From NCBI GenBank assembly GCA_963700065.1, contig CAVOWJ010000005.1, positions 620,953 to 684,952 of the forward strand: a stretch of DNA of 64,000 bases, read 5' to 3'. The notes under the pieces were generated by a model. It saw nothing but the letters and a program-made list of their open reading frames with translations. It ran no database searches and was not told the origin of the DNA. Positions 1 through 64,000 of this stretch are shown here, piece after piece. Origin of the DNA: an uncultured Acidobacteriota bacterium. GTDB lineage: Bacteria > Acidobacteriota > Vicinamibacteria > Vicinamibacterales > JAKQTR01. A program made the translations under genes and the position numbers. The stretch's first letter is position 1, and the number at the start of each line of letters is the position of its first letter.

Positions 1-1527
1 ATTCACGCGGACATCGTCGGCGAGCGCGCGCGGCTCACGCCGGGCAAGACGGCGCTCGTGTGCGTGGCTGATGGGTCGCGCTACAGCTACGGGGATCTCG
101 ACCGGCGCGTCGAGAGGCTCGTCCGCGCCTGGCTTGGGCCGGGCGGCCTGAGGCCGGGCGATCGCGTGGCCATCCTGGCGCACAACCGCGTGGAGTTCAT
201 CGACGCCTTCTTCGCCGCCGCGCGATCGGGCGTGATTCTCGTGCCGCTCGGCACGAAGCTGACCGCGCACGAGATCGCGTTCATCGCGAAGGATGCTGGG
301 CTGCGCGGCCTCATGTACGGCGGCGAGTTCGCCGAGACCGTCCGTGCGCTGGAGGGCCTGGCCGATGTTCCGATCCGGATCGCGCTCGACGGGCCGGCGG
401 CTGACGATCATGTGCGGCTGGATGCGCTCCTCCAGGAAGCGGACGCCGGTCCGGCTCGCGTCGCCGCGGCCCGCCCGTCCCCCGAGGACGTGTGCTGCCT
501 GCTCTACACGAGCGGCACCACCGGCAAGCCGAAGGGCGTGATGGTGCCGCACCGCATGGTGGCGTGGAACGGCTACAACACGGCGATGTGCTGGCAGTTG
601 CGCGAAGACGATGTGAGCCCGATCTTCACGCCGCTGTACCACGCCGGCGGGCTCGGCGCCTTCCTGCTGCCGATCTTCTGCATCGGCGGCACCATCGTGC
701 TGCACGCCGGGTTCGATCCCGACGAGATCTGGCGCGTCATCGAGCGCGAGCGCTGCACCGTCGTCCTGGGCGTGCCCACCATCTACAAGCTGCTGATGGA
801 GGCGCCGGCGTTCCAGACCGCCGGCCTGTCGCACGTCCGCTGGCTCATCAGCGGCGGCGCTCCCCTGCCGCTCTACATCATCGAGGCCTACCAGCGGCGC
901 GGCGTGGTGTTCAAGCAGGGCTACGGGCTGACGGAAGTCGGCGTGAACTGCTTCTCGATGACCGTCGAGGAGTCGGTCCGCAAGAAGGGCTCGATCGGCA
1001 AGTCGATGATGTTCACCGAGGCCAGGGCCGCCGGGCCGGATGGCAGCCCCGTGCCGGCGGGCGAGGTCGGCGAGCTGTGGCTGCGCGGGCCGCACGTGTG
1101 CAGCGGTTACTGGAACAACCCCGAAGCCACCGCGGCGGCGCTCGATGCCCACGGCTGGTTCCACACGGGCGATCTCGCGCGCCAGGACGAGGACGGGTTC
1201 TTCTACATTGCGGGCCGGCAGAAGGACATGCTGATCTCTGGAGGCGTGAACGTCTATCCGGCCGAGATCGAAGCCGAACTGCTGCTGCACCCGGCCGTGC
1301 AGGACGCGGCCGTGGTCGGACTGCCCGACCCGACGTGGGGCGAGGTTGGCGCCGGCTGCGTCGTGCTGCGCGAGGCCGGCAGCGTGACGGGGGATGACCT
1401 GGCTGCGTTCCTGTCGGCGAAGCTCGCGAAGTACAAGATCCCGCGGCGTTGGATGTTCCTCGACGCCCTCCCGCGCACGGCCTATGGCAAGGTCATTAAA
1501 GGCGAACTCCGGGATCGCCTGGGGTGA
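1..1527 (+). CDS. AMP-dependent acyl-CoA synthetase/ligase; 5' end lies outside the window
   Basis: Frame 1 is open from base 1 (same frame as track ORF 58..1527). AMP-binding signature LLYTSGTTGKPKGV, plus GYGLTE and TGDLARQDEDGFFYIAGRQKD. Confidence 0.9.
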   Translation: MHADIVGERARLTPGKTALVCVADGSRYSYGDLDRRVERLVRAWLGPGGLRPGDRVAILAHNRVEFIDAFFAAARSGVILVPLGTKLTAHEIAFIAKDAGLRGLMYGGEFAETVRALEGLADVPIRIALDGPAADDHVRLDALLQEADAGPARVAAARPSPEDVCCLLYTSGTTGKPKGVMVPHRMVAWNGYNTAMCWQLREDDVSPIFTPLYHAGGLGAFLLPIFCIGGTIVLHAGFDPDEIWRVIERERCTVVLGVPTIYKLLMEAPAFQTAGLSHVRWLISGGAPLPLYIIEAYQRRGVVFKQGYGLTEVGVNCFSMTVEESVRKKGSIGKSMMFTEARAAGPDGSPVPAGEVGELWLRGPHVCSGYWNNPEATAAALDAHGWFHTGDLARQDEDGFFYIAGRQKDMLISGGVNVYPAEIEAELLLHPAVQDAAVVGLPDPTWGEVGAGCVVLREAGSVTGDDLAAFLSAKLAKYKIPRRWMFLDALPRTAYGKVIKGELRDRLG

Positions 1528-1548
1528 GGAACCCGGAGTTCGCGGATC

Positions 1549-1653
1549 AGGGGCTAGGCGCTTGGCGCTAGTCAGGCAGCTTGTCACGCTGGTATGCAAC
1601 CCCTGCGGCGATAGCCGCATCAGACTAGTCCCTAGCGCCTGGCCCCTAGCGCC
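1549..1653. repeat. Imperfect inverted repeat with about 25-nt arms of CTAG-containing 7-mers around a ~45-nt loop, between convergent genes
   Basis: Left arm aggggctaggcgcttggcgctagtc pairs with the right arm gactagtccctagcgcctggcccct at 21 of 25 positions by hand. The loop holds a gcggc-gata-gccgc mini-hairpin (1605-1618), also seen at 54532-54545. Confidence 0.7.
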
Positions 1654-2711
1654 TACTTGATCGGAAAGTAGATATTCGTCAGGATCTCCGGCTCCTTCAC
1701 CGTGGTCGGATCGTTGGCGAACTCGTCCCAGGGCCTGCCGTTGGTCGCGATGCCGTGCGCGGCGATGTAGGCGACGATCTTCTCGTAGGTCGACGGGATC
1801 TGGCTGTACGGCCCGCGCAGCGCCACCTTCAGCGCCTTGCCTCCGTAGGTCTGCTTCATCTGCACGCGCGAGTCGGGCGGAACCGGCCTCGCGGGCACGC
1901 TGTCCACCGGGATGGCCGCGTCGAACAGATGGCCCGACGCGCTCTCGCCGCTGTCGATCGTGATGGGCGCGCCGGCCTGCTGCAGCCGGTTCGCCTTCAT
2001 GAACGCTCCCACTTCGCCGTAGGCGGCGGTGATGGCGGCGGCGATCGCCGTGTCGTTCTTCGCGCTCGACGTCGGGACGTAAGCCACCGTGACCGGCTGG
2101 ACCGTCACCGTCTCGACCGGGAGCCCGGCGAAATCGCCCCTGGGCAGCCCCTCGGCGAACGTCTTCAGCTTCTCGAGGCCCTTGTCGAAGTCCTTGCCGA
2201 TCATCCCGTCGAATCCGAGGCCCATGTAGCGCGCGATCGGGTTCATCCCCAGGTCTACGTCCATGCTCCAGGTGAGCTTCGTGCCGGACCCGTCCGCTGC
2301 CAGCGTGTACACCTGTTTCGCCGGGGTTCCGCCCTGGCCGAAGTCCACGTCGGCCTCGATGCGGCCGTACGGCGTGCTCGCGGTGATGGCCTGGTACCCG
2401 GAGCCGAGCGTCTGCGGGTTCCCGGCCCAGGTCAGCTTCGCTCCCACGCCCACCGCGGGGCCCTCGGAGGTGTACTTCGCCTCGGGATCCAGCTCGAACC
2501 AGGGTGACCACCGGTTGAACTGCGTGAAACTGTCGAGGATCGTGAACACCGTCGACCGGGACGCCGCGATCGTGGCCGAGCGCTCCACCCGCACGTGGCG
2601 CGGCAGCATGAACGCCGCCGCGATCGCGATGACGAGCAGCACGCCGACAAACAGCATGATCCGCCTGACCCAGCCCATGGCATCCTCCAAGGCGGCCAGC
2701 CGCGCCGCCAT
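1653..2711 (-). CDS. Membrane-anchored SRPBCC (START/polyketide-cyclase-like) protein with a GyrI-like ligand-binding C-terminal half
   Basis: 352-aa ORF. N-terminal TM helix IMLFVGVLLVIAIAAAFML. The SRPBCC-like block RSATIAASRSTVFTILDSFTQFNRWSPW and the C-terminal half resemble effector-binding domains. Recognised by eye only. Confidence 0.6.
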   Translation of the reverse strand: MAARLAALEDAMGWVRRIMLFVGVLLVIAIAAAFMLPRHVRVERSATIAASRSTVFTILDSFTQFNRWSPWFELDPEAKYTSEGPAVGVGAKLTWAGNPQTLGSGYQAITASTPYGRIEADVDFGQGGTPAKQVYTLAADGSGTKLTWSMDVDLGMNPIARYMGLGFDGMIGKDFDKGLEKLKTFAEGLPRGDFAGLPVETVTVQPVTVAYVPTSSAKNDTAIAAAITAAYGEVGAFMKANRLQQAGAPITIDSGESASGHLFDAAIPVDSVPARPVPPDSRVQMKQTYGGKALKVALRGPYSQIPSTYEKIVAYIAAHGIATNGRPWDEFANDPTTVKEPEILTNIYFPIK

Positions 2712-2759
2712 TCCCTGAGCCTACCTCGGTTCCCCCACCCGCCAAAGGGGGACTGTCCC

Positions 2760-4050
2760 CTAGAAACTGTACCGGAGGCTGATGGTGACGTGGGAGTTCC
2801 GGTCGTAGCGGCCGAAGAAATCCTCAGGGGTGCCCGCGATGATCGTGGCGCGGGCGGTGAAGCGGAGATGCTGGCCCGACGCCTGTGAATACTCGAACCG
2901 GAGCCACGTGCCGTCGAGGTTCTGGCGGACGGCGCCTTCGAACGCCGCGCTGCGATTGGTGTCGATCGTGTAGGACACGCGGCCGAGGAAGGCCTTCGTC
3001 AGCCCGCGGTCGGGCGCGAAGGATGCCTGGACGCGCGAGGTGGTGACGACCTCGCCGGAGTAGCCGCCGATGAACATCCACTCGCCGGACTGGCGCTCGA
3101 CCTGGATGACGTAGAGCCAGGTACTGGTCGGCGCGCGAGTCGCTGGTCCCGAAAAACGCCGCCTCTCCCTTCAGCGTCACCGCCGGCAGCGGCACCGCCG
3201 CGTCGCCGCCGGCCATCCACATGGTCGGGTAGACGCGGGTGATGGGGACCTGAAGCCCGGAGGGCACGGCGTTCGCGGCGAGCGATGCCGCGGGCGGGAC
3301 CGGAATGCCCCCCGGCAGTTGCGGGGTGCCGGCCTCGATGATCGGCAGGTTGTTGTTGCCGCTGAAGGCGGACACCGAGAATTCGTAGCCCGATCCGACG
3401 TGGTTCCAGCGTGCGCCCAGCTGCGTGCGGCCCGGGTAATCCGCCCCTTCGTCGACGAGCGTCACGTTCTCCAGCTCGGCCGCCAGGCCGGCCCACCGCT
3501 GATCGAGCAGGGGCGTCCTGCTCGGGGTGAAGCGGGCCGCGACGAGATCGAGCGTGTCGGCCTGAAGCCCGGCCGTGAACCGCGCCGCCGTGACGCCGAG
3601 GAACTCGCTGTCGACAACGGCCAGGTAGTCGCGCGGCGCGAAGCGGTCGGTCGGGTTGAGGATGTCGGTCTTGCCCCACCGGACGAACTGCTTCCCGGCC
3701 TGGAGGCTGAGCGGGCCCCGGGTGAGCGTCGCGTCGAGGCGCCTGACGGCCAGCCCGGGCCGCCTCGCCGACCGGTCGCTCCAGCTGATGCCGTCCCATT
3801 CCGTCTGATCGTGTGTGTCGGCGCGAGCGTCGATGCCGCCGTTCAGCCACAGCCACGCGGCCGGCTTCGCCGCCGCCTCGTATCGCAGCAGCGCCTCCCC
3901 GACGACCTGCGTGTCGTCATTCGCCGTCGTCTGCGGATAGCCGATGCCCTTCGCCTCGATGAAGCCCTTCTGGGTGAATGCTTGCGCATGCGCGTACAGG
4001 GGCAGAAGCGCCAAGAGCGCCGCGAGCGGCAACGGCAGAGCCAGCCGCAT
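2760..4050 (-). pseudogene. Outer-membrane beta-barrel protein with its frame broken by one extra base near 3120 (pseudogene or assembly indel)
   Basis: Signal peptide MRLALPLPLAALLALLPLYAHAQA starts at ATG 4050. The body is in track ORF 2824..4398 and the last 105 aa are in track ORF 2760..3077, ending ISLRYSF (terminal Phe). Length is 1291 nt = 3n+1. Dropping one C of tacCtgg joins ...SRADQY to WLYVIQVERQSGEW. Confidence 0.65.
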
Positions 4051-4107
4051 TCGACCCGGCGCCACGTCGCGCTGCAAACCGCTCGGCGCGCCGGAGGGGC
4101 CCCGCTT

Positions 4108-4347
4108 TCGACTTAGCAAACGGCGCCCAATGCTAAGTCGAGTGAAAACGCGCCAGCGGCGCGTTTTCCGCGGGGGACGCATCTCCGGGGTGCTGTCGGC
4201 GGAAGCGCGGGGCCCCGCTGCGCCTCCGCGGGAAACGCCACACCGTGGCGTTTCCATGCGCACTTGGCGACATCCCATGTCTCCAAGTGCGAAGCGGAGC
4301 CTCCCCCACGCGGACTTCGGCCCCTTCGATGCGTTTGTCACGCATTC
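4108..4347. other. Cluster of five hairpins in the intergenic region between the LolA-like gene and the OMP gene
   Basis: Stems: 4108-4118/4131-4141 (11 bp); 4144-4154/4158-4168 (11 bp, 3-nt loop); 4231-4241/4245-4255 (11 bp, 3-nt loop); 4259-4267/4283-4291 (9 bp); 4329-4334/4340-4345 (6 bp). The second and third share G(A/G)AAACGC...GCGTTT(T/C)C. Confidence 0.6.
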
Positions 4348-4395
4348 GTGATCGGCTTGCTCGCATGGTTTGCTGCGCGACGTGGCGCCGGGCCT

Positions 4396-4437
4396 CATTC
4401 TGTCTTCTGTCTTCTGTCTTCTGTCTGTCTACTGTCC
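4396..4437. repeat. Heptamer tandem array: TCTTCTG x3 plus degenerate units
   Basis: cattctg tcttctg tcttctg tcttctg tctgtct actgtcc. It overlaps the stop codon (4429-4431) of the LolA-like gene. Confidence 0.8.
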
Positions 4438-5187
4438 CCGTCTGAGCGCCTGCAGCGTGAAGTTCTCGTCCTTCATCGGCACGTTGTACTCGAGCTTGTC
4501 GAAGGTCAGGATCGTGCGGCTGTTGCGCTTGAGGTCGGCCATCTCGAGCACCCGCGCGGTCCAGATTCCCTGCACGTTGTCGATCTTCGAGTACTTCAGC
4601 CGCCGGACCACGACGTCCTTGACGTAGTTCTCGATGCGCTGGAACGCGTAGTTGTCCTTGCGCACCCACACGATGGACGACGTGTACTGGGAGGACTTCC
4701 CTTTCCGCGGGCGCGACTCGACCTTCCAGCACGCGGCCCCGTCGACGTTCTCCTCGGCGAGCATCGAGTAGTCGTACTGCCCGGTGTCGCGCTCCTCGAG
4801 ATCCTCAAAGCTGAAGTCGGTGCCGAAGAAGCGCGTGGAGCGGTCCTGCAGCGCGATGCGGCGCTCGCGCTGGATCGCCGGCGTCCACATCCACTGGTCG
4901 GACGCGCGGTCGGGATAGTTGACTACCAGCAGCGCCACGCCCTTCACCTCGGCCGGCTGAACGAACGTCAGCACGGACTTGCTCCGCCCGTGCGATCCTG
5001 TGCGGTCGTACACCCAGCGCTTATCGGAGATCTTCCCCTTCGAGTCGACGACCTGCAGAAGCCCCTCGTAGTGCTGCGACGTCGCCTCCGTGCGGCGCTG
5101 CGCTTCCTCCATCACCTGGCGCGCGTCCTGGGCGGCGGCGGGGCCGGCGGCCAGCACGAGCGCCAGAGCCGCCCTGATCAGGGGCAT
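4429..5187 (-). CDS. LolA-like outer-membrane lipoprotein-sorting family protein
   Basis: Start moved to ATG 5187, giving signal peptide MPLIRAALALVLAAGPAAAQDA. FFGTDFSFEDLEERD and the overall pattern match the LolA-like/DUF1329-type family commonly next to MacB-like permeases. Confidence 0.75.
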   Translation of the reverse strand: MPLIRAALALVLAAGPAAAQDARQVMEEAQRRTEATSQHYEGLLQVVDSKGKISDKRWVYDRTGSHGRSKSVLTFVQPAEVKGVALLVVNYPDRASDQWMWTPAIQRERRIALQDRSTRFFGTDFSFEDLEERDTGQYDYSMLAEENVDGAACWKVESRPRKGKSSQYTSSIVWVRKDNYAFQRIENYVKDVVVRRLKYSKIDNVQGIWTARVLEMADLKRNSRTILTFDKLEYNVPMKDENFTLQALRRGQ

Positions 5188-5246
5188 GGGACATGGGGCA
5201 GGGGGCAACAAGACAGGGGCATGGGGCAAGGGACAAGGGGCGGGGA
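5181..5246. repeat. G-rich heptamer array (GGGGCAT/GGGGCAA/GGGACAA units); left arm flanking the four-helix-bundle gene
   Basis: ggggcat gggacat ggggcag ggggcaa caagaca ggggcat ggggcaa gggacaa ggggcgg. This is the reverse-complement unit family of the 5693-5820 array. Confidence 0.85.
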
Positions 5247-5282
5247 AGCAAGAACGTTCACGACGCATACAACTGCTCCTAG

Positions 5283-5687
5283 TCACTGGGCACTCTGAGC
5301 ACGAGACTCGGAGTCGGCCGCTGCACGATTCCCCAGCGCCGACCGCAATCCGTGAAGAACCCTTCCCACGTCAGCTGCTGCATCAAGCAGCCTGACGGCG
5401 TCTTCCACCTGACCCATCCCAAGACGCCTCGCCAGTTCGATCTGAGTCTCCAACTCGGCCTGGGAGCCCATTGCGATGGCCACGAAGCTCGCGTATGCCG
5501 CTCTCGACCGGCGGTTGTGACCCTCCGCAACGTTCGACGGAATCGACACGGCCGACTTCCGAATGTGCGCCGCAAGTCCGAACATCTCCGACTTCGGGAA
5601 GCTCTCTGTGAATCTGTAACACCCCTCGGCCAGCTGCATGGCGAGCTTCCATGCGTCGAGATCGCGGTAGCACCGGATTGGCGTCAT
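5283..5687 (-). CDS. Four-helix-bundle protein (23S rRNA intervening-sequence protein family)
   Basis: 134 aa. YRDLDAWKLAMQLAEGCYRFTESFPKSEMFGLAAHIRKSAVSIPSNVAEGHNRRS is the characteristic signature of this family. Confidence 0.85.
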   Translation of the reverse strand: MTPIRCYRDLDAWKLAMQLAEGCYRFTESFPKSEMFGLAAHIRKSAVSIPSNVAEGHNRRSRAAYASFVAIAMGSQAELETQIELARRLGMGQVEDAVRLLDAAADVGRVLHGLRSALGNRAAADSESRAQSAQ

Positions 5688-5692
5688 TCATT

Positions 5693-5820
5693 CCCCCATG
5701 CCCCATGCCCCATGCCCCATGCCCCTTGTCCCTTGCCCCTAGCCCCCTTGTCCCCTTGCCCCTTGTCCCCTTGCCCCTTGCCCCTTGTCCCTTGCCCCTT
5801 GTCCCTTGCCCCTTGCCCCT
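5693..5820. repeat. C-rich heptamer array of about 18 units (CCCCATG/CCCCTTG/TCCCTTG); right arm flanking the four-helix-bundle gene
   Basis: 128 nt with strict 7-nt period from just after the gene start (5687) to the permease stop codon (5819-5821). It is G4-type (G3-4 N3)n on the transcribed minus strand. Confidence 0.9.
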
Positions 5821-8372
5821 ACTCGTACTCGAGCGCCTCCACAAGCGACCCCCGCACCGCCGACTCCGCCGGCCAGAGCGCGGCCACGAACGCCGCCCCG
5901 AGGATCAGCGGCACGAGCAGGGCGGCAATCGACCAGGGGAACTGGTACGGCAGCGCCATGCCGGTGATGTCGCGCTGGCTCAACTCGAGCACGTAGTGCA
6001 GCGTCACCGACCCGACGGCGAATCCCATCACCAGCCCGACCACTCCAATCGTGAGCGCCTCCATCCAGATCGTGTGGCGGATCTGGTTGCGCAGGCCGCC
6101 GACGGCCTGCAGCACGCCCAGTTCGCGCCGGCGATCGATGATCGACACGGTGAGCGTGTTCACGATCCCCAGGATCGCCACGAGCACGGCAATCGCGATC
6201 TGCGCATAGGCCAGGCCCAGCCACTGCTCGGTCAGGGCCGAGATCCAGGACCGCACTTCCTTGTTCGTCAGCACGAACAGGCGCTGCGTGCCGGCGAACC
6301 GCTCGATGATCCGCTGCCGGACGTCCATCGGCGGCACGCCTTCCTTCACGTAGATCCGGAAGACGTTCACGGTGTCATCGCCCCACCACCGGACGTAGCT
6401 CGCCCGGTCCATGAGGATCGAGCCCGACTGATCCGACCAGTCGACGACCAGGCCGACGATGGGGACCTTGTGCACGCCGGTCGGCGTGGCCAGATCCATC
6501 ACGTCGCCGTAGTGAAGGTCCTGCAGCCGCGCGAAGTTGTCCGACAGGATTACGCCCTTGCCCTGTGCCGCCATCTCGTACATCTCGGGCGGGCCTTCCA
6601 CCGGCGGCCGCCTGGCCCGGTCTCCCATCGACTTCGCCTCGACCGCCACGATCATGACGGGCGTGCCCTTGTACATCGTCCGGTGGCTGCGCACGCGCTG
6701 AAGCTCCTCGACCCCCTCGATCCGCGCCAGTTCGTCGCCGATCGCGGGCGGGAACCTGAAGTTCCGCTCGGTCAGGCTTTGCGACGCGGTCACGAACAGG
6801 TCCGGGTTCAGCGCCGTCGTGGTCCACTCCATGATCGAGTCGTAGCTGGCCTTTGCGATGCCGCCCAGCGTGACGACGAGCGCGAGCGACAGCATGAGCG
6901 CCGTCACCGTGGCCGAGGTGCGGCGCGGCGCCTGGATGAGACTGTCGGCCGCCAGCGCCCCTTCGACCGGCCGGAGCCATCGCAGGGCCGGGCGCATGGC
7001 CCGCGTGAGCCACAGCGCCCCCGTGGGGCTGAGGAGCAGGAGCGCCACAACCGCCATCGCGAACCCGGCGTAGAAGAGCGCCATCGATCGGGCCGCGAAC
7101 ACGAGCAGTGCGATCGAAAACGCGCCCAGGAGGATGGCCGCCAGACGGCGCATCCGGTTCTCGCCAGCCGACAGCACCTGGTACCGGCCTTTTTGCAGCG
7201 CCTGGATCGGATCGACCCGCGACGCGTTGCGCGCGGGGATGAACCCCGCGAGCACGCTGGTCACGACGCCCATCAGCAGGCCGAACAGCATCAGGCGGGG
7301 CTCGGTCGCGATTTCGGTCGTCCGCTCGGCGATGCCGTAGACCCCGGCAATCAACCCCGAGATGTAGAGCGCCAGGCCGCGAGACAGCAGCACGCCGAAC
7401 CCGAGGCCCAGCGTGGACCCCACCAGCCCCGACAGGCCGCTCTCGACGAGGAAGAGCGTCCGGATCTGACGGCGCGAGGCGCCCAGCGCGCGCAGGATCC
7501 CGATCTCGCGCCGCCGCTGCGCCACGGCGATCGAGAACGAGTTGTAGATGATGAACATCCCGATGAACAGCGCGAACGCGCTGTTGATGTTCGCCGTGAA
7601 GGAGTACACGCGCAGCACCGAGTCGATCTGCTGGCCGCGCGACGAGGGCGGCTCCACCTCGAAGCCGGGCCCCAGGAGGCCCTCGAATGGCCGCGCGGCC
7701 GTCGGCCACCGGCACACCCTCGTTCAGGGCCAGGTCGATCCGGTCGAACGTCCGGCCCCGCCCGAACACCATCTGGGCCGCGTAGATGTCCATCACTGCG
7801 AGGTTGCCGCCGAACGCCTGCGTCAGGCCGCCCGACTTCATGATCCCGCGCACCGTGAACTGCTTCTCGCCGTCCATGGTGCGCATCGGCACCTTCGTGC
7901 CAATCGCGATGCCGTTCCGCTCGGCGAACTCGCGCGTCACGATCAGCGAGTCGGGCTGCGCCAGGAACACCAGCGGGTCGTCGATGACCGCCTCGTCTCC
8001 GGTCTCGAGGTCGTAGTCGCGCAGCGAGCGGTCGCCGGTCATGTCCACGGCCAGGATCAGCAGGTTGCCCTCGCCCGCCAGGTTCGTGTCGACCGGCGCC
8101 TCGATGACCGGCACGGCGACCTTCACCTGCGGCATCGCCTGCACGCGCTCGAGCACGTCCTCCGGGAATCCCCCCTCGCCGGCGGTGATCTGCAGCTCCG
8201 CCTTCCCCGCGATGCGGTCGATCGTCTTGTAGAAGGCGAACAGCACCGACTGGTTGGCCGTGTGCATGCCGACGAAGACGGCTACGCCGAGCACGATCCC
8301 GACCGTCGTCAGGATCGTGCGCAGGCGGTGCCGGCGCACGTAGGGCCAGGTGATGAGGCGCAGCAGCATCAT
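5819..8372 (-). pseudogene. MacB/FtsX-type ABC transporter permease (about 850 aa, two FtsX domains) with its frame broken by one extra base near 7686
   Basis: The N-terminal part MMLLRLITWPYVRRHRLRTILT...RIDLALNEGV is in track ORF 6375..8711. The remainder, LLGPGFEVEPPSSRGQQIDSVLRVYSF...EALEYE, is in track ORF 5819..7717. Length is 2554 nt = 3n+1. Removing one T of gccatTcgag gives ...GRAAIEGLLGPGFEV. Confidence 0.8.
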
Positions 8373-9043
8373 CGCCGTTCGTCTCCGACGATCCGGCCGT
8401 CGCGCAGGGTGATGGTGCGGGCGCAGCTCGCGGCCACGTGGCGGTCGTGCGTCACGATGAGGACCGTCGCCTTCAGGCGATCGTGGAGGTCCCGGATGAG
8501 CGCGAGGATCTCCTCGCCGGTGGCCGAGTCGAGGTTGCCCGTCGGCTCGTCGGCGAGCAGGATCGGCGGGTAGATGGCCAGCGCGCGCGCGATCGCCACG
8601 CGCTGGCGCTCGCCGCCCGACAGCTCGTCCGGCAGGTGCTCGATGCGCTTGCCGAGCTGGACCAGGTCGAGCAGCTCGCGGGCACGGTCGCCGGCCTTCC
8701 TGCGGGCCCACCCGCGCAGGTGCAGCGGCAGCGCGACGTTCTCGAGGCAGCTCAGCGTGGGCAGCAGGTTGAAGAACTGGAAGATGAACCCGACCTTGTC
8801 CCGCCGCACCCTCGTCAGCGCATCGTCCCCGAGGCCGTCCAGGCGCTGGCCGTCCACCCCGATCCAGCCAGAGGTCGGGTGATCGAGCGCGCCGATCAGA
8901 TTGAGCAGGGTCGACTTGCCGGAGCCGGATGCGCCGACAATCGAGACCATCTCGCCGCGTTCGACGGAGAGGCTGACGTGGTCGAGGGCGGTGACGGTGC
9001 GCTTGCCGTCGAAGGTCTTGGTGACGTCAGACAGAGTGATCAT
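8369..9043 (-). CDS. ABC transporter ATP-binding protein (LolD/MacB-type)
   Basis: Start set at MITLSDVTKTF. Walker A GASGSGKST, signature LSGGERQRVAIARAL, Walker B ILLADEPTGNLD. Its stop overlaps the permease start (ATGA at 8369-8372). Confidence 0.9.
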   Translation of the reverse strand: MITLSDVTKTFDGKRTVTALDHVSLSVERGEMVSIVGASGSGKSTLLNLIGALDHPTSGWIGVDGQRLDGLGDDALTRVRRDKVGFIFQFFNLLPTLSCLENVALPLHLRGWARRKAGDRARELLDLVQLGKRIEHLPDELSGGERQRVAIARALAIYPPILLADEPTGNLDSATGEEILALIRDLHDRLKATVLIVTHDRHVAASCARTITLRDGRIVGDERR

Positions 9044-9111
9044 GCCGCGTCTATCGTGACACGCCGGGCGGCGGGGCGTCGAGGCGGCGCGGCGCCGGCG
9101 CGCGCGGCCTC

Positions 9112-10677
9112 GTGTATTCTTCCCGCATGCAGCGGCCCGGACCGGACCAGCCCCGTTCTCTGCCGGCGACCTGGGTTGTCGCCTGCTGGCTCGTACCACT
9201 TGCCACGCTGGCTCTCCAGCTCGCCACCTACCGCGGGTATGGCTTCTTCAGAGACGAGCTTTACTACCTCGCGTCCGCCGAGCATCTCGGATTCGGGTAC
9301 GTCGAGCATCCTCCCCTGATTGGATTCATCGCGTGGCTGGTGCGGTCCATGCTCGGGGATTCGCTGTTTGCCGCGCGGCTGCTGCCGGCTGTCGCCCACG
9401 CGGTTACCGTCGGCCTTGCGGCGCGTCTGGCGTGCGAGATGGGTGGCGCGCGCTACGCGCAGTTCGCGGCCGCACTGGCGACGGCGCTCGCGCCCGCGTA
9501 TCTCGGCATCTGCGGCGTGCTTTCGATGAACGCCTTCGACATCCTGTTCTGGGCCGCCCTCTGGCTCATCGTCGCGCGGGCGCTGCGCACCGGCGACCCG
9601 CGGCTCTGGCTGCTCTTCGGGATGGTCGCCGCCGCAGGCCTCCAGAATAAGATCAGCGTGCTGTTCCTGGCTTTCGGGGTCGTGGCCGGCCTTGTGGCGG
9701 CCCGGCGATGGCGGGTGTTCCGGTCCTGGCACATCTGGGCGGGAGGCGCGGCCGCGTGCCTCATCTTCCTGCCTCACATCTTCTGGCAGTGGCACCACGG
9801 CTGGCCGACCCTGGAGTTCATGGCGAACGCCACCCGCGAGAAGAACGTCTCGCTGCCGGCAGCGGCGTTCGTGACCGAGCAGGTCATGCAGATGGGCGCG
9901 CTCGCGGCGCCGCTGTGGATCGCCGGGCTGGGCGGATTGCTGGCCCGGGAGCGGTTCCGGCCCTTCCGTCCGATCGGCTGGGCCTACCTGGCCGTGCTGG
10001 CGGTGATGCTCGCGGCCAATGCCAAGCCGTACTACCTGGCCCCCGCATATTCGGCGCTGTTCGCGGCGGGAGCCGTCGGGTTCGAGGCGATCCGGCGGTC
10101 AACGGCCGGAACCGTGGTCCGCGCCCTCATGGTGCTGCTGGTGGGCATCAGCGGCGCCGTGTCCCTTCCTTTCGCGAAACCCGTGCGTTCGACCGATGCG
10201 TTCCTGCGCTACTCGGCGGCCCTGGGGATCGGGCCGCACAGCGAGGAGCGGCAGGAGCTGGGGCGGCTTCCGCAGCAGTACGCCGATATGCATGGATGGC
10301 AGGAACTGGCGTTGAACCTGGCGACGGTGTACCACGCCTTGCCGCCGGCGGATCGCGAGCGGGCCTGCATCTTCGTCCAGAACTACGGGGAGGCCGGCGC
10401 GGTGGATGTCCTCGGCGCGCCGCTCGGCCTGCCTCGGGCCATCTCGGGCCACAACAGCTACTTCCTCTGGGGCCCGCGCGGCTGCGCCGGCGAGGTCGTC
10501 ATCGCGCTCGGCGGCGAACGGAAGGACTACGAGGACGCATTCGCGTCGGTTGAGCGGGCGGCTGTCCACACGTGCACCGATTGCATGCCGTACGAGGACA
10601 ATCGCCCCATCTGGGTGGCCCGCGGCGCTCGAGTGCCCATGGCCGCAATCTGGCCCCGCGTGAAGCGGTTCATCTGA
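9112..10677 (+). CDS. Polytopic glycosyltransferase, ArnT/PMT-like (GT39/GT83-type)
   Basis: 521-aa multi-TM ORF. The N-terminal loop YGFFRDELYYLASAEHLGFGYVEHPPL resembles the acidic loop-1 motif of this family. Confidence 0.7.
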   Translation: MYSSRMQRPGPDQPRSLPATWVVACWLVPLATLALQLATYRGYGFFRDELYYLASAEHLGFGYVEHPPLIGFIAWLVRSMLGDSLFAARLLPAVAHAVTVGLAARLACEMGGARYAQFAAALATALAPAYLGICGVLSMNAFDILFWAALWLIVARALRTGDPRLWLLFGMVAAAGLQNKISVLFLAFGVVAGLVAARRWRVFRSWHIWAGGAAACLIFLPHIFWQWHHGWPTLEFMANATREKNVSLPAAAFVTEQVMQMGALAAPLWIAGLGGLLARERFRPFRPIGWAYLAVLAVMLAANAKPYYLAPAYSALFAAGAVGFEAIRRSTAGTVVRALMVLLVGISGAVSLPFAKPVRSTDAFLRYSAALGIGPHSEERQELGRLPQQYADMHGWQELALNLATVYHALPPADRERACIFVQNYGEAGAVDVLGAPLGLPRAISGHNSYFLWGPRGCAGEVVIALGGERKDYEDAFASVERAAVHTCTDCMPYEDNRPIWVARGARVPMAAIWPRVKRFI

Positions 10678-10704
10678 CGCCCGTCGCATGACGCGGCCGG
10701 GCCG

Positions 10705-11154
10705 GTGAAGAGCGCGGCGTATAATGCCGTCGTGGCCTCTGCCGACTGCCGCTCCGTCGTGGCCGCCCTCGAGGCGTTCTTCGCGCATCCTCCTGCCGGG
10801 ACGGCCGCCGGGTACCTTTTCGGCAGCGCGGCGCGGGGTGATGCCCGGCCGGACAGCGACCTCGACGTGGCCATCCTCTTCGAGCAGGACCCTCCGCGCA
10901 CGCTCGAAGGGCTCCACGTCGAAATCGCCGATGAGCTGCAACGTAGAATCGGCAGGCGTATCGATCTCGTCGTCCTCAACCGGGCGCCGGCCGACCTCGT
11001 GCATCGGGTGCTGCGCGACGGCATTCTGGTGTGTGATCGAAACGGGTCCGCCCGCATCCGTTTCGAGGTCCGACTCCGTAACGAGTACTTCGACATGGAA
11101 CCCGTCAGGCGCCTGTACCGCAGGCGGGTGCCGCAGGGGGTTGCCGCGCCATGA
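10705..11154 (+). CDS. mntA: MNT-type nucleotidyltransferase antitoxin
   Basis: LFGSAARGDARPDSDLDVAILF (GS-X-RG...DxD nucleotidyltransferase motif). ATGA overlap with the downstream HepT gene. Confidence 0.8.
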   Translation: MKSAAYNAVVASADCRSVVAALEAFFAHPPAGTAAGYLFGSAARGDARPDSDLDVAILFEQDPPRTLEGLHVEIADELQRRIGRRIDLVVLNRAPADLVHRVLRDGILVCDRNGSARIRFEVRLRNEYFDMEPVRRLYRRRVPQGVAAP

Positions 11155-11558
11155 CCGATCTGCCGCTCGTCGAAAAGCGCCTCGCGGTCATCGACACCTG
11201 CGTGTCGGATCTCCGCGCGCTGGCACGCCCTGATCGCCTGGACACCGACATCCGCGAACGCCGCTTCGTCGAGCGCACGCTGCAGGTCGCCATCCAGGCC
11301 GCCCTGGACGTGGCTTCTCACATCGTCTCCGAGCGGCGGTTGGGCGAGCCGGCGACGAATCGCGAGTTGTTCACCCTCCTGGAACGCGACGGTTGGGTTT
11401 CCTCCGAGCTCCGCGCACGGCTTGCCGACATGGCGGGATTTCGCAACGTGATCGTTCACGGCTACGACGACGTGGATCTGGATGTCGTGCGCGATGTCCT
11501 GAAGAATCACCTGGTGGATCTCGAACGCTTCACCGCCGGTGTCCGGCAGAAACTCTGA
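11151..11558 (+). CDS. hepT: HepT/DUF86 HEPN-domain toxin
   Basis: C-terminal RNVIVHGY matches the R-X4-H-X-Y HEPN motif. Paired with the MNT gene. Confidence 0.8.
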   Translation: MTDLPLVEKRLAVIDTCVSDLRALARPDRLDTDIRERRFVERTLQVAIQAALDVASHIVSERRLGEPATNRELFTLLERDGWVSSELRARLADMAGFRNVIVHGYDDVDLDVVRDVLKNHLVDLERFTAGVRQKL

Positions 11559-11598
11559 CACGAGAGGAGTTCCCCGGACCTGCAGGAGCCCTGACGCT

Positions 11599-12555
11599 AT
11601 GTCCGCAGACACGCCACGCGCCGAGAAGGTCGCGCGCCCGGCCGTTCCGGAACTCGACGCCATCCTGGGCGACGCGATCCGCGTCCTCGACGACGGGTTC
11701 GTGCGCGTCGTCGATTACATGGGCGACGACTCGGCGATCGTGCAGGCCGCGCGCACGTCGTACGGCAAGGGCACCAAGCGCCGGCACGAGGACCGCGGCC
11801 TCATCCGCTACCTGATGCGGCACGCCCACACGACCCCGTTCGAGATGTGCGAGATCAAGCTGCACGTGCGCGTGCCGATGGACGTGTGGCGGCAGTGGAT
11901 CCGCCATCGCACCGCGAGCGTGAACGAGTACTCCACCCGCTATTCCGAAGCGATTGACGCGGCGCAGCGGACCTCTCCCGGGGCGTGGCGGCTGCAGTCC
12001 ACAGGCAACCGCCAGGGCAGCAGCGGGCTGCTGCCGCCGGACGAGGGCAAGCGCCTCTCCGACGAGGAAGCCGCGCTGCAGCGACAGGTGCGGGACGTGT
12101 ACGAGGCGCGGCTGGCGGCCGGCGTCGCCCGCGAGCAGGCTCGCAAGGAGCTGCCGCTGTCGACCTATACCGAGGCCTACTGGAAGATCGACCTCCAGAA
12201 CCTGCTGCACTTCCTCGAACTGCGCATGGACGAGCACGCGCAGCTGGAGATCCGCGAGTACGCGAACGTCATCGGCGAACAGATCGTGGCGAAGTGGGTG
12301 CCGATGACCTGGGAAGCGTTTCTCGACTACCGGCGAGGCGCGACGCGGTTGTCGCGCATCGAGAGCACCATTCTGGAGGCGCTGGCCGCCGGCGACCGCG
12401 ACCGCGCGCTCGCGCTCGCGGACGAAGGCGGCTTCCTGAGCCGCGGCGAGGACGGGCGGCCCAGGCCGAACCTCGAAGGTCGAGAAGTCGAAGAGAAACT
12501 GGCGCGCGTCGGCCTCGAAGCGCCCTGGGCGGACGTCCACGAACCCGGGGTCTGA
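11599..12555 (+). CDS. thyX: FAD-dependent thymidylate synthase ThyX
   Basis: ThyX motif RHRTASVNEYSTRYS. Start moved to ATG 11599 (MSADTPRAEK...). Confidence 0.9.
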   Translation: MSADTPRAEKVARPAVPELDAILGDAIRVLDDGFVRVVDYMGDDSAIVQAARTSYGKGTKRRHEDRGLIRYLMRHAHTTPFEMCEIKLHVRVPMDVWRQWIRHRTASVNEYSTRYSEAIDAAQRTSPGAWRLQSTGNRQGSSGLLPPDEGKRLSDEEAALQRQVRDVYEARLAAGVAREQARKELPLSTYTEAYWKIDLQNLLHFLELRMDEHAQLEIREYANVIGEQIVAKWVPMTWEAFLDYRRGATRLSRIESTILEALAAGDRDRALALADEGGFLSRGEDGRPRPNLEGREVEEKLARVGLEAPWADVHEPGV

Positions 12556-12565
12556 AGACCCCGGG
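12544..12565. terminator. Hairpin cccggggtc-tgaa-gaccccggg; copy 1 of a 3-copy element
   Basis: 9-bp perfect stem with the thyX stop codon in the loop. It lies between convergent thyX and the small glutaredoxin-like gene. Confidence 0.5.
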
Positions 12566-12667
12566 CTCCATCACCACGGTGGAGGTCGGGCCTTCAGGCT
12601 CGACGCGGTCGCGGGCCGCGCGCGGCGGTGCCTCATGACGGCTTCACGAGCCGTCCTGCTACACCCC

Positions 12668-12880
12668 TCAACTGCCGCCGTAGCCGATGGTCACCTTCTC
12701 GTCCTCGACGATCACCGGGACGTCGCGACGGCCCTTGCTGTAGCCGAGCATGCGCTGCAGGTAGGCGGTGTTCTTCTTCACGTTGACGTACTCGACCGTG
12801 TAGCCGCGGTGTGCGAAGACCTCACGGGCCTCCGACGTGTAGGGTCAGCTGTCCTTGCCGAAGATGAGAACAGAGGGCAT
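12668..12880 (-). CDS. Glutaredoxin-fold small protein with in-frame TGA (candidate selenocysteine) at the active site
   Basis: Hand translation gives MPSVLIFGKDS-TGA-PYTSEAREVFAHRGYTVEYVNVKKNTAYLQRMLGYSKGRRDVPVIVEDEKVTIGYGGS-stop. AAGGAG lies 6 nt upstream of ATG 12880. The TGA (12845-12847) is codon 12, where glutaredoxins carry CPYC. Absent from the ORF track because of the TGA. Confidence 0.65.
12814..12834 (-). promoter_or_regulatory. SECIS-like hairpin downstream of the in-frame TGA
   Basis: mRNA CGGAGGCC-CGUGA-GGUCUUCG forms an 8-bp stem (3 G-U pairs) starting 11 nt after UGA. The 5-nt loop contains GU. Confidence 0.45.
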
Positions 12881-12896
12881 CAGTCGCTCCTTGTTC

Positions 12897-12918
12897 CCCC
12901 GGGTCTGAAGACCCGGGG
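12897..12918. terminator. Hairpin ccccgggtc-tgaa-gacccgggg; copy 2
   Basis: 9-bp perfect stem downstream of the thioesterase gene and just upstream of the RBS of the glutaredoxin-like gene. Confidence 0.45.
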
Positions 12919-12972
12919 CTCCACGACTCCCGCTGCACGCTTCAACGCCAGGTGCAGAGACCCCGGGCGCCA

Positions 12973-13494
12973 TCAGTCAAATGGGACTCCTTCGAAATCC
13001 CGAATGCGCTGCTTGATCGCGTCCGGCAGCGGCACGGTCCTGCCGGCGGCATAATCATACGCCGCCTGCACGCTTGTCGCCGTCGCGACCAGCCGTCCCA
13101 CGGGGTTCCGTATCTCGTAGACCATCGTGAAGCTGGCGCGCCCAAGCCGCGTGACGGCGATCGCGACATCGAGCGCCTCACCCGTCGTCGCCGGGGCGCG
13201 GAAGTCGATTTCGACCCGCGCGATGATGTAGCTCACGTCGCCGGCGAGCCGCCCGATGCCGGCGGCCTTCCAGTACGCGAACCGCGCCTGCTCGAGATAG
13301 GTCAGGTAGACGGCGTTGTTCACGTGGCCCATCGCGTCGCAGTCGCGGAAGCGCACCTCGATCGGGCAATGGACGCGATACCCGGGACTCGGGACTCGGG
13401 ACTCGGGGCTCGGCCCCTCGGCAGGCTCGCCGCGTTCCAAGTTGGCCGAAGGGCGATCATCGTCGAGCGGCGGGATTCCGGATTGGGATGTCAC
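12973..13494 (-). CDS. 4HBT/YbgC-type acyl-CoA thioesterase
   Basis: VRFRDCDAMGHVNNAVYLTYLEQARFAYW is hot-dog thioesterase-like. The N-terminal 40 aa are partly encoded by a heptamer array, so the true start is uncertain. Confidence 0.7.
   Translation of the reverse strand: MTSQSGIPPLDDDRPSANLERGEPAEGPSPESRVPSPGYRVHCPIEVRFRDCDAMGHVNNAVYLTYLEQARFAYWKAAGIGRLAGDVSYIIARVEIDFRAPATTGEALDVAIAVTRLGRASFTMVYEIRNPVGRLVATATSVQAAYDYAAGRTVPLPDAIKQRIRDFEGVPFD
13384..13411. repeat. Heptamer array: GGGACTC x3 plus GGGGCTC
   Basis: gggactc gggactc gggactc ggggctc, inside the 5' end of the thioesterase ORF. A related patch, cgggattccggattggg, lies at 13471-13487. Confidence 0.85.
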
Positions 13495-13498
13495 GCCC

Positions 13499-14698
13499 TC
13501 ACGCCTCCTGGGCCACCCGCGAACGCCAGAGGGCGTGGACGGCGAGCAGCGCGGCCAGTCCCATCACGGCCGCGCTGGTGATGTACGGCATGCCGATGCC
13601 TAGGTGATCGAACGCGAAGCCGCCCCACATGGGCCCGACAATCCGCGCGAGGCTGTTGAGCGACTGCGTGAGCCCCATCACGCCGCCCTGGTCCTCGGCC
13701 GTCGAGTAGCGCGAGACCAGCGACATGAGCGAGGGGCTGTTGAAGCCCATGCCCACGGCCATCACGCCGGTTGCCACCAGCAGCGCGGCCACGGACGTCG
13801 TCGCGGGAATCATCAGGAGGCCGGCGGCCACGAGGGCCAGCGACACCGGCACGACATGGTGCTCGCCGATCCGCTTCACGACGCGGCCCACCAGCGCGCC
13901 CTGCACGATCACGAGGATCACGCCGACGAGCGCGAAGATGTAGCCGATCGACGAGGCCGTGAAGCCGTACGTGCGTTCGGCGAACAGCGCGAAGGTGGAT
14001 TCGTAGCCCGAGAACGCGGCCACCACGAGGAAGCCGATGACGAGCAGCAGCGGCAGGTGCGGCCGGGCCAGCGCGGCGCGGAGCGCGTCGATGCGGCCCA
14101 CGCGTTCCATGGCGCGGTGCTCGGGCCTGAGGGACTCCGGCAGCAGGAACCACGCGGCGACGAAATTCGCGAGCGACAGGCCCGACGCGAAGAACGCCGG
14201 CACCGCGTATCCGTACTGGCTCAGGAACCCGCCGATGGCCGGGCCGAAGATGAACCCCAGGCCGAAGGCCGCGCCCACCAGGCCCATGCCCTTGGCCCGG
14301 TTCTCGGGCCTGGTGAGGTCGGCCACCACCGCCTGCGCGGTCGGGATGTTCGCGCCGGCGATGCCCGCGAAGATCCGGGCCATGAACAGCGACGGGAGCG
14401 TGCTCGCCAGGCCGAACGCGAGATACGAGAGGCAAGAGCCCAGCAGGCCCAGCAGGATGATCGGCCGCCGCCCGATGCGGTCGGAGAGGCGCCCCCAGAT
14501 GGGCGCGAAGATGAACTGCATCAGCGAGAACGAGGTGGCGAGCAGGCCGATGGTGAACCCCGTCGCCCCGAACGTCTCCGCGTAGAACGGCAGCAGCGGG
14601 ATGATGATCCCGAACCCCAGCAGGTCGATGAAGACCGTGACGAAGACGACGATCAGCGGGGATAGCTTCATTGGGGCTTCTCGATCGAGCGAGGGCAT
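13499..14698 (-). CDS. MFS transporter (drug/H+ antiporter-like)
   Basis: 12-TM-like profile. MFS motif A GRLSDRIGRRPIILLG. Confidence 0.85.
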   Translation of the reverse strand: MPSLDREAPMKLSPLIVVFVTVFIDLLGFGIIIPLLPFYAETFGATGFTIGLLATSFSLMQFIFAPIWGRLSDRIGRRPIILLGLLGSCLSYLAFGLASTLPSLFMARIFAGIAGANIPTAQAVVADLTRPENRAKGMGLVGAAFGLGFIFGPAIGGFLSQYGYAVPAFFASGLSLANFVAAWFLLPESLRPEHRAMERVGRIDALRAALARPHLPLLLVIGFLVVAAFSGYESTFALFAERTYGFTASSIGYIFALVGVILVIVQGALVGRVVKRIGEHHVVPVSLALVAAGLLMIPATTSVAALLVATGVMAVGMGFNSPSLMSLVSRYSTAEDQGGVMGLTQSLNSLARIVGPMWGGFAFDHLGIGMPYITSAAVMGLAALLAVHALWRSRVAQEA

Positions 14699-14705
14699 CT
14701 GTCCG

Positions 14706-14792
14706 TAGTCAGTAGTAAGTAGCCAGTAGCCAGTATTCAGTAGAAAGGCCTGTGAGCTGAACGGTGTTCAGCCCTACTGGCTACTGGCTACT
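14706..14792. repeat. Hairpin element with arms of CAGTAGN heptamers (18-bp pairing) and a 30-nt loop
   Basis: 14718-14735 agtagccagtagccagta is the reverse complement of 14775-14792. The loop has an inner 7-bp hairpin, gctgaac-ggt-gttcagc (14756-14772). It lies between the def stop and the MFS start. Confidence 0.8.
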
Positions 14793-15348
14793 CTTCGTGC
14801 TCCCGCTTCGCGTGATACCTCGCGAACTCCTCGATGAAGCTGAGGCTCTCCATCGACTTCATCCGGTCGAGGAACAGCACGCCGTCGAGATGGTCGGTCT
14901 CGTGCTGGATGACGCGGGCCATGAACCCGCTCGCCTGCAGCTCGATCGGCCGGCCGGCGCGGTCGTAGCCCTTCACCGAGATGTCGCGGTAGCGTGGCAC
15001 GAGGCCGCGCAGATCGGGAATGCTCAGGCAGCCCTCCCAGTCCTCTTCAATCTGCCGGCTGGCCGGCTTGATCTCGGGATTGACGAGCGCCAGGACTTCG
15101 GGCCTCCTCGCGTCGTTCTCGCTCTCCTCTTCGTCGTCCTGGTCGCGGATGACCTGCGCCACGAAGAGGCGCAGCTCCTCGTGCACCTGCGGCGCCGCCA
15201 GGCCCACGCCGTTGTACTCGAGCATGGTCTGCGCCATGTCGTCGATCAGCCGCTGGATCGGCGCCGCGGTGATGTCGGCCGCCGGCACGGGCCGCACCTT
15301 CTTCCGCAGGACCGGATGCCCCATCCGCGAGACTTTCAGGATAGACAT
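14788..15348 (-). CDS. def: Peptide deformylase
   Basis: The three PDF motifs are present: GVGLAAPQV, EGCLSIP and HETDHLDG. Confidence 0.95.
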   Translation of the reverse strand: MSILKVSRMGHPVLRKKVRPVPAADITAAPIQRLIDDMAQTMLEYNGVGLAAPQVHEELRLFVAQVIRDQDDEEESENDARRPEVLALVNPEIKPASRQIEEDWEGCLSIPDLRGLVPRYRDISVKGYDRAGRPIELQASGFMARVIQHETDHLDGVLFLDRMKSMESLSFIEEFARYHAKREHEE

Positions 15349-15381
15349 AAACCTCCATTATAGCCTGCTGTGACGAGGGCC

Positions 15382-15449
15382 TGCCTCGACGAAGCCGACG
15401 GAGGCGGGCAGCAGGCCGGACGGAGGCGTAGTCGGGGGCTAGGGGCTAG
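15382..15449. repeat. Conserved ~55-nt core plus GGGGCTA heptamers; left part of an array split by an IS
   Basis: tgcctcgacgaagccgacggaggc...ccggacggaggcgtagtcgggggctaggggctag. It is about 58/72 identical by hand alignment to 22280-22351. Confidence 0.8.
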
Positions 15450-16846
15450 CAGCCCGTGGCGGAAGCGGCGATTTCGCGCCAGTTCATAGTTGGCCACGAT
15501 AAGACATCGTGACGATGAGCGTTCACATCGACCGGATTCTTCGGGCGCCTTGGAGGCCGCTGGTGGCTCCACGTGGTCGTCAGGGACGCCCAGGCGGCGG
15601 CGAGCGGCGCCACGAGGCGGCCCTGGAGGCCGCGGGGCGTCCCCACGCCGAGCAGCGTCCGCATGACGAGCCCGAGGTTGAAGCCGCCGGCATGCACGAG
15701 GAGCCGTTTCAGAATGTTGCTGTGCCCGCGCAGATGCGTGCGTCGCATGCCGCCCGTTTCGTAGGCGTGCGCAAACGTCCGTTCCAGCCGTTCGCCGCGC
15801 AGCCGGCGCAAGCGCTGCCCGCGGCTCCCCTTGATGCGGCGGCGGTTGGCGTACACCGCGCGCTGCGCCTGGGCCTTCCCGCGCCAGTTCCGCCGGCCGC
15901 GGGCTGGCTCCGAGATGTACGTCCGCACGCCGAGGGCGTCCAAGTCCGTCACCACCTCGTTACTGTGGTACCCCTTGTCGGTGACGACGTCGAGGTCGCT
16001 CGCCGCGTCCAGGCCGACCGTCGCTTCGAGCTGTTCCGTGGCCATCACCAGCGTCGCCTGAATCGTCTGCGTGTCGCCGGCATCCGCCCGTTGGACCGTC
16101 ACCGCGACGATCGCCCCGCATTCCAGATCGACGGCGTGCTCCGCTTTGTGCGCCAGATGCGTGCGTCCGTCTTTCATCTTCGTGATCGATGCGTCTGGGT
16201 CCTGCGGATGCTGCCAGTCGTCGTTCGAGCCCTTCTTCTTCCGCTTCTTGTCGATCTTCGCCAAGTCTTCTCGGGTCGGCGTCGCAATCCCCGACGCCTG
16301 AGCCAGCTTCGTCAAGAACTCCTGGTACGTGTCCCCCGTGTCGCGGCGCACGATGCTGCGCAACGCCGCGTTGGCCTCCAGCGTCGTGCCGTCGATTCCC
16401 AGAGGCCCGCCGCGCATCAGTCCCCGCTCGACCAGCCGCTGCTGGATCCACGTGAACACGGCCCGGTGCGTCTCCACATCAATCAGCCGGCGCGTCCGCG
16501 AGATCGTCGAGTGGTCGGCCACGTCCTCATCCAGCCCCACACGCAGGAACCGGCGGATGGCGAGCGAGTCGGCTGCCCGCCATGCGATCCCGCGCTCCGA
16601 ATCCAAGCCTTCGAAGTAGCCGATCAACAACAACCGGAAGTAGATCCCCGGCGCCAAGCTCGGCCGTCCCATCGTCGGCGCGTAGAACGCGCGGCACGTC
16701 TCCTCCACGAACGCATCGAAGCCCGAGTCGTCCAGGAGGACATTCAGCCGCTGGTAGAACGGGTGCGCCGCCGTGCTCGGCAACTCGGCCACCGGGATCC
16801 ACAGGCTCTCTTGTCGGCGCCGTTTGCGTCGCGTGCCCATCGCCAT
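15446..16846 (-). CDS. IS5/IS1182-family DDE transposase
   Basis: 466 aa. N-terminal InsH-like block HPFYQRLNVLLDDSGFDAFVEETCRAFYAPTMGRPSLAPGIYFRLLLIGYFEGLDSERG, and a C-terminal DDE region. Confidence 0.85.
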   Translation of the reverse strand: MAMGTRRKRRRQESLWIPVAELPSTAAHPFYQRLNVLLDDSGFDAFVEETCRAFYAPTMGRPSLAPGIYFRLLLIGYFEGLDSERGIAWRAADSLAIRRFLRVGLDEDVADHSTISRTRRLIDVETHRAVFTWIQQRLVERGLMRGGPLGIDGTTLEANAALRSIVRRDTGDTYQEFLTKLAQASGIATPTREDLAKIDKKRKKKGSNDDWQHPQDPDASITKMKDGRTHLAHKAEHAVDLECGAIVAVTVQRADAGDTQTIQATLVMATEQLEATVGLDAASDLDVVTDKGYHSNEVVTDLDALGVRTYISEPARGRRNWRGKAQAQRAVYANRRRIKGSRGQRLRRLRGERLERTFAHAYETGGMRRTHLRGHSNILKRLLVHAGGFNLGLVMRTLLGVGTPRGLQGRLVAPLAAAWASLTTTWSHQRPPRRPKNPVDVNAHRHDVLSWPTMNWREIAASATGC

Positions 16847-16936
16847 GGGCGTCAGTGTAGTACACGGGATCGACCGTGTCGATCCCCTTACTGCTTATCG
16901 ATGACTAACCCCGTGACTTGCACCACGGGCTGCTAG
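15446..16936 (-). mobile_element. IS5/IS1182-family insertion sequence (about 1.49 kb)
   Basis: Terminal inverted repeats are CTAGCAGCCCGTGG (15446-15459) and its reverse complement (16923-16936). CTAG is present at both junctions. It sits inside a CTAG-type heptamer array. Confidence 0.8.
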
Positions 16937-16991
16937 GGGATAGGCGACAGTCGATAGGGGCCAGGCGATAGGGGCCAGGGACGGGGATGGG
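16933..16991. repeat. G-rich heptamer array (GGGGATA/GGCGACA/GGGGCCA units); right part of the array split by the IS
   Basis: ctag gggatag gcgacag tcgatag gggccag gcgatag gggccag ggacggg gatggg. Confidence 0.8.
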
Positions 16992-17012
16992 CAGCCGGGT
17001 CGAGTATGATTC

Positions 17013-17609
17013 TTGCTAAGGCGAATGACGGAAGAGCAGGCCGGGCGGGAATTTCGTTTTTGTCCGCGGTGCGGAGGGCCTTTCACCGCGCGGATTATCA
17101 AGGAAGGCGAGCCTTTCCGGCTGGTCTGCGACGCCTGCGGGTTCGTCTTCTATCTCGACCCGAAGGTGGCGGTCGGCACGATTATTCGCACGGCGGATGA
17201 CGAATTCGTGCTGTGCCGCCGGGCCATCGAGCCCGGTTACGGGCGGTGGGTCTTCCCCGGCGGCTACGTGGACCGGGGCGAGAAGCTCGAAGAGGCGGCG
17301 GTCCGCGAGGCCCGGGAGGAGTGCGGCCTCGACGTCGAGCTCGAGAGGCTCGTCAGCCTCCACTCCTATCGCGGCAAAACGCCCATCATCATCGTCTGGG
17401 CGGCGCGCGCGGTGGGGGGCGAACTGAAGGCGGCCGACGAGGAAAGTCTGGAGGTCCGGGCGTTCAGGGCCGAGACGATCCCCTGGGGCGATCTGGCCTT
17501 CGAGAGTACGGGCGAGGCGCTCAGGGCGTACTTCGGGAACCGGGATTCGGGATTGGGGATTCGGGATTCGGGGTTGATACTCACAGGGTCGATTGGAGAA
17601 CACCTATGA
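17013..17609 (+). CDS. NUDIX hydrolase with an N-terminal zinc ribbon
   Basis: CPRCGG...CDACG zinc ribbon. NUDIX box GGYVDRGEKLEEAAVREAREECGL. The C-terminal 23 aa are encoded through a heptamer array. Confidence 0.8.
   Translation: MLRRMTEEQAGREFRFCPRCGGPFTARIIKEGEPFRLVCDACGFVFYLDPKVAVGTIIRTADDEFVLCRRAIEPGYGRWVFPGGYVDRGEKLEEAAVREAREECGLDVELERLVSLHSYRGKTPIIIVWAARAVGGELKAADEESLEVRAFRAETIPWGDLAFESTGEALRAYFGNRDSGLGIRDSGLILTGSIGEHL
17542..17576. repeat. Heptamer array (GGGATTC/GGGATTG x5)
   Basis: gggattc gggattg gggattc gggattc ggggttg, inside the 3' end of the NUDIX ORF. Confidence 0.85.
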
Positions 17610-18073
17610 AGCGCACGCTGACGATGGCAACGGTACTTGGGGTCGGGATGGCGCTGTGCGCGGCGTGCGTGGAGACCAAGCACGAAGGGCCGACGTCGCC
17701 TTCGGAGGTCGCCAAGGTCCTGGCGACGGGCAGTTGGACGTCGGCCGCCACGGCGGCGCCGGCGGGCCTCAACGTGGGCTCGTGCGGCAACCTCGAGTGG
17801 AAGATCACATCGATGACCGACACCGCCGCCGCCGGCACCTTCAAGGCGGTCTGCGGCGGCGGTCTCACGCTCGAAGGCGCGGCGGAAGGCAAGCTCAACG
17901 GCCTGACGGCGGACCTCAAGGCGAGCGGGAGCGTGTCGGGCGCCGGGATGACCTGCCCGTTCTCGATGACGGGCACGGCCGTGCCGGAAGGCCTCGACAA
18001 GGTGCGCATCAACTACAGCGGCACCACCTGCCTTGGCCCGGTGTCGGGCTCGGAGGTGCTGACGAAACGGTAG
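17606..18073 (+). CDS. Secreted or lipoprotein-like hypothetical protein
   Basis: ATG 17606 overlaps the NUDIX stop (ATGA), with GGAGAA upstream. Signal/lipobox-like MKRTLTMATVLGVGMALCAAC. Confidence 0.55.
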   Translation: MKRTLTMATVLGVGMALCAACVETKHEGPTSPSEVAKVLATGSWTSAATAAPAGLNVGSCGNLEWKITSMTDTAAAGTFKAVCGGGLTLEGAAEGKLNGLTADLKASGSVSGAGMTCPFSMTGTAVPEGLDKVRINYSGTTCLGPVSGSEVLTKR

Positions 18074-18078
18074 GCAGA

Positions 18079-18100
18079 CCCCGGGTCTGAAGACCCGGGG
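18079..18100. terminator. Hairpin ccccgggtc-tgaa-gacccgggg; copy 3
   Basis: 9-bp perfect stem between the convergent lipoprotein gene and thiI, followed by gctccatca as in copy 1. Confidence 0.5.
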
Positions 18101-18136
18101 CTCCATCAGGAGCAGCTGGAGGCCGGGCCCTGGAGG

Positions 18137-19318
18137 TCAGGGCTTCAGCCCTGACTGGGGCGGGTATCTGGACTCCTCGGTCGTCGTGCCTTCCACGGCG
18201 GCCTTCACCATGTCCTCGATCGGCAGCTTCGATTCCGCGGCCTCCACCTGCCAGTGGCGCGCGTGCGTCTCGGGGCTGCGCGGCGTGAACAGCTGGCAGC
18301 AGTCCTGGTCGGGGATGATCGAGATGTCGTAGGTGCCGATCCGGATCGCCTCGGCGACGATTTCCTCCTTGTCCATCCCGACCAGCGGCCGCAGGATCGG
18401 CATCCGCGAAGCGCCGGCAATCACCGTGAGGTTCTCGAGCGTCTGTGACGCCACCTGGCCGATCACCTCCCCGGTGACGAGGGCCTTGGCGCGGCAGTCG
18501 CGCGCGATGCGTTCGGCGATGCGGAGCATGAGGCGCCTGTAGATCACGACGCGCAGGGGAGCCGGCACGCTCAGCACCACCTGCCGCTGCAGCTCCCCGA
18601 ACGCGACGAGCTTCAGCGTGGTCCGCATCTGGTGCCGCGTGAGCACGTCGACGATCTCGCGCACCTTCTCCTGCGACGCGCGCGACAGGAACGGGTAGCT
18701 GTGGAAGTGCACGGGCACCACCGAGCAGCCGCGCTTCATCAGCCGCCACGCGGCCACCGGCGAGTCGATGCCGCCCGACATCAGGCACGCCACGCGGCCG
18801 CTCACGCCGGTGGGCATGCCGCCCGCGCCCCGCTCCTTCCCGAACGAGTAGAACGCCTGGTTCGCGAGCACCTCCACCATCACGGTCATGTCGGGGTGAT
18901 CGAGGCTCACTGTCCAGCCGAACCGCTCGACGATGCGCGCGCCCAGCTCGCGCTCGAGCTGCGGCGACGTCATCGGGAACGTCTTGTCGCCGCGCTTGGC
19001 ACTCACCCGGAACGTCACCGGCGGGTGCCCCTCGAGATCGGCGACGACGGCCGCCGCGATGCCGTCGAACGTGCGAGGCGCCCGCCCGGCCTTCGAGAAG
19101 TTGGCGATGCCGAACACGCGGCGGACGCGCTCCCCCACCTGCTCGTAGCTCGCCGAGGGGCCGAGCACGATCTCGATGCGGCCCATCAGCGCGCGCACGT
19201 CCTTCACGTCGAGGCCAGCGGTCTGCTTCCGCAGGTTGTGGACGAGCTTGCTGATGAAGTACGGGCGGTTGCGTCCCTTGAGGGCGATTTCCTGGTAGTG
19301 GACGACGATGGAAGTCAT
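18137..19318 (-). CDS. thiI: tRNA 4-thiouridine synthase ThiI
   Basis: THUMP-like N-terminus. PP-loop SGGIDSPVAAW. 393 aa. Confidence 0.9.
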   Translation of the reverse strand: MTSIVVHYQEIALKGRNRPYFISKLVHNLRKQTAGLDVKDVRALMGRIEIVLGPSASYEQVGERVRRVFGIANFSKAGRAPRTFDGIAAAVVADLEGHPPVTFRVSAKRGDKTFPMTSPQLERELGARIVERFGWTVSLDHPDMTVMVEVLANQAFYSFGKERGAGGMPTGVSGRVACLMSGGIDSPVAAWRLMKRGCSVVPVHFHSYPFLSRASQEKVREIVDVLTRHQMRTTLKLVAFGELQRQVVLSVPAPLRVVIYRRLMLRIAERIARDCRAKALVTGEVIGQVASQTLENLTVIAGASRMPILRPLVGMDKEEIVAEAIRIGTYDISIIPDQDCCQLFTPRSPETHARHWQVEAAESKLPIEDMVKAAVEGTTTEESRYPPQSGLKP

Positions 19319-19325
19319 GAAGGTC

Positions 19326-19360
19326 GGGACTCGGGATTCGGGACTCGGGATTCGGGCCCG
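19326..19360. repeat. Heptamer array of alternating GGGACTC/GGGATTC
   Basis: gggactc gggattc gggactc gggattc gggcccg, between the hpnE stop and the thiI start. Confidence 0.85.
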
Positions 19361-19390
19361 AGAGTTCAGACAGTAACACGCAACGGACCG

Positions 19391-20755
19391 CTAGCGGCTT
19401 CCGGCGGACACCGCCTCCGCGGCCCGGTGGCCGCCGAGCGCGGCGCTTTCAATCGTACCCGGCAATCCGGTGTCGGTCCAATCGCCTCCCAGGAAGAACC
19501 CGGCAAGCGCCGTCGCGCCAGGCGCAGGCCGCGCCGGCTGGCCCGGCGCCAGCGAGAACGTGGCGCGGCGCTCGCGAACCACCGACCCGTGGCGCACGAC
19601 GGCCGCGCGAGCGGCCGGCAGCGCGTCCCGCAACTCGCGAAGCGCGAGGCCGACGACAGCCTCGTTGCCCAGTTCCGCCACGCCGGCTGCGCCGCTCGAG
19701 ACAAGCGAGAGGTGCCTGGATGCGGTGCCCGTGATGGCGCCGCGGTCGAAGACCCACTGCATCGTGCGGCCGGGCAGTCCCACGAACGGCGTGGTCAGGA
19801 CCCGGCGGTCGAGCCAGAGGTTCACGGTGACGATGGGATACGAGGCCATGCGCGCCGCGCCGGCGACGAGCGGCCCGAGCGCGGCCGGCACATCGTCGAA
19901 GAGCGCGGCCAGCGCGAACCACGGCACGCACGCAATCACGGTCTGTGCGCGCACGGCCCGGCCGCCGCGGGCGCGCACGCCGGCTGCGCGGCCGCCCTCG
20001 ACGGTGACCCTGGCGAGGGCGTTGGTCCAGATCGTGCCGCCGCGCTGCTCGATGAAGGTGCGGGCGGGCGCGGCGTACATCGCCTCGAGCGAGACGGCCG
20101 GGAATGCGATCGACGCGGCCTGTGGATCCGGCCCGAACATCTCGGCGAGCACGCGCACGAAGGTGGGCGCCGCGGCTTCGTGCGGGGGCTGATTCAGGGC
20201 CGCCAGCGCCAGCGGATCCCAGAGCATCTCGCGCAGCCGCGGCGTCTGGCCGTTGCGCACGAGCCAGTTCTCGACGGTCTCCTCGGGCGAACACGCCATC
20301 CGTTCCGATCGCCCGCGCAGCCGTTTCTGCTCCGTTCTGACGGGTGCGCCCAGCCGCAGCACGGACAGGCGGTCCTTCCAGCCGAGCGCATCCCACTCGA
20401 TCACGCCGCCGAGCAGGTGCCACGGGGCCGGCAGCGGCGGGCACGAGAGCACCGACGCCCGGCCCGCGCTGTCGATCGACGGCACCGCCAGTGATGGCTG
20501 CACGCGCACATGCTGCATCGCGCCGATGCGCCGCAGGAACGCGAGCGTCTCGCGGTAGCAGCCCATGAGGATGTGCTGCCCGTTGTCGACGGCGTCGCCC
20601 GTCGCGGCATCCGTGAACGAGCTGGCACGCCCGCCCAGGGAGGGCCGGGCCTCGACCACGACGACGGCGGCGCCCCGTTCGGCGAGCGAGACGGCCGCCG
20701 CGAGGCCGGCCACCCCGCCGCCGATGACAACGACGTCGGCCGTGGTTGCGCTCAT
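19391..20755 (-). CDS. hpnE: FAD-dependent hydroxysqualene dehydroxylase (HpnE-type amine oxidase/desaturase)
   Basis: N-terminal dinucleotide fold VVVIGGGVAGLAAAVSLAERGAAVVVVEARPSLGGRA. Position directly after hpnC and hpnD. Confidence 0.8.
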   Translation of the reverse strand: MSATTADVVVIGGGVAGLAAAVSLAERGAAVVVVEARPSLGGRASSFTDAATGDAVDNGQHILMGCYRETLAFLRRIGAMQHVRVQPSLAVPSIDSAGRASVLSCPPLPAPWHLLGGVIEWDALGWKDRLSVLRLGAPVRTEQKRLRGRSERMACSPEETVENWLVRNGQTPRLREMLWDPLALAALNQPPHEAAAPTFVRVLAEMFGPDPQAASIAFPAVSLEAMYAAPARTFIEQRGGTIWTNALARVTVEGGRAAGVRARGGRAVRAQTVIACVPWFALAALFDDVPAALGPLVAGAARMASYPIVTVNLWLDRRVLTTPFVGLPGRTMQWVFDRGAITGTASRHLSLVSSGAAGVAELGNEAVVGLALRELRDALPAARAAVVRHGSVVRERRATFSLAPGQPARPAPGATALAGFFLGGDWTDTGLPGTIESAALGGHRAAEAVSAGSR

Positions 20756-20756
20756 G

Positions 20757-21596
20757 TCAGAGGCCGATCATGGTGGAAAGCCAGACCGAGGCGGCGATGC
20801 TCACCTGCCGCCAGCGCGGCACGCGCACCGGGGCGCCGAAGACGTCGAACCCGCCCGTCTCGATCCGCTGCAGCAGCTGGAGGTAGATCGCGCCCATGAT
20901 GCGGGCGGCCACGAAACGCCTCGCGTCCTCGGGCGGCAGCTCGCCCGCGGCCTTCGCGTAGTGATCGCGCGCGCGGCGCGATTCGAACTCGAGCAGCGCC
21001 CGCACGCCGCTGCTCGAGGTGCCCGCGCGGAGGTCGTCCTCGGTTACGCCGAATCGCGCAAGGTCTTCGGTGGGCAGATAGAGGCGGCCAGCCGAAAGGT
21101 CGCGGCCGAGATCGCGCAGGATGTTGGTCAGCTGCAGCGCGATGCCGAGGTCGATGGCGTACTGGCGGCTGCTCGCGTTGGTGTACCCGAAGATCTCGAT
21201 GCACACGATGCCGACGGCCGACGCGACGCGCAGGCAATACTCGCGAAGGTCGTCGAACGAGCGGAACCGCGGCCGGTCGAGATCGATCTCGACGCCGTCG
21301 ATGACGTCCTCGAACGGCCGCCTCGGCAGCTTGAAGGCGGCGATGTGCGGCAGCAGCGCCGCGCCCTGGCTCGTGCGCGGCTGCCCGCCCTCGAAGCACG
21401 CCGCCAGTTCGTCGCGCCATCCCGCCAGCGCATCGGCGGCCGCGCGCCTCGCTTCCTCGGTCGCCAGCTGCCCCGCCCGCTCGTCGACATCGTCGTCGAC
21501 GGCGCGGAAGAAGTCCCAGACGGCGATAATGGCGCGCCGCTTGTGCTCGGGGAGCACCAGGAAGGAGTAGTAGAAGCTCGTGTCGCGGCGGGCCAT
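20757..21596 (-). CDS. hpnD: Presqualene diphosphate synthase (HpnD; squalene/phytoene synthase family)
   Basis: Start at MARRDTSFYYSF. Asp-rich motifs FFRAVDDDVDE and ILRDLGRDLSAGRLYLP. Confidence 0.8.
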   Translation of the reverse strand: MARRDTSFYYSFLVLPEHKRRAIIAVWDFFRAVDDDVDERAGQLATEEARRAAADALAGWRDELAACFEGGQPRTSQGAALLPHIAAFKLPRRPFEDVIDGVEIDLDRPRFRSFDDLREYCLRVASAVGIVCIEIFGYTNASSRQYAIDLGIALQLTNILRDLGRDLSAGRLYLPTEDLARFGVTEDDLRAGTSSSGVRALLEFESRRARDHYAKAAGELPPEDARRFVAARIMGAIYLQLLQRIETGGFDVFGAPVRVPRWRQVSIAASVWLSTMIGL

Positions 21597-21604
21597 GGCG
21601 ATGA

Positions 21605-22597
21605 TCAGGCCGCCCGGGGCCGGCTCCAGGAGACCGCGCTCCAGACGAGCGCCGGGACGTCGGCAGCGCCAAGCGTTGGCCGCGACGTGAAGACATCGAA
21701 GCCCGAACGCTCGAGGCGTTCGAGCACGCGCACGCCGCCGAGCCACGTCAGCCGCAGCTCGTACCGCAGGCGGCCCTCGAGGCCGTCGGCCACGGCGCGG
21801 CCGTCGTCGAACAGCGCACGGGTGCGCTCGGCCATCTCGAACATCACGGCACGCCAGGCCGGCGACATCGAGCGCGCGTCGAGATCGCCTTCGGACGCGC
21901 CGACGCGTTCGCGATCCTCGCGCGGCACGTAGAGACGGCCCTTCCGCCAGTCGCGCTCGAGATCCTGCCAGAAGTTGGTGAGCTGGAGCGCCGTGCAGAC
22001 CGCGTCGGAGGCTGCGTCGAGTCGGGCGTCGGCACGCCCGGCCACGCGAAGCACCAGGCGGCCCACCGGGTTCGCCGAGCGCCGGCAGTAGTCCATGACA
22101 TCGGCCCACGTCTCGTAGCGCGTCGTGACAACATCCTGCCGGAAGGCCGACAGCAGATCCTCGAACAGGCCGACCGGCAGTGAAAGCGTACCGATGGTGC
22201 GGGAGAGGGCGAGGAAGATGGCGTCGGCTTCAGGGACAAGGGGCAAGGGGCCTGGGGCAAGGGGCCTGGGGCATGGGCTTGCCTCGACGAAGCCGACGGA
22301 GGCTTCTGCCGAGCCGGACGGAGGCGCAGTCGGGGGCTCGGGGCTCGGGCGAACCGCCGGTCTGCTGCGCTCGCACGCCGACAGGCGAGCGCCCCAGTCG
22401 TCGAGCAGCGCGAGGCGATCGGCGGCCGGCACGTCGCCTTCGTCGGCGAAGTCGTCGGCGGTGCGGGCGAACGCGTAGATGGCCGCGATGTGCGGGCGCA
22501 TCGCGGCCGGAAGCAGGAACGAGGCGACGGGAAAGTTCTCGTAGTGCCGGCGGGCGATGCGCTCGCAGACCCCGTAGGCCTCGCCGGCGGTCACCAC
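21605..22597 (-). CDS. hpnC: Hydroxysqualene synthase (HpnC; squalene/phytoene synthase family) carrying a repeat-encoded in-frame insertion
   Basis: ERIARRHYENFPVAS, FARTADDFADE and NFWQDLERDWRKGRLYVP. A GTG start overlaps the upstream stop (GTGGTGA at 22591-22597). About 45 aa (RPAVRPSPEPP...PLPLVPE) are encoded by the heptamer/core element at 22233-22350. Confidence 0.75.
   Translation of the reverse strand: MVTAGEAYGVCERIARRHYENFPVASFLLPAAMRPHIAAIYAFARTADDFADEGDVPAADRLALLDDWGARLSACERSRPAVRPSPEPPTAPPSGSAEASVGFVEASPCPRPLAPGPLPLVPEADAIFLALSRTIGTLSLPVGLFEDLLSAFRQDVVTTRYETWADVMDYCRRSANPVGRLVLRVAGRADARLDAASDAVCTALQLTNFWQDLERDWRKGRLYVPREDRERVGASEGDLDARSMSPAWRAVMFEMAERTRALFDDGRAVADGLEGRLRYELRLTWLGGVRVLERLERSGFDVFTSRPTLGAADVPALVWSAVSWSRPRAA
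22233..22350. repeat. Heptamer arrays flanking the conserved core, located inside the hpnC coding sequence
   Basis: gggacaa ggggcaa ggggcct ggggcaa ggggcct ggggcat, then core tgcctcgacgaagccgacggaggc...ccggacggaggcgcagtc, then gggggctc ggggctc. The core is homologous to the non-coding copy at 15382-15449. Confidence 0.85.
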
Positions 22598-23124
22598 TCG
22601 GCCTCGGCCACCCCGGCGCGGCTGTTCACCACGCGAGCGAGCACGAACAGCAGGTCCGACAGGCGGTTCATGTAGGCGAGGAACTCGACCTCGAGCACGG
22701 CCAGCGCCACCATGCGCCGCTCGGCGCGCCGGCAGACCGTGCGCGCGAGATGAAGCGCGGCCGCCGCGGAGGTGCCGCCCGGCAGGATGAAGCGGCGCAG
22801 CGGCTTCAGCTCCTCCTCGCACGTGTCGATCCAGCCCTCGAGTCTGGCGACGTCGGCAGGGCCGAGCGCGACCTTCGTCACGCGGTCGGCGATCCGCTCG
22901 GCCGGATCCGCAAGGCGCGAGCCGAGCGCGAACAGGTCGCGTTGGATCTGCCCCAGCATCTCCTCGATGTCCTTGTCGACGCCGCTCGCACGCGCCACGC
23001 CGACGGCCGCGTTCGCCTCGTCGACCTCGCCGTAGGCGTCCACGCGCGGGTCCGACTTGGCGATCCGCGTGCCGTCGAAGAGCGTCGTGGCGCCGCCGTC
23101 CCCGGTTCGTGTGTAGATCTTCAT
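22591..23124 (-). CDS. PduO-type ATP:cob(I)alamin adenosyltransferase
   Basis: Start MKIYTRTGDGGATTLFDG. FILPGG and LHLARTVCRRAER are typical of the family. Confidence 0.85.
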   Translation of the reverse strand: MKIYTRTGDGGATTLFDGTRIAKSDPRVDAYGEVDEANAAVGVARASGVDKDIEEMLGQIQRDLFALGSRLADPAERIADRVTKVALGPADVARLEGWIDTCEEELKPLRRFILPGGTSAAAALHLARTVCRRAERRMVALAVLEVEFLAYMNRLSDLLFVLARVVNSRAGVAEAEW

Positions 23125-23133
23125 GCAGGTTGA

Positions 23134-23160
23134 ATTATAAGTGTGGAGATGGAGTTTCAA
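23134..23160 (-). promoter_or_regulatory. Candidate sigma70 promoter (TTGAAA-15 nt-TATAAT) giving a leaderless or near-leaderless transcript
   Basis: On the minus strand, TTGAAA (23160-23155) and TATAAT (23139-23134). The -10 ends 9 nt before ATG 23124. This is an AT-rich pair in otherwise GC-rich DNA. Confidence 0.4.
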
Positions 23161-23192
23161 CACCGTAACAGGCGGAGCCCGGCGGACGGCCG

Positions 23193-23915
23193 ATGACGGC
23201 CCGGAAGGCAGCACGGAAGAGCGCCTCCCAACGCCTGCCCGACCTGCCCACACCAGTACCGGCCGCGCGCCAGCGGTTCCGGCGGACGCTGCTGCACTGG
23301 TACGACCGGCACGGCCGCGACCTGCCGTGGCGCCGCACCGACGATCCGTACCACATCCTGGTGTCGGAGATCATGCTGCAGCAGACCCAGGTTGACCGCG
23401 TGCTGCCGAAGTACCACGAATGGCTCGGCAAGTTCCCGTCGCTCCGCGCGCTGGCGGGCGCCGGCGAGGAGGCGGCCGTCCGGACCTGGTATCCCCTCGG
23501 CTACAACATCAGGCCGCGGAGGCTCCACGCAATCGCGCGCGAAGCCGTCGCCAGCTACGGCGGCGAGCTCCCCGACGATGAGGCGACGCTGCGGTCGTTC
23601 AAGGGCATCGGCCCCTATACGGCCGGGGCGTTGATGAGCTTTGCGTTCAGGCGGCGCGCGCCGATTCTCGACACCAACGTCGCCCGGGTCCTCTTCCGCG
23701 TCATCGTCGGCCGCGGCGACGCGAAATCCCACCGGATGAAGCAGCACCTGTGGAGAGTGTCGGCCCTGATGGTGCCGCACAAGCGGGCGTTCGACTTCAA
23801 TCAGGCCATCATGGATTTCGGCGCCATGGTCTGCACGGCGCGCAAGCCGAAGTGCGCCGCGTGCCCCATGTCCGGCATGTGCCGGTCGTTCCCATTCGAC
23901 GCGAGCGAAAAATAG
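23193..23915 (+). CDS. mutY: HhH-GPD adenine glycosylase, MutY-like catalytic domain only
   Basis: PYHILVSEIMLQQTQV, HhH FKGIGPYTAGALMSFAF, and Fe-S loop CTARKPKCAACPMSGMC. There is no fused C-terminal NUDIX-like domain. Confidence 0.75.
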   Translation: MTARKAARKSASQRLPDLPTPVPAARQRFRRTLLHWYDRHGRDLPWRRTDDPYHILVSEIMLQQTQVDRVLPKYHEWLGKFPSLRALAGAGEEAAVRTWYPLGYNIRPRRLHAIAREAVASYGGELPDDEATLRSFKGIGPYTAGALMSFAFRRRAPILDTNVARVLFRVIVGRGDAKSHRMKQHLWRVSALMVPHKRAFDFNQAIMDFGAMVCTARKPKCAACPMSGMCRSFPFDASEK

Positions 23916-24322
23916 TGCCTGGCCCCATTTCCCGGATAGTCGTGACGGCGGCGGTGGTCGAGCGGGAGGGCGCGTTTCTTCTGACGCGGCGCCTCGACGG
24001 CACCCACCTGGCCGGCCATTGGGAGTTCCCCGGCGGCAAGGTGCACGCCGGCGAGACGCTGCAGGAAAGCCTGGCCCGCGAAATCCGCGAGGAGCTCGAC
24101 GCCGAGATCGCCGTCGGCGACGAGATCCTGGCCACCGTACACGACTACCCGGAGCGATCGATCGAATTGCGGTTCTTCCGCTGCACGCTCAGGTCAGAGC
24201 CGAAGCCCGTCCTGGGGCAGGAGATGCGGTGGGTGCCGCTCGGCGAACTGGCGTCCATCCAGCTTCCTCCGGCCGACGACGAACTGGTCCGCCGGCTCGT
24301 TGGGGGTCAGAGTCGTCTCTGA
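23915..24322 (+). CDS. NUDIX hydrolase, MutT-like
   Basis: A GTG start overlaps the mutY stop (TAGTG). NUDIX box GGKVHAGETLQESLAREIREELD. Confidence 0.75.
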   Translation: MPGPISRIVVTAAVVEREGAFLLTRRLDGTHLAGHWEFPGGKVHAGETLQESLAREIREELDAEIAVGDEILATVHDYPERSIELRFFRCTLRSEPKPVLGQEMRWVPLGELASIQLPPADDELVRRLVGGQSRL

Positions 24323-24327
24323 CCCCA

Positions 24328-25317
24328 TCAGCGGACGAAGGGTAACTCGACGACCGTCGCGCTGAGCGAATCGTCGCCTGCCGCGACGGCCACCGTCGTC
24401 CCAGGCTCGACGAAGTCGCGGTGGACGTATCCGAGCGCGACCGGCCTGCCGAGCGAAGGCGACATCACCGCGCTGGTCACGCGGCCAATCTCCTTCCCGC
24501 CGCCGGAGATCGCGGCGCCCGTGGCCGGAACCGTGTCGCCCTCGATGCTCAGACCGACCAGCTTTCGCGCCACCTTTCCATGGCCGCGGTCCCTGATGCG
24601 CACGAGGACTTCCTGGCCTGGAAAGCAGCCCTTCAGGTAGCTGACGGCCGTGGTTTCGATGCCGGCCTCGGATGGAATCGTGTCGCCGTTCATGTCGACG
24701 AGAAACGCGGGCTCGCCGGCCTCGACGCGCAGCGTTTCGGCCACCTCGGGCGGCAGGATGGCCGCGCCTGCCGCGAAGATCTCCTGGGCGAGGCCCGGCA
24801 TCACGTCGCGCGGGGCGAACACGAGAATGCCCGGCAGGCCCATCGCGTCCCGGCGGGCCGCCACGACGGGCTGGCCGCCGCGCTCGAGCTTGACGCTCTG
24901 GAACGGCCCGAACCCTGTCAGCCCGGCGCCCAGCACGCCGCCGGCCAGCGCCGCCGCCGTTGGCCCGTACACGCCGATACACCCCAGCCCGCCGCTCATG
25001 TCGCCGAGCTGCACGTCCTCGCTGAAGATCATCTGCTCGAAGCGCTGCAGCACGGCGTCCTTCACCTCGCACCGCATGTCGAGCAGCGTCACGTCGCCCA
25101 GCTCGAACACGTTCATGTCGGCGACCATGCGGCCCTGCGGCGTCAGCAGCGCCGCGTAGCAGCCGGTTCCCGGCGCGAGCAGGGCGATGTCATTGGTGAG
25201 CAGGGCGTGCAGGAACGTCCTGCGGTCGGCCCCGCGCAGGGCGATGCGCCCGCGGGCGCCGAGGTCGGTCAGCACCGCGCCGTTTCGCGCGGCCAGATAC
25301 TCGGGTGATGCGTGCAT
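24328..25317 (-). CDS. Folate-binding YgfZ/GcvT-like protein
   Basis: 329 aa. Aminomethyltransferase-fold pattern GRIALRGADRRTFLHALLTNDI...YAALLTPQGRM and C-terminal KGCFPGQE. Confidence 0.75.
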   Translation of the reverse strand: MHASPEYLAARNGAVLTDLGARGRIALRGADRRTFLHALLTNDIALLAPGTGCYAALLTPQGRMVADMNVFELGDVTLLDMRCEVKDAVLQRFEQMIFSEDVQLGDMSGGLGCIGVYGPTAAALAGGVLGAGLTGFGPFQSVKLERGGQPVVAARRDAMGLPGILVFAPRDVMPGLAQEIFAAGAAILPPEVAETLRVEAGEPAFLVDMNGDTIPSEAGIETTAVSYLKGCFPGQEVLVRIRDRGHGKVARKLVGLSIEGDTVPATGAAISGGGKEIGRVTSAVMSPSLGRPVALGYVHRDFVEPGTTVAVAAGDDSLSATVVELPFVR

Positions 25318-25384
25318 CGCTGGCGCCTCCAGACAGGCCGGCAGGCGGGCCCCGGCCCGGTCCGCGCGCCGCCGGATTGCTGAT

Positions 25385-27115
25385 ATGCTCAGAACCGCTA
25401 TGGTTCGAGTTCATTCTATCGTTGCGGCGGGTCTCGTTCTAGCCGCGCTGGCGGGCGGCGGCCGGCCGGCAGCGGCGCAGGGCCCGGGACCGGTTGGCAG
25501 CCTCCAGGTCTTCATGCAGGGGCGCCTGCTCGGCACCGAGCGGGCCACCGTCACGGAAACCCAGGATGGCTGGGTCATTCGCGGCACGGGCCGGCTGGCG
25601 GCGCCAGTCGACCTGTCCACCACCAGGTTCGAAGCGAAGTACGACCGTCAGTGGCGCCCGATCAGCCTCGAGATCGACGGCGCGCTTCGCAATCAGCCGC
25701 TCATCATCCGAACCGCGTTCGCCGACGGCAAGGCCATTTCCGACATCACGCAGGCGGGCCAGCAGAACCGAAAGGTCGACGCGGTGTCGGCCGACCCGGT
25801 CATGCTGCCGAACATGTTCTTCTGCTCCTACGAGGCGCTGGCGCTCCGCCTGAAGGCGATCAAGGTCCCCGGCGAGCTGAAGGCCTACATCACGGCGCAG
25901 GCCGAGATCCCGCTGCGTGTCACGGCGATGGGCGCCGAGCGCATCCAGACCGCCGGGCGCGCGGTGGCCGCCACGCGGTTCGACGTGACGCTCGAGAACC
26001 CGGGCGGCCCGATCCAGAGCGAGGTGTGGATAGACGACGACGGCCGGCTGCTCCGCTTCCGCGTGCCGGCACAGGGCCTCGAGGTGGCGCGCGAGGACAT
26101 CGCCGCTGTCTCGTCCCGCGTCGAGCAGATGGGCCGCGAGAACGACGAGCAGGTGCGCATCCCGTCGAGCGGGTTCACGCTGGCCGCCACGATCTCGAAG
26201 CCCGCCGACGCGCCCAAGCCGCCGAAGCCGGGAAAGGCGCCCGCCTACAAGCTGCCGGCGGTCATCCTGGTGGCCGGCTCGGGCCCCGTCGATCGTGACG
26301 AAACGGTCGCCGGCATCCCGGTCTTCGCCCAGCTCGCCAACGCCCTCGCCGACGCCGGTTTCATCGTCGTCCGGTACGACAAGCGGGGCGTGGGCCAGAG
26401 CGGCGGGCGCGAGGAGTCGGCGACGATCCAGGACTACGCCGACGATGTGCGGGCCGTCGTGGAATTCCTCAGGAAGCGGAAGGACGTGGACCCGGCCGGC
26501 GTGGCCGTCATCGGGCACAGCGAGGGCGGGCTGGTCGGCCTGCGCGCCGCCGCCAGCGCGGGCACGAAGCGGATCGCCGCGCTCGCGCTGCTGGCCACGC
26601 CCGGCACGCTGGGCGGCTTTCTGGTGCTCGAACAGCAGCAGTACCTGCTCGACAAGCTGAAGCTGCCTGAGGAGGAGAAGCAGAGCCGCATCGCGCTGCA
26701 GCAGAAGATCCAGGCCGCCGTGGTGAAAGGCTCAGGCTGGGAGAACGTCCCGGAGGTGTACCGGAAGCAGGCCGACACGGCGTGGTTCCGCAGCTTCCTG
26801 ACATTCAACCCCATCAAGGTGATGGGCGATGTCGATCAGCCGCTGCTCATCGTGCAAGGGGAGCGCGACCGGCAGGTGCCGTCGCCGCGGCACGGCGAGC
26901 TGCTGCTCGAGGCCGCGAAGGGCCGCAAGAAGCAGCCCGATGCGACGCTGGTGACCATCGACGGCGTGAATCACCTGTTCGTGCCGGCCGAGACCGGCGA
27001 TGTCGACGAGTACGCGGTGCTGCCGGACAGGAAGATCAGCCCGAAACTCGCTGACGCGCTCCTGCCGTGGCTGAGGGAGAAGCTCCGTGTGGGTCCTGCG
27101 GGCGCTAAACGCTGA
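25385..27115 (+). CDS. Secreted alpha/beta hydrolase with an N-terminal uncharacterised domain
   Basis: Signal peptide after MLRTAMVRVHSIVAAGLVLAALAGGG. Nucleophile elbow VIGHSEGG. C-terminal ...GVNHLF. Confidence 0.7.
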   Translation: MLRTAMVRVHSIVAAGLVLAALAGGGRPAAAQGPGPVGSLQVFMQGRLLGTERATVTETQDGWVIRGTGRLAAPVDLSTTRFEAKYDRQWRPISLEIDGALRNQPLIIRTAFADGKAISDITQAGQQNRKVDAVSADPVMLPNMFFCSYEALALRLKAIKVPGELKAYITAQAEIPLRVTAMGAERIQTAGRAVAATRFDVTLENPGGPIQSEVWIDDDGRLLRFRVPAQGLEVAREDIAAVSSRVEQMGRENDEQVRIPSSGFTLAATISKPADAPKPPKPGKAPAYKLPAVILVAGSGPVDRDETVAGIPVFAQLANALADAGFIVVRYDKRGVGQSGGREESATIQDYADDVRAVVEFLRKRKDVDPAGVAVIGHSEGGLVGLRAAASAGTKRIAALALLATPGTLGGFLVLEQQQYLLDKLKLPEEEKQSRIALQQKIQAAVVKGSGWENVPEVYRKQADTAWFRSFLTFNPIKVMGDVDQPLLIVQGERDRQVPSPRHGELLLEAAKGRKKQPDATLVTIDGVNHLFVPAETGDVDEYAVLPDRKISPKLADALLPWLREKLRVGPAGAKR

Positions 27116-27419
27116 CGCCGATCACCCCGTGTCGTTCCGCCTGATGCCGGGCGCCGTGAAGACGATCGGCCGACTCGGGTCGGCCGATTTCTGCGTAGAA
27201 GCGCCGCTGGTGTCGCGCCTCCATTGCCGCATCGAGGTGGCGCCGGACGGGGCCGTCGAGATCTTCGACCTCGACAGCACCAACGGCACGTGGATCGATG
27301 GCATGCGCATCACGCGCGCGCCGCTCCTGGCCGGCAACGTGCTGCGGGTGGGGCGCGTCGATTTCGCGCTGGAGGAGTCGGGCGAGCCAGGGGTGTCTGG
27401 TGGAGCCCTGGGGCTCTAG
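27087..27419 (+). CDS. FHA domain protein
   Basis: GTG start with GGGAGA upstream. TIGRLGSADFCV...VSRLHCRIE...DLDSTNGTWIDG matches the FHA signature (GR...S..H...NGT). Confidence 0.75.
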   Translation: MWVLRALNADADHPVSFRLMPGAVKTIGRLGSADFCVEAPLVSRLHCRIEVAPDGAVEIFDLDSTNGTWIDGMRITRAPLLAGNVLRVGRVDFALEESGEPGVSGGALGL

Positions 27420-28069
27420 CCCCCAGGTCTCAAGAACGGATTCGTTGTGCGCTCGCGCCCGATGGTCGTGTCGGGCCCGTGCCCCGAATGGACGATCGCC
27501 GCGTCGCCGAACGCGAACAGCACCTCCCGGATCGAACGCATCAGCGTGTCGTAATCGCCCCCCGGCAGATCCGTCCGCCCGATCGAACCCGCAAAGAGCG
27601 TATCGCCCACGAACAGGTGCGTGCCGGCCGTTCCAGGCCCCTCGATGCGCAGGCACACGCCGCCCGGACTGTGGCCGGGCGTGTCGTGCACGTGCGCCTC
27701 GAAGTCCCCGAACGCGACAGGCCCTGACTCGGCCAGGTCGAAATCCGGCGGCGGCGGCGGTTCGAGCGCGTAGCCGAACATCCTCCCCTGTTCCATCGCT
27801 GCGTTGTAGAGGAACAGGTCGTCGCCGTGCACGCCGACGGGGGCGCCGGTGGCCCGCTTCGCCCGCGCCACGCCGCTCAGGTGATCGACGTGCGCGTGCG
27901 TGAGCAGGATCGACGCAACCGACAGCCGCTCCGCCTCGACAGTGCGCAGCAGGTCGTCGACTTCGTCGCCGGGGTCGATGAGCACCGCGTGCCGCGTGCG
28001 CCCGCACGCCACGACGTAGCCGTTCTTGTGGAAGGGCGCGACCGCGCGTGATTCGATGATCAGGTCCAC
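27416..28069 (-). CDS. MBL-fold metallo-hydrolase (glyoxalase II-like)
   Basis: LLTHAHVDH metal motif, 217 aa, later TPGHSPGG. Confidence 0.85.
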   Translation of the reverse strand: MDLIIESRAVAPFHKNGYVVACGRTRHAVLIDPGDEVDDLLRTVEAERLSVASILLTHAHVDHLSGVARAKRATGAPVGVHGDDLFLYNAAMEQGRMFGYALEPPPPPDFDLAESGPVAFGDFEAHVHDTPGHSPGGVCLRIEGPGTAGTHLFVGDTLFAGSIGRTDLPGGDYDTLMRSIREVLFAFGDAAIVHSGHGPDTTIGRERTTNPFLRPGG

Positions 28070-28109
28070 GGCCCGATCCTATCCGCCTGGAGGATAATCT
28101 GGAAGCCAC

Positions 28110-29078
28110 ATGACGGCTGACGCGATCCTCACGGCCCGGCGGCGCATCGCGCCGCACATCAGGCGCACGCCGCTCGTCGCCTCGGCGTGGCTTTCCGCGC
28201 TGAGCGGCGCCGACGTGCGGCTCAAGCTCGAGTCGCTCCAGGTGACGAACTCGTTCAAGCTGCGCGGGGCGGTGAATGCCACCGCCGCGTTCATCGAGCG
28301 GTCGGGGCGCGAGGCCGGATCCCGAACTGCGATCGTCACCGCGTCGGCTGGCAACCACGGCCGCGCCATGGCGTACGCGGCCGAGCGCCTGGGCCTCCGA
28401 CTCGTCGTCTTCACGCCGCGATCGGCGCCGCGGGCGAAACTGGACTCCATCGCGCGCCATGGGGCGGATCTGCGCCCGGCCCCGACCTACGAGGACGCGG
28501 AACGCCTGGCGAAGGCGTTCGCCGCCGACACCGGCGCAACCTACATCTCTCCGTACAGCCATCCGGACGTCATCGCCGGCGCCGCTACGGTGGCGGTGGA
28601 GATCCTGGAAGACTGGCCCGCGGTCGACACGATTGTCGCGGCTGCGGGCGGCGGCGGGCTCATCGCCGGAATCGCCATCGCGGCGCGCGCGCTGGCCGGA
28701 AAGCGCGTGGAGGTCGTCGGCGTCGAGTGCGCGGCATCGCCCGCGTTCCACGAAGCCCTCGCGGCCGGCCGCATCGTCGAGGTGGAGGTCCATCCGACCC
28801 TGGCCGACGGCCTGGCGGGCAACATGGACCCGGAGTCGATCACCTTCGATCTCGTCCGCCGTGACGTCGACCGGATGGTGCTGGCGCCCGAGCGGGCGAT
28901 TGCCGATGCGATCCGCGGCCTCTTCGAGGAGGAACGCGTTGTCGCAGAAGGCGCCGGCGCCACAGCCGCTGCCGCGTTGATCGACGGCCTGCCGCTCGGG
29001 GGGCGTCACGTGGCGGTGGTGGTGTCGGGCTCGAACATCGATCCGGGCGTGCTGTCGAAAGCCCTGCTGAGCGGTTGA
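28110..29078 (+). CDS. PLP-dependent threonine/serine dehydratase family protein
   Basis: PLP lysine motif NSFKLRGA. ASAGNHG and GGGGLIAG loops. Confidence 0.8.
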   Translation: MTADAILTARRRIAPHIRRTPLVASAWLSALSGADVRLKLESLQVTNSFKLRGAVNATAAFIERSGREAGSRTAIVTASAGNHGRAMAYAAERLGLRLVVFTPRSAPRAKLDSIARHGADLRPAPTYEDAERLAKAFAADTGATYISPYSHPDVIAGAATVAVEILEDWPAVDTIVAAAGGGGLIAGIAIAARALAGKRVEVVGVECAASPAFHEALAAGRIVEVEVHPTLADGLAGNMDPESITFDLVRRDVDRMVLAPERAIADAIRGLFEEERVVAEGAGATAAAALIDGLPLGGRHVAVVVSGSNIDPGVLSKALLSG

Positions 29079-29085
29079 CGCGCGC

Positions 29086-31644
29086 CTACATCCCCTGGAG
29101 GGTTTTCGCCACCTCGGCGCGCATGGCGGAATGGGCCGCCTCGATCCGCGCCAGCGCCTCGATCACCGCCGGCGCCGAGGCCACGTTGCTCCACGGAAAG
29201 ACGGACTGCTTGAGCGCGGTGTAACCCTCCGACAGCGGATTGACGAGGCTCCAGGCGCGCCGCTCGGCGTCGGACGAGGCGATGCGGCGCAGGGCCGCCG
29301 CCGCGCGCACGGGGTCGTTGACGGCCGCCGCGGCCATCGCCGCGCACCCGGCCCAGCCGCTGCCATCGGGCGCGCCGGCCGCGCGGGCGGCAATGTCGGC
29401 AGCCGCGCGCGCGCCCTCGGCCGCGCGCTCCCCTTCCACGAGCACGGCGGCCAGCATCGCCCGCGCCTCGCACGAGCCGGGATGCCGCCGCACAAGAGTG
29501 GCCGCGAGCGCAGCGGCATCGGCGGCGCGGCCTGCAACGCCCAGCGCCGCGGCGCGGACGATGATGCCGGGCGGGAAATCGCCGGCTTCGCGCGAGTCGG
29601 CGCCGGCAGATGGCTCCGCGGCACCCGGGCGCGCAAGTGCGATGCGGTCCCGGAACCCGTCCCACCATGGCAGCGATGGCGCCAGCGAGCGGCCCCGCGC
29701 GACTGCCAGTTGCGCAGCGTCGAGCGAGCCGGCCGCGAGGTTCGCTGCGGCCAGTTGGTAGAAGATCAGCGGCTGCGCGGGCTCGAGTTCGAGTGCGCGC
29801 CGGACGAAGCCCGCCGCGCGGCCGGGGTCGATGGGCCGCACCGCATCCGCCAGCGCAAGGTAGCCGCGCCAGAACGCTGGCTCGATTTCGATGGCCCGCT
29901 TCAGGTGCTGCAGCGCCTCCGGTGTCGACGAAGCGGTCAACCCCATCGCCAGCCTGGTGATCGCCAGGTCGGGGTCGGCGGCGAACGCTGCCTCGCCCGC
30001 CCGACGGGCGCGCGCCTGGACGCCGCCGAACGGTTCACGCTGTTCGAACACCGACAGTGTGTAGAGGGCCTCGGCCAGCCCGGCCTGCGCTTCGATGAGG
30101 CTCGGGTCCTCGCGGGCCGCGGCTTCGAAGAGCTGCACGGCCCGGCCCGCGTCGTAGGAGGCCATCGCCTCGCGCGCCTCGAGGTACCTGTCGTACGCCA
30201 ACGGATTGACCAGCCTGAGCGCCGATCTGCCTTGCTCCGCGGTTGGCTTGTAGTCGACCCGGAGCCGCGTGGCGATCTCGCGGGTGAGGCCCGCTTGCAG
30301 CGCGACCAGATCCTGGGCGGTGCTCCGGTGCGAGCCGCTCCAGATGACGCGGCCGTCACGAGTATCTGTGAGCCGCGTCTCGAGCGTCATCGAGGTCCAG
30401 TCATCGTCGGCCGGCGTGAGCGTGCCCGTGAGCGCGAGTTTCGCGCCCACCTCTGCCGCGGCGGCCTGGGGCGGCTTTCCCGCCGACGCGCGGATTGACG
30501 ACTGTCCCAGCACCTGGATGCCCGGCACGCGCGCGAGACGCTGCGCCAGCTCTTCCGAAAGCCCCGCGCCGTAGTAGGGCCGCGGGTTGTCTTCGGGAGG
30601 CACGTAGTACGGCAGGACAACGAGCACCGGATCGGGCGGCGTGCCGAGGCGGGCCTCCCAGGCCTGGCGCAGCGGGTCGCGCCACTGCCACGCCGCCAGC
30701 GCGCCCGTGGCGACGAGCAGCGCGACGAAAAGAGCCAGCCGCAGCGGCGACGTGCGGCTGCGATACTCCGGCTCGCGCGCGGCCGTCTGACCCTGCACCT
30801 CAGCCGCCGCCTCGCGAAGCTGAGCGGCCATGACCACCGCGCCCTGGTAGCGCTCGAGAGGGCTCTTCGCCATGGCCCGCATGACGATGCGGTCGACGGC
30901 GCTGGGCACTCCTGGATTGTGGGCGCTCGGCGCCGCAGGCTGCGCGCGAATCACGCTGACGCCCACGTCGAGGGGCGTCCGGCCGGCAAACGCATGCTTC
31001 CCCGTCACCATCTCGTAGAGGAGGGCGCCAAGCGCGAAGACGTCCGATCGCTGGTCGGCCCGCTGGCCCAGCAGTTGCTCGGGCGCGGCGTAGCCCACGC
31101 GCGAACGGCCGAGCGCCTCGACGCGGGCCGCCTGCCGGTCGGCCGCGTCCACCGTGCCCTGGTGGTCGCCGCCCGGCTCGGAGAGCCCCGCGAACAGGCC
31201 GAAGTCCAGGATCTTCGCGTGCCCCTTCGGGGTAACCATCACGTTCGACGACGTGACCGAGCCGTGCACGAGCCCGAGGGCGTGCGCGTCGGCCAGCGCA
31301 TCGGCCATCTGCGCCGTCAGGTCGAGCGCGCGGCGGATGTTCATCGGCTGCCCGGCCAGCGCCGCGTTCAGCCGCTCGCCCGGCACGAACTCGTAGACGA
31401 GGTAGATCGATCGGCGCTCTTCGCCGGCCTCGAAGAGCGAGGCCACGTGCTGGTGGGTGAGCGCGGTGCAGGGCCTGATGAGGTCCAGGGCCCGGGCCCG
31501 CCGGGCAGGATCGTCCATGCCGTCGGTGATGACGCGGACCGCGACCGTCCGGCCGTGCACCGTGTCGCGGGCGCGGTAGACCGTTCCCATCGCGCCCGCG
31601 CCGATGGTGCTCAGGATGTTGTAGTGGGCGATCCGGTCACTCAT
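29086..31644 (-). CDS. Ser/Thr kinase-like domain with TM and TPR-rich C-terminal region; predicted pseudokinase
   Basis: Start MSDRIAHYNIL. G-loop IGAGAMGTVY, DFG and APE are present, but VAIK Lys is Arg (VAVRVI) and HRDLKPxN is LVHGSVTSSN. Confidence 0.8.
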   Translation of the reverse strand: MSDRIAHYNILSTIGAGAMGTVYRARDTVHGRTVAVRVITDGMDDPARRARALDLIRPCTALTHQHVASLFEAGEERRSIYLVYEFVPGERLNAALAGQPMNIRRALDLTAQMADALADAHALGLVHGSVTSSNVMVTPKGHAKILDFGLFAGLSEPGGDHQGTVDAADRQAARVEALGRSRVGYAAPEQLLGQRADQRSDVFALGALLYEMVTGKHAFAGRTPLDVGVSVIRAQPAAPSAHNPGVPSAVDRIVMRAMAKSPLERYQGAVVMAAQLREAAAEVQGQTAAREPEYRSRTSPLRLALFVALLVATGALAAWQWRDPLRQAWEARLGTPPDPVLVVLPYYVPPEDNPRPYYGAGLSEELAQRLARVPGIQVLGQSSIRASAGKPPQAAAAEVGAKLALTGTLTPADDDWTSMTLETRLTDTRDGRVIWSGSHRSTAQDLVALQAGLTREIATRLRVDYKPTAEQGRSALRLVNPLAYDRYLEAREAMASYDAGRAVQLFEAAAREDPSLIEAQAGLAEALYTLSVFEQREPFGGVQARARRAGEAAFAADPDLAITRLAMGLTASSTPEALQHLKRAIEIEPAFWRGYLALADAVRPIDPGRAAGFVRRALELEPAQPLIFYQLAAANLAAGSLDAAQLAVARGRSLAPSLPWWDGFRDRIALARPGAAEPSAGADSREAGDFPPGIIVRAAALGVAGRAADAAALAATLVRRHPGSCEARAMLAAVLVEGERAAEGARAAADIAARAAGAPDGSGWAGCAAMAAAAVNDPVRAAAALRRIASSDAERRAWSLVNPLSEGYTALKQSVFPWSNVASAPAVIEALARIEAAHSAMRAEVAKTLQGM

Positions 31645-31785
31645 GGAACACCCGCGACTATACTGGAACCCGGCTGCCGGGGCGTGGCCCGATCGAGACC
31701 ATCGGCCGCGACACGGACTCGGCGCTGTCCGATCGTATCGGCGGCGGCCGGCCCGGCCGCCAGATCCGGAGCGAGAACCGCCCGC

Positions 31786-33063
31786 GTGAACCCATATCGC
31801 GAGCTCCTGGCGAAGAACCGCAACTACAGGCTCCTGTGGCTGGGCCAGATTGTCAGCCAGCTCGGCGACTGGTTCAACTCGGTGGCCATCTACGCCCTGC
31901 TGCTCGAGTTGACGGGCAGCGCCACGTCGGTGGCGCTGATGATCATCGTGCAGTTCCTGCCGATGGCCGTCATCGGCCCGGTGGCGGGCGTGGTGGTGGA
32001 CCGGGTCGACCGGCGCCGGCTGATGATTGCTACCGACATCCTGCGGGGGCTGGCGATGCCCGTGCTGCTCGTGGTGCAGCGGCCCGACCAGGTGTGGATC
32101 GTCTACCTGGTTATGGGCACCGTGGTATCGCTCACGGCGTTCTTCGAGCCGGCTCGGACCGCGGTGATTCCGAACGTGACCACGCGCGCGCAACTGCTGA
32201 CGGCGAACGCGCTGTCGAGCGCGACCTGGTCGGCGATGCTCGCCATCGGCGCCGGCGCTGGCGGCATCGTCACGGCGGTGTTCGGCCGGAACGCGGCGTT
32301 TCTCGTCAACGCCGCGTCGTTCCTCGCGTCTGCCGTGATCATCGCGCGCACCGCGTTCGACGCCAGACCGCCCGAGGTGAAACGGCCGGCCGGCTGGGCG
32401 TCGCTGACGGGGATGGGCGATCTCGTCGAGGGCCTGCGCTACGTGCGGTCGGATCGGCACGTGGCCGCGCTGATGCTCGTGAAGGCCGGGTGGGGCGTGG
32501 CCGGCGGCGTGCTGCTCATCATGACCGTGCTCGGTGACCGGGTGTTTCCGGTTGGAGGGAGCGCCGCCGCGGGCATCGGCGTGCTCTACGCGGCCCGCGG
32601 CATCGGCGCGGGGATCGGGCCGATCCTCGCGCGCGCCTGGCTGGGCCAGCAGCCCGACGAAATGCGGCGGGCCATCGCCCCGTCCTTCTTCCTGGTGTCG
32701 GTGTTCTACCTGATGCTCAGCTGGTCGCCGACGATCCTCGTCGCGAGCGCGGCGGTCATCGGGGCGCACGCCGCCGGATCGGTGCTCTGGGTGTTCAGCA
32801 CCGTGCTGCTCCAGATGTCGGTGCCGGACCGGTTCCGCGGCCGCGTGTTCTCGGCCGAGCTGGCGCTGCTGATGATCATCTCCGCCGCGTCGAGCTATGC
32901 ATGCGCGTACGCGATGGACCAGTGGGGCGCCTCGCCCTTCGTGCTCACCCGGGTGCTGGGAGTCGTGTTCCTCCTGCCGGCCGTCGGCTGGCTGCTCATC
33001 GAGCGCCGCCAGTTCGTGGCCGGGCCCCGGGCCGGGGGGGCTGCGGGGACGGGTCCCGCCTGA
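31786..33063 (+). CDS. MFS transporter
   Basis: GTG start at 31786. LLWLGQIVSQLGDWF and VVDRVDRRRLMIATD (motif A-like). Multi-TM. Confidence 0.8.
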   Translation: MNPYRELLAKNRNYRLLWLGQIVSQLGDWFNSVAIYALLLELTGSATSVALMIIVQFLPMAVIGPVAGVVVDRVDRRRLMIATDILRGLAMPVLLVVQRPDQVWIVYLVMGTVVSLTAFFEPARTAVIPNVTTRAQLLTANALSSATWSAMLAIGAGAGGIVTAVFGRNAAFLVNAASFLASAVIIARTAFDARPPEVKRPAGWASLTGMGDLVEGLRYVRSDRHVAALMLVKAGWGVAGGVLLIMTVLGDRVFPVGGSAAAGIGVLYAARGIGAGIGPILARAWLGQQPDEMRRAIAPSFFLVSVFYLMLSWSPTILVASAAVIGAHAAGSVLWVFSTVLLQMSVPDRFRGRVFSAELALLMIISAASSYACAYAMDQWGASPFVLTRVLGVVFLLPAVGWLLIERRQFVAGPRAGGAAGTGPA

Positions 33064-33071
33064 AACGAAAC

Positions 33072-33127
33072 GGGGGACAGATCCCGGCGTCCGGGACTGT
33101 CCCCCTATGTCAAAGCCCGTACGGGCT
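33072..33127. terminator. Two hairpins between the convergent MFS and sigma-factor genes
   Basis: gggggacagatcccgg-cg-tccgggactgtccccc (15 bp with one bulge, 33072-33105) and the agcccgtacgggct palindrome (33114-33127). Confidence 0.55.
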
Positions 33128-33134
33128 GCTTCTG

Positions 33135-33785
33135 TTACGAGGCGAAGCTGTGCTCGGTCACCTGGCGGTGCAGCGAAAGCCCGGTGGCGAACTCAGCCAG
33201 ACGCTGGCGGAGAAAGAGCCGGCCGCGGTGGAGCCGCGACTTCAGCGTCTGCTCCTTGATGCCCAGCTTCGAGCTGGCCTCCTCGGTGGTCAGGCCGTGG
33301 AGGTCGCGCAGGATGACCGGCGTGCGGTAGATTTCGGGAAGTTCCTTCAGCGCCGACGCCAGGCGCGAGCGCATCTGCGACCGCATGATGGCCTCGTCGC
33401 CGAGCGACGACCAGTCGGCCGGCTCCCGCCGGACGCGGCCGCCGTTCTCCTCGACGTCGGAGAGCAGGTCCTGCTCGCGCACCTCGTGGAGCATGGTCAT
33501 GCGCTGGCCGCGCAGCCGCGACATCACCGTGTTGAACGTGATCCGGTAGATCCACGACGACAGCGCGGCGTCGCCGCGAAACGCGTCGATCTTCAGGTAG
33601 ACCTTCAACAGGACGTCCTGGGCCACCTCCTCCGCGTCCTCGGGCGACTTCACGTAGCGAAGCGCCAGCTGCTGGATGCGCGAACGGTAGGCGGCGTCAA
33701 GATCCACGATGGCCGATTCGTCCCGGGAGCGCATCCGGGCGACCAGGTCTGCATCAGTGCGCGAATACGATGACGGGGCTTGCAT
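33135..33785 (-). CDS. ECF-type RNA polymerase sigma factor
   Basis: Region 2 DAEEVAQDVLLKVYLKIDAFRGDAALSSWIYRITFN. Region 4 LPEIYRTPVILRDLHGLTTEEASSKLGIKEQTLKSRLHRGR. Confidence 0.85.
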   Translation of the reverse strand: MQAPSSYSRTDADLVARMRSRDESAIVDLDAAYRSRIQQLALRYVKSPEDAEEVAQDVLLKVYLKIDAFRGDAALSSWIYRITFNTVMSRLRGQRMTMLHEVREQDLLSDVEENGGRVRREPADWSSLGDEAIMRSQMRSRLASALKELPEIYRTPVILRDLHGLTTEEASSKLGIKEQTLKSRLHRGRLFLRQRLAEFATGLSLHRQVTEHSFAS

Positions 33786-34013
33786 GGCTCACATCCCTCT
33801 TGGCTATTCGGTTCGTCTTCTAGAACCCCGGCACAGCAAGGATTATTCCGACCGGAATGGACGTAGATTCAGAATGACACATAACTCATTGACAATCAGT
33901 GTGTTAACAACGATCTCGTGCGCTTGACCAGCCGTGCCGGAATCGCTGGTCACAGACCTCGACTTACGGCTTCCGTATTACGGGCGGCGAAAGCCTTACT
34001 CGACGCGGCGGCG

Positions 34014-34063
34014 GAAAACGGGGACTGTCCCCGCCTCTGACAGTGGGGACTGTCCCCGTTTTC
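34014..34063. terminator. Compound hairpin with two exact GGGGACTGTCCCC palindromes, at the lipB stop
   Basis: gaaaacggggac (34014-34025) pairs with gtccccgttttc (34052-34063). The 13-mers are at 34020-34032 and 34045-34057. Confidence 0.5.
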
Positions 34064-34718
34064 AGGCTGTGCGGTCGAAAACGGCGCAGAAATGGCGGAT
34101 GAAGTGGTCTTCGACTTCGGGGATGGGAACATCGCGCCCGGTGAGCTTCCGAAGCGAGGTCACGCCGCGGTCGGAGATGCCGCAGGGCACGATCAGGCGG
34201 AAGAAGTCCAGGTCGGTGTTCACGTTGTAGGCGAACCCGTGGCTCGTGACCCAGCGCTGGATGCGCACGCCGATGGCGCCGATCTTCTCGGCGACGACCC
34301 ATGCCCCCGTCAAGCCATGAATCCGGGCCGCCGTGAAACCGTATTCGCCGGTCACGCGGATCATCACTTCTTCCAGATCGCGCACGTACTGGTGCACGTC
34401 GCAGCGGTCGGGCTTCAGGCTGATGACCGGGTAGCCGACGATCTGGCCGGGTCCGTGATAGGTGACATCGCCGCCCCGGCCCGTTTCGTGAACATCGACG
34501 CCCAGTTCGGCGAGGCGCTCCGGCGTGGCCAGCACGTGCGTCCGGCCCTCACCCGCCTTCACGCCGAGCGTCAGCACGTGCGGGTGCTGCAGCAGCAGGA
34601 GCGTGTCGTCGATCTCGCCGGCCGCCCGCCGGGCCACGAGCGTCTGCTGCATCTCGAGGCCCTCGGCGTAGCCGACGACCCCGAGGCGGCGGACGACGAG
34701 CCGGCGATCAGACGGCAT
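34062..34718 (-). CDS. lipB: Lipoyl(octanoyl) transferase
   Basis: LLLLQHPHVLTLG, RGGDVTYHGPGQ and KIGAIGV motifs. Confidence 0.9.
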   Translation of the reverse strand: MPSDRRLVVRRLGVVGYAEGLEMQQTLVARRAAGEIDDTLLLLQHPHVLTLGVKAGEGRTHVLATPERLAELGVDVHETGRGGDVTYHGPGQIVGYPVISLKPDRCDVHQYVRDLEEVMIRVTGEYGFTAARIHGLTGAWVVAEKIGAIGVRIQRWVTSHGFAYNVNTDLDFFRLIVPCGISDRGVTSLRKLTGRDVPIPEVEDHFIRHFCAVFDRTA

Positions 34719-36045
34719 CCGGGTCGAAGTTCTCGATCGTCCGCTTCAGGTGGGACATGAACTCGTCGGCCACGGCGCCGTCAATCAGCCGGTGGTCGTA
34801 CCCGATCGACAGGTATCCCTTCGTCCTGATTCCGATCGCATCGTCGTCGACGACGGCCACGCGCTTCTCGATCATGCCGACGCCGAGGATGGCCACCTGC
34901 GGCTGGCTGATGATGGGCATGCCGAACTGCGCGCCGAAGACGCCCGGGTTGGTGATGGTGAACGTGCCGCCCTGCACCTCGTCAGGTTTCAGCTGCTTCG
35001 AGCGGGCGCGCGCGGCGAGGTCCTGGATCGCGCGGCTCAGGCCGAGCATGTTCTTCTCCTCGGCGTGCCTGATCACGGGCACGATCAGGCCCCAGTCGAG
35101 GGCCACCGCGATGCCGAGGTTGATGTCCTTCTTGTAGACGATGTTGTCGCCGTCGATCGAGGTGTTGATGACGGGCACGGCCTTCAGGGCATCGACCGTC
35201 GCCTTCATCAGGAACGACATGTAGGTGAGCTTCACGCCCTGGCGCTCGTAGTCGGCCTTGCGCGCCTGGCGGATCTTCGACACGCGGGTGTAGTCGACTT
35301 CGAACACCGAGTGCACGTGGGCCGAGGTGCGGCGGCTGAGCACCATGTGCTCGGCAATTTTCCGGCGCATCACCGACATCGGCACGATGTCCACGTTGTC
35401 GCCGGGCTTGAAGGCGGGGACGTGGGCGGACGGCTGAGGCGACGCGGCCGGCGCAGCGGGCGTGGCCCTGGCCGGCGCGGCCGAGCCGGCTGGCGCCGGC
35501 GCCTTGCCGAGGAAGCCGAGGATGTCGTCCTTCGTCACCCGGCCGCCGAGGCCGGTGCCGGGCACGAGCGCCAGATCGACGCCGTGTTCCTTGGCGATCT
35601 TGCGCACGAGCGGCGACGATTTCTGCCGCTGCGCGTCACCGGCTGCCTCGGGTTCCGCCGGCGCCGGCGGGCTGGCCGGAACCGCAGGCGCGGGTGCGGC
35701 ATGGCGCGCCTGCGCGGCAGCGGAGGCGGGCGCGGGCACGGCAGGGGTCGGCGCCGCTGGTGCGGGCGCAGCGGGGCCGGCTGCAGGTGCGGCAGGCGGC
35801 GCGGCCGCGGCGGCGGCGCCGATCACGGCCACCACCGTCTCCACCGGCACCGTCTCCCCTTCTTTCGCCCGGATTTCGAGCAGGACGCCCGCCGCCGGCG
35901 ACGGAATCTCCGCGTCGACCTTGTCGGTGGAGATCTCGAACAGCGGCTCGTCGCGGTCGACGCGGTCGCCGACCTTCTTGATCCACCGGACGACGGTGCC
36001 CTCGGCAACCGACTCGCCCATCTGGGGCATCACGACATCTGCCAT
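34708..36045 (-). CDS. 2-oxoacid dehydrogenase E2 dihydrolipoamide acyltransferase
   Basis: Start MADVVMPQMGESVAEG. Lipoyl site EISTDKVDAEIPS, E3-binding SPLVRKIAKEHGVDL, catalytic DHRLIDGA. Confidence 0.9.
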   Translation of the reverse strand: MADVVMPQMGESVAEGTVVRWIKKVGDRVDRDEPLFEISTDKVDAEIPSPAAGVLLEIRAKEGETVPVETVVAVIGAAAAAAPPAAPAAGPAAPAPAAPTPAVPAPASAAAQARHAAPAPAVPASPPAPAEPEAAGDAQRQKSSPLVRKIAKEHGVDLALVPGTGLGGRVTKDDILGFLGKAPAPAGSAAPARATPAAPAASPQPSAHVPAFKPGDNVDIVPMSVMRRKIAEHMVLSRRTSAHVHSVFEVDYTRVSKIRQARKADYERQGVKLTYMSFLMKATVDALKAVPVINTSIDGDNIVYKKDINLGIAVALDWGLIVPVIRHAEEKNMLGLSRAIQDLAARARSKQLKPDEVQGGTFTITNPGVFGAQFGMPIISQPQVAILGVGMIEKRVAVVDDDAIGIRTKGYLSIGYDHRLIDGAVADEFMSHLKRTIENFDPDAV

Positions 36046-36087
36046 GGCTCGCCTCGTTTCAGTACCCGCTCGGCATTCACCAATGGA

Positions 36088-36190
36088 CAGCAGCCAGTAG
36101 TCAGTAGAAAGACCCTGGCTCGGTGTCCCGCGGACCTGCCGTTCGACAGGCACTCCTACTGGCTACTGACTACTGTCTACTGACGACTAC
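36088..36190. repeat. Hairpin element with arms of CAGTAGN / NCTACTG heptamers and a 48-nt loop
   Basis: Left cagcagccagtagtcagtag and right ctactggctactgactactgtctactgacgactac; 13 bp pair in the best register. It lies between the lpdA stop and the E2 start. Confidence 0.75.
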
Positions 36191-36195
36191 TTGCC

Positions 36196-37629
36196 CTACG
36201 CATGTATCGCCGCGCCGTGCGCCGCGTGCGCGGCTTCGCCCACGGCCTCCGACATGGTCGGGTGCGCGTGGATCGTGCGCATCAGCTCCTCGACGGTGAT
36301 CTCCATCCGCAGCGCGAGCGTGGCCTCGGCCACCAGCTCGGTGGCGCGCGGGCCGATCATGTGGATGCCGAGCACCTCGTCGTACTTCTTCTCGGCCACG
36401 ATCTTCACCAGCCCCTCGGTCTCGTTCGCGATCCGCGCGCGGCCGAGCACGCCGAAGTTGAACGTGCCCACGCGCACGTCGTAGCCGCGGTCCCTCGCCT
36501 GCTTCTCGGTCAGCCCGACGCAGCCGATCTCGGGGTCGCTGTAGGTGCACTTCGGCACGTGGTCGTAGTTGATCGGGTGGAACTCCTTGCCCGCCAGCCG
36601 CTCGGCGAGCGCCACGCCCTCCGCCGTCGACAGGTGCGCCAGCTGCAGGTGCCCCGGCTGGCCGAACGTAATGACGTCCCCGATGGCCGATACGTTCGGC
36701 AGGTTCGTCCTGAACTGCTCGTCGACGACGACGTAGCCCCGGTCCATCTTGAGGCCGGCTTCTTCGGCGCCGAGGCCCGTCGTGACGGGGCCGCGGCCGG
36801 TGGCCACCAGCAGGTACTCGGCCTTGAATGTCTGGTACTTGCCGTCGGCCATCTTCGCGTCGATCTCGACGAGCTCGGCCGTGGCTCGCACCGCGGTCAC
36901 GGTAGCGGACGTGTGGAAGACGATGCCCTGCTTCTTGAACGACTTCTCCAGCTCGAGCGAGATCGTCTCGTCCTCGAGCGGCACCAGGTGCGGCAGCAGC
37001 TCGATGACGGTCACCTCGCTGCCGAACCGCTTGAACACCGTGGCGAACTCGACGCCGATGGGCCCGCTGCCCAGGATGGCGATCGACGTCGGCACGGTCT
37101 TCATGCCGATCGCCTCGTCGCTCGTGATGATCCGCGCGCGGTCGAGCTCGATCCCGGGCACGCTGCGCGCGTACGACCCGGTGGCGATGACGATCTCCTT
37201 CGCCGTGAGCGTCTGCGGCTCGTCGCCCGTCACCTCGACCCTGCCGGGCCCGGCCAGCTTCGCGCTGCCCTTGATCCACGTGACGTTGTTCTTCTTGAAC
37301 AGGAACTCGATGCCGCGTGTCAGGACGGTGACGATCTTGTCCTTCCGCCCCTGCACCTGGTTCATGTCGATCCGGGCCGGCTGGTCGCCGAGGATGAGCC
37401 CCCATTCCTTCGACGCCTGGGCGATCTTCAGGGCGTGGGCGTGCTCGAGCAGCGCCTTCGTCGGGATGCAGCCCCAGTTCAGGCACGTGCCGCCCAGCGT
37501 CTTCTGGCGCTCGACCACGGCGACCTTCAGGCCGAGCTGCGCGGCGCGGATGGCCGCGGGATAGCCGCCGGTGCCGGCCCCGATGATGATGACGTCGAAC
37601 GCGTTCGCCACGGGTCGTTCTCCTCGCAA
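36196..37629 (-). CDS. lpdA: Dihydrolipoyl dehydrogenase (E3)
   Basis: FDVIIIGAGTGGY FAD fold. Redox disulfide GGTCLNWGCIPTK. C-terminal HAHPT. The start could be the GTG at 37611. Confidence 0.9.
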   Translation of the reverse strand: MRGERPVANAFDVIIIGAGTGGYPAAIRAAQLGLKVAVVERQKTLGGTCLNWGCIPTKALLEHAHALKIAQASKEWGLILGDQPARIDMNQVQGRKDKIVTVLTRGIEFLFKKNNVTWIKGSAKLAGPGRVEVTGDEPQTLTAKEIVIATGSYARSVPGIELDRARIITSDEAIGMKTVPTSIAILGSGPIGVEFATVFKRFGSEVTVIELLPHLVPLEDETISLELEKSFKKQGIVFHTSATVTAVRATAELVEIDAKMADGKYQTFKAEYLLVATGRGPVTTGLGAEEAGLKMDRGYVVVDEQFRTNLPNVSAIGDVITFGQPGHLQLAHLSTAEGVALAERLAGKEFHPINYDHVPKCTYSDPEIGCVGLTEKQARDRGYDVRVGTFNFGVLGRARIANETEGLVKIVAEKKYDEVLGIHMIGPRATELVAEATLALRMEITVEELMRTIHAHPTMSEAVGEAAHAAHGAAIHA

Positions 37630-37636
37630 GCAACCG

Positions 37637-38143
37637 TCAGTGGATCTTCAGCCGCGACGCCTGCGCCGCGTCGATCGCCGGCGCGTAGTCCGGCGCGATC
37701 GCGAGCGACTCGCGGAAGCACTCCAGCGCCCGGCCGTAACAGTCCATCGCCGCGTGGGCGCGGCCCAGGTTGAACCAGGGATAGTGATAGCTCTCGTAGC
37801 GGCTCGCGCGCAGGGCGCGTTCGAGCCACGCGACGGCCTCGTCGGGCTTCCCCTGCTCGATCAGGTAGGCGCCAATGTCGTTGTACGGGTTGCCGAACTC
37901 CGGGTCGACCTCGATCGCCTTCTGGCACTCGTGGATCGCATCGTCGAGGCGGCCCTGGTAGGAATAGGTCCAGGCCAGGAACGTGTGCGCCTCGGCCGTC
38001 GGGAAGAGGCCAATCGAGGCCTGGTAGAGCGCGGCCGCCTCGTCGAGCTCGCCGCTCATCTGGTGCTCGTAGCCCTGCTGGAAGAGCCGCAGCGCCCGGT
38101 CGAGCAGCGCCTTCCTGGGAGAGTGTTCGCCGGCCATGCGCAA
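37637..38143 (-). CDS. TPR repeat protein
   Basis: 168 aa of TPR-like A/Y/G-patterned helices (AAALYQASIGLFP...AHTFLAWTYSYQGRLDDAI...). Confidence 0.7.
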   Translation of the reverse strand: MRMAGEHSPRKALLDRALRLFQQGYEHQMSGELDEAAALYQASIGLFPTAEAHTFLAWTYSYQGRLDDAIHECQKAIEVDPEFGNPYNDIGAYLIEQGKPDEAVAWLERALRASRYESYHYPWFNLGRAHAAMDCYGRALECFRESLAIAPDYAPAIDAAQASRLKIH

Positions 38144-38260
38144 GCCTCACGTTACCGGCAGCGTCGCGACACTGTCAACAGCGCGCGCCCGCCTCCGCTG
38201 AACGGCCTGACGGCCAGCTCCGGCGCGGTCTCGCGACGTGGCTCGACCTTGTGCTCGACC

Positions 38261-38290
38261 TTGCTCCGGGCGCCGCGCGGCGCCTACAAT
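38261..38290 (+). promoter_or_regulatory. Candidate sigma70 promoter for the response-regulator gene (TTGCTC-18 nt-TACAAT)
   Basis: TTGCTC at 38261-38266 and TACAAT at 38285-38290. The -35 overlaps the second copy of a direct repeat, gctcgaccttg (38241-38251 and 38253-38263). Confidence 0.3.
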
Positions 38291-38330
38291 CAGCCGACTT
38301 CTGCGCCCCGCGCCCGAAAGGACCGCACCC

Positions 38331-39728
<1,398 letters not shown>

Positions 39729-40002
39729 CCCTTGCAGGCTGCGTGGGTCAGCGACGAATCTGAACCTTGGGGGCGTCGCAGAAACTGCAACGGGTGTCTC
39801 GCTCTGATGTGGCAGCTGCCGCCACGTGTCTCCATTGTGGACACCGACGCGCACGGGCGTCTGCTGGCAGGATGCACCCACCATTCACGAGGCGCTTTCG
39901 CGTCATAATCGCTGCGTTCAAAGGGTCTCGTCGGCACGCGGCGCGCGGCGGCCCGCAGGGTCCGGCCGCCCCGGCCGGGGCTGCAGCCCCTCCCGCCGCC
40001 GC

Positions 40003-40018
40003 CGGAACGCCCCTTGCA
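40003..40018 (+). promoter_or_regulatory. Candidate sigma54 -24/-12 promoter
   Basis: CGGAACG-CCCC-TTGCA versus consensus TGGCACG-N4-TTGCW. GG and GC have the correct spacing. It lies 27 nt upstream of the rSAM ATG (40045). Confidence 0.4.
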
Positions 40019-40044
40019 ATGGAGAGCCGGGGGATCGACCCGCG

Positions 40045-41488
40045 ATGAAACCGTCTGCCTTCAACGTCCGCGTGCCGCTCGCCAGCGGCGAGGTGTTCCT
40101 GATGAACACCCTCACCGACGCCCAGGCGGTGGTGTCGGACGACGTGGTCGAGCTGCTCGACAGGCTGGATGCGGGCGCCGCCGACCCGGCGGCGGTCTCG
40201 CCGGCCGACGAGCACGCGCTCAAGGCGCTGGCCGAGAACGGCTTTCTCGTCCGCCACGATTCGTCGGAGCGGGCGGCGCTCGAATCGGTACTTTGCCGCG
40301 TTCCGCGACGACCCGTCGCAGCTGCGCGTCACCATCCTCACCACCCTGCAGTGCAACTTCGCCTGCGACTACTGCTACCAGGGCGAGCATGCCGGCGACG
40401 GGCGGACCGCGGATCGCATGCCGATCGACACCGCCGCGAAGGTGGCGGCCTGGATCGCCGGCCGGGTGGAGGAGGTGCAGCCGCGCCGGCTCGTGCTCAC
40501 CTTCTTCGGGGGCGAGCCGCTGCTGAACGTGCCGGCAATCTTCGAGATCGCAGGGCGCCTGTCGAGGCACACGGCGGCGCGCGACGTGGCGCAGTCGGTC
40601 AATGTCATCACCAACGGCCTCCTGCTCACGCCGGACCTCGTCAAGGCCATGCTGCCGCTCGGCCTCACCGGCGTGAAGGTCACCCTCGACGGCGACCGCG
40701 ACACCCACGACCGCATGCGCCCGCTGCGGGGCGGCCAGGGCACGTTCGACCGTATCATCGAGAACGTCCGCCGCGTGGCGCCGCTGGTGCCGATCACCAT
40801 CGGCGGCAACTTCGACGCGGACACGGCCGACCGTTACCCGGCGCTCCTCGATTTTCTGAAGGAGCAGGAGTTCGCCGCCCGCATCAACAAGGTCGCGTTC
40901 AAGCCGGTCATCAGGCCCGCGGCGGCCGAGGCTCCCGCCGGCGTCATCCCGCTGCAGCCGGTCGATTCGAACAGCCGGCCGCTCGGCGGCGGCTGCATGA
41001 CGGCGGCGGGGCCGTCAACGGGACGGACGGCGAAGTCCGGCTGCTCGCCCTGCGACAGCTGCAATCTCGCGGACGACCAGATGTCGTATCTGCGGGAGGA
41101 GACGCAGAGGAGAGGGTTTCCGGCGCCCGACGGCGTGCACATGGGGCCGTGCGAGATCTTCCGACGCCACTCGCACACCATCGGGCCGGACGGCTCGCTC
41201 TATGCCTGCCCCGGGTTCACGGGGGAGTACGCGCTGAGCGTCGGCCACATCGACGGCCGGTGCGAGCCCGATCACGCCGCGGCGGCGCGCCGGTTGGAGC
41301 ATTTGGCGCCGTGGCGCCACTGCGGCGACTGCCCGTTCATTCCGGTATGCGGCGGCGGCTGTGCCGTTGCCGCCCATGCCGAGCTTGGCGACATGGACGC
41401 GCCCTCGTGTCACAAGCGGAGCTTCGAAGCGGCGCTCACTTCGCTCGCGGCGGAGGCCGCGGGCCATCAGGCAGGAGGAGTACAATGA
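40045..41488 (+). pseudogene. Radical SAM/SPASM-domain peptide maturase with an N-terminal RRE-like domain; frame broken by one extra base near 40287
   Basis: MKPSAFNVRVPLASGEVFLMNTL...ALAENGFLV is RRE/PqqD-like. CNFACDYC is the CxxxCxxC cluster. FFGGEPLL. SPASM YACPGF...WRHCGDCPFIPVCGGGC. The first 80 aa are in track ORF 39826..41577 and the rest in 40169..41488. Length is 1444 nt = 3n+1. Dropping one G of tcGgtac gives ...AALESYFAAFRDDPSQLRV. Confidence 0.8.
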
Positions 41489-41577
41489 AGGTCAAGGTTC
41501 TGAAGGGTGCCAAGAAGGCTCCGTCGCGTGAGATGTGCCCGTGGATGATCACCGTGCCGCCGGAGAGCGGCAAGTAG
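41485..41577 (+). CDS. 30-aa small ORF; candidate precursor peptide for the rSAM/SPASM enzyme
   Basis: MKVKVLKGAKKAPSREMCPWMITVPPESGK. The ATG overlaps the maturase stop (ATGA 41485-41488). AGGAGGAG lies 4 nt upstream of the ATG. Confidence 0.5.
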   Translation: MKVKVLKGAKKAPSREMCPWMITVPPESGK

Positions 41578-41634
41578 GGGACGATCGTACCGACTGGGAG
41601 CTGCCGGACGGACGCCAGCCCGGACAGGTACGAG

Positions 41635-41666
41635 TCTGCGCAGCCACGCGCGCGTGGCTGCGCAGA
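41635..41666. promoter_or_regulatory. Perfect 32-bp palindrome
   Basis: tctgcgcagccacgcg|cgcgtggctgcgcaga, 16+16 with no mismatch and no loop. It lies 58 nt after the small-ORF stop and overlaps the probable SBP start region. Confidence 0.6.
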
Positions 41667-43184
41667 TCTGTACCTCGCTTGGCAGTGGCCGGGGCGCTGT
41701 CTGCCTTTGCATGTTCGGGCCCGTCGGCGGGGCCCGCTGCGCCGCGCGGCCCGCTGACTCTCACGATCGGCGTTCCCCAGAGCCGTCAACTCCGTCCCGG
41801 CCGCGGCGCGCAACTCATTGCCGAGTTCCTCGCCTTCGAACGCCTGACGACCAACGACGCCGACGGCCGCACCAGGCCGCTGCTTCTCGAGGGCTGGCAA
41901 ACCTCGACCGACGGTCTCACGTGGGAGCTTCGCGTCCGCCCAGATACCCGGTTTCAGGACGGCGCGCCGCTTGGCGCCGCCGACATCACGCGCACGTTCG
42001 ACGCGGCGATGGCGGATCCGGCCCTGCGAGGCATTTCCGTCTGCCTGCCGAACATCGCATCGGTCGTCGCGCGAGGCGACCTTGCCGTCGTCGTCACGCT
42101 GACGCAGCGCTGCTCCTACCTGCTCGACGATCTCGACCTGGCCATCAAGAAGACTGCGCCCGACGGGGACGGGAAGACCCACATCGGCACAGGCCCCTTC
42201 GCGATTGTCTCGTCGTCGCCCGACGCCATCGTCCTCGAAGCCAACGGCAGCTATCACGGCGGCGCTCCTGCGATCGATCGCGTGGTCATCAGGCCGTTCG
42301 ACGCGCTGCGCAAGGCGTGGTCCGGGATGATGCGCGGCGAGGTGGATTTTCTCTGGGAGGTCGGCCCCGACACGGCCGAGTTCCTGAGCGACCAGTCCAC
42401 GGTGGCCGTGCGTTCGTATCTCAGCTACTACGCCTACGCGGTGATGTTGAACTCGGCCCGGCCGGCGTTCCGCCGGTCCGAGGTGAGGCGCGCGCTGAAC
42501 CTGGCCGTCGACAGGCCCACGATCGTGAGGCAGGGCCTGCGAACTCGGGGCCTGCCCGCCGACGGCCCCGTGTGGCCGCGCTACTGGGCGCGCGACACGG
42601 CAGCCAGGCCCGCCGCGTTCGATCCCGCCGGGGCCGAGGCGCTGCTGCATGCCGCGGGAGCGGAGGCGCTCGAGTTCACGTGCCTCGTGCCGGCGGACTT
42701 CTCGATCCTGGAACGCATGGCGCTCGTCGTGCAGCGGCAGTTCGCCGACGTCGGCGTGCGCATGCGACTCGAATCGCTGCCTCCGGACGCGTTCGAACTC
42801 CGTATCTTGTCGGGCGACTTCGACGCGGTGCTCATCTCGGTTGTCAGCGGCCCGTCGGCGACGGTGTATCACCGCCTCTGGCACTCGCCGGGCGAGACGC
42901 CGCGCTGGAACTTCTGGGGGTATCGCAACGCCGGCGTCGATGCCGCGCTTGATGCCGCGCTGGCCGCGCCGGCCGGCGGGCCTGGCGAAGCGGCGTTCGG
43001 CGCGGCCATGGCGCGGTTCGAGGCCGCCGTGCGCGACGATCCGCCCGCGGTGTTCCTCGCGTGGAGCCAGGCCGTGCAGGCCGTGAGCCGCCGCTTCGCG
43101 CTGCCACCTGACAGCGACGGCCGAGACGCCATCTACGTGGTCAACCGGTGGCTGCTGCGCCGGCCGGGAGCGGACGGCCGATGA
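41658..43184 (+). CDS. Periplasmic solute-binding protein, family 5 (peptide/nickel type); start uncertain
   Basis: Signal-like RRSVPRLAVAGALSAFA|CSG. Family-5 blocks RFQDGAPLGAADITRTFD and IGTGPFAIVSS. The only in-frame ATG (41535) lies inside the peptide ORF and gives a 40-aa non-signal extension. CTG 41658, TTG 41679 or GTG 41685 are alternatives. Confidence 0.75.
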   Translation: MRRSVPRLAVAGALSAFACSGPSAGPAAPRGPLTLTIGVPQSRQLRPGRGAQLIAEFLAFERLTTNDADGRTRPLLLEGWQTSTDGLTWELRVRPDTRFQDGAPLGAADITRTFDAAMADPALRGISVCLPNIASVVARGDLAVVVTLTQRCSYLLDDLDLAIKKTAPDGDGKTHIGTGPFAIVSSSPDAIVLEANGSYHGGAPAIDRVVIRPFDALRKAWSGMMRGEVDFLWEVGPDTAEFLSDQSTVAVRSYLSYYAYAVMLNSARPAFRRSEVRRALNLAVDRPTIVRQGLRTRGLPADGPVWPRYWARDTAARPAAFDPAGAEALLHAAGAEALEFTCLVPADFSILERMALVVQRQFADVGVRMRLESLPPDAFELRILSGDFDAVLISVVSGPSATVYHRLWHSPGETPRWNFWGYRNAGVDAALDAALAAPAGGPGEAAFGAAMARFEAAVRDDPPAVFLAWSQAVQAVSRRFALPPDSDGRDAIYVVNRWLLRRPGADGR

Positions 43185-44968
43185 GCACGCTGCGCGTCCG
43201 CTTCGCGCTGATGCTCGCCACGGCCGCCGTGGTGCCGCTGCTCACGTACGGGGCGGTCTCGGTGTACTCCCTGCGCGAGAGCACGCGGCGCACGGTGACG
43301 GAGGGCAACATCAACCTCGCGCGGCAGGTGGCCGAGCAGGTGCGCCGCTATGTCGCCACCAACCTGCAGATTCTCGACGCGCTCGCCGCCGATCTCGACA
43401 GCACGGGGCTCGATGCGGCGCAACAGGATCGGATTCTCAAGAACTACGTCCTCCGCTTCCCGGAGTTCCGTGAACTGACGGCGTTCGACGCCGCAGGGCG
43501 CCCCGTGGCCACCAGCCGGCTGGGCGCGCCAGGCGTCCGCATCCCCGGCGCCGACGCGGTCGACCTCTACGGCGCCCGGATGTCGCCGGTGCACGTCGAC
43601 GACGACCTCCTGCCCACGGCGCTCGTGGCCGCGCCGGTCGGCCGCGGCGGCAGGCAGGCTGGCTGGCTCGTCGGCGAGTTCAGCATCGAGGAACTGTGGC
43701 GCCTGACCGGGCGCATCCGCGTGGGCGCGTCGGGCTACGTCATGGTGGCGGACCCGCGCGGCGGCCTGCTGGCCCACGGCAATCCCGAGCAGCGCTCGAC
43801 CGTTGCGCGCGGCGAGAGCCTCGCCGGTGACCCGATCGTGAAGGCGCTGCTCGGCGCCGCGCCCGGGACGCCGCAGGTCGTCGAGCGGCAGGGCCGGGGC
43901 GGCGTGCCCGTGGTCGCGGTCGGCATCCGCGTGCCGGAACTCGGCTGGATGGTGCTGGTCGAGCAGCCCGCCCGCGAGGCGTTCGCCGCGGCGCGCCGCC
44001 ACGAGCGTGATCTCATCGCGGCCATCAGCCTCGCGCTGCTCATCATGCTGCTCGCGGGCCTGGTCTGGGGCCGGTCGCTCATCCAGCCGATCCGCGAGAT
44101 CATCCGCGGCACCGAGGCCATCGCGGACGGCCGGCTCGACGAGCGCGTCCGCGTCACGACGAAGACCGAGCTGGGGCGGCTCGGCGAAGCGTTCAACACG
44201 ATGGCGGGCCGCCTCGGCGAGCTCCAGGAAGACGTGCGGAAGCAGGAGCGCCACGCCATGTTCGGCCGCGTGGCCGCGGGCCTGGTCCACGACCTGTCGC
44301 ACCCGTTCAAGAACGTCCAGAACAACTGCCGGCTCGTCGTCAAGATGCACGACGACCCGGAATACCTCGAGCTGTTCAAGCGCACGACCGACCGCGAGTT
44401 CGCCCAGGTCAAGCGCGTGTTCGAGGATCTCCGCAACATCGCGCGGCCGATGCCGATGGAGCGCTTCCCGCTGGACCTGAACAAGCTGGTGTCGGACGTC
44501 GCGGAGTCGATGCGCGCCAACGCGTCGGCCGCGGGCCTGACCATCGACCTGGATCTCGCCGCTGACACCCTCTACGTCGAAGGCGACATGTTCGCCCTGA
44601 GCCGCGTGTGCCGCAATCTCATGATGAACGCGATCGAGGCCACCGCGCCGAACGGGCGCATCACCCTCAGCACCGCCTCCGAGAACGGGCGCGCCGTGCT
44701 GCGCGTCGCCGACACGGGCTGCGGCATCCCGGCCGACCGGCTCGACACGATGTTCGAGGACTTCAATACGACGAAGCGCCAGGGCCTCGGCCTGGGCCTG
44801 GCGATCACGAAGAAGATCGTGGATCAGTCGGAAGGGACCATTGCCGCCACGAGCGTCGTGGGCGCGGGCACGACCTTCGCCGTGTCGCTTGCACGGGCCC
44901 CAGCGCCGGCGGAGGGAATTCCCGGCGAGCCTGGCGGCGAGCCGGCCGACTGGCCGGCGCCGGTGTAG
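43181..44968 (+). CDS. Sensor histidine kinase (TM, Cache-like periplasmic domain, TM, HAMP, HisKA, HATPase)
   Basis: The ATG overlaps the SBP stop (ATGA 43181-43184). HAMP IQPIREIIRGTEAIADGRLDERV. H-box AAGLVHDLSHPFKN. N/G boxes NLMMNAIEA, VADTGCGI and GLGLGLAI. Confidence 0.9.
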   Translation: MSTLRVRFALMLATAAVVPLLTYGAVSVYSLRESTRRTVTEGNINLARQVAEQVRRYVATNLQILDALAADLDSTGLDAAQQDRILKNYVLRFPEFRELTAFDAAGRPVATSRLGAPGVRIPGADAVDLYGARMSPVHVDDDLLPTALVAAPVGRGGRQAGWLVGEFSIEELWRLTGRIRVGASGYVMVADPRGGLLAHGNPEQRSTVARGESLAGDPIVKALLGAAPGTPQVVERQGRGGVPVVAVGIRVPELGWMVLVEQPAREAFAAARRHERDLIAAISLALLIMLLAGLVWGRSLIQPIREIIRGTEAIADGRLDERVRVTTKTELGRLGEAFNTMAGRLGELQEDVRKQERHAMFGRVAAGLVHDLSHPFKNVQNNCRLVVKMHDDPEYLELFKRTTDREFAQVKRVFEDLRNIARPMPMERFPLDLNKLVSDVAESMRANASAAGLTIDLDLAADTLYVEGDMFALSRVCRNLMMNAIEATAPNGRITLSTASENGRAVLRVADTGCGIPADRLDTMFEDFNTTKRQGLGLGLAITKKIVDQSEGTIAATSVVGAGTTFAVSLARAPAPAEGIPGEPGGEPADWPAPV

Positions 44969-44990
44969 GCGCGATCCGCCGTCGACGGGG

Positions 44991-45049
44991 CGGTTTCCGG
45001 ACCAGTACGTGCGGCCGCGTGCAGCCGCTGCACGAAAGCCCGGAAACCG
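44991..45049. terminator. Nested hairpin between the convergent kinase and HU genes
   Basis: The outer stem cggtttccgg / ccggaaaccg (10 bp) encloses gtgcag-ccg-ctgcac (45019-45033). Confidence 0.5.
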
Positions 45050-45055
45050 TGCCGG

Positions 45056-45355
45056 CTACTTGTGGGGAAGGACCGCGTCCTTCAGCTGCTTGACCACGCG
45101 GGCCTTGACCACGGTCTTGGCCGGGATCTTGATGGCTTCGCCCGTCGCCGGGTTGCGGCCCATCCGCGCCTTGCGCTTCTGGACGACCAGCTTCACCATG
45201 CCGGGGAGCACGAACTCGCCCGACCGCTTGAGTTCTTTCTCCGAGAGCATCGCCAGCTCATCGAAGAACTCGCGCGCCGCGGCGCGCTTCACTTCGAAGC
45301 GGTCCGCGAAGTGCGCGAACAGTTCCGACTTGCCCATCCTGCGGGCCTCTACCAT
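45056..45355 (-). CDS. HU/IHF-family DNA-binding protein
   Basis: KSELFAHFADRF...GRNPATGEAIKIPAKTVVKARV. The start is chosen at the ATG preceded by AGGAG (45355); ATG 45337 and 45388 are alternatives. Confidence 0.85.
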   Translation of the reverse strand: MVEARRMGKSELFAHFADRFEVKRAAAREFFDELAMLSEKELKRSGEFVLPGMVKLVVQKRKARMGRNPATGEAIKIPAKTVVKARVVKQLKDAVLPHK

Positions 45356-45535
45356 GTCGCTCTCCTGGAAACCACGCGCAATCACCACAACCGCAAGCCG
45401 GCCGCGCGCGTAGACGGCAGGCCCCGGAATGAAAGCGGAAGTCGAAGAATGCTAGCTCGCGCCCCCGCCAGTGTCAATCGCCCGAACCGGCGGGAACAGG
45501 CCGTTTTCAGGCGCTAAATGGTAAGATCCGACACG

Positions 45536-45883
45536 ATGTCAAGCCCGAAGATCGAGACGTTTCCCAACCCCCGCCCAGGGCGGGAGTACGAAATCGCCAT
45601 CTCCGCGCCCGAGTTCACCTCGGTCTGCCCGATCACCGGCCAGCCAGATTTCGGCGAGATCCGGATCACGTACGTTCCGGACGAGCTCTGTATCGAGTTG
45701 AAATCGCTCAAGTTGTACCTCTTCGGCTACCGCCAGCGCGGCGTGTTCTACGAGGCCGCCACCAACCAGATTCTCGACGACCTGGTCGAGGCCTGCCGCC
45801 CGGTGCGCATGACCGTCGTCGGCGACTTCACTCCGCGCGGCGGCATCCGCACGGCCGTCACCGCCACGTACGCGAAGCCATGA
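45536..45883 (+). CDS. queF: NADPH-dependent 7-cyano-7-deazaguanine reductase
   Basis: [37 protein letters not shown] is the unimodular QueF signature. Confidence 0.9.
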
Positions 45884-46149
45884 GCGACGGCGAGCCGTTC
45901 GTGTTGCCTGTCGATGGCACGCTCGACCTGCACGCGTTCGAACCGCGCCATGCGACATCGGTGGTCGAGGAGTACGTCAACGAGGCGCACGCCCGCGGCC
46001 TGCCGGAGATCCGCATCGTGCACGGCCGCGGCGCCGGCGTGCTGCGCGGCATCGTTCAGGGCGCGCTCGAGAAGCACCCGCTCGTGGCCGCGTTCTGGGA
46101 CGAAGCCGAGTCCCACTTGGGAGCGACGGGGGCGCGGCTCGTGCCGTAG
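45880..46149 (+). CDS. Smr domain protein
   Basis: LDLHAFEP...[14 protein letters not shown] matches the Smr motif. ATGA overlap with queF. Confidence 0.75.
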
Positions 46150-46153
46150 TGGT

Positions 46154-46202
46154 GGGATTGGGGATTCGCGGCACGGGACTCGGGACTCGGGACTCGGGAC
46201 TC
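46154..46202. repeat. Heptamer array (GGGATTG, GGGATTC, then GGGACTC x4)
   Basis: gggattg gggattc gcggcac gggactc x4, followed by the hairpin gtcgaggc-ttca-gcctcgac (46220-46239). Confidence 0.85.
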
Positions 46203-46262
46203 GGCTGGTTCGGATGGAGGTCGAGGCTTCAGCCTCGACGGACAGGCGAGAGGACACGAGTC

Positions 46263-48848
46263 ATGCGACGCGGCAGAACGCCCTTCGGTGTCACGCTGAT
46301 CATCAGCCTCTTCGTCCTTCTGCCACTGCGCGCGGCCGCGCAGGTGCCGGCGCCGGAGTCGTTCTTCGGCTTCAGGATGGGCACCGACGGCCGGCTCGCC
46401 GACTGGCCGTCGATCACGAAGTACTTCGAGGCCGTGGCGGCCGCCTCGCCCCGCGTCGAACTGGTGGACATCGGCCCGACCACCGAGGGCCGCCGCATCA
46501 TCGGCGCCATCATCAGCTCGGCGGAGAACATCAAGAACCTCCCCGCGCTGCAGTCCTTCAACCGGCTGCTCGCCGACCCGCGGAGGCTGGCCGACGAAGG
46601 CGAGCGCTTGGCCGCGGTGAGCGCGGCGAGGGCGGTGGTCGCGATTGGCTGCAGCATCCACTCGAGCGAGATCGGCGCGACGCAGTCGGCCAGCGACCTG
46701 CTCTACGAGCTCGCCACCGCGGGCGACGCGCGCACGGCGGCCATTCTCGACCGCACCATCGTGATCCTCATGCCGTCGCTGAACCCGGACGGCCACGAGC
46801 TGGTGATCGACTGGCACCGGAAGATGCAGGGCACGCCGTTCGAAGGCGGCCAGATGCCGTGGTCGTACCACAAGTACGTGGGCCACGACATCAACCGCGA
46901 CGCGTTCATGCTGAACATGGCGGAGAACCGGACGCTGGCGCGGTTCCTCTCGCGCGAGTGGCACCCCCAGGTGTTCCTCTCCATGCACCAGATGGGCGCC
47001 AACGGCCCGCGGTTCTTCGTGCCACCCAACTACGATCCCATCGACACGAACCAGGACCCGCTCATCTGGCGCGAGGCGGCCCTGCTCGGCAGCGCGATGG
47101 CGCTGGAACTCGAGAGCCAGGGCAAGTCGGGCGTGGTCTCGAACGCGATGTACGACTACTACTGGCCGGGGTACGAGGACTCCGCGCCCCTCGGCCGCAA
47201 CACGGTGTGCCTGCTGACCGAGGTCGCGTCGGCGAAACTCGCGAGCCCGATCGAGGTGGCCGCCAAGGATCTGCGCGGCGCGACGCGCGGCCTCCCGCAG
47301 TACGCGCCGCAGATCAACTTCCCCAACCCCTGGCCGGGCGGCACCTGGCGCCTCGGCGACATCGTCGACTACAACCTCACGGCCGTGCGCGGACTGCTGC
47401 AGGCTGCCTCGCGCTACCGCGACGAGCTGGTGTCGAACGTCGTGGCGATGGGTCAACGGTCGGTCGAGCGCGGCGCGAAGGAAGGGCCCTACGCGTTCGC
47501 GATCCCGCCCGACCAGCACGACCCGGCCGCCGCGAACACGCTGATCAACCTGCTCGCCGAGGGCGGCGTCGACGTGCAGCAGGTGTCCGAGCCGTTCAAG
47601 CTGGGAGACACCGTCTACCCGGTCGGCACGGCGTTCGTGATGATGGCGCAGCCGTTCCGCGCGTACGCGAAGAGCCTGCTGGAGGTGCAGAAGTACCCCG
47701 CGCGGAAGCTGGCCGGGTCGGCGGCGCCGGAGCGGCCGTACGACGTGGCCGGCTGGACGCTGCCGCTCCAGATGGGGGTGCGCGTCGAGCGCATCGAGGC
47801 CGCGTTCGAGGCGCCGCTCATGTCGCGGATCGATCGCGTGGCGACGTCGCCGGTGTGGCCGCTCGGGTATCCGAAGCCGGACTACTACCTGGTGGACGCC
47901 CGTGGAACGGCCGGTGCCCTCGCCGCGAACCGCCTGCTCGCCGCGGGGCTGAACGTCGAGTGGGCGAGCGGCATGGTCACGCAGGACGGCGCCACCTACC
48001 GGCCCGGCACGCTGCTTGTCCGGCCGGTCGGCGAGGCCAAGCCGGTTGTCGAGCGCCTCGCCCGCGAACTGGGGGTGCGCGTGTTCGGCGCGCGCGGCCG
48101 GCGGCCGCCGTCACGCCAGATCGTCGGGGCGAGGGTCGCGCTCTACCGGCCGTGGGGCGACGCGATCGACGAGGGCTGGACGCGCTGGCTCCTCGAGCGG
48201 TACGAATTCCCGTTCAAGAGCCTGCGGGATGCCGAGGCGCGCGCGGGAAACCTCCGAGCCGCCTACGACGTGATCGTGCTGCCCGCCGTCGGGGCACAGC
48301 GGCTCATCGACGGCAGCCGCGCCGGGTCGCTGCCGGACGAGTACATCGGAGGCCTCGGCGACGCGGGCGTTGCCGCGCTGAAGGCGTTCGTAGCGGCGGG
48401 CGGCACGCTGGTGTGCCTCGACGGCTCCGGGCAACTGGCGATCGACGCGCTCAAGCTGCCCGTCAAGAACGTCGCCGCGGGCCTTCCTGCCGAGCAGTTC
48501 TTCTGCCCCGGCTCGATCGTCAGGCTGGAAGTCGACGGCTTCCAGCCACTCGGGTTCGGCATGCTGACCGACAACGCCGCGTTCTTCTCGTTCAGCTCGG
48601 CCTACGACGTGACGCCGGGCCCGGGCCTGCGGGTGATCGCCCGCTACGGCGAGCAGAGCGTCCTTCTGAGCGGGTGGCTCGAAGGCGAGCAGGTGATCGC
48701 GGGCAAGGCGGCTGTTGTCGAGGCCTCGGCCGGCGCGGGCCGCGTGATCCTGATCGGCTTCCGCGCGCAGCACCGCGGCCAGTCGATGGCGACGTTCAGG
48801 CTGCTGTTCAACGCGATCCTGACCGGGGGAACCCCAACGCCGCAGTGA
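46263..48848 (+). CDS. Secreted M14-family metallocarboxypeptidase-like protein
   Basis: Signal peptide MRRGRTPFGVTLIISLFVLLPLRAAAQ. HSSE zinc motif (IGCSIHSSEIG). Later HQMG. Confidence 0.75.
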   Translation: MRRGRTPFGVTLIISLFVLLPLRAAAQVPAPESFFGFRMGTDGRLADWPSITKYFEAVAAASPRVELVDIGPTTEGRRIIGAIISSAENIKNLPALQSFNRLLADPRRLADEGERLAAVSAARAVVAIGCSIHSSEIGATQSASDLLYELATAGDARTAAILDRTIVILMPSLNPDGHELVIDWHRKMQGTPFEGGQMPWSYHKYVGHDINRDAFMLNMAENRTLARFLSREWHPQVFLSMHQMGANGPRFFVPPNYDPIDTNQDPLIWREAALLGSAMALELESQGKSGVVSNAMYDYYWPGYEDSAPLGRNTVCLLTEVASAKLASPIEVAAKDLRGATRGLPQYAPQINFPNPWPGGTWRLGDIVDYNLTAVRGLLQAASRYRDELVSNVVAMGQRSVERGAKEGPYAFAIPPDQHDPAAANTLINLLAEGGVDVQQVSEPFKLGDTVYPVGTAFVMMAQPFRAYAKSLLEVQKYPARKLAGSAAPERPYDVAGWTLPLQMGVRVERIEAAFEAPLMSRIDRVATSPVWPLGYPKPDYYLVDARGTAGALAANRLLAAGLNVEWASGMVTQDGATYRPGTLLVRPVGEAKPVVERLARELGVRVFGARGRRPPSRQIVGARVALYRPWGDAIDEGWTRWLLERYEFPFKSLRDAEARAGNLRAAYDVIVLPAVGAQRLIDGSRAGSLPDEYIGGLGDAGVAALKAFVAAGGTLVCLDGSGQLAIDALKLPVKNVAAGLPAEQFFCPGSIVRLEVDGFQPLGFGMLTDNAAFFSFSSAYDVTPGPGLRVIARYGEQSVLLSGWLEGEQVIAGKAAVVEASAGAGRVILIGFRAQHRGQSMATFRLLFNAILTGGTPTPQ

Positions 48849-50496
48849 ATGCGTCCTCGTAGCCGGGAGCGCCGGCGAGTTCGACGTACTCGCATCGGGC
48901 CGCCGCCTCGGCCGCCCGCCGGCGAGCCTGGCCGTCCACCAGCATGAGCCTGGCCCCCGCACCGGCCGCATCGCCGACGAATCTGATCCGTTCGGGATCG
49001 ATGGGCGGCAGCAGGCCGATGGCCGCCAGCGATTCCTTGCGAAGGAAGGTGCCGAACGTGCCGGCCACGAGCACTTCCGCGACGCGGCCGGCATCCACGC
49101 CGAGCCGCCGCATGAGCAGAGAGAGACCTGCGGCAATGGAACCCTTGGCCAGCTGCAGCTGCCTGATGTCGGTGGCCGTGACCGCCACGCTGCCGTCTAT
49201 CCGGACCGCGCGCTGTCCGGACGGCACGCGCACGAGCCGCTCGACGAGCGCACCGGGGACGCCCTGCGAAAGGCACTCATCGGCGCTCCGCAGGTAGCCG
49301 GACGGCGCGATCACGCCGGCCCGCAGGAGCCCGGCTGCCGCGTCCACGAGCCCGCTGCCGCACAGGCCCACGGCGGGCGCGCCGTCAATCGTTGACGATG
49401 ACAGATGGCCGTCCGCCCTGATGGCCACGGCGTCGACGGCCCCTGGCGCGGCGCGCATGCCGCACGAGATGTTCACGCCGTCGAACGCCGGCCCGGCGGC
49501 CGTCGATGCGGCCACGAGCCGGTCCGCTCCGCCGATGGCGATCTCCGCGTTGGTGCCGAGATCGATCAGCACGCGCCAGCCGTCAAGCCGATCGAGGTCG
49601 CAGGCAATGATGCCGGCCACGGTGTCGCCGCCGACGTGACTGCGGACCATGGGGCCGAAACGCACCCGGGCGCCGGGGTTCACGGGCCACCGGAGCGCCG
49701 ACGCCGATACCTCCTGCTCGCCCGTGAACAGGCCGAGGTACGGCGCGACGCCGAGCGGCGAGACATCCGCTCCCAGCGCGGCGTGCGTCATCGTCGCATT
49801 GCCCACGCACGTCACCGCCAGCACCTCGCCGGCCGGCGCGCCGGCCAGCGCCGTCAACTCCCGGATGAGGCCGGCCACGCCTCCATCGATCGCGTCGTGA
49901 AGCAGCGCGTTGCCGTCGGCGCGCTCGCGCGCGAACTGAATGCGCGACATGATGTCCGCGCCGTAACGCGCCTGCGGATTGAGGCCCGACAGGGCGTGCA
50001 GGACGCGGCCATCCCGGAGGTCGACCAGCGCCGCGGCCAGCGTGGTGGTGCCAAGGTCCACCGCCACGCCGTACGGCACGCCGCCGGGAGGCAGCGGCGA
50101 CGCGGGAACCTGCGGCTCGCCGAGGGCTGCTGGAAGGCGGTCGGGGCCGAACGATTTGGGCCTCGCGGCCCGGTCCCGCGCCGGCACCTCAATCTCGCAC
50201 GGCCCCGTCAGCAGCAGGCGGCACCCGAGCCTCCAGCCGGCGGCAAGCTCGGCGGCCGGGATCACGAGCCGGTCGTCGGCCGTCGGCGGGATGTCGCCGT
50301 TGCTCACCCGGACGCGGCACCTCCCGCAATCTCCGGTGCCTCCGCACGGGTGTTCCAGCCAGATGTCGCAACGCGCCGCCGCCAGCGACAGTTCGAGCGA
50401 CTCGGCGAGCTCCACCGCCCGGTTGTCCGGCAGGAACCTGATGCGGAATCCCACGATGCTGGCACCCCCCGTGGTCGGCCCATCATATGCTCGCAT
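48808..50496 (-). CDS. [2Fe-2S] ferredoxin-like domain plus ASKHA (DUF4445) ATPase; RACo-like
   Basis: CGGTGDCGRCRV cluster motif. ASKHA phosphate loops VAVDLGTTT and LIDLGTNAE. The start could be the GTG at 50454. The 3' end overlaps the M14 gene convergently by 41 nt. Confidence 0.7.
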   Translation of the reverse strand: MRAYDGPTTGGASIVGFRIRFLPDNRAVELAESLELSLAAARCDIWLEHPCGGTGDCGRCRVRVSNGDIPPTADDRLVIPAAELAAGWRLGCRLLLTGPCEIEVPARDRAARPKSFGPDRLPAALGEPQVPASPLPPGGVPYGVAVDLGTTTLAAALVDLRDGRVLHALSGLNPQARYGADIMSRIQFARERADGNALLHDAIDGGVAGLIRELTALAGAPAGEVLAVTCVGNATMTHAALGADVSPLGVAPYLGLFTGEQEVSASALRWPVNPGARVRFGPMVRSHVGGDTVAGIIACDLDRLDGWRVLIDLGTNAEIAIGGADRLVAASTAAGPAFDGVNISCGMRAAPGAVDAVAIRADGHLSSSTIDGAPAVGLCGSGLVDAAAGLLRAGVIAPSGYLRSADECLSQGVPGALVERLVRVPSGQRAVRIDGSVAVTATDIRQLQLAKGSIAAGLSLLMRRLGVDAGRVAEVLVAGTFGTFLRKESLAAIGLLPPIDPERIRFVGDAAGAGARLMLVDGQARRRAAEAAARCEYVELAGAPGYEDAFTAALGFPRSGSR

Positions 50497-50541
50497 TCTC
50501 CCCCGCTAACCAATCCGCCCGCCCTTCGTCTAATCATCTGG

Positions 50542-51120
50542 ATGGAGGCCAGCGACCTGGCAGTCGTCGCCCGGGTGAAGGCCGGCGACCACGATGCCTT
50601 CAGGCACCTCGTGGAGCGCCACAGCCGGGGTGTCTTCCGGCTGGCCTACCGCCTGACGGGCCACGAGCAGGACGCGGAAGACGTGGTGCAGGAGGCGTTT
50701 CTGCGGGCATTCCGCCAGATCCGGCGCTTCGAGGCGCGGTCGTCGTTCGCCACCTGGCTCTACCGGATCACCGTGAACTGCTCGCACGACCTGCTCCGTC
50801 AACGCCCGCGGGCCGGCACCCGCCCGTCACTCGACGACCCGGAGCTTGGCCGGGCAGCCGACCTGGCGGACGGATCGGCGTCGGCCGACCCGCTCCGTGA
50901 GCTGGCCTGCCGGCGGATCGACGAGCGCGTCCGGTCGGCGATGCGCGAGTTGAGCGACCAGGAGCGGTCGGCCTTCGTGATGAGGCATTTCGAGGGCCTG
51001 TCGATTGACGAGATCGGGCGGGCGCTGGATCTGAAGACGAGCGCGGCCAAGCACAGCATCTTCCGCGCCGTGCAGAAACTCCGCCGCGCCCTCGACCCGG
51101 TTGCGGAGCTGTCGCGATGA
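50542..51120 (+). CDS. ECF-type RNA polymerase sigma factor
   Basis: DAEDVVQEAFLRAFRQIRRFEARSSFATWLYRITVN (region 2). LSDQERSAFVMRHFEGLSIDEIGRALDLKTSAAKHSIFRA (region 4). Confidence 0.85.
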   Translation: MEASDLAVVARVKAGDHDAFRHLVERHSRGVFRLAYRLTGHEQDAEDVVQEAFLRAFRQIRRFEARSSFATWLYRITVNCSHDLLRQRPRAGTRPSLDDPELGRAADLADGSASADPLRELACRRIDERVRSAMRELSDQERSAFVMRHFEGLSIDEIGRALDLKTSAAKHSIFRAVQKLRRALDPVAELSR

Positions 51121-51905
51121 CGCACCTCTCCGACGATGAGCTCGTGTTGACCTATTACCGCGAAGGCGGCGGCCCGGCAGAAGCCGGGGCACACCTCGAG
51201 TCGTGCGCCGCCTGCCGGGAGCGGTTCGAGAATCTGGCCATGGCGTTGCGCACCGTCGAGTCGGCGCCGGTTCCTGAACGCGGCGAGTCCTACGGCGCCG
51301 AGGTCTGGGCGCGGCTGCAGCCGCTCCTCGAGGACGAAGTGCGCCGGCGCCGGTGGTGGCATCCGGTCTCGGCGGCCATCACGTGGCCCCGGCTGGCGAT
51401 GGGAGGGGCCGTCGCGGCGCTGCTCGTCGCCGCCTTCCTCGCCGGGCGAGCCTCGATTGAGCCGGTGCAAGACTCGGCCGCGCAGCAGACGCGGGCGTCG
51501 GCAGACGAGGCGCGCGAGCGCGTGCTGCTCGCGGCTGTCGGCAGCCACCTGGATCGCTCGCGCGTGATGCTCACGGAAATCGCCCACCGCAACGGCGGCG
51601 GCGCGGCCGACATCTCGGGCGAGCGGGCCACAGCCGGCGACCTGGTCGCGGACAACCGCCTCTACCGGCAGGCCGCGGTTCGCAACGGCGACGCCGCCGT
51701 CGCGGCGGTCCTCGATGACCTCGAGCGCGTGCTCGTGGACATCGCCGGCAGCCCGGCACGCGCCTCGCACGACGACCTGGCGCGGTGGCGCGATCAGATC
51801 GACGCGAAGGGACTCCTGTTCAAGGTCACCGTCATGGGCGCGCGGGTGCAGGAACGCCTGCAGGGCGCATCCGGCTCCCGGCCCGCGGCGAAGACCTCAA
51901 CCTGA
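51117..51905 (+). CDS. Anti-sigma factor (putative zinc-finger type, single TM)
   Basis: ATGA overlap with the sigma gene. HLESCAACRERF. TM helix RLAMGGAVAALLVAAFLAG. Confidence 0.6.
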   Translation: MTHLSDDELVLTYYREGGGPAEAGAHLESCAACRERFENLAMALRTVESAPVPERGESYGAEVWARLQPLLEDEVRRRRWWHPVSAAITWPRLAMGGAVAALLVAAFLAGRASIEPVQDSAAQQTRASADEARERVLLAAVGSHLDRSRVMLTEIAHRNGGGAADISGERATAGDLVADNRLYRQAAVRNGDAAVAAVLDDLERVLVDIAGSPARASHDDLARWRDQIDAKGLLFKVTVMGARVQERLQGASGSRPAAKTST

Positions 51906-53026
51906 TGGAACCAGCCATGAAGACCACCACTCGCATCGCATGCACGCTGGCCGCATTCGCCATGATCGGCGCCGCGGCCTTCGCCCAGGGGGTGTCCACG
52001 CAGACGGCCATCTCGACGACGACGTCTACACAGGCGACGTCGCCGCAGACTGCCGAGCAGCGCGAGAAGGCGCGGCTGGAAGCCGAGGCGGCAAGGAATG
52101 CCGCTGCCGCGCAGGCCACCGCCGACCAGGCCCGCAAGGACATCGAGCGGGCGCAGAAGCTGGTCGAACAGGCGCAGAAGCAGGCGCAGACGCAGGGCCA
52201 GCAGGAAGCGAGCAAGGAAGTCGCCAAGGAAGTCGCCAAGGTCCAGGAGGCGCTGAAGGAAGCGCAGCGCGAGCTGGAGCTCTATGCGAAGGGCACCGCC
52301 GCCCTCGACACGGCGCGCTACGAGAAGGCCCTCGAGGCCTTTGCCGAGGCCGCCGCGCTCAAGGGTGAGAAGGGCGACAGCGCGCTCTATTGGAAGGCGT
52401 TCTCCGAGTACAAGGTGGAGGCGCTGCAGGCCGCGCTCGAGTCGCTGAAGCAGATTCAGAAGAACTTCCCCGACAGTCGCTGGCTCGAGCAGGCCCTGGC
52501 CCTCGAGTTCGAGGTGAAGGCCTCCATGGGCAAGCCCGTGCTGCCGGCCGCCACGCCCGACGAGGAACTGAAGCTGCTGGCGCTCAACAGCCTGATGCAC
52601 ACCGACGCCGAGCAGGCGCTGCCCATGCTAGAGAAGATGATCAGCGGCCAGCAGTCGCCGCGCATCAAGCAGCGCGCCCTCTTCGTCGTCAGCCAGAGCA
52701 AGTCGCCGCGGGCGAAGGAGATTCTTTCGACGGTCGCGAAGAGCTCGTCCGACGCGGACCTGCAGCTGCAGGCACTCAAGTACCTCCAGATGCTCGGAGG
52801 GCCCGAGGACAAGAAGGTCCTCTCCGACGTCTATGCGGTGTCGAAGGACCGCGACGTGAAGCTGCGCGTCATCGAGGCCCTCTACAGCCAGGGCGACGCG
52901 AAGACGCTGGTCGACATGGCGCGCAAGGAAACCGACGTCGACATGCGCAAGCGCATCGTCGAGCGCCTCAGCCGCATGAAGGCGAAAGAGGCGACCGATT
53001 ACATGTTGGAGTTGATCAACAAGTAG
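51905..53026 (+). CDS. Secreted coiled-coil plus HEAT-repeat protein
   Basis: Its start overlaps the upstream stop. Signal peptide MKTTTRIACTLAAFAMIGAAAFAQG. The C-terminal half has HEAT-like repeats (ALPMLEKMISG..SPRIKQRALFVVSQ...). Confidence 0.6.
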   Translation: MEPAMKTTTRIACTLAAFAMIGAAAFAQGVSTQTAISTTTSTQATSPQTAEQREKARLEAEAARNAAAAQATADQARKDIERAQKLVEQAQKQAQTQGQQEASKEVAKEVAKVQEALKEAQRELELYAKGTAALDTARYEKALEAFAEAAALKGEKGDSALYWKAFSEYKVEALQAALESLKQIQKNFPDSRWLEQALALEFEVKASMGKPVLPAATPDEELKLLALNSLMHTDAEQALPMLEKMISGQQSPRIKQRALFVVSQSKSPRAKEILSTVAKSSSDADLQLQALKYLQMLGGPEDKKVLSDVYAVSKDRDVKLRVIEALYSQGDAKTLVDMARKETDVDMRKRIVERLSRMKAKEATDYMLELINK

Positions 53027-53032
53027 TCAGGG

Positions 53033-54482
53033 GCTAGTACGACTTTGTTGAATCACGTCGCGGATTTCCGAGGGAATTCGCACGCGGCGAAGTGATCACT
53101 ATTGAGGACATGTACTTTTCGATCGTGGTTTGGTACGCTGCCTCGCGATGGCGGCGGTGGACTCGCCCGCGTGGCTTGCGCGTCTGACGACGTGGCTCGA
53201 GGAGTTCGAGCCGGTCTTCGGGCACCGCGCGCAACGCGGTGGTCTGCGTCGCTACGTCGAAGGGGTCTTGTGCGACAGTCGCCGCAAGTCGATGGCGGCG
53301 ATGTGGGCGCGGTTGCGCGATCCGGGCACCTATCAGGGCCTGCAGTACTTCATCACCGAGGCGACGTGGCCGGCCGACGCCTTGTGGCGGCACCTGCGTG
53401 CCACGATCCCCGCGCGATCGGGGGTGCTGGTACTCGACGGCACCGGCTTTCCCAAGCAGGGGACCGCGTCGGTCGGCGTGCAACGCCAGTACCTCGGGCA
53501 CGCTGGGCAAGATCGGCAATTGCCAAGTGGCCGTCACGGCGGCGCTGTGGACGGGCGTGCAGGCGTGGCTGGTCGGCGCGCAGCTGTATCTGCCGGAGGG
53601 GTGGCTCACGCCGGCGCAGCGGGACCGTGGTCGGATTCCGGCGCGCGTCCGTTTCCAGGAGAAGTGGCGCCAGGCGCTGACGCTGCTGCAGCAGGTCCGG
53701 GCCTCGGGGATCGCCGTGACCGCGGTCGCCGCCGATGCCGAATTCGGCGATTGCACGGCGTTTCGGCACGCGTTGCACCAACTCCGGCTCGCGTACGCCG
53801 TGGGCATCTCGTCGACCCTGACGGTCTTCCTCGGCATCCCCGCGCTTACACCAGGATCCCGGCGCAGTGGCCCCCGCGGCGGCCGCCCGGTGATCCGTCC
53901 GCGTCTGCCGGTGGACGTGCGCCCACAGGCGGTTCGCGCGGTGGCCGCGGCCGCGCCCGCCCGCGCGTGGCGGGTGATCCGCTGGCGCAATGGCACGCAC
54001 CGGCCGTGGTGCGCCCGCTTCTGGCGGTGCCGCGTGACGCCCGCGCACGACTGGCGCCGTCACCGTCTTGCGCCGGACGTGTGGCTCTTGTGCCAACGCG
54101 ACGTCGACGGCACGGGCGACATCAAGTACTTCCTGGTGAATCTGCCGGCGACGGCCTCGTGGCAGGCGGTGGTGCACCTCGCGCATCAGCGCTGGGCCAT
54201 CGAGCAGCAGTACGCCGAGCTGAAGTCCGAACTCGGCCTCGACGACTTTGTCGGCCGGTCGTTTCCGGGGTGGAACCGCCACGTGGCCCTCACAGCCGTG
54301 GCCTACGCCTTCTTGCAGGTCGAGCGACAACGCCATGGCACGTCCCGGCTGACCTTTCCACGGGCGCGCGCGGTGATGACCGATATCCTGACCGCCTACT
54401 ACTTCGTGACGCATCAGCGCAAACTCAAGATGCTGTTAAAACTGGCGGAAATCCCGCTCAGAATCTAACAAAGTCGTACTAG
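53033..54482 (+). mobile_element. IS701-family insertion sequence (1.44 kb) flanked by CTAG
   Basis: TACGACTTTGTT (53037-53048) and its reverse complement AACAAAGTCGTA (54467-54478). CTAG at 53033-53036 and 54479-54482. It is inserted in the left arm of a CTAG-type heptamer hairpin element. Confidence 0.8.
53148..54468 (+). pseudogene. IS701-family DDE transposase with its frame broken by one extra base near 53492-53498
   Basis: The N-terminus MAAVDSPAWLARLTTWLEEF...GVQRQY is in one frame. GTLGKIGNCQVAVTAALW...QRWAIEQQYAELKSELGLDDF is in the +1 frame. Length is 1321 nt = 3n+1. Confidence 0.8.
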
Positions 54483-54580
54483 GGACTAGGCGCTAGGGGC
54501 TAGTCAGTCTCGCAGTTGAACTGCCACCCACGCGGCGACAGCCGCGTCGGACGAGCGCCTAGCGCCCAGCCCCTAGCCCC
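54483..54580. repeat. Hairpin element with CTAG-type heptamer arms; its left arm continues at 53027-53036 before the IS
   Basis: Left ggactaggcgctaggggctagtcag and right cgcctagcgcccagcccctagcccc. The loop shares ccacgcggcgacagccgcgtcgga with the loop of the 1549-1653 element. Confidence 0.75.
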
Positions 54581-56632
54581 TTACTTCGCCCAGCGCCCGA
54601 CCCACTCCAGAAACGTCCGGTACCAGAGCGCCGCGTTCTGGGGCTTGCCAATCCAGTGCCCCTCGTCGGGGAACACCAGCAGGCGCGACGGGATGCCCTG
54701 GCGCTGGAGTGTCGTGAAGAGCTGGAGCCCCTCGCCCACGGGCACGCGGAAGTCGAGCTCGCCGTGCGTGACGAGCGTGGGCGTCTTGAAGTTCTTCGCG
54801 TAGGTGTGTGGCGACCACTTCGCGTAGCCCTCGGGATTGGTCCAGGGCGTGCCGCCGAGATCCCACTCGGGGAACCACAGCTCCTCGGTGGCGCCGTACA
54901 TGCTCGTCAGGTTGAACACGCCGGCGTGCGAGACCAGCGCCTTGAAGCGGTCGGTGTGGCCGAGGAACCAGTTCATCATGTAGCCGCCGTACAACGCGCC
55001 GGCCGCCACCTTCCGTGACGCGTCGACATAGGGCAGCTTTTCGGCGTAGTCCACGCCCTTCATCAGGTCGTCGAACGGCTTGCCGCCCCAGTCGTTGCTG
55101 ATCTCGTCGGTGAACTTCTGGCCGAAGCCCGTCGAGCCCCGGAAGTTGACCATGAAGACGACGTAGCCCGCCGATGCGAAGACCTGGGCGTTCCAGCGGT
55201 ACGTCCATCCGTCGTTCCACGCGCCCTGCGGGCCGCCGTGCACGAGGTACAGGAGCGGGTACTTCACGCCGTCCTTGAACGTGTTCGGCTTCACGACCCA
55301 TGCCTGGACCGGCACCCCGCCCGCTCCCGCGAAGGTCACGCTCTCGGCCGGCTTGAGTGCGAACGTCGCGAGGAACTCCCGGTTGATCGTGGTGACGGCG
55401 GTCACGCCCGTCCCGTCGGCATTCGCGCGGTAGATCTCGGCCGGTGCCGTCAGCGACGCCTGGGAGAAGATGATGGTCTTGCCGTCGGGCGTCACCTGCA
55501 CGTCGCCGTTTGTCGCGTCCTTCAGCACCAGCCTGGGCGGTCCGCCGGCCAGATCGAACCGGTAGACGCGCACCCGGCCGTCTTCTTCGGCGGCCGTGTA
55601 GACCGCCTTCGAGTCCGGCGTGAACGTCCAGCCGTCCACGGCGCGGTCCCAGTCGGCCGTCAGCACGCGCCGCTCCCCTGATCTGCGATCGAGCAGGTTC
55701 AGCGTCCAGCGATCGGCCTCGAAGCCGGCCCGCGCCTGCGAACGCCACGCGAGGTACTTCCCGTCCGGCGTGTAGTGCGGGCCGCCGTCGGCGCCCAGCG
55801 CCGTCGTGATCTGCTTCGGCTGCGCGCCAGCCACGGTCAGGTCGATCGTGAAGATGTCGCTGTTCGTGCTGATGGCTTCGACCTTGTCGGTCTTCTTCGC
55901 GAACGCGATCTCCTTCGAGTCGGGCGAGAACGCATAGTCCTCGGGGCCGCCGAGCGAGAACGGCGGCACGTCGGACGTGCCCGGCGTCAGGTCGCGCGGC
56001 GGAGCCGAACCGTCGGCCGGCATCAGGAACAGGTGGCTGTAGGTGCCCTGCCGCCACGCGGTCCAGTGCCTGAACATCAGCCCGTCGGCCAGGTATGCCT
56101 TGACCTTCGATTCGTCGCGCGCCTTCAGCTCGCGCTCGTGGCAGGCTGCATCGGCACACGCCGGGAAGACCTCGGACACAAAAGCGATCCACTTTCCGTC
56201 GGGCGACCAACTGACGCCCGAGGCTTCCGTGGCGATGGAGGTGAGCTTCCTCGGCTCGCCCCCGGACGCGGGGATCACCCAGACCTGCGAGCCGCCGTCG
56301 CGGTTCGACACGAACGCCAGCTGCCTGCCGTCCGGAGACCAGCGCGGCCGATCTTCCGACCGATCCGTCCCCGCCACCTTGACCGGCGCGCCGCCTGCCA
56401 CCGGCACGATCCAGATGTCGTTGTTGCGCGTGTTACGGTCGAGGCTCACGTCCGTGACGACGAAAGCGATCTTCGTGCCGTCGGGCGAGAGCTGCGGGTC
56501 GGACACCCGCTTCAACTTCAGCATCTCGTCCACGGTGAACGCCGCCGGACCCTGCGCCCAGGCGGTGCTCGCGGCGAGCGTCAGCAATCCAAGAATCAGC
56601 GTCGTGTTGAGAATCAGCCTGCAGCGTGACAT
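54581..56632 (-). CDS. S9-family (prolyl oligopeptidase/DPP-like) protein with an N-terminal beta-propeller; nucleophile Ser replaced by Leu
   Basis: Signal peptide MSRCRLILNTTLILGLLTLAASTAWAQG. TolB-like repeats. The C-terminal hydrolase has GELDFRVP and DEGHW, but GALYGGYM appears where GxSxGG is expected (Leu codon TTG at 54992-54994). Confidence 0.8.
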   Translation of the reverse strand: MSRCRLILNTTLILGLLTLAASTAWAQGPAAFTVDEMLKLKRVSDPQLSPDGTKIAFVVTDVSLDRNTRNNDIWIVPVAGGAPVKVAGTDRSEDRPRWSPDGRQLAFVSNRDGGSQVWVIPASGGEPRKLTSIATEASGVSWSPDGKWIAFVSEVFPACADAACHERELKARDESKVKAYLADGLMFRHWTAWRQGTYSHLFLMPADGSAPPRDLTPGTSDVPPFSLGGPEDYAFSPDSKEIAFAKKTDKVEAISTNSDIFTIDLTVAGAQPKQITTALGADGGPHYTPDGKYLAWRSQARAGFEADRWTLNLLDRRSGERRVLTADWDRAVDGWTFTPDSKAVYTAAEEDGRVRVYRFDLAGGPPRLVLKDATNGDVQVTPDGKTIIFSQASLTAPAEIYRANADGTGVTAVTTINREFLATFALKPAESVTFAGAGGVPVQAWVVKPNTFKDGVKYPLLYLVHGGPQGAWNDGWTYRWNAQVFASAGYVVFMVNFRGSTGFGQKFTDEISNDWGGKPFDDLMKGVDYAEKLPYVDASRKVAAGALYGGYMMNWFLGHTDRFKALVSHAGVFNLTSMYGATEELWFPEWDLGGTPWTNPEGYAKWSPHTYAKNFKTPTLVTHGELDFRVPVGEGLQLFTTLQRQGIPSRLLVFPDEGHWIGKPQNAALWYRTFLEWVGRWAK

Positions 56633-56667
56633 CCCCTTGCCCCCTGTCCCTTGCCCCTTGCCCCTGT
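56633..56667. repeat. C-rich heptamer array (CCCCTTG family)
   Basis: ccccttg ccccctg tcccttg ccccttg cccctgt, between the divergent S9 and SNF2 genes. Confidence 0.85.
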
Positions 56668-56697
56668 CCGGTCCCGAGAATAGCACGCCCCTTGCGT

Positions 56698-59238
56698 ATG
56701 GATCCGCCGTCGCGCGCGGCTTCGGCCGGAAACAGCCCGAAGGCCTCGGAGACGCGTGATCACCGTGGCAGTTTCTGCCACGCCCCCAGGCCCCGGAGGT
56801 GGCGGTTCCTGCACTCGCCCGTACAGGCAGGCACGACAGTCGACGTGCGTGGGCGCCGCTGGCTCCTGCAGGCGACGGTGCCGCGCGCGGACTGCACCGA
56901 GCTGCATCTTGCGCCGGCAGCCTGGTCTGGCGCGGCCCCGGCTCCCGGCTGCCTCGTGCTGCTCGAGCCTTTCGATCGGCCCGTCTCCCTCGGCCGCTCC
57001 GCCCGCCTCCGCGTGGTCTCGCGCCGCGCCTGGATGGCGGCGCTCAGGGCGGCATGGCTCGGCCGCCGCGAGCCGGATGGCCTGGCAGGAGCGGCCCGCG
57101 CCGACGCGGATCTCCTGCCGCATCAGCTCGAGCCCGCCCTCGCCGTCGTCCGCCACGGTGCGAGGCGTGTGCTCCTCGCCGACGCCGTGGGCCTCGGCAA
57201 GACGGTCGAGGCGGGCTTCGTGCTGGCCGAGCTCCGCGAGCGCTCGATGCTCGACCGCGCGCTCGTGCTCGCACCGCCCGGCCTCTGCGATCAGTGGTGC
57301 GCCGAGCTCTCGGCCCGCTTCGGGCTCGACGCCGCGGTGGCGGATGCCGGCTGGCTCCGCTCGCTCCGCCCGGTGCTGCCGCCCGGCGCCAATCCCTGGT
57401 CCACTCCGGGTATTCGCGTGGCGTCGATCGACTTCGCCAAGCGGCCCGAAGCGCGGCGCAGCATGGAACACCTCGGCTGGGATGCCGTCGTCGTCGACGA
57501 AGCGCACCTCGCGGCCGGTGACAGCGAGCGCAGGGCCGCGGCGCACGCGTACGCGTCACGCGCGCGTGTGGTGCTGCTGCTGACCGCGACGCCGCACAGC
57601 GGGGATGCGCGCGCCTTCCTCTCGTTGTGCCGGATCGGCGCGCTCACCTTCCACGATCCGCTCGTCATGTTCCGACGAACCCGCGAGCAGGCCGGCATCG
57701 CCGGCCGGCGGCGCGTTCATCTGCACAGGGTCGAACCCGCCGCCGCCGAGCGTGCGGTGCGCGAGGGCCTTGATCAGTACGTGCGGGCGGTCTGGGCCCG
57801 CCGAAGCGGCGCCGAAGGCCGCGATGCGCGCCTGGCGATGACCGTGCTCCTCAAGCGCTCGCTCTCGGGCATGGAACCGCTGCGCCGATCGCTCGCCGCG
57901 CGTATCGACCGGCTGGGCGAGCAGGCAGGCGCCGCCGACGCGCAGTTGCCGCTGCCGTGGGCGGAGGAAGACGAAGCCGACGCGGCGCCGCACGCGGTGC
58001 TTGCGGCACCGGGGCTCGACAATGAGCACGAGGAGCGGAGCATGCTGTCGGCCCTTGTCGACGGTGCGGCGCTCGCCGCGCGGCACGATTCGAAGCTGCG
58101 CGCACTCGAGCGGATCCTCACGCGGGTCAACGAGCCCGTCATCATCTTCACCGAGTACCGCGACACGCTCGAGTCGCTGCGCGCGGCGGCCGGCCCCGAT
58201 GCGGCCGTCCTGCACGGCGGCATGGACCGGTTCGAGCGGGCGGACGCGGTTCACGCGTTCACCAGCGGGCGCGCGCGCGTGCTGCTCGCCACCGACGCGG
58301 CCGGCGAAGGCCTGAATCTGCAGCAGGGCTGCCGCCTCGTCGTCAATCTCGAGTTGCCCTGGAACCCCATGCGGCTCGAGCAGCGCATCGGCCGCGTGGA
58401 TCGCATCGGCCAGCGGCGGACCGTCCATGTGATCAACCTGCTGGCGGCCGGCACGGCGGAGGCGGACATCCTGGTCCGCCTGGCGCGCCGCCTCGAGCGT
58501 GCCAGACAGACCGTCGGCGCGGTGGCCGAGGTGCTGGGCCCCGCAGGCGACCGCGTGGTGGCCGCCTGGCTCGGCGTCGACAAGGCCGGCGGGGACGCCG
58601 TGACCGGAACCGGGCCTCCGCGTGAAGGGCCGCTGCCGCGGACCATTCGCCGTCCCGACCTGCGCGCCGCCGGTGTCGAAGCGGCAGCGCAGTCGATGAA
58701 GCAGCGGCACGTGATGCGCGCCGGGCGCCGCTCGGCGCGTGCCCGCGCCGGCCGGGCGCGAGCGGTGACGCGCGGCGGAGTTCTGGCGACGGCTGTACGC
58801 CGCTCGAAAGGCGAGGCGTGGGGCGGCCGCGAAGGCCTGCTGGTGGTCTTCCGCCGACATGAGCCGCTGTCGTGGGGCCGTGGCACGTTTTACGACCTGG
58901 TGCCGGTCTTCGCCGAGGGCCGGTGGCCGGCCATGCGCCGGCGCGGTGACGTGCGTGCGCTGGCGGAGTCCGCGATGACGGCCGCCGTGCCGGGAATGGC
59001 CGCGCGCGTTCCGCCGCGCCACACGGCGGCCGGGGCCCCGGACCAGCCCTTCGATCGGGACGCCCTGCTCACGGCCCGTCTGGCGGGACGACGGTCGATC
59101 CAGCGCGGCCTCTTCGATCGACGGGCGGAGCGAGATGCCGACGATGCCGTGGAACCCGCGGGGGAGGCTGATCGCGCGGGGCCTGATGCCGCAACGCCGC
59201 CGCCCGAACCGCTGCTGCTCCTGTTCGTCACGTCATGA
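56698..59238 (+). CDS. SNF2-family helicase-like ATPase with an uncharacterised ~260-aa C-terminal extension
   Basis: Motif I LLADAVGLGKT, motif II VVVDEAHL, motif III LLLTATPHSGD, C-lobe LLATDAAGEGLNLQ and LEQRIGRVDRIGQ. The start at ATG 56698 is assumed. Confidence 0.8.
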   Translation: MDPPSRAASAGNSPKASETRDHRGSFCHAPRPRRWRFLHSPVQAGTTVDVRGRRWLLQATVPRADCTELHLAPAAWSGAAPAPGCLVLLEPFDRPVSLGRSARLRVVSRRAWMAALRAAWLGRREPDGLAGAARADADLLPHQLEPALAVVRHGARRVLLADAVGLGKTVEAGFVLAELRERSMLDRALVLAPPGLCDQWCAELSARFGLDAAVADAGWLRSLRPVLPPGANPWSTPGIRVASIDFAKRPEARRSMEHLGWDAVVVDEAHLAAGDSERRAAAHAYASRARVVLLLTATPHSGDARAFLSLCRIGALTFHDPLVMFRRTREQAGIAGRRRVHLHRVEPAAAERAVREGLDQYVRAVWARRSGAEGRDARLAMTVLLKRSLSGMEPLRRSLAARIDRLGEQAGAADAQLPLPWAEEDEADAAPHAVLAAPGLDNEHEERSMLSALVDGAALAARHDSKLRALERILTRVNEPVIIFTEYRDTLESLRAAAGPDAAVLHGGMDRFERADAVHAFTSGRARVLLATDAAGEGLNLQQGCRLVVNLELPWNPMRLEQRIGRVDRIGQRRTVHVINLLAAGTAEADILVRLARRLERARQTVGAVAEVLGPAGDRVVAAWLGVDKAGGDAVTGTGPPREGPLPRTIRRPDLRAAGVEAAAQSMKQRHVMRAGRRSARARAGRARAVTRGGVLATAVRRSKGEAWGGREGLLVVFRRHEPLSWGRGTFYDLVPVFAEGRWPAMRRRGDVRALAESAMTAAVPGMAARVPPRHTAAGAPDQPFDRDALLTARLAGRRSIQRGLFDRRAERDADDAVEPAGEADRAGPDAATPPPEPLLLLFVTS

Positions 59239-62200
59239 TCGCCGGCGTCAGCGGTCCGCTCGTGTCGGGACACTACGCCGAGCACCTGCTCGGCGCCGCG
59301 TTCGCCGGCCGGCTCGGCGAGCGCACGAGAGATCGTGCCCGCCGCCGCGTGCGCGCGTGGTGGCGGCGCGAAGGGGCGCGGCTTGGTCCGGCGTCGCCGC
59401 TGCGATCGATGTTCGATCTGGGCGCGGCTCCCCTGATGGATCTGCTTGGCTTCTCCGCGCGCCACCCCAGGGAGACGGCCCGCGGCGCGCTGCTGTGCGG
59501 CGAGGCGGCGTCGGCTTCGCTGTCGGTGCCGCTCATCCTGGCCACCTGGGGCTCGCGGCTCGATCTGCTGTGGAGCGAGGTGGCGCGCGAAGGCGCGCGC
59601 CTCGACAGCCGCTGGGCCTTCTGCTTCAACGGCACGGCGCTCCGCCTGTGCGACAGCCGCAACACCTTTGCCAGGAGCTATCTCGAATTCGAGTTCGACG
59701 CGCTCTTCGATCATCCGGCGGCGATGTCGCTCTTCTGGGGGCTCCTCCGGTCGGAAGCCGTGCCCGCGCTTGCCTCGGCCGTCGCGCTGGCGTCGGCCAG
59801 GCACGGGGTTGCGGTCTCGGCCGCGCTTCGCGACGGCGTGCGCGAGGCCCTGTTGCTCTTCCTCCAGGGCATGCTGGGCGCCCGCGCGGGCCGGAGGCCA
59901 GCCGCCCGCGGCCGTGATTCCGCGGCCTCGGTCCTCGACCAGGCGTTCATCCTCGTCTACCGGGTACTCTTCCTCCTCTTCGCCGAGTCGCGCGCCCTCG
60001 TGCCGATCTGGCATCCAATCTACCGCCGCGGTTACTCGCTGGAGGCGCTCCGGCGGCAGGCCGCATCGCCTGGCAGGGAGCGCGGCCTCTGGGAGGCGCT
60101 TCAGGCGGTGTCGCGCCTCGCGCACGCCGGCTGCCACGCCGGCTCGCTCGTGGTCGAGCCGTTCAACGGGCGGCTCTTCGCGCCGGCGCGCGCGCCGCTC
60201 GCCGAACGCGGCCACCTCGACGACGGCGTGGTCGCGCGGGCCCTCACGGCGCTCACGACACGCGTGGTGGGCGGGCGGCGCGAACACGTCTCGTTCGGGG
60301 ATCTCGGCGTCGAGCAACTCGGCGCGGTGTACGAGAGCGTTCTGGACTACGAGCTTCATTGGGACTGTTTCAGAACCTGCGTACAGCGGAAGGAGCAAGC
60401 CGCAAGAACGGGTTCTGAAACCGCTTCCAGGAACGGTTCGGTAACCTGTGTGCTGCAGCCCGATCGGGCCGCGAGAACGGACCATGACACCGCCTGTCGT
60501 GTTCGGCTGGTCAGCCGCGGCGAGGTCCGGAAGTCCACCGGCACGTTCTACACGCCGCGGTCCATTACGGAGTACATCGTCGGGCGCACCCTGCGGCCGC
60601 TTGTCGAGCACGCCACGGCCGACGCCATTCTCCGGCTGCGCGTGCTCGATCCGGCCATGGGCAGCGGCGCCCTGCTCGTCGCCGCCTGCCACTGCCTGGC
60701 CGCCGCCTACGAAGCGGCCGTCGTGCGCGAACGAGGCTGCTTCGCGTCCGACATTACCGACGCCGACCGCGCGGGCTACCGGCGGCTGGTTGCGCAGCAC
60801 TGCCTCTACGGCGCCGACGTCAATCCGATGGCCGTCCAGGTGGCCCGCCTCTCGATGTGGCTGACGACGCTCGCGCGCGGCCGTCCCCTGTCCTTCCTGG
60901 ACCACCGGTTCGTCGCCGGCGACAGTCTCGTCGGCGCCTCGCTCGACGATGTGCAGCGGCAGCCGCCGGGCGGGAAGCGCCTGGCGCGGGCGCAGGGCCC
61001 GCTCCCTCTCTTCGAAGACGATGCGGCCGCGTCGGCGATGAGGACGGTGATGCCGATCCGCGCGCGCCTGGCCGACACGCCCGATGACTCGGCGCAGGCG
61101 GTGCACGCGAAAGAGCGCCTGCTGGCTGAGACGCTCGCGCCGTCTTCCGCCATGACCGCCCTCCGCCGCGTCGCCGACCTCTGGTGCGCGTGCTGGTTCT
61201 GGGAAAGCCGCGACGTGCCGCCGCCGGGGCCGGCCGAGTTCAGCGATTTGGCAGCGGCGCTCCGCGGCCGTGCCGCCAGCCTTCCGCCGTCGATCGCGCA
61301 GCCGCGCTTCGACGAGGCGAACCGGATTGCGAGCGCCCGCCGGTTCCTGCACTGGACGATCGCGTTCCCGGAGGTGTTCTTCGATGCCGGCGGCGCGCCG
61401 CTGGCGGAACCGGGGTTCGATGCCATCATCGGCAACCCGCCGTGGGAGATGATGCGGGGCGATGCCGGGGAGGCGGACGCCCGCGGGGCGCGCAGGGCCT
61501 CGGCCGCCAGACTTACGCGCTTCACCCGTCAGTCCGGCATCTACCGGGCGTGCGCCGAGGGCCACGCGAACCAGTATCAGCTCTTCGTCGAGCGCAGCGT
61601 AAGCCTGCTCAGGCGCGGCGGCCGGCTGGGCCTTGTGTTGCCCTGGGGCCTGGCGTCGGATCATGGAAGCGCAGCCCTGAGGCGCATGCTCTTCGAGCGC
61701 TGCGACACGGATGCCATCGTCGGATTCGAGAACAGCGCGGGGATCTTCCCCATTCACCGCGGCGTGCGCTTCCTGCTGCTCACGGCGACAGCGGGCAGGC
61801 CGACGGGAGAGACACGGTGCCGGTTCGGCGAACGGGATCCGGCCGTCCTGGCAGACATCGAGCACTCGCCGGAGCCCGAGGCCGCGGGCGCGCGGGCTGT
61901 CACGCTGACGCCCGCGCTGCTCAAGCGGCTGTCAGGCCCCGGGCTCGCGATCCCCTCCATCAGGAGCACCGAGGAGCTCAGGATCGCCGAACGCCTGGTC
62001 GCCCGATGGCCCGCGCTCTCTGCCGCACAAGGATGGGCCGCGCGGTTCGGGCGCGAGTTGAACCGGAGCGACGATCGGCAGCTTTTCTCGGCGGGCGGCG
62101 CGGGCATGCCGGTCGTCGAAGGCAAGCACGTCGAACCGTACGCCGTTCACGCGGACCGCTGCGAGCTGCGGCTGGCGCAGGGAGCCGCGCTGCCGGCCCG

Positions 62201-62762
62201 CGAGCTTCGCGCGGCGGCGCGCCGGCACCGGCTGGCCTACCGCGACGTGGCGTCGGCATCCAACCGGCTCACGCTCATCGCCGCCATCGTGCCGCCAGGC
62301 GCGGTCACCGTGCACACGCTCTTTTGCCTGCGCGGCGCCATGCCGCTCGGCGATCAGGCGGCGCTCTGCTGCCTGCTCAACAGCTTCGTGGCGAACTGGC
62401 TCGTCCGGATGTGGGTGACGACGCACCTGGGCACGTCCACTGTCGAGCGCCTGCCGGTGCCGCGGCCTCCGGCGGCGTCGTTCGCGGCCGGCCTCCTTCG
62501 GAGCCTCGGGCACCGGCTGCTGAAGTCCGCCGGCCAGGACGCCGCCGCCCAGGCTGAGGCGCAGGGGCTCGCCGCGGCGCTGTACGGCCTCACGGCCGGG
62601 GAGTTCGCCGTGGTGCTCGAGACGTTTCCGCTGGTCGAGGCGTATGTCAGGGCCGCCGCCGCGGAGAGCCACCGGCGGCTGGCGGCCGGCTCGGGGCGGG
62701 TATACACTTTCGCGTGTGAGACCGGCATCCCGGACCATTCATCCGACAGGGGGCATCAATGA
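59235..62762 (+). CDS. Large N6-adenine DNA methyltransferase, Eco57I/PglX-like, with unknown N-terminal ~330 aa and a C-terminal specificity-like region
   Basis: ATGA overlap with the helicase gene. TGTFYTP, motif I VLDPAMGSGALLVAA, motif IV IIGNPPW. Downstream GRELNRSDD...VVEGKHVEPY is typical of this enzyme class. Confidence 0.8.
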   Translation: MIAGVSGPLVSGHYAEHLLGAAFAGRLGERTRDRARRRVRAWWRREGARLGPASPLRSMFDLGAAPLMDLLGFSARHPRETARGALLCGEAASASLSVPLILATWGSRLDLLWSEVAREGARLDSRWAFCFNGTALRLCDSRNTFARSYLEFEFDALFDHPAAMSLFWGLLRSEAVPALASAVALASARHGVAVSAALRDGVREALLLFLQGMLGARAGRRPAARGRDSAASVLDQAFILVYRVLFLLFAESRALVPIWHPIYRRGYSLEALRRQAASPGRERGLWEALQAVSRLAHAGCHAGSLVVEPFNGRLFAPARAPLAERGHLDDGVVARALTALTTRVVGGRREHVSFGDLGVEQLGAVYESVLDYELHWDCFRTCVQRKEQAARTGSETASRNGSVTCVLQPDRAARTDHDTACRVRLVSRGEVRKSTGTFYTPRSITEYIVGRTLRPLVEHATADAILRLRVLDPAMGSGALLVAACHCLAAAYEAAVVRERGCFASDITDADRAGYRRLVAQHCLYGADVNPMAVQVARLSMWLTTLARGRPLSFLDHRFVAGDSLVGASLDDVQRQPPGGKRLARAQGPLPLFEDDAAASAMRTVMPIRARLADTPDDSAQAVHAKERLLAETLAPSSAMTALRRVADLWCACWFWESRDVPPPGPAEFSDLAAALRGRAASLPPSIAQPRFDEANRIASARRFLHWTIAFPEVFFDAGGAPLAEPGFDAIIGNPPWEMMRGDAGEADARGARRASAARLTRFTRQSGIYRACAEGHANQYQLFVERSVSLLRRGGRLGLVLPWGLASDHGSAALRRMLFERCDTDAIVGFENSAGIFPIHRGVRFLLLTATAGRPTGETRCRFGERDPAVLADIEHSPEPEAAGARAVTLTPALLKRLSGPGLAIPSIRSTEELRIAERLVARWPALSAAQGWAARFGRELNRSDDRQLFSAGGAGMPVVEGKHVEPYAVHADRCELRLAQGAALPARELRAAARRHRLAYRDVASASNRLTLIAAIVPPGAVTVHTLFCLRGAMPLGDQAALCCLLNSFVANWLVRMWVTTHLGTSTVERLPVPRPPAASFAAGLLRSLGHRLLKSAGQDAAAQAEAQGLAAALYGLTAGEFAVVLETFPLVEAYVRAAAAESHRRLAAGSGRVYTFACETGIPDHSSDRGHQ

Positions 62763-63223
62763 AGGGCAGTGACAAGGTCATCCAGATCCTGAACGATCGG
62801 CTCGCCGAGGAGTTGACGGCGATCAGCCAGTACATGGTGCACTCCGAGATGTGCGCCAACTGGGGATTCCAGAAGCTCCACGAGGCGATCGAGAAGCAGG
62901 CCATCGACGAGATGAAGCACGCCGAGATGCACATCGGCCGCATCCTCTTCCTCGAAGGCTCGCCAACCGTGTCGAAGCTGCACAAGATCAAGATCGGGCA
63001 GACGGTCGAGGAAATGGTCTCCATCGACGAAGGCGACGAACTCGACGCCATCAAGGCCTACAACGACTCAATCGCCGCATGTGAGGCCGCCGGCGACAAC
63101 GGCTCCGCTGACATGCTGAGGAAGATCCTCCAGGACGAAGAGCGCCACGCGGACTGGGGCGAGACCCAGCGCGAACTGATCGAGCAGATGGGGCTCCAGA
63201 ACTACCTCGCGAAGCAGGCGTAG
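62759..63223 (+). CDS. bfr: Bacterioferritin
   Basis: MKGSDKVIQILNDRLAEELTAISQYMVHS...EMKHAE...DEERHADW has the ferroxidase-centre ligands. The ATG overlaps the methyltransferase stop (ATGA 62759-62762). Confidence 0.9.
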   Translation: MKGSDKVIQILNDRLAEELTAISQYMVHSEMCANWGFQKLHEAIEKQAIDEMKHAEMHIGRILFLEGSPTVSKLHKIKIGQTVEEMVSIDEGDELDAIKAYNDSIAACEAAGDNGSADMLRKILQDEERHADWGETQRELIEQMGLQNYLAKQA

Positions 63224-63244
63224 GACGGAACGTCAGGCCCGGGC

Positions 63245-64000
63245 ATGCGGTTTTCACGGGTTGCGGCGATGGTCCTGTTCGCGAGCGTGCTCGTCATGTC
63301 CCAGGCTCCCGCAGATCTGCTCGTCCGCAACGTCCGGATCGTCCACGGTGACGGCCGGGTGACGCCGCGCGCGACGGTCGTCGTGCGCGGTGCCGTGATC
63401 ACCACGGTGGAGCCGGCCGCCCTGGAGCGGCCGGCTTCCGCCGAACCTCCCGCGCTCAGGGTCATCGACGCCGCCGGAAAGACGATGATCCCGGGGCTCA
63501 TCGACGCGCACGTCCACGCGGAGCCCTGGACGCCTGCCGTGTTTCTCAAGTACGGCGTCACCACCGTCCGCGACCTGCACGGCGACGCGGCGGTCGTCTT
63601 CCCGATGGCCCTCGAAGAATCGCCGGCCAGGCCCCGTGTCATCACCTCGGGTCCGCTCATCGACGGCCCCGGCAGCTTCTGGAAGAACGCCACGGTGGTG
63701 GCCTCCGTCGGCGAAACGCGTGCGGCCGTTCGCGGACAGGTCGGCGCCGGCGCGAAGGTCATCAAGGTCTACACCCGGCTGGAGCCGGCGCTGGTGGCGA
63801 CTATCGCCGCCGAGGCGCGCGCCCGCGGCGTGCCCGTCGCCGCGCACCTCGGCAGGACAACGGCCGTGCAGGCCGCCGAGGCCGGCGTCACGAGCATCGA
63901 GCACTTGAGCGGCATCGCCGAGGCGGCGTCGGACGACCCGGCGCGGCTGTTGAAGGCGCACGACGACTTCCTGGGCGGCTGGACGGCGTTCGAGCTGGAG
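63245..64000 (+). CDS. Secreted amidohydrolase-family protein; 3' end lies outside the window
   Basis: Hand translation from ATG 63245 is open to the window end. Signal MRFSRVAAMVLFASVLVMSQA, then LLVRNVRIVHGDG...IDAAGKTMIPGLIDAHVHAEPW (HxH metal motif). Not in the ORF track. Confidence 0.7.
   Translation, partial: MRFSRVAAMVLFASVLVMSQAPADLLVRNVRIVHGDGRVTPRATVVVRGAVITTVEPAALERPASAEPPALRVIDAAGKTMIPGLIDAHVHAEPWTPAVFLKYGVTTVRDLHGDAAVVFPMALEESPARPRVITSGPLIDGPGSFWKNATVVASVGETRAAVRGQVGAGAKVIKVYTRLEPALVATIAAEARARGVPVAAHLGRTTAVQAAEAGVTSIEHLSGIAEAASDDPARLLKAHDDFLGGWTAFELE

What the first reader, a model, noticed from the sequence alone, without database searches (positions are those of the whole stretch)
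22233..22350. Repeat element embedded in frame inside the hpnC (hydroxysqualene synthase) coding sequence
About 118 nt of heptamer arrays plus a ~55-nt core lie within hpnC. They encode roughly 45 extra Pro/Ala/Ser-rich residues (RPAVRPSPEPPTAPPSGSAEASVGFVEASPCPRPLAPGPLPLVPE). The insert sits between the conserved ...LDDWGARLSACE and AIFLALSRTIGTLSLP... segments.

The same core occurs in non-coding DNA at 15382-15449: 24 identical nt, then a 10-nt variable patch, then 13+11 identical nt. So the similarity is at DNA level, not protein level. The ORF stays open.

This looks like a tolerated in-frame insertion of a genomic repeat into an enzyme loop, or a disruption of squalene synthesis.
Basis: partly seen in the sequence, partly recalled or inferred. 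Interest (0 to 1): 0.65.

Follow-up and report, generated by a model that had tools for sequence, protein, structure and literature searches.

The report
Repeat element inserted in-frame in hpnC
A small dispersed DNA repeat, sitting inside runs of 7-base tandem repeats, has landed in frame in a floppy loop of the squalene-pathway enzyme HpnC of a soil acidobacterium; the enzyme looks intact, and the same loop has caught different repeat elements many times in related bacteria.

Summary
hpnC lies on the minus strand (21605-22594). It contains a 60-nt repeat core (22275-22334) between two heptamer arrays (22232-22277 and 22333-22349). A second core copy lies upstream of def (15377-15436).

The core belongs to a real dispersed family. 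About 17 further loci were found in soil metagenomes, nearly always nested in C-rich heptamer arrays.

The repeat DNA encodes HpnC residues 82-121. These fall in a 46-residue stretch that the AlphaFold model leaves unstructured and low-confidence, between two confident helices. Solved HpnC (4HD1) has only about 10 residues there.

The gene is not broken. It scores above the HpnC cut-off, keeps the invariant residues, sits in an hpnC-D-E operon, and shows dN/dS of 0.2-0.33.

New findings:
- A heptamer array in this loop is ancestral to the whole Vicinamibacterales-like clade.
- At least four or five different cores entered it independently, in both orientations and always in frame.
- Genes 99% identical outside the loop carry completely different loops, so turnover is recent.

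The core is not a classic REP hairpin, and no target duplication is visible. How it moves is unknown.

Verdict: a tolerated in-frame repeat insertion, and a new variant of a known kind (like Rickettsia RPEs or intragenic REPs).

The parts
21605..22594 (-). hpnC coding sequence (329 aa plus stop). The start is GTG at 22594, as in database protein P0001; an alternative GTG lies at 22597. It overlaps the stop of the upstream adenosyltransferase gene.
   Evidence: ORF. TIGR03464 HpnC 327 bits against a cut-off of 250. Identical to P0001. The model matches 4HD1 HpnC with TM 0.89 normalised to the target.
22333..22349 (-). Short heptamer array on the 5' (coding-sense) side of the core: CCGAGCC/CCCGAGC, about 2.4 units. 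It encodes about residues 82-88 (RPSPEPP).
   Evidence: TRF, sequence, residue mapping. Orthologous to the CCCGAGT/CCCGAAT arrays of relatives.
22275..22334 (-). Core A, a 57-60-nt dispersed repeat. Coding-sense reading: CCCGACT-N-CGCCTCCGTCCGGC, then a 10-nt variable centre (TCGGCAGAAG), then CCTCCGTCGGCTTCGTCGAGGCAAGCC. It encodes residues 87-107 (PPTAPPSGSAEASVGFVEASP).
   Evidence: Exact and near-exact match to 15377-15436. nhmmer E = 3.5e-16. Family alignment. Residue mapping.
22232..22277 (-). Heptamer array on the 3' (coding-sense) side of the core: GCCCCWK, 6.6 units. It is G-rich on the + strand, which is the template strand, and contains a canonical G-quadruplex motif at 22233-22257. 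It encodes residues 106-121 (SPCPRPLAPGPLPLVP).
   Evidence: TRF, repeat families D6 and I2, G-quadruplex motif scan and residue mapping. L021 has exactly 3 units (21 nt) fewer.
15377..15436 (-). Second copy of core A. It is non-coding and lies 29-88 nt upstream of the def start codon, just upstream of a TATAAT box. Its centre is CTGCTGCCCG. It is followed (+ strand coordinates) by GGGGCTA x2.1 at 15435-15449.
   Evidence: Orthologous copies in L033, L042 and L051. More distant relatives L023 and L024 have only a heptamer array at this site.
14788..15348 (-). def (peptide deformylase), the gene downstream of the second core copy.
   Evidence: PF01327, E = 4e-53.
20757..21596 (-). hpnD (presqualene diphosphate synthase), immediately downstream of hpnC.
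   Evidence: TIGR03465 is the best match at 272.8 bits (cut-off 278.6). Same gene order in L022, L023, L056-L060.
19391..20755 (-). hpnE (hydroxysqualene dehydroxylase).
   Evidence: TIGR03467 382.7 bits against a cut-off of 283.
22591..23124 (-). PduO-type cob(I)yrinic acid a,c-diamide adenosyltransferase, upstream of hpnC and overlapping its start.
   Evidence: TIGR00636, E = 9.5e-56. Conserved neighbour in relatives.

Best explanation
A small non-coding dispersed repeat (core A, 57-60 nt) lives in or next to heptanucleotide tandem-repeat arrays of this Vicinamibacterales-like genome. It has become inserted into a heptamer array that was already lodged in a loop of HpnC.

Shown:
- The loop joins two helices (residues 57-76 and 123-137 of the model). 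Insertion-free HpnC proteins have only about 10 residues there.
- The inserted DNA has no stop codon in the reading frame used, and its total length is a multiple of three (the canonical core is itself about 57 nt). It is read through as a 40-residue Pro/Ala/Ser-rich segment that the model leaves unstructured.
- Array length differs between alleles in steps of three heptamers (21 nt).
- The core differs in presence or absence among nearly identical genes.

Inferred:
- The rest of the enzyme stays functional.
- The segment is a neutral or nearly neutral passenger rather than a functional domain.
- The heptamer array acts as a landing pad or recombination substrate. This would explain why the same loop has captured at least four or five different cores in different lineages, in both orientations.
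- The way the core spreads leaves no visible target duplication. It could be transposition by an unidentified enzyme, or recombination between arrays.
For: Real family:
- Two window copies with 0 expected by chance.
- About 17 further distinct loci in metagenomes. The arm that was not part of the search pattern is highly conserved and the length is constant.
- 14 of 16 distinct loci have C-rich heptamers on at least one side (read by eye).

Loop location:
- AlphaFold model: mean pLDDT 87.4. Residues 77-122 have no secondary structure and pLDDT 41-57. The flanking helices score above 90.
- Solved HpnC 4HD1 aligns on both sides, with about 10 residues where the window has 53. Fold match.

Gene intact:
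- TIGR03464 score above the cut-off.
- Invariant residues, including D47 D48 D51 and D211 D215, are kept.
- hpnC-hpnD-hpnE operon.
- dN/dS of 0.33 against L021, which shares the insert, and about 0.2 against four others.
- No internal promoter-like or terminator-like site.

Array first, core later:
- Outgroup HpnC proteins have an 11-residue loop. Most clade members have a 24-residue loop that is a translated CCCGART array.
- At the def locus, the array is present in L023 and L024 without a core. The core is present only in the window, L051 and L033.

Recurrent independent capture:
- Core A is in the window and L021, and separately in L022. L022's closest relative, L059, lacks it.
- Core B is forward in L057 and reversed (twice) in L024. 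A longer core C is reversed in L056. Further types are seen at protein level.

Recent turnover:
- Window hpnC is 99.2% identical to L060 over the 600 nt beyond the loop.
- L060 has a different array and no core. L058 has arrays but no core. L021 has the same core with 21 nt less array.
Against: - No enzyme activity or expression data exist, so function of the decorated enzyme is inferred from conservation only.
- dN/dS against the one relative that shares the insert rests on few substitutions (about 27 synonymous and 27 non-synonymous).
- The mode of spread is not established. Folding energies of core A are no better than shuffles (z from -1.2 to +1.0), so a REP-like hairpin is not supported.
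- The terminal inverted complementarity is only about 6 bp.
- Target duplications cannot be seen, and a 7-nt duplication inside an array would be invisible.
- No transposase was linked to the element.
- The source genome was not found among the species-representative genomes, so copy number and the intragenic fraction genome-wide are unknown.
- Gene trees and loop types disagree among the closest relatives. Loss, gain and recombination therefore cannot be separated.
Confidence: 0.8

Rival explanations
1. The insertion inactivates hpnC. The gene is a young pseudogene and squalene or hopanoid synthesis is lost or rerouted.
For: An insertion of about 120 nt in the middle of an enzyme gene. The G-rich template strand has a G-quadruplex motif that could impede transcription.
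Against: - The ORF is open and the HpnC score is above the cut-off.
- All invariant residues are kept.
- dN/dS is 0.33 between the two insert-bearing genes and about 0.2 against others.
- hpnD and hpnE are intact.
- The loop tolerates 11-68 residues across 120 homologues.
- The rest of the model is confident.
Confidence: 0.03
2. The inserted peptide is a selected protein feature, such as a flexible Pro-rich linker, a membrane or partner-binding segment, or a regulatory loop. It is not a passenger.
For: - The loop is expanded in almost all members of the clade.
- In the window and L022, core A is read in the same frame (PPSG...VGF/YV).
- The core differs at only 1 of 60 nt between the window and L021, against 8.6% at fourfold-degenerate sites (P = 0.03).
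Against: - Loop sequences are unrelated between lineages.
- The same DNA element is read in opposite orientations, giving unrelated peptides: AFARRPGGRLRRGKP against KPAGRPFGEGG.
- Genes 99% identical elsewhere have entirely different loops.
- The same core occurs in non-coding DNA.
- The model predicts disorder.
Confidence: 0.06
3. The intragenic heptamer arrays make hpnC a contingency (phase-variable) gene. Gain or loss of one or two 7-nt units shifts the frame and switches squalene synthesis off and on.
For: - A 7-nt unit is not a multiple of 3.
- The arrays are long (6.6 units) and clearly unstable between close relatives.
- The same principle is known for other simple-sequence repeats.
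Against: - No frameshifted allele was seen. All differences between intact alleles keep the frame (for example 21 nt).
- The one candidate truncated protein (P0103) is simply a contig that starts inside the loop.
- The units are imperfect (alternating GGGGCAA and GGGGCCT), which lowers slippage.
- The protein database holds called ORFs only, so off-frame alleles would be under-reported. The test is therefore weak.
Confidence: 0.07
4. The segment is an assembly or sequencing artefact: a repeat collapsed or chimerically joined into hpnC.
For: Repeats break assemblies. L061 and L025 start or end inside such repeats.
Against: - An independent metagenome contig from another sample (L021) carries the same core at the same place with the same centre.
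- The frame is preserved.
- Related insertions occur in many independent assemblies.
Confidence: 0.01

Closest known systems
Rickettsia palindromic elements (RPEs; Ogata et al. 2000, from my own knowledge; mentioned in PMC3733652)
   Same: A small dispersed repeat found both between genes and inside protein-coding genes. It is inserted in frame, read through as an extra peptide, and tolerated by the host protein.
   Different: From my own knowledge, RPEs are about 100-150 bp, AT-rich palindromes in alpha-proteobacteria. Core A is 57-60 nt, GC-rich, not significantly palindromic, nested in heptamer arrays, and found in Acidobacteriota. There is no sequence relationship.
REP elements (GTAG- or CGTC-tagged palindromic repeats), including REPs inside genes (PMC3733652)
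   Same: Short intergenic dispersed repeats that are occasionally found within coding regions of known proteins. No target duplication. CGTC-type REPs also lack a known transposase.
   Different: REPs are 20-40 bp with 8-9 bp perfect stems and a terminal tag. Core A shows no significant hairpin and no terminal GTAG or CGTC. Instead it has two direct 11-12-nt half-repeats separated by a 10-nt centre of fixed length.
Small dispersed repeats (SDRs) of Nostoc and Anabaena nested in heptameric tandem repeats (Elhai et al. 2008, Genome Res 18:1484). The paper is not held in the library; it is cited in PMC3116915, and its content is from my own knowledge.
   Same: Very small dispersed elements that sit inside tandem heptamer arrays and show presence/absence differences between related genomes. 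No known mobilising enzyme.
   Different: SDRs are 21-27 nt and cyanobacterial. Here the elements are 45-85 nt and acidobacterial. The recurrent in-frame capture in one enzyme loop is not something I know to have been described for SDRs.
G-rich heptanucleotide simple-sequence repeats of Xanthomonas and Nostoc (GGGNATC and GGGGAYT types; PMC4692102), and cyanobacterial STRR repeats
   Same: - Tandem 7-nt units with a G3-4 tract (GGGATTC, GGGACTC, GGGGCAA here).
- Many arrays per genome, mostly intergenic and abutting gene ends.
- Strand bias, with the C-rich strand in the mRNA.
- Translating the array retrieves mainly Xanthomonas pseudo-ORFs.
   Different: Those repeats are reported as under-represented in coding regions. 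Here an array is fixed inside an enzyme gene across a whole clade and serves as the site of further insertions.
Enterobacterial RU/ERIC-type small mobile sequences found intragenically (PMC2759123)
   Same: MITE-like intergenic repeats that can lie inside ORFs and contribute peptide sequence.
   Different: These are longer (103-168 bp) inverted-repeat elements in a different phylum, with no tandem-repeat association.

Membership tests
HpnC (TIGR03464; hydroxysqualene/squalene synthase HpnC) | Whole-protein score above the curated cut-off of the equivalog model. | tested here: met
   327.4 bits against a cut-off of 250.45, matched in two stretches that skip the insert (profile position 68 resumes at residue 125 of the 331-aa translation used).
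HpnC (TIGR03464; hydroxysqualene/squalene synthase HpnC) | Class I isoprenoid synthase fold of the SQS/PSY family, with the two Asp-rich motifs. | tested here: met
   The model matches 4HD1 HpnC with TM 0.89 normalised to the target. D47 D48 D51 and D211 D215 are invariant in 76 homologues.
HpnC (TIGR03464; hydroxysqualene/squalene synthase HpnC) | Genomic context with hpnD and hpnE. | tested here: met
   hpnD at 20757-21596 (best match TIGR03465, 272.8 bits, just under its cut-off of 278.6). hpnE at 19391-20755 (382.7 bits).
HpnC (TIGR03464; hydroxysqualene/squalene synthase HpnC) | Catalytic activity (presqualene diphosphate to hydroxysqualene). | not testable with these tools
   Needs an enzyme assay.
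REP (repetitive extragenic palindrome, GTAG/CGTC-tagged; PMC3733652) | 20-40-bp palindrome with a stable 8-9-bp stem. | tested here: not met
   Single-strand DNA folding z-scores for core A are -0.53, +0.83, -0.26, -1.18 and +1.01. For core B they are -1.0 and -2.1. The consensus fold has only scattered 2-4-bp stems.
REP (repetitive extragenic palindrome, GTAG/CGTC-tagged; PMC3733652) | Conserved GTAG or CGTC tetranucleotide at one end. | tested here: not met
   The ends are CCCGMC... and ...GGCARGCC. CGTC occurs only inside the two direct half-repeats.
REP (repetitive extragenic palindrome, GTAG/CGTC-tagged; PMC3733652) | Association with a RAYT (IS200/IS605-type) transposase gene. | not tested
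   The source genome outside the window was not available. The window was not fully annotated for transposases.
MITE (miniature inverted-repeat transposable element) | Terminal inverted repeats. | tested here: inconclusive
   Only about 6 bp with a bulge (CC-CGAC ... GTCG-N-GG). The two ends co-vary between subfamilies (A: CGAC/GTCG; B and C: CGCC/GGCG).
MITE (miniature inverted-repeat transposable element) | Target-site duplication flanking the element. | tested here: inconclusive
   No duplication where a heptamer is visibly split: CCCG|core|AGT in L024, and CTA(C)|core|TGG in L055. Inside arrays, however, a 7-nt duplication would be invisible.
MITE (miniature inverted-repeat transposable element) | Presence/absence polymorphism at orthologous sites. 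| tested here: met
   hpnC: window and L021 carry the core, L058 and L060 do not; L022 carries it, L059 does not. def upstream: window, L051 and L033 carry it, L023 and L024 do not.
G-rich heptanucleotide SSR arrays (PMC4692102 type) | Tandem 7-nt units with a G3-4 tract, in many arrays, mostly intergenic. | tested here: met
   At least 17 period-7 arrays in 64 kb. Inspection places all except those in hpnC between genes or abutting start or stop codons, based on a crude gene map. Canonical G-quadruplex motifs occur at 16 sites.
G-rich heptanucleotide SSR arrays (PMC4692102 type) | G-quadruplex formation. | not testable with these tools
   Needs CD spectroscopy or similar.
Rfam RNA families | Match to any curated covariance model. 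| tested here: not met
   No match at gathering score in the whole window. Only a chance-level hit (E = 0.84) in 22150-22450.

The most novel reading that the evidence does not exclude
Heptanucleotide arrays in Vicinamibacterales may be dedicated landing pads for an undescribed class of very small mobile elements. These elements are 45-85 nt, share the termini CCCGMCTTCGCC...GGCTTCGNCGNGGCARGCC, carry two direct half-sites around a fixed-length variable centre, and show neither a stable hairpin nor a visible target duplication. They would move by a mechanism unlike REP/RAYT or DDE-type MITEs. The HpnC loop would then be a natural insertion trap that records these events and turns them into new peptide sequence at population time scales.
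Probability: 0.2. Interest if true: 0.75.

Novelty: new variant of a known kind. Interest (0 to 1): 0.55.

Why it matters
This is a clear natural case of non-coding repeat DNA being converted into protein sequence without breaking the enzyme. It occurs in a phylum (Acidobacteriota, Vicinamibacterales-like) where I found no description of such repeats in the papers searched.

Three points go beyond a single tolerated insertion:
- A tandem heptamer array has been fixed inside an enzyme gene for the life of a clade.
- That array has repeatedly captured different small elements, in both orientations.
- The loop differs completely between genes that are otherwise 99% identical. It is therefore a population-level marker and a place where insertions, deletions and recombination of such elements can be watched.

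Practical consequence: repeat-encoded Pro-rich loops of this kind will confuse homology-based annotation, strain typing and assembly in abundant soil bacteria.

Tried and rejected
1. Scan of species-representative genomes with a 21-mer of the core: only single chance hits in unrelated taxa such as Microvirga, Nocardia and Streptomyces. The source genome and its close relatives are not in that collection, so no genome-wide census was possible.
2. Exact look-up of the window's HpnC to reach its contig: not on record.
3. REP-like hairpin: the consensus fold is weak, and folding energies are no better than shuffles for core A. Rejected for core A; weak for core B.
4. The variable centre as an inverted loop, or as a guide complementary to flanking DNA: rejected.
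   - The centres share a weak forward consensus, YCGNCRCCYT.
   - Reverse-complement similarity is lower than forward similarity.
   - Matches to the flanks are no better than with swapped centres.
5. Search for other proteins carrying the core peptide, using the six reading frames concatenated: no hit at E <= 10. Uninformative, because the segments are too short for a database of that size.
6. Search with a translated heptamer array: only short, domain-less ORFs, mostly from Xanthomonas, which are over-called intergenic arrays. It says nothing about short arrays inside real proteins.
7. P0103 as a frameshifted hpnC allele: rejected. The contig simply starts inside the loop.
8. Rfam and promoter/terminator scans: nothing found.
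9. Extra conservation of the core between the window and L021: 1 of 60 nt differs, against 8.6% at fourfold-degenerate sites (P = 0.03). Too weak to claim constraint.
10. Literature searches for heptamer or dispersed repeats in Acidobacteria or Vicinamibacteria: nothing relevant found.
Full report
**1. What is in the sequence**

The window is 69.7% G+C. On the minus strand it carries, in order:
- a PduO-type adenosyltransferase gene (22591-23124);
- hpnC (21605-22594);
- hpnD (20757-21596);
- hpnE (19391-20755);
- thiI.

hpnC scores 327 bits against TIGR03464 (cut-off 250).

Read on the + strand, that segment consists of three parts:
- a G-rich heptamer array at 22232-22277 (GGGGCAA/GGGGCCT, 6.6 units);
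- a 60-nt core at 22275-22334;
- a short array at 22333-22349 (GGGGCTC, 2.4 units).

The core recurs at 15377-15436. Outside a 10-nt centre the two copies agree at 24/24 and 25/26 positions. Neither block has a single match in 100 shuffles. The second copy is non-coding. It lies 29-88 nt upstream of the def start codon.

**2. The core is a member of a dispersed family**

A scan of metagenome contigs with one arm of the core (CCGACTNCGCCTCCGTCCGGC) returned 31 loci. About 20 of these, representing about 17 distinct places, also carry the other arm, which was not part of the query.

In hpnC coding sense the family reads:
- CCCGACT-N-CGCCTCCGTCCGGC;
- a 10-nt centre;
- CCTCCGTCGGCTTCGTCG(C/A)GGCA(G/A)GCC.

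Its length is nearly constant. The centre is variable but keeps a weak consensus, YCGNCRCCYT. By my inspection, 14 of 16 distinct loci have C-rich heptamer arrays on one or both sides. All copies examined other than those in hpnC lie between genes or just upstream of starts.

Two further subfamilies share the termini but differ inside:
- Core B is about 45 nt and occurs in L057, L024 and L055.
- Core C is longer and occurs in L056.

Between subfamilies the two ends co-vary: CGAC...GTCG in A, and CGCC...GGCG in B and C.

The family matches no Rfam model.

**3. Where the insert lies in the protein**

The repeat DNA encodes residues 82-121. The core itself encodes residues 87-107.

An AlphaFold model built on 76 homologues is confident overall (mean pLDDT 87.4). 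It shows no secondary structure and pLDDT of 41-57 for residues 77-122, between helices 57-76 and 123-137. The model matches the crystal structure of HpnC from Alicyclobacillus, 4HD1. By sequence, 4HD1 aligns on both sides of the insert and has about 10 residues where the window protein has 53.

One point is inferred from topology only. The first Asp-rich motif sits at the C-terminal end of helix 33-51, so the loop that follows the next helix should lie at the opposite end of the bundle from the diphosphate site. I could not measure distances.

**4. The gene is not broken**

- All residues that are invariant in 76 homologues are present, including both Asp-rich motifs.
- Outside the loop, dN/dS is 0.33 against L021, which shares the insert. 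It is 0.20-0.22 against four more distant genes.
- No promoter-like or terminator-like site lies in the gene.
- The G-rich strand of the arrays is the template strand. It contains a canonical G-quadruplex motif at 22233-22257. Whether this affects transcription is unknown.

**5. History of the loop**

Among the 120 best homologues, the named ones are Vicinamibacterales MAGs. Loop length ranges from 11 to 68 residues.
- The most distant forms (287 aa) have an 11-residue loop.
- Most others have 24 residues reading (P/S)NPESR(I/V)PNP. The DNA shows this to be a CCCGAAT/CCCGAGT heptamer array, in which three units make 21 nt and 7 residues.

A heptamer array is therefore ancestral in this loop for the whole clade.

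Different cores occur on top of that array:
- Core A is in the window and L021, and separately in L022. L022's nearest relative, L059, has only the array.
- Core B is in forward orientation in L057/P0031 (peptide AFARRPGGRLRRGKP). It is in reverse orientation, twice, in L024, and also in P0034 and P0107 (peptide KPAGRPFGEGG).
- Core C is reversed in L056 and seven relatives.
- At least two more types are seen at protein or DNA level: LGAALSxSKGR and DPVVLDPDFRRGNAR.

All are in frame, as they must be to appear as intact ORFs.

**6. Recent turnover**

Window hpnC and L060 differ at about 5 of 600 positions 3' of the loop. Even so, L060 has a CCCCAAT array, no core and a different non-repeat leader. 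L058 is similarly close and has two arrays but no core. L021 has the same core with the same centre, and exactly three fewer heptamers.

Among these four genes, the tree built from the flanks groups the window with L060, not with L021. Gain, loss and exchange of the loop by recombination therefore cannot be told apart. Either way, the core is polymorphic among near-identical genes.

The def locus tells the same story. A heptamer array directly upstream of a conserved TATAAT box is present in all five relatives. The core is present only in the window, L051 and L033.

**7. How it works, and what remains open**

The best-supported reading is a tolerated, frame-preserving insertion of a small dispersed repeat into an array that already sat in a disordered loop. 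Tolerance of the loop and intactness of the gene are shown or strongly supported.

The way the core spreads is not shown.
- Against a REP-like mechanism: core A does not fold better than shuffled sequence, and it has no terminal tag.
- Against simple homologous copying between arrays: cores B and C occur in both orientations relative to arrays of the same polarity.
- Where a heptamer is visibly split by a core (L024, L055), no duplication is seen. A duplication of 7 nt would be hidden inside an array.
- The two direct half-repeats, with start-to-start spacing of 22 nt and a centre of fixed length, would suit a DNA-binding protein. This is my inference only.

**8. Comparison with what is known**

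- In-frame intragenic copies of small repeats are known from Rickettsia RPEs (my own knowledge), from REPs (PMC3733652) and from enterobacterial RU elements (PMC2759123).
- G-rich heptamer arrays of nearly the same unit are known from Xanthomonas and Nostoc, where they are reported as depleted in coding regions (PMC4692102). A translated array retrieves mostly Xanthomonas pseudo-ORFs.
- Very small repeats nested in heptamer arrays were described in cyanobacteria by Elhai et al. 2008. I could not read that paper; it is cited in PMC3116915.
- I found nothing on such repeats in Acidobacteria.

The combination found here appears to be a new variant of a known kind, not a new kind. It has three parts: an array fixed in an enzyme loop, repeated capture of several element types in both orientations, and allele-like turnover of the loop.

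**9. Verdict**

The tolerated-insertion reading is supported and the disruption reading is not. The single-insertion picture should be replaced by an ancestral array plus a recent core. Interest is moderate (0.55).

Noticed in passing
window 5181-5820: A 134-aa ORF (5283-5687, minus strand) matches PF05635, the 23S rRNA-intervening-sequence / four-helix-bundle protein family (E = 1.3e-30). It is bracketed by inverted heptamer arrays: G-rich at 5181-5254, and CCCCWTG x18 at 5687-5820. This looks like a possible mobile cassette. The 5181-5245 array also appears to supply the ATG of the adjacent LolA-like gene.
   Followed up: partly
window 12543-12573, 12896-12926, 12945-12975, 18078-18108: A second, unrelated repeat family occurs four times. 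It is a clear hairpin (CCCCGGGTCTGAAGACCCGGGG followed by CTCCATCA) and is REP-like.
   Followed up: no
window 14701-14792, 36100-36190, 54478-54581: Pairs of inverted heptamer arrays (GYCAGTA...CTACTGG; CTAGGGG...CCCCTAG) enclose short hairpin cores such as GCTGAACGGTGTTCAGC. This is a different architecture from the same-polarity arrays around core A. L024 and L033 have similar CTACTGA structures upstream of def.
   Followed up: no
window 19324-19356, 54554-54581, 56633-56665, 17532-17572: Heptamer arrays directly abut start or stop codons. Example 1: five nt upstream of the thiI ATG, in the hpnE-thiI spacer. Example 2: immediately after a TAA stop. This suggests a link with translation starts or transcript ends, as proposed for heptamer repeats in other phyla (PMC4679880, PMC4692102).
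   Followed up: no
window 15349-15376; L023 about 7068-7090; L024 about 15841-15863: def is preceded by a conserved TATAAT box only 8 nt before the ATG in all relatives. The heptamer array or core occupies the position where a -35 region would be. This would make def nearly leaderless and would put the repeats inside its promoter.
   Followed up: partly
window about 22350-22395 (hpnC codons about 67-81): The roughly 45 nt of non-repeat sequence just upstream of the array is almost unalignable between the window and L060, L058 and L021, although these genes are 93-99% identical elsewhere. The loop leader seems to have been swapped together with the repeats, which suggests recombination.
   Followed up: partly
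L055 941-1148 and 83-889: Three tandem copies of core A lie between a divergent TetR-like gene and an epimerase-like gene. As called, the TetR-like ORF begins with a heptamer-encoded stretch (PSLEPRILSPESQAPSPESRIPNPESRV), which may lie upstream of the true start.
   Followed up: no
L058 about 1130-1150; L022 about 8800-8815: A short junction, CCCGG(C/T)TC(T/C)CCT(CT)GCC, lies between the CCCGAGT-type and GCCCCAT-type arrays in hpnC of L058 and L022. It might be the decayed remnant of an older core. This is speculative.
   Followed up: no

What the first reader, a model, noticed from the sequence alone, without database searches (positions are those of the whole stretch)
41485..41577. Unannotated 30-aa ORF (MKVKVLKGAKKAPSREMCPWMITVPPESGK) translationally coupled to the rSAM/SPASM gene
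AGGAGGAG sits 4 nt upstream of an ATG that overlaps the maturase stop codon. That is a strong signal for a real small gene in a genome where most starts have weak SDs. The peptide has a Lys-rich N-terminal half, which looks leader-like. The C-terminal half contains a single Cys next to Pro-Trp, plus Thr, Glu and Lys. These are residues used as cross-link partners by known rSAM RiPP enzymes (thioether or Trp-linked chemistry). Which link forms, if any, is pure speculation.
Basis: partly seen in the sequence, partly recalled or inferred. Interest (0 to 1): 0.7.

Follow-up and report, generated by a model that had tools for sequence, protein, structure and literature searches.

The report
Conserved precursor peptide of radical-SAM enzyme
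The 30-codon ORF is a real, conserved small gene that most likely encodes the substrate peptide of the neighbouring radical-SAM enzyme, and it belongs to an unnamed five-gene module (regulator, enzyme, peptide, binding protein, sensor kinase) that looks like a peptide-signalling circuit in soil Acidobacteria.

Summary
ATG 41485 overlaps the maturase stop (ATGA), and AGGAGGAG lies 4 nt upstream. The ORF alone means little in this GC-rich DNA; comparison with relatives gives the proof. A homologous small ORF follows the rSAM/SPASM gene in 78 of 82 related loci, always on the same strand and sometimes in 2-4 tandem copies. In-frame pN/pS is 0.18, against 1.4-2.0 in the shifted frames. The consensus is MKIxVVKK...CPW-x-I-D..K, with an invariant Cys.

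The enzyme is an RRE-containing SPASM maturase. Its closest solved structure is CteB, and it scores below the cutoff of every curated family. No Pfam or NCBIfam model matches the peptide, and no paper was found.

The operon has a conserved sigma-54 promoter. It sits between a sigma-54 response regulator and an SBP_bac_5 plus dCache kinase pair. The same module recurs, in shuffled gene order, around 31-41%-identical maturases whose peptides have the same leader and a Cys/aromatic core. Peptide-core divergence tracks the binding protein, and leader divergence tracks the enzyme.

Best reading: this is a new RiPP precursor family and possibly a sensed signal. The cross-link chemistry and the export route are unknown.

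Caveat: in this window the maturase carries a one-base frameshift.

The parts
38238..39728 (+). Sigma-54-dependent response regulator (receiver + AAA+ sigma-54 activator + Fis-type HTH). Presumed activator of the rSAM-peptide operon. The exact start codon is uncertain.
   Evidence: Pfam Response_reg, Sigma54_activat, AAA_lid_14 and HTH_8. The best NCBIfam hits are AtoC/NtrC-like and fall below cutoff. It lies upstream of the maturase in nearly all related loci and in the distant loci L085, L088, L094 and L103.
40002..40017 (+). Sigma-54 -24/-12 promoter-like element CGGAACGCCCCTTGCA (GG-N10-GC), 28 nt upstream of the maturase ATG.
   Evidence: Read. A [TC]GGAAY-N5-TTGC[AT]-type element lies within 150 nt upstream of the maturase in 73 of 82 related loci. 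Canonical TGGCAC-N5-TTGC elements occur upstream of four distant maturases. No sigma-70-like site was found.
40045..41488 (+). Radical SAM/SPASM peptide maturase with an N-terminal RRE-like domain. As read in this window it is interrupted by a +1 frameshift: one extra G at 40286/40287. Residues 1-81 are in frame 1 and the rest are in the frame of ORF 40169..41488.
   Evidence: TIGR04280 is the best NCBIfam hit at 247 bits against a cutoff of 400. Pfam finds Radical_SAM. The reconstructed 480-aa protein matches uninterrupted 480-aa homologues at up to 98% identity. The single-base insertion is seen against L081 and L082. CX3CX2C and the seven SPASM cysteines are invariant. The AF2 model has an N-terminal beta3-alpha3 domain, and the top fold matches are CteB, TigE, ChlB and SuiB.
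41473..41480 (+). Shine-Dalgarno sequence AGGAGGAG, 4 nt upstream of the peptide ATG.
   Evidence: An SD-like motif precedes 77 of 81 homologous peptide ORFs. The neighbouring gene starts lack one.
41485..41577 (+). Precursor peptide gene (30 aa): leader MKVKVLKGAKKAPSREM, invariant Cys18, core CPWMITVPPESGK.
   Evidence: covering conservation, purifying selection and tandem copies in relatives. It is identical at DNA level in L081 and L082, where gene callers list it.
41626..41675 (+). Strong stem-loop (7+15 bp stem) after the peptide gene. Probably a terminator or mRNA-stabilising hairpin that sets the precursor transcript apart from the SBP/kinase genes.
   Evidence: The RNA fold of 41575-41700 gives -68.5 kcal/mol, z = -3.4. 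A strong hairpin follows the last peptide copy in most relatives. In several lower-GC relatives a T-run follows it (L025, L027, L040, L054, L055, L062, L064, L073). The simple terminator scan did not call it because it has no T-run here.
41685..43184 (+). Family-5 solute-binding protein (SBP_bac_5), with no ABC permease or ATPase genes beside it. Proposed periplasmic receptor of the mature peptide. The true start is probably upstream of 41685 and is uncertain.
   Evidence: Pfam SBP_bac_5, 205 bits. The NCBIfam hits to NikA, GsiB, CntA and DppA are all far below cutoff. It is present in nearly all related loci and is the fastest-diverging protein of the module (28-65% identity). Its divergence tracks that of the peptide core.
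43181..44968 (+). Sensor histidine kinase (dCache_1, HAMP, HATPase_c). Its ATG overlaps the SBP stop codon (ATGA).
   Evidence: Pfam, sequence and the gene call in L081. It is conserved in related and distant loci.

Best explanation
ORF 41485..41577 is a genuine protein-coding gene. It encodes the precursor (substrate) peptide of the rSAM/SPASM enzyme immediately upstream.

Proposed mechanism:
1. The N-terminal MK(I/V)xVxKK segment acts as a leader. It docks as a beta-strand on the enzyme's N-terminal RRE-like domain (inferred).
2. The enzyme then installs a radical-mediated cross-link in the C-terminal core around the invariant Cys18. The most likely product is one intramolecular thioether from Cys18 to a downstream residue of CPWMITVPPE. 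The chemistry and the acceptor residue are inferred, not shown.
3. Enzyme and peptide form one transcription unit. A sigma-54 promoter (40002-40017) drives it and a strong hairpin closes it.
4. That unit is embedded in a conserved five-part module: sigma-54 response regulator, maturase, peptide, orphan SBP_bac_5 and dCache/HAMP kinase.

The most coherent reading of the module is a signalling loop. The SBP would bind the mature peptide in the periplasm and present it to the kinase. The kinase would then drive the regulator that activates the peptide operon. This last step is inference from context only; I put it at about 0.35.

In this window the enzyme gene carries a one-base insertion. That is either an assembly error or a very recent inactivation.
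For: Shown:
- ATGA overlap and a strong SD.
- A homologous ORF lies downstream of the maturase in 78 of 82 loci, and all 90 hits are co-oriented with it.
- pN/pS is 0.18, against 1.44 and 1.98 in the shifted frames.
- The Cys is invariant, and the MKI and CP positions are at least 90% conserved.
- Two or four tandem copies occur in 8 loci, a pattern typical of RiPP precursors.
- The enzyme has CX3CX2C and a full SPASM cysteine set, plus a predicted N-terminal beta3-alpha3 domain.
- The best structural and sequence matches are the peptide maturases CteB, TigE, ChlB, SuiB and SkfB.
- A sigma-54 -24/-12 element lies upstream in 73 of 82 loci.
- The module is conserved across the 82 Acidobacteriota/Vicinamibacterales loci examined. 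It is also found, with shuffled gene order, around 31-41%-identical maturases.
- The peptides next to those distant maturases share the leader MK..V.KKG and a Cys/aromatic core.
- Peptide-core divergence tracks SBP divergence (partial r 0.23-0.39, p <= 0.003), but not that of the rSAM enzyme (all three protein sets), the kinase or the regulator (where included). Leader divergence tracks the rSAM enzyme (partial r 0.27-0.46, p <= 0.002).
Against: - No modification has been observed, so the chemistry is a guess.
- The presumed acceptor is not conserved. Asp/Glu at Cys+5 is present in most relatives but is Thr, Cys, Ala, Gly or Ser in the window's subclade.
- A second peptide type in 23 loci keeps PWLVDV but has Arg in place of Cys. 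This argues that Cys chemistry may not be the whole story.
- No leader peptidase or exporter is found in the module in any locus examined, so secretion is unsupported.
- The Mantel-type covariation can be inflated by shared phylogeny, and by two fast-evolving markers resolving recent splits better than slow ones. The leader also correlates with the SBP in two of the three protein sets.
- Part of the gene-order conservation within the order is plain synteny, because LpdA and HU are conserved too.
- The maturase is frameshifted in this window.
Confidence: 0.75

Rival explanations
1. The peptide is the precursor of an antimicrobial RiPP (a sacti- or ranthipeptide-type bacteriocin). The flanking two-component system merely regulates its production in response to an unrelated cue.
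For: Many rSAM/SPASM-modified peptides are antibiotics; the families hit include sactipeptide-type maturases such as SkfB. The core is variable and fast-evolving, and some loci have tandem precursor copies.
Against: None of the loci examined has an immunity gene, an ABC/PCAT exporter or a leader peptidase. The locus sits at a fixed syntenic chromosomal position across the related loci examined rather than being patchy. Core divergence tracks the adjacent SBP.
Confidence: 0.12
2. The modified peptide is a metal- or nutrient-binding molecule (metallophore-like). It would be recaptured through the SBP, as methanobactin is through MbnE and MbnT, with the kinase and regulator sensing the loaded complex.
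For: The best named SBP relatives are NikA, CntA (staphylopine) and GsiB, although all are far below cutoff. One distant locus, L085, has a TonB-dependent receptor inside the module. The invariant Cys could ligate a metal.
Against: A single Cys is a poor chelator. No ABC permease or ATPase lies next to the SBP. The core varies strongly between species, which is unlike a cofactor or chelator under chemical constraint. The TonB receptor appears in only one locus.
Confidence: 0.05
3. The ORF is not a maturase substrate. It is a chance ORF, a regulatory leader peptide for the SBP/kinase genes, or an unmodified small protein.
For: ORFs of this size are abundant in GC-rich DNA. A hairpin follows the ORF, as in attenuators. 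No family model recognises the peptide.
Against: A chance ORF is excluded by frame-specific purifying selection and by conservation across 78 loci. In distant relatives the peptide stays next to the maturase even when it lies upstream of it and away from the kinase, as in L088 and L091. Tandem copies and leader-maturase covariation fit a substrate, not an attenuator.
Confidence: 0.04
4. In this particular genome the system is decaying. The maturase is a pseudogene, and the peptide gene is a still-intact remnant with no current function.
For: One extra G at 40286/40287 relative to two 98%-identical contigs shifts the frame after codon 81.
Against: This is the only indel in about 6.2 kb of alignment with L081. 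The peptide gene, SD and hairpin are identical or nearly identical to the intact relatives. Other MAGs in the set also show isolated frameshifts that look like assembly errors: L002, L011 and L015.
Confidence: 0.2

Closest known systems
CteB/CteA and other SCIFF-type ranthipeptide systems (thioether-forming rSAM/SPASM maturase with an RRE; PDB 5WGG/5WHY)
   Same: CteB is the closest solved structure by sequence (profile E = 2.4e-25) and by fold. It has the same architecture of N-terminal RRE-like domain, rSAM core and SPASM domain. It modifies a short Cys-containing peptide encoded next to the enzyme. From my own knowledge, CteB links Cys32 to Thr37, the same i to i+5 spacing as Cys18 to Thr23 here. 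Clostridial ranthipeptides have been linked to regulation and quorum sensing (Chen et al. 2020, as cited in PMC8102284).
   Different: The TIGR03974 score is 79 bits against a cutoff of 425. The peptide has one Cys, not six in about 45 residues. The leader is different. The hosts here are Gram-negative Acidobacteriota. The sigma-54, SBP and kinase context is not a SCIFF feature.
TIGR04280 'geopeptide radical SAM maturase' (NCBIfam, hypothetical equivalog)
   Same: It is the best-scoring curated model for this enzyme and for all of its 31-41%-identical relatives tested.
   Different: All scores (243-344 bits for the full-length proteins; 247 for the window's truncated ORF) lie below the 400-bit cutoff. 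No bona fide member was found among 20 proteins tested, so its partner peptide could not be compared. No paper mentions the family.
PapB/PapA (freyrasin): Cys-X3-Asp thioether ranthipeptide
   Same: It is an rSAM/SPASM maturase that links Cys sulfur to an acidic side chain (own knowledge). Most relatives of the peptide have Asp or Glu five residues after the Cys.
   Different: NF047865 scores 113 bits against a cutoff of 340. There is a single motif rather than six repeats. The spacing is different. The window's own peptide has Thr, not Asp or Glu, at that position.
Streptide (StrA/StrB/StrC): rSAM/SPASM-modified peptide under quorum-sensing control
   Same: It is a short peptide with a Trp-containing core, modified by an RRE-containing SPASM enzyme (SuiB is among the fold matches). 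Its production is wired to a cell-cell signalling circuit (own knowledge).
   Different: There is no KxxxW motif here. Streptide is the output of shp/rgg signalling, not its proposed signal. It has a dedicated exporter/protease (StrC), which is absent here.
SBP-assisted sensing: LuxP-LuxQ-LuxO (sigma-54 regulator) and DppA-Tap
   Same: A periplasmic binding protein without its own transporter acts as co-receptor for a membrane sensor. In Vibrio the pathway ends in a sigma-54-dependent NtrC-type regulator. DppA is an SBP_bac_5 protein that presents peptides to a chemoreceptor (own knowledge). The regulator here has LuxO among its NCBIfam hits, at 312 bits against a cutoff of 800.
   Different: No sequence-level membership applies. 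The ligand proposed here is a ribosomal, rSAM-modified peptide. The SBP-kinase interaction is untested.

Membership tests
RiPP precursor peptide of an rSAM/SPASM maturase (generic class) | A small ORF adjacent to and co-oriented with the maturase, conserved across orthologous loci and under purifying selection in that frame | tested here: met
   78 of 82 loci, with all 90 hits on the maturase strand. pN/pS is 0.18 against 1.44 and 1.98 in the shifted frames.
RiPP precursor peptide of an rSAM/SPASM maturase (generic class) | Bipartite peptide: a recognition leader plus a core holding the modified residue(s) | tested here: inconclusive
   The sequence pattern fits: a conserved MKIxVxKK N-terminus, a variable linker and an invariant Cys with a CPW core. 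The same leader occurs in distant relatives. Leader divergence tracks the maturase. No cleavage site or binding was shown.
RiPP precursor peptide of an rSAM/SPASM maturase (generic class) | A partner enzyme with CX3CX2C, a SPASM auxiliary-cluster cysteine motif and a peptide-recognition (RRE) domain | tested here: met
   C103, C107 and C110, plus C369, C388, C426, C429, C435, C439 and C455, are invariant. The AF2 model has an N-terminal beta3-alpha3 domain with pLDDT about 85. Full-length fold matches are CteB and TigE. This was tested on the intact orthologue P0001.
RiPP precursor peptide of an rSAM/SPASM maturase (generic class) | An intact partner enzyme in this genome | tested here: not met
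   A one-base insertion at 40286/40287 relative to L081 and L082 splits the gene. It may be an assembly error.
RiPP precursor peptide of an rSAM/SPASM maturase (generic class) | The peptide is actually modified by the enzyme | not testable with these tools
   This needs co-expression and MS/MS.
TIGR04280 geopeptide maturase system | The enzyme scores at or above the curated 400-bit cutoff | tested here: not met
   247 bits for the window ORF and 261 bits for P0001.
TIGR04280 geopeptide maturase system | The partner peptide belongs to the geopeptide family | not tested
   No NCBIfam model matched any of 13 peptides. No bona fide TIGR04280 locus could be retrieved for comparison.
SCIFF / ranthipeptide (TIGR03974 maturase, six-Cys-in-45 peptide) | A six-Cys C-terminal peptide, and a maturase above the 425-bit cutoff | tested here: not met
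   The peptide has one Cys. The maturase scores 79 bits.
PapB-type ranthipeptide | A maturase above the 340-bit cutoff, and repeated Cys-X3-Asp motifs | tested here: not met
   113 bits. The peptide has a single Cys. There is no Asp or Glu at +4, and Thr is at +5 in the window peptide.
Streptide-like KxxxW peptides | A Lys-X3-Trp motif in the core | tested here: not met
   The residue four positions before Trp20 is Glu16.
Autoinducing peptide / quorum-sensing circuit | Producer genes are transcribed from a promoter controlled by the cognate sensor-regulator pair | tested here: inconclusive
   A conserved sigma-54 promoter lies upstream of the maturase-peptide operon. A sigma-54 response regulator and a kinase are adjacent in close and distant loci. 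Control itself was not shown.
Autoinducing peptide / quorum-sensing circuit | The peptide is exported and bound by the receptor | not testable with these tools
   No exporter or peptidase is in the module. The only support is core-SBP covariation.

The most novel reading that the evidence does not exclude
The module is a peptide-based cell-cell signalling (quorum-sensing-like) circuit in Gram-negative soil bacteria. An rSAM-cross-linked ribosomal peptide would be released and bound by an orphan SBP_bac_5 lipoprotein. That protein would present it to a dCache histidine kinase, which feeds back through a sigma-54 activator onto the peptide operon. Species-specific 'pherotypes' would arise by co-diversification of the peptide core and the binding protein. 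The same logic would extend to the distant Cys/Trp-rich peptides (WCWWW, CCWWIR, CQFWLT).
Probability: 0.3. Interest if true: 0.85.

Novelty: new variant of a known kind. Interest (0 to 1): 0.66.

Why it matters
Vicinamibacterales are abundant and mostly uncultured soil Acidobacteria whose physiology is poorly known. This locus gives them a defined, testable ribosomal natural product.

The peptide family has no name, no family model and no literature. It is nevertheless present in hundreds of species-level genomes at a fixed chromosomal site. Deep relatives occur in other lineages.

The constant company of an orphan peptide-type binding protein, a sensor kinase and a sigma-54 activator is unusual for RiPP clusters. 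It suggests that the product is sensed rather than used as a weapon. Peptide signalling is regarded mainly as a Gram-positive trait, so a confirmed case here would broaden that view.

The locus also offers a maturase with unknown chemistry, acting on a minimal one-Cys core. That makes it attractive for enzymology and peptide engineering.

Tried and rejected
- Pfam and NCBIfam scans of the window peptide, eight relatives and four distant peptides gave no family.
- An exact-sequence look-up found only 'hypothetical protein' labels.
- Literature searches found nothing relevant for geopeptide, TIGR04280, Vicinamibacter plus rSAM, Cys-Trp, or rSAM plus sigma-54, SBP and kinase.
- I looked for a bona fide TIGR04280 member in order to compare its peptide. 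None of the 20 proteins tested reached the cutoff.
- The first metagenome scan, with 24 distant maturases, failed because it had no conserved stretch to search with. A six-sequence alignment worked.
- The sigma-70 promoter and intrinsic-terminator scan found nothing. Rfam gave only a sub-threshold RsmY hit, E = 0.37.
- No second copy of the peptide exists in the 64-kb window.
- I rejected a cofactor precursor (PQQ- or mycofactocin-like), because the core varies strongly between species and no further tailoring genes are present.
- I rejected an attenuator leader peptide, because of the tandem copies and because the ORF follows the maturase, not the kinase, when the gene order is shuffled.
- I considered a Trp-centred cyclophane (triceptide-like W-x-x). 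It would also explain the Cys-less type-b peptides. I could neither support nor exclude it. It stays as the second-choice chemistry.
Full report
**1. The observation**

AGGAGGAG lies at 41473-41480, followed by the spacer 'taca'. ATG is at 41485-41487 and the maturase TGA is at 41486-41488, giving an ATGA overlap. The ORF ends at TAG 41575-41577 and encodes MKVKVLKGAKKAPSREMCPWMITVPPESGK.

None of this is significant on its own. 86 ORFs of at least 25 aa overlap 11 kb of this GC-rich DNA. The 8-mer occurs 3 times in the window against 1.9 expected. A rough check supports the remark about weak SDs. None of seven neighbouring gene starts called in the 98%-identical contig L081 has an SD. Only 5 of 23 likely coding ORFs in the window have any candidate start with a 5-mer SD.

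**2. The neighbouring enzyme**

ORF 40169..41488 is a radical SAM protein (Pfam). Its best NCBIfam hit is TIGR04280, the 'geopeptide radical SAM maturase', at 247 bits against a cutoff of 400. Many other RiPP maturase families follow, all far below their cutoffs.

The model alignment starts at model position 81. The missing N-terminus is encoded in another frame, starting from ATG 40045. Joining the two frames gives a 480-aa protein. It matches thousands of uninterrupted homologues over 100% of its length, the best at 98% identity. Against two 98%-identical contigs the window has one extra G, TCGGTAC where they have TCGTAC, at 40286/40287. So the maturase is frameshifted as read here. This is an assembly error or a very recent lesion.

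The family keeps CX3CX2C and the full SPASM cysteine pattern. An AlphaFold model of the intact orthologue has mean pLDDT 69.7. The SPASM region is poorly modelled without its clusters. The model shows an N-terminal three-strand, three-helix domain with pLDDT about 85. Its best fold matches are CteB, TigE, ChlB, SuiB and SkfB. CteB is also the best sequence match in the PDB.

**3. Is the small ORF real?**

A scan of one genome per species found 319 relatives of the maturase. The 80 loci kept are essentially all Vicinamibacterales/Acidobacteriota MAGs. A small ORF follows the maturase in almost all of them.

- A profile built from 42 of these peptides hits 78 of 82 loci at E < 0.01. All 90 hits are on the maturase strand and downstream of it.
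- Of the four loci without a hit, three are contigs that end at or just after the maturase. In the fourth, L031, the peptide gene is truncated after MKIT.
- Over 113 sequence pairs, pN/pS is 0.18 in frame and 1.44 and 1.98 in the two shifted frames. Differences by codon position are 351:239:1048.
- 77 of 81 copies have an SD-like motif.
- Eight loci carry 2 or 4 profile hits. At least six of them (L036, L059, L063, L071, L076, L077) hold tandem full-length copies, four each in L036 and L076.

The consensus is MKIxVVKKAxxxAKPxxxCPWxIDxPPxxxK. The Cys is invariant, and K2, I3 and the Pro after the Cys are at least 90% conserved.

Gene callers already list the ORF in relatives, always as 'hypothetical protein'. 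No Pfam or NCBIfam model matches it.

**4. The surroundings**

Upstream lies a sigma-54-dependent response regulator. Downstream lie an SBP_bac_5 protein and a dCache/HAMP histidine kinase. The kinase ATG overlaps the SBP stop codon. No ABC permease or ATPase is nearby.

The element CGGAACGCCCCTTGCA at 40002-40017 fits the sigma-54 -24/-12 consensus. An equivalent element lies within 150 nt upstream of the maturase in 73 of 82 loci. No sigma-70-like site was found.

A 22-bp-stem hairpin follows the peptide gene at 41626-41675. Most relatives have one too, and several have a T-run after it.

The order regulator, maturase, peptide(s), SBP, kinase holds in nearly all 82 loci. LpdA and HU are syntenic as well, so this conservation alone could be simple inheritance.

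**5. Distant relatives decide the linkage question**

At 50% clustering the whole Vicinamibacterales family collapses into one representative. The next full-length relatives are only 31-41% identical. All have TIGR04280 as their best model, still below cutoff.

Their loci carry the same partners in other orders:
- L085: regulator, TonB receptor, maturase, peptide, SBP, kinase.
- L086: maturase, peptide, SBP.
- L088 and L089: SBP, peptide, maturase, kinase, regulator.
- L091: SBP, peptide, maturase, kinase.
- L095: maturase, peptide, SBP, kinase.
- L103: regulator, maturase, peptide, SBP, kinase.
- L083, L092 and L093: maturase, kinase.

Each has a strongly SD-preceded small ORF next to the maturase, with the same kind of leader and a Cys/aromatic core:
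- MKLVVVKKGSRKENAKPTKCQAFVSW
- MKIIKKGSKIVVPRPDCQVVIDWR
- MKVVKKGRRKTSRVTYCRSKW
- MKVIKKGEERLSEKNQVCCPAFAFPYNGYDEEE
- MKLQVVKKGSRGDKKILWCWWWVGR
- MKVIKKGIRKEDLKPVFCQFWLT
- MILEIIDIGIGPNPGPEGSRCCWWIRSSYA, which has a different, acidic leader.

Four of the distant maturases also have a canonical sigma-54 promoter. Conservation through shuffling over this evolutionary distance argues for functional coupling of all five parts.

**6. Covariation**

Among the Vicinamibacterales loci the SBP is the fastest-diverging protein. Its mean pairwise distance is 0.61, against 0.43 for the kinase, 0.36 for the maturase and 0.27 for the regulator. That is about as fast as the peptide, at 0.58.

In partial Mantel-type tests, divergence of the peptide core (from the Cys onward) correlates with SBP divergence after controlling for the other proteins. 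Partial r is 0.23-0.39 with p <= 0.003. It does not correlate with the maturase in any of the three protein sets, nor with the kinase or the regulator in the sets that included them. Leader divergence correlates with the maturase, with partial r 0.27-0.46 and p <= 0.002.

This is what leader-enzyme and core-receptor recognition would predict. Such tests are inflated by phylogeny, however. Two fast markers may also correlate simply because both resolve recent splits. In two of the three protein sets the leader correlates with the SBP as well. I treat this result as suggestive only.

**7. How it most likely works**

Shown:
- It is a real, selected small gene.
- It is tied to an RRE-containing SPASM maturase.
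- It lies in a sigma-54-type operon.
- It sits inside a conserved five-part module.

Inferred:
- The Lys-rich beta-strand-like leader docks on the RRE domain.
- The enzyme makes one cross-link at the invariant Cys.

A thioether is my first choice. The nearest characterised relatives (CteB, PapB, QhpD, SCIFF maturases) make Cys thioethers. From my own knowledge, CteB links Cys to a Thr five residues on, the same spacing as Cys18 to Thr23 here.

Against a simple picture, the +5 residue is Asp or Glu in most relatives but Thr, Cys, Ala, Gly or Ser in the window's subclade, where Glu at +9 is the conserved acidic residue. Also, a second peptide type in 23 loci keeps PWLVDV but has Arg instead of Cys. 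A Trp-centred cyclophane is therefore a live alternative.

The signalling loop (SBP binds the mature peptide, the kinase responds, and the regulator activates the operon) is inferred from context and covariation only. No exporter or leader peptidase was found.

**8. Comparison with known systems**

The system works like a ranthipeptide or sactipeptide-type RiPP system. It fails the membership criteria of every named family tested: TIGR04280, SCIFF, PapB and KxxxW.

I found no paper on 'geopeptide', on TIGR04280, or on an rSAM RiPP tied to sigma-54, an SBP and a kinase. The library does not hold most subscription-journal papers, so this absence is weak evidence. A regulatory role for ranthipeptides has a precedent in clostridia (Chen et al. 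2020, cited in PMC8102284).

**9. Verdict**

It is a new, unnamed precursor family within a known kind of system. Its sensory and regulatory context is unusual and conserved, which makes a signalling function testable. The chemistry, the export route and the state of the maturase in this particular genome remain open.

Noticed in passing
window 40280-40292 (extra G at 40286/40287): The rSAM/SPASM gene is frameshifted relative to two 98%-identical contigs and to all 480-aa homologues. Residues 1-81 are read from ATG 40045 in one frame and the rest in the frame of ORF 40169..41488.
   Followed up: yes
window 39826-41577 (+): A 583-aa ORF is open in the peptide's frame across the whole maturase gene, which is a GC-rich artefact. 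Because of the frameshift, a ribosome starting at the maturase ATG 40045 would stay in this frame and terminate only at the peptide's own stop codon.
   Followed up: partly
window 40002-40017: A sigma-54 -24/-12 promoter-like element lies upstream of the maturase. It is conserved in 73 of 82 related loci and in four distant ones.
   Followed up: yes
L022 5610, L030 5443, L036 5462, L047 1574, L052 5449 and 18 further loci; absent from the window: A second small-gene family (about 28 aa, for example MKNDKKETDKKKGTLRPWLVDVAVEHLR) sits between the maturase and the Cys-type peptide in 23 of 82 loci. It shares PW-L-V-D-V with the main family but has Arg in place of the invariant Cys and lacks the MKIxVxKK leader. 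Third-codon-position bias (288:226:531) indicates that it is coding. Its role is unknown.
   Followed up: partly
L036 5602-6095; L076 5577-6165: There are four tandem copies of the precursor gene, each with its own SD. Two further loci groups have two copies: L059, L063, L071 and L077.
   Followed up: partly
L031 5462-5677: In this curated MAG the peptide gene is reduced to MKIT followed by unrelated sequence. It is the only locus with a complete intergenic region that lacks the peptide.
   Followed up: no
window 41626-41700: The strong hairpin overlaps the probable start region of the SBP gene. The called GTG start at 41685 leaves only about 10 residues before a lipobox-like AFAC. A normal signal peptide (RRSVPRLAVAGALSAFAC) would need a start inside the hairpin, where no canonical start codon is in frame.
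   Followed up: partly
window 43181-43184: The SBP and histidine-kinase genes overlap by ATGA, the same coupling arrangement as the maturase and the peptide.
   Followed up: yes
window 46149-48848 (+): An 899-aa protein with a Peptidase_M14 (zinc carboxypeptidase) domain lies about 4.5 kb downstream. Nearly all peptides of the family end in Lys or Arg, so C-terminal trimming is conceivable. Linkage beyond the closest relatives was not examined.
   Followed up: no
L085 1845-3371: A TonB-dependent receptor gene lies inside the module, between the regulator and the maturase, in one distant relative.
   Followed up: no
protein cluster 3 (P0137): A 483-aa protein named 'serine protease AprX' is listed in the same 90% cluster as the 33-aa peptide. 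This is possibly a read-through gene call or a clustering artefact.
   Followed up: no
L002, L011, L015: Several long-read-style MAG loci show isolated frameshifts in the maturase tail or in the peptide gene. This suggests that indel errors are common in this data set.
   Followed up: partly

What the first reader, a model, noticed from the sequence alone, without database searches (positions are those of the whole stretch)
56698..63223. SNF2 helicase and a 1175-aa PglX/Eco57I-like N6-methyltransferase chained by ATGA overlaps, with bacterioferritin chained on as well
The pair resembles the helicase plus adenine-methylase core found in DISARM class 1 (DrmD and DrmMI) and in BREX variants (BrxHII and PglX). 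None of the other signature genes is present (DrmA/B/C, BrxA/B/C, PglZ). No nuclease motif is evident to me in the helicase C-terminal ~260 aa or the methylase N-terminal ~330 aa.

The flanks are housekeeping genes (an S9 peptidase and bfr). The base composition looks native. bfr starts on the methylase stop codon (ATGA 62759-62762), implying co-translation with an iron-storage gene.

It could be a minimal two-gene restriction/exclusion system, an orphan epigenetic module, or a remnant.
Basis: partly seen in the sequence, partly recalled or inferred. Interest (0 to 1): 0.6.

Follow-up and report, generated by a model that had tools for sequence, protein, structure and literature searches.

The report
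Stand-alone helicase–adenine methylase gene pair
A soil acidobacterium carries only the "helicase plus DNA adenine methylase" core of phage-defence systems such as DISARM, ARMADA and BREX, and this pair sits at the same chromosomal spot in every related genome examined, so it looks like a fixed DNA-marking module rather than a complete restriction system; the neighbouring iron-storage gene is unrelated.

Summary
A Swi2/Snf2 helicase (56698/56809–59238) and a 1175-aa N6-adenine methyltransferase (59235–62762) overlap by ATGA, and bfr starts on the methylase stop codon.

The helicase model is RapA/BrxHII/DrmD-like. The methylase model is PglX/BrxX-like, with an MmeI-like domain order. All catalytic motifs of both enzymes are invariant across 54–59 homologues. 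No nuclease motif is conserved in either protein.

The pair is not a fragment. All 75 related loci with enough upstream DNA keep helicase→methylase, usually with overlapping or abutting stop and start codons. It lies in a conserved housekeeping block across Vicinamibacterales MAGs. No DrmA/B/C, YprA, DUF499, BrxC or PglZ partner was found in the window or within ±10 kb of 80 loci. Distant relatives (26–30% identity) on plasmids do sit in ARMADA/DISARM-like loci.

The target-recognition domain is not hypervariable, yet the pair evolves faster than its neighbours.

The bfr overlap is an accident. The ancestral stop (TAG/TAA) is TAC here, so translation reads through the bfr leader.

Best reading: a translocase-assisted, modification-only adenine methylation module. 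A nuclease-free exclusion system remains a live rival. Verdict: new variant of a known kind, interest about 0.55.

The parts
56698..59238 (+). Swi2/Snf2 (RapA/BrxHII/DrmD-like) helicase or translocase gene. The start is uncertain: ATG 56698, or about 56809 where conservation begins.
   Evidence: The AF2 model has pLDDT 80.5, and its best full-length PDB match is RapA. ATG 56698 is not conserved in L001 or L108.
56818..57021 (+). Helicase N-terminal beta-barrel (aa 41-108), Tudor-like as in BrxHII and RapA.
   Evidence: All-beta segment E47-E106 in the model. RapA is the best structural match. The architecture is described for BrxHII and BR helicases in PMC12839542. The Tudor assignment is by analogy and was not tested at domain level.
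57190..57204 (+). Helicase Walker A motif, GLGKT (G165-T169).
   Evidence: G165, G167, K168 and T169 are invariant in 54 sequences.
57496..57507 (+). Helicase DEAH box (D267-H270).
   Evidence: Invariant in 54 sequences.
58381..58413 (+). Helicase motif VI, QRIGRVDRIGQ (Q562-Q572).
   Evidence: Q562, R563, G565, R566, R569, G571 and Q572 are invariant.
58648..59235 (+). Fast-evolving helicase C-terminal alpha+beta region (aa 651-846). It has alpha-beta-beta-beta-alpha...beta order and a conserved tail motif, VQxGLFDRRAER.
   Evidence: Secondary structure. Mean pairwise identity is 27-32%; the only invariant residues are R670, R787, Q802, L805 and F806, with no conserved D/E/K triad. It is comparable to the inactive REase-like domain reported for BrxHII and RapA.
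59235..59238 (+). ATGA overlap of the helicase stop and the methylase start.
   Evidence: In 50 of 68 related loci the stop lies between -16 and +20 nt of the methylase start.
59235..62762 (+). PglX/DrmMI-like gamma-class N6-adenine DNA methyltransferase with its own target-recognition domain.
   Evidence: The AF2 model has pLDDT 83.5. Its best full-length PDB matches are BREX PglX/BrxX 8q56, 8c45 and 9ewz.
59235..59759 (+). Methylase N-terminal alpha/beta domain (aa 1-175). It occupies the position that the nuclease domain holds in MmeI-type enzymes. No catalytic D...(D/E)xK is conserved.
   Evidence: Element order is H56-70, E74-80, E87-92, E97-102, H109-122, E127-131, E135-140, E149-153. 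Invariant residues are only G51, P52, P66, L71, G72, W105, W127, R137, D140 and R147. There is no Pfam hit and no meaningful PDB sequence hit.
59760..60359 (+). Methylase helical bundle or spacer (aa 176-375).
   Evidence: Helices H176-H369. There is a weak, sub-threshold hit to Pfam MmeI_hel, E=0.031. 17% of columns are invariant.
60357..60495 (+). Variable, lower-GC in-frame linker insertion with a perfect 11-nt inverted repeat.
   Evidence: pLDDT is below 50 for aa 379-419. The inverted repeat is at 60367-60421. The same sequence occurs only in L001 and L002.
60648..60668 (+). Methylase motif I (SAM binding), DPAMGSG (D472-G478).
   Evidence: D472, M475, G476 and S477 are invariant in 59 sequences; P473, A474 and G478 are at 90% or more.
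61434..61445 (+). Methylase motif IV (catalytic), NPPW (N734-W737).
   Evidence: Invariant in 59 sequences.
61845..62684 (+). Target-recognition and C-terminal region (aa 871-1150).
   Evidence: It matches the C-terminal part of the Alw26I/Eco31I/Esp3I methylase model and of MTase_II models. Mean pairwise identity is 47-52% with 6-12% invariant columns, so it is not hypervariable. Identity to close relatives is 62-70%, similar to the other domains.
62703..62762 (+). Read-through tail of the methylase. The codon TAC (62703-62705) replaces the ancestral stop (TAG in L001, TAA in L002). Nineteen extra codons cross the bfr leader and ribosome-binding site, up to TGA at 62760-62762.
   Evidence: pLDDT is below 50 for aa 1153-1175.
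62759..63223 (+). Bacterioferritin gene. It is a neighbour, not part of the module.
   Evidence: TIGR00754 at 174 bits against a cut-off of 125.55. It lies downstream on the same strand only in L001, L002, L004, L006 and L108, each with a spacer.
56766..56780 (.). Palindrome TGGCAGTTTCTGCCA in the helicase leader; a candidate operator.
   Evidence: The motif GCAnnTTCTGC occurs upstream of the helicase in 15 of 62 loci, 16 occurrences against 0.36 expected.

Best explanation
This is a self-contained two-gene operon. The first gene encodes a RapA/BrxHII/DrmD-type Swi2/Snf2 ATPase that translocates on double-stranded DNA. The second encodes a PglX/DrmMI-type gamma-class N6-adenine DNA methyltransferase that carries its own target-recognition domain and has the MmeI-like domain order: N-terminal alpha/beta domain, helical spacer, methyltransferase, then recognition domain.

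Shown here:
- Both enzymes keep every catalytic motif.
- Neither has a conserved nuclease active site.
- The two genes are tightly coupled and always occur together.
- The pair lies at one syntenic position in the core chromosome of Vicinamibacterales-type Acidobacteriota.
- No third defence-type partner is nearby.

Inferred mechanism:
- The methylase marks adenines in a short, probably asymmetric motif on the cell's own chromosome. Asymmetry is expected from the PglX, DrmMI and MmeI relatives.
- The helicase uses ATP to move the complex along DNA, or to clear DNA-bound proteins, so that newly replicated unmethylated sites are found and modified.
- The poorly conserved helicase C-terminal region and its conserved tail motif probably dock on the methylase.
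- On its own the pair modifies DNA and does not cut it. It is a lineage-fixed epigenetic module derived from the same stock as the DISARM, ARMADA and BREX-3 cores, not a complete restriction system.

bfr is unrelated. Its overlap with the methylase stop results from a recent stop-codon loss.
For: Identity:
- PADLOC gives DrmD at 264 bits and DrmMI at 332 bits.
- The best full-length PDB match of the helicase model is RapA.
- The best full-length PDB matches of the methylase model are BREX PglX/BrxX.

Enzymes are intact:
- GLGKT, DEAH and QRxGRxxRxGQ are invariant in 54 helicases.
- DPAMGSG and NPPW are invariant or nearly so in 59 methylases.

No nuclease:
- No conserved acidic/lysine triad exists in the methylase N-terminal domain or the helicase C-terminus.
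- No Pfam or PDB sequence hit was found for these regions.

Obligate pairing:
- The helicase is upstream of the methylase in all 75 loci with enough upstream DNA.
- Stop and start lie within -16 to +20 nt in 50 of 68 loci.
- One database ORF carries Helicase_C and the methylase N-terminus in a single reading frame.

Stand-alone and vertically inherited:
- The same housekeeping block flanks the pair in the window and in relatives: sigma-54 regulator, radical SAM, histidine kinase, HU, QueF, Smr on one side; NrfD/Mo-oxidoreductase, TauE, rhodanese, amidohydrolase on the other.
- No recurrent extra helicase, ATPase or nuclease lies within ±10 kb.
- No defence hit was found in the other large window ORFs.
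- Methylase divergence correlates with that of its neighbours, Pearson 0.45-0.86.
- Close relatives are absent from viral contigs and plasmids.

Stable specificity:
- The recognition domain is about as conserved as the rest of the protein and shows no domain swap.

Precedent that a DrmMI can methylate without DrmD or DrmABC:
- Serratia DrmMI modifies ACACAG when only the two methylases are expressed, and more completely with the full system (bioRxiv 10.1101/2021.12.28.474362).
Against: - No methylation data exist for this family, so activity, motif and helicase dependence are all inferred.
- PglX alone is inactive in vitro and in vivo (PMC11341690). In every characterised system the homologous pair works with an effector.
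- The pair evolves markedly faster than its neighbours. Identity to L001 is about 71% for the pair against 86-94% for flanking genes. Mean identity is 50% and 46% for the pair against 61-90% for neighbours. The helicase C-terminal domain is only 27% conserved. This pattern is usual for conflict genes.
- An unlinked effector elsewhere in these genomes cannot be excluded, because only ±10 kb was seen.
- The alpha/beta fold assignments rest on secondary-structure order, not on a domain-level structure search.
Confidence: 0.5

Rival explanations
1. A minimal, nuclease-free exclusion system. The methylase marks self DNA. The helicase-methylase complex recognises unmethylated motifs on incoming DNA and blocks its replication or transcription by ATP-driven translocation, as in BREX. 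Alternatively it hands the DNA to a nuclease encoded elsewhere in the genome.
For: - Both proteins score best against defence-system models: DrmD, BrxHII and HmaA for the helicase; DrmMI and type IIG enzymes for the methylase.
- Homologous pairs are essential parts of experimentally active ARMADA II and class 1 DISARM.
- The pair evolves faster than its flanking genes, and the helicase C-terminal domain is the fastest part. The same is reported for the sensor-like inactive REase domain of BrxHII.
Against: - No effector is linked in the window or in 80 loci.
- The pair is not in a defence island, and no integrase or transposase neighbours were seen.
- The chromosomal position is syntenic across the lineage rather than patchy.
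- The recognition domain is not hypervariable, and no tandem repeats of the phase-variation type lie in the gene.
- In ARMADA II every component, including the YprA helicase, is required for defence.
Confidence: 0.3
2. A RapA-like transcription factor with a partner methylase. The helicase acts on stalled or post-termination RNA polymerase, as RapA does, and the methylase marks DNA co-transcriptionally. On this reading the module regulates gene expression and does not scan the genome.
For: - RapA is the closest solved relative by sequence, 195 bits.
- RapA is also the closest by full-length structure.
- A conserved palindromic motif upstream suggests regulated expression.
Against: - The NCBIfam RapA model scores 178 bits against a cut-off of 576.
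- The protein has one N-terminal beta-barrel where RapA has two.
- The same RapA-like architecture is generic to BrxHII, DrmD and HmaA helicases, so it does not point to RNA polymerase specifically.
Confidence: 0.1
3. A decaying remnant of a DISARM or ARMADA locus that lost its effector genes and no longer functions.
For: The pair is the sub-set of class 1 DISARM or ARMADA genes that would remain after loss of DrmABC or ArmC. It also falls far below the NCBIfam equivalog cut-offs.
Against: - Full-length genes with invariant catalytic motifs occur in 54-59 divergent sequences.
- Tight coupling is conserved.
- The pair is retained at the same locus in every related genome examined.
- The N-terminal domain family comprises at least 214 clusters at 50% identity with E<=1e-30.

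This is purifying selection, not decay.
Confidence: 0.04
4. The methylase and bacterioferritin are functionally coupled, co-translated as one unit that links DNA methylation to iron storage.
For: The ATGA overlap at 62759-62762. bfr also follows the methylase in five related loci.
Against: - The overlap exists only because the ancestral stop TAG/TAA is TAC here. Relatives have a 36-120 nt spacer with a conserved leader and ribosome-binding site.
- bfr is absent from that position in about 70 of 80 loci, and is on the opposite strand in two.
Confidence: 0.03

Closest known systems
Class 1 DISARM, the DrmD + DrmMI part (with DrmA, DrmB, DrmC)
   Same: - A Swi2/Snf2 helicase is followed by a large Eco57I-type N6-adenine methylase.
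- These are the best PADLOC models for both proteins.
- DrmMI methylates an asymmetric 6-bp motif.
   Different: - No DrmA, DrmB or DrmC.
- NCBIfam DrmD scores 308 bits against a cut-off of 610, and matches only the helicase core (aa 134-616).
- The methylase is about 150-200 aa shorter than DrmMI models and matches them only over aa 425-801.
- The pair is chromosomal, syntenic and lineage-fixed rather than in an island.
ARMADA type I/II, ArmA + ArmB (with the YprA-like ArmC, and ArmD in some)
   Same: - A BrxHII/RapA-like helicase and a PglX-like methylase occur as an adjacent gene pair.
- The nearest plasmid relatives of the window's methylase (26-30% identity) lie in loci of this type, next to a DruE/YprA-like giant helicase.
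   Different: - No YprA-family helicase-nuclease and no GajB-like ArmD.
- ARMADA needs all its components for defence and is often carried on mobile elements.
BREX type 3, BrxHII + PglXI (with BrxC, PglZ, BrxA, BrxF); BREX PglX/BrxX structures
   Same: - The methylase model aligns over its full length with PglX/BrxX (8q56, 8c45, 9ewz; E about 1e-16).
- The helicase has the BrxHII/RapA layout: beta-barrel, Swi2/Snf2 core, then a degenerate alpha+beta C-terminus.
   Different: - No BrxC, PglZ, BrxA or BrxB/F.
- NCBIfam BREX methylase models score 15-39 bits against cut-offs of 400-900.
- PglX has only a helical bundle at its N-terminus. This protein has an additional alpha/beta domain ahead of the bundle.
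BREX-related (BR) / Hma systems (DUF499 ATPase + N6-methylase + Swi2/Snf2 helicase)
   Same: A helicase plus methylase core with a Tudor / Swi2/Snf2 / inactive-REase helicase architecture. HmaA scores 188 bits.
   Different: No DUF499 ATPase, and no C-terminal active nuclease on the helicase.
Type IIG/IIL restriction-modification enzymes (MmeI, BpuSI, DrdV) and Type ISP (LlaGI)
   Same: - The domain order is N-terminal alpha/beta domain, helical spacer, gamma-class methylase, then recognition domain.
- There are hits to type IIG models and to Pfam MmeI_Mtase, plus a weak hit to MmeI_hel.
- BpuSI and DrdV are among the structural matches.
- Type ISP enzymes also couple an ATP motor to a methylase.
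   Different: - No conserved D...(D/E)xK in the N-terminal domain.
- The motor is a separate Swi2/Snf2 protein, not a fused type I-like ATPase with an Mrr nuclease.
Lineage-fixed orphan adenine methylases (Dam, CcrM). Comparison from general knowledge; not tested here.
   Same: A methylase of restriction-modification ancestry that has become a vertically inherited, core-genome gene in one lineage, with a stable specificity.
   Different: Dam and CcrM are small, recognise palindromes and work alone. This enzyme is a 1100-aa PglX-like protein that always comes with an ATP-dependent translocase.

Membership tests
DISARM class 1 | DrmA (helicase), DrmB (DUF1998) and DrmC (PLD) core triplet next to DrmD and DrmMI. 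PADLOC requires all five (PMC9252829). | tested here: not met
   No such genes among the window's neighbouring or large ORFs. None recur within ±10 kb of 80 related loci.
DISARM class 1 | DrmD equivalog (NCBIfam NF038317, cut-off 610 bits). | tested here: not met
   308 bits, covering the helicase core only, aa 134-616. The PADLOC DrmD model scores 264 bits.
DISARM class 1 | DrmMI-type N6-adenine methylase. | tested here: inconclusive
   The best PADLOC model is DrmMI at 332 bits, but only aa 425-801 match a 1347-position model. No curated cut-off is available.
ARMADA | YprA-family DExH helicase (ArmC) in an operon with the helicase-methylase pair. | tested here: not met
   Absent in the window and in 80 loci. 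Present next to the distant plasmid relatives.
BREX (types 1-6) | BrxC ATPase and PglZ, together with the PglX methylase. | tested here: not met
   No BrxC or PglZ hits. NCBIfam BREX methylase models score 15-39 bits against cut-offs of 400-900.
BREX PglX/BrxX fold | Full-length structural similarity: helical bundle, gamma-class methylase, recognition domain, C-terminal region. | tested here: met
   Foldseek top hits are 8q56, 8c45 and 9ewz, about 1130-1140 aligned columns, E 2e-16 to 6e-16, TM 0.37-0.41.
BR / Hma systems | DUF499 AAA+ ATPase (HmaC) with the methylase and the Swi2/Snf2 helicase. | tested here: not met
   No such ATPase in the window or in the loci. The definition comes from PMC12839542.
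Type IIG/IIL restriction-modification enzyme | Active PD-(D/E)xK nuclease domain fused N-terminal to the methylase. | tested here: not met
   An alpha/beta domain is present at aa 1-175. Its only invariant residues are G51, P52, P66, L71, G72, W105, W127, R137, D140 and R147, with no D...(D/E)xK. No Pfam or PDB sequence hit. Nuclease activity itself cannot be tested here.
Gamma-class N6-adenine DNA methyltransferase | SAM-binding motif I (xxGxG) located upstream of catalytic motif IV (NPPY/W). | tested here: met
   DPAMGSG at aa 472-478 and NPPW at aa 734-737, invariant or at least 90% conserved in 59 sequences. Pfam Eco57I scores 74.5 bits and N6_Mtase 45.3 bits, both above cut-off.
Swi2/Snf2 ATPase (RapA-like) | Walker A, DExH, motif III and motif VI; SNF2-related N-lobe plus Helicase_C. 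| tested here: met
   Pfam SNF2-rel_dom scores 38.4 bits and Helicase_C 85 bits, both above cut-off. The motifs are invariant. RapA is the top structural match. The RapA equivalog itself is not met: 178 bits against a cut-off of 576.
Bacterioferritin | TIGR00754 equivalog score at or above 125.55. | tested here: met
   174.2 bits over the full length.
Defence island / mobile element context | Patchy distribution, with neighbouring defence or mobility genes. | tested here: not met
   The pair sits in a conserved housekeeping block. Only distant relatives (22-33% identity) occur on viral contigs and plasmids.

The most novel reading that the evidence does not exclude
The pair is a domesticated, housekeeping epigenetic machine: a bacterial counterpart of the eukaryotic partnership between a remodeller and a DNA methyltransferase (DDM1 or LSH with DNA methyltransferases). 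A Swi2/Snf2 translocase would be needed for a PglX-type enzyme to maintain one-strand m6A marks on the chromosome of a whole bacterial order. The marks would serve gene regulation, replication or repair rather than immunity. The conserved palindrome upstream of the operon would be its regulatory switch.
Probability: 0.25. Interest if true: 0.8.

Novelty: new variant of a known kind. Interest (0 to 1): 0.55.

Why it matters
The BrxHII/DrmD-like helicase plus PglX/DrmMI-like methylase pair is the shared core of class 1 DISARM, ARMADA, BREX-3 and Hma/BR systems. What the pair does by itself is not known, because it has always been studied together with effector proteins.

Here the bare pair has been kept under selection, at a fixed chromosomal site, across a large and ecologically dominant group of soil Acidobacteria. 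This gives a minimal natural system for two questions:
- Does the translocase load, activate or guide the methylase?
- Can a defence-type module be domesticated for self-directed epigenetics?

Many of the related genomes are long contigs, several over 1 Mb, which look like long-read assemblies. If so, the methylation motif could be read from existing data.

There is also a practical caution. Tools that score single proteins would flag these genes as DISARM or BREX parts in hundreds of genomes that have no such system.

Tried and rejected
- **Looking for partners.** Pfam and PADLOC scans of 20 other window ORFs found only metabolic, regulatory and peptidase genes. Clustering about 960 ORFs from 80 loci and annotating every recurrent or large neighbour gave the same result.
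- **Smr nuclease as a partner.** The Smr-domain gene lies immediately upstream of the helicase in many relatives. In the window it stays with QueF, overlapping it by 4 nt, about 10.5 kb away from the pair. In L108 it is fused to QueF. It is therefore a synteny neighbour, not a component.
- **Nuclease folds.**
  - Pfam at E<=10 on methylase aa 1-177 and 176-375, helicase aa 610-846 and helicase aa 38-131 gave only a weak MmeI_hel hit.
  - A profile of the methylase N-terminal domain against PDB sequences gave only spurious matches to designed repeat proteins.
  - The BFVD search returned generic methylase folds. It also gave one weak match (E 0.02) to a type I R-subunit N-terminal domain protein.
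- **Presence or absence test.** I anchored a metagenome scan on the neighbouring S9 peptidase. Only two orthologous contigs had enough DNA, and both carried the pair. The rest were paralogues, so the test was uninformative.
- **Source of the window.** An exact look-up of the window's methylase found nothing on record.
- **Sigma-54 promoter.** The upstream palindrome was considered as a sigma-54 promoter and rejected. The GG-to-GC spacing is 10 nt, not 12.
- **Promoters and terminators.** The sigma-70 and terminator scans found nothing above chance.
- **Phase variation.** No tandem repeats of the phase-variation type were found in either gene.
- **Literature.** No paper found describes the pair as a stand-alone unit, or in Vicinamibacterales.

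Full report
**1. The observation**

The helicase runs from ATG 56698 to 59238 (846 aa). The methyltransferase is 59235-62762 (1175 aa). bfr is 62759-63223 (154 aa). Both junctions are ATGA overlaps.

Pfam finds SNF2-rel_dom and Helicase_C in the first protein, and Eco57I, N6_Mtase and MmeI_Mtase in the second. The third passes the bacterioferritin equivalog, 174 bits against a cut-off of 125.55. The divergent upstream gene is an S9/PD40 peptidase. GC content of the pair (0.72-0.74) is at the upper end of the window's range.

The helicase start is uncertain. ATG 56698 lies inside a conserved non-coding leader and reads AGG or AGA in relatives. Homologues are about 809-825 aa and conservation begins near codon 38-45. 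The first 38 residues of the model have pLDDT below 50.

**2. What the proteins are**

*Scores against defence models.* The helicase scores best on DrmD (264 bits), then BrxHII (229 bits) and HmaA. The methylase scores best on DrmMI (332 bits), then type IIG enzymes. Neither reaches a curated equivalog cut-off. DrmD scores 308 against 610. The BREX methylase models score 15-39 against 400-900.

*Helicase structure.* The AlphaFold model built on 54 homologues has pLDDT 80.5. [quoted passage not shown] Its best full-length PDB match is RapA, which is also the closest solved relative by sequence. This is the layout described for BrxHII, RapA and the BR/Hma helicases: Tudor domain, Swi2/Snf2 core, inactive REase-like domain, alpha+beta domain (PMC12839542).

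*Methylase structure.* The model built on 59 homologues has pLDDT 83.5 and pTM 0.84. Its best full-length matches are the BREX PglX/BrxX structures 8q56, 8c45 and 9ewz. CamA, M.BseCI, BpuSI, TaqI and DrdV follow.

*Domain order of the methylase.* There is an alpha/beta domain (aa 1-175), a helical bundle (aa 176-375, with a weak sub-threshold hit to MmeI_hel), an unstructured variable linker, the methylase lobes, and a recognition and C-terminal region. PglX has only the helical bundle at its N-terminus. MmeI has a nuclease domain followed by a helical spacer. The layout here is therefore MmeI-like.

**3. Are the enzymes alive, and is there a nuclease?**

In 54 helicases, GLGKT, DEAH, TATPH and QRxGRxxRxGQ are invariant. 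In 59 methylases, DPAMGSG and NPPW are invariant or at least 90% conserved.

The methylase N-terminal alpha/beta domain has an alpha-beta-beta-beta-alpha-beta order of elements, reminiscent of restriction-endonuclease folds. Its only invariant residues are G51, P52, P66, L71, G72, W105, W127, R137, D140 and R147. There is no D...(D/E)xK.

The helicase C-terminus (aa 651-846) also has an alpha-beta-beta-beta-alpha...beta order. It is the least conserved part, at 27-32% identity. Its only invariant residues are R670 and the tail motif R787, Q802, L805, F806.

Sequence searches of these regions against Pfam and PDB found nothing significant. There is one nuance: both proteins may carry degenerate nuclease-like folds. 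That fold assignment is inferred from secondary-structure order and from the literature. A domain-level structure search could not be run.

**4. Relatives and context: the decisive evidence**

*Size of the family.* The methylase has thousands of homologues, and full-length ones of 44-97% identity are abundant. A scan of one genome per species found at least 586 stretches that encode a relative. Only the best 80 were inspected. They share 43-71% identity and all are full length. They are almost all Vicinamibacterales or unclassified Acidobacteriota MAGs. Two carry other taxon labels but share the same synteny, so they are probably mislabelled. The N-terminal 375 aa alone finds 214 clusters at 50% identity with E<=1e-30.

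*Pairing.* In all 75 loci with enough upstream DNA, the helicase lies directly upstream on the same strand. In 50 of 68 loci its stop lies within -16 to +20 nt of the methylase start. One database ORF carries Helicase_C and the methylase N-terminus in a single frame.

*Neighbours.* The flanking genes are housekeeping genes in conserved order. On one side are a sigma-54 response regulator, a radical-SAM protein, a histidine kinase, HU, QueF and Smr. On the other are an NrfD/Fe-S protein with a molybdopterin oxidoreductase, TauE, rhodanese, an amidohydrolase and an aldehyde dehydrogenase. The window holds the same block at 38.2-46.1 kb. About 10.5 kb of lineage-specific genes follow (M14 peptidase, RACo, HEAT-repeat protein, S9 peptidase), then the pair, bfr and an amidohydrolase. 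A 2.7-Mb contig with a 63%-identical methylase has the same layout.

*No partner.* No additional helicase, ATPase, PLD, DUF1998, DUF499, BrxC or PglZ gene recurs near the pair.

*Mode of inheritance.* Pairwise divergence of the methylase correlates with that of its neighbours, Pearson 0.45-0.86. This fits vertical co-inheritance.

*Relatives on mobile DNA.* Plasmids and viral contigs hold only distant relatives, at 22-33% identity. The plasmid copies examined sit next to a DrmD/DpdE-like helicase and a giant DruE/YprA-like helicase. That is the ARMADA / class 1 DISARM arrangement described in 10.1101/2025.09.15.676423.

**5. Evolutionary tempo**

The recognition region is about as conserved as the rest of the protein: 47-52% mean identity and 6-12% invariant columns. 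Against close relatives the divergence is spread evenly over all domains, with no domain swap. No tandem repeats of the phase-variation type occur in either gene. This argues for a stable specificity.

The pair as a whole nevertheless evolves faster than its surroundings. Against L001 the flanking proteins are 86-94% identical, while the helicase and methylase are about 71%. Across loci the means are 50% and 46% for the pair against 61-90% for neighbours. That could reflect relaxed constraint or a continuing conflict. It is the main reason the defence rival keeps substantial weight.

**6. bfr**

bfr follows the methylase only in the window's own sub-clade: L001, L002, L004, L006 and L108. In each case there is a spacer. 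Alignment of the junction shows a conserved bfr leader and ribosome-binding site. The methylase stop is TAG in L001 and TAA in L002. The window has TAC at 62703-62705, so the methylase reads through 19 further codons to the TGA that overlaps the bfr ATG. That tail is predicted to be disordered. The 'chaining' of bfr is therefore a recent accident and not a functional link.

**7. Mechanism**

*Shown.* This is a tightly coupled operon of an intact Swi2/Snf2 ATPase and an intact gamma-class N6-adenine methylase with its own recognition domain. There is no conserved nuclease site and no linked effector. The pair is fixed in one lineage.

*Inferred.* The methylase marks a short, probably asymmetric motif on the host chromosome, as DrmMI (ACACAG), PglX and MmeI do. 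The translocase helps it find or reach unmethylated sites after replication. It probably docks through its variable C-terminal domain and conserved tail motif. The pair alone does not restrict DNA.

I give about 0.9 to the identity and the stand-alone, vertically inherited status. I give about 0.5 to the modification-only mechanism.

*Against the modification-only reading.* PglX needs partners to be active. Homologous pairs in ARMADA and DISARM act with effectors. The pair evolves fast.

*Rivals.*
- A nuclease-free or trans-acting exclusion system: 0.3.
- A RapA-like role in transcription: 0.1.
- A remnant: 0.04.
- Functional coupling with bfr: 0.03.

**8. Comparison and novelty**

The helicase-methylase pair is a recognised module of class 1 DISARM, ARMADA I/II, BREX-3 and BR/Hma. 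Every described system adds an effector or ATPase, and PADLOC requires all five genes to call DISARM I.

I found no description of the bare pair as a conserved unit, or of its fixation in Vicinamibacterales. It fails the membership tests for DISARM, ARMADA, BREX, Hma and type IIG enzymes on their defining partner or nuclease features, while sharing their core chemistry.

I rate it a new variant of a known kind, with interest about 0.55. It is not categorically new. It does offer a minimal system for asking what this widespread core does on its own, and a possible case of a defence module domesticated for self-directed epigenetics.

Noticed in passing
window 62703-62762: The methylase lost its stop codon. 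It is TAG in L001 and TAA in L002, but TAC here. Translation reads through the conserved bfr leader and ribosome-binding site for 19 codons. This creates the ATGA overlap with bfr and a disordered C-terminal tail.
   Followed up: yes
window 56766-56780; upstream of the helicase in L001, L019, L020, L027, L031, L033, L035, L036, L051, L057, L063, L067, L068, L108: The palindrome TGGCAGTTTCTGCCA lies in the helicase leader. The core motif GCAnnTTCTGC occurs upstream of the helicase gene in 15 of 62 loci, 16 occurrences against 0.36 expected from the background rate. It is a candidate operator. The spacing does not fit a sigma-54 promoter.
   Followed up: partly
window 56674-56700: A conserved leader motif, CCCGAGAATAGCACGCCCCTTGCGTA, is shared with L001 and L108.
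   Followed up: partly
window 56633-56665: A C-rich heptamer, CCCCTTG, is repeated 4.7 times. It lies in the divergent region between the probable S9 peptidase start (ATG at 56632 on the minus strand, followed by a signal-peptide-like sequence) and the helicase. L108 has a different short repeat, CCCGAGT, at the equivalent place.
   Followed up: no
window 60357-60495: A lower-GC in-frame insertion of about 135 nt sits in the disordered methylase linker. It has a perfect 11-nt inverted repeat, GTTTCAGAACC/GGTTCTGAAAC, and an imperfect 24-nt direct repeat. The same DNA occurs only in L001 and L002. A similar peptide is present in P0009 but absent from the closer P0004. It may be a small mobile or hairpin-forming insertion that is tolerated in frame.
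   Followed up: partly
window 45518-46150; L108 1-7: QueF and a small Smr-domain ORF overlap by 4 nt in the window. In L108 they are annotated as one 203-aa QueF+Smr protein. In many relatives this pair lies immediately upstream of the helicase. An association of QueF with Smr is unusual and unexplained.
   Followed up: partly
protein P0325 (932 aa; metagenomic): A single ORF carries Helicase_C at aa 243-291 and the methylase N-terminal domain at aa 554-893. It is either a genuine helicase-methylase fusion or an assembly or frameshift artefact at the overlapping junction.
   Followed up: partly
L081 (Thermus thermophilus plasmid), L082 (Chlorohelix plasmid), L083 (Roseomonas plasmid): The distant relatives sit in ARMADA/DISARM-like loci with a DruE/YprA-like helicase of 1700-1840 aa. 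Extra genes lie between or beside the pair: an NYN-domain protein, a four-helix-bundle protein, an EVE-domain protein, a DUF2357 protein and a 3'-5' exonuclease.
   Followed up: partly
L052, L053: Two MAGs labelled Bifidobacterium sp. and Betaproteobacteria carry the pair within the same Vicinamibacterales synteny block. The contigs are probably mis-binned or mislabelled.
   Followed up: no
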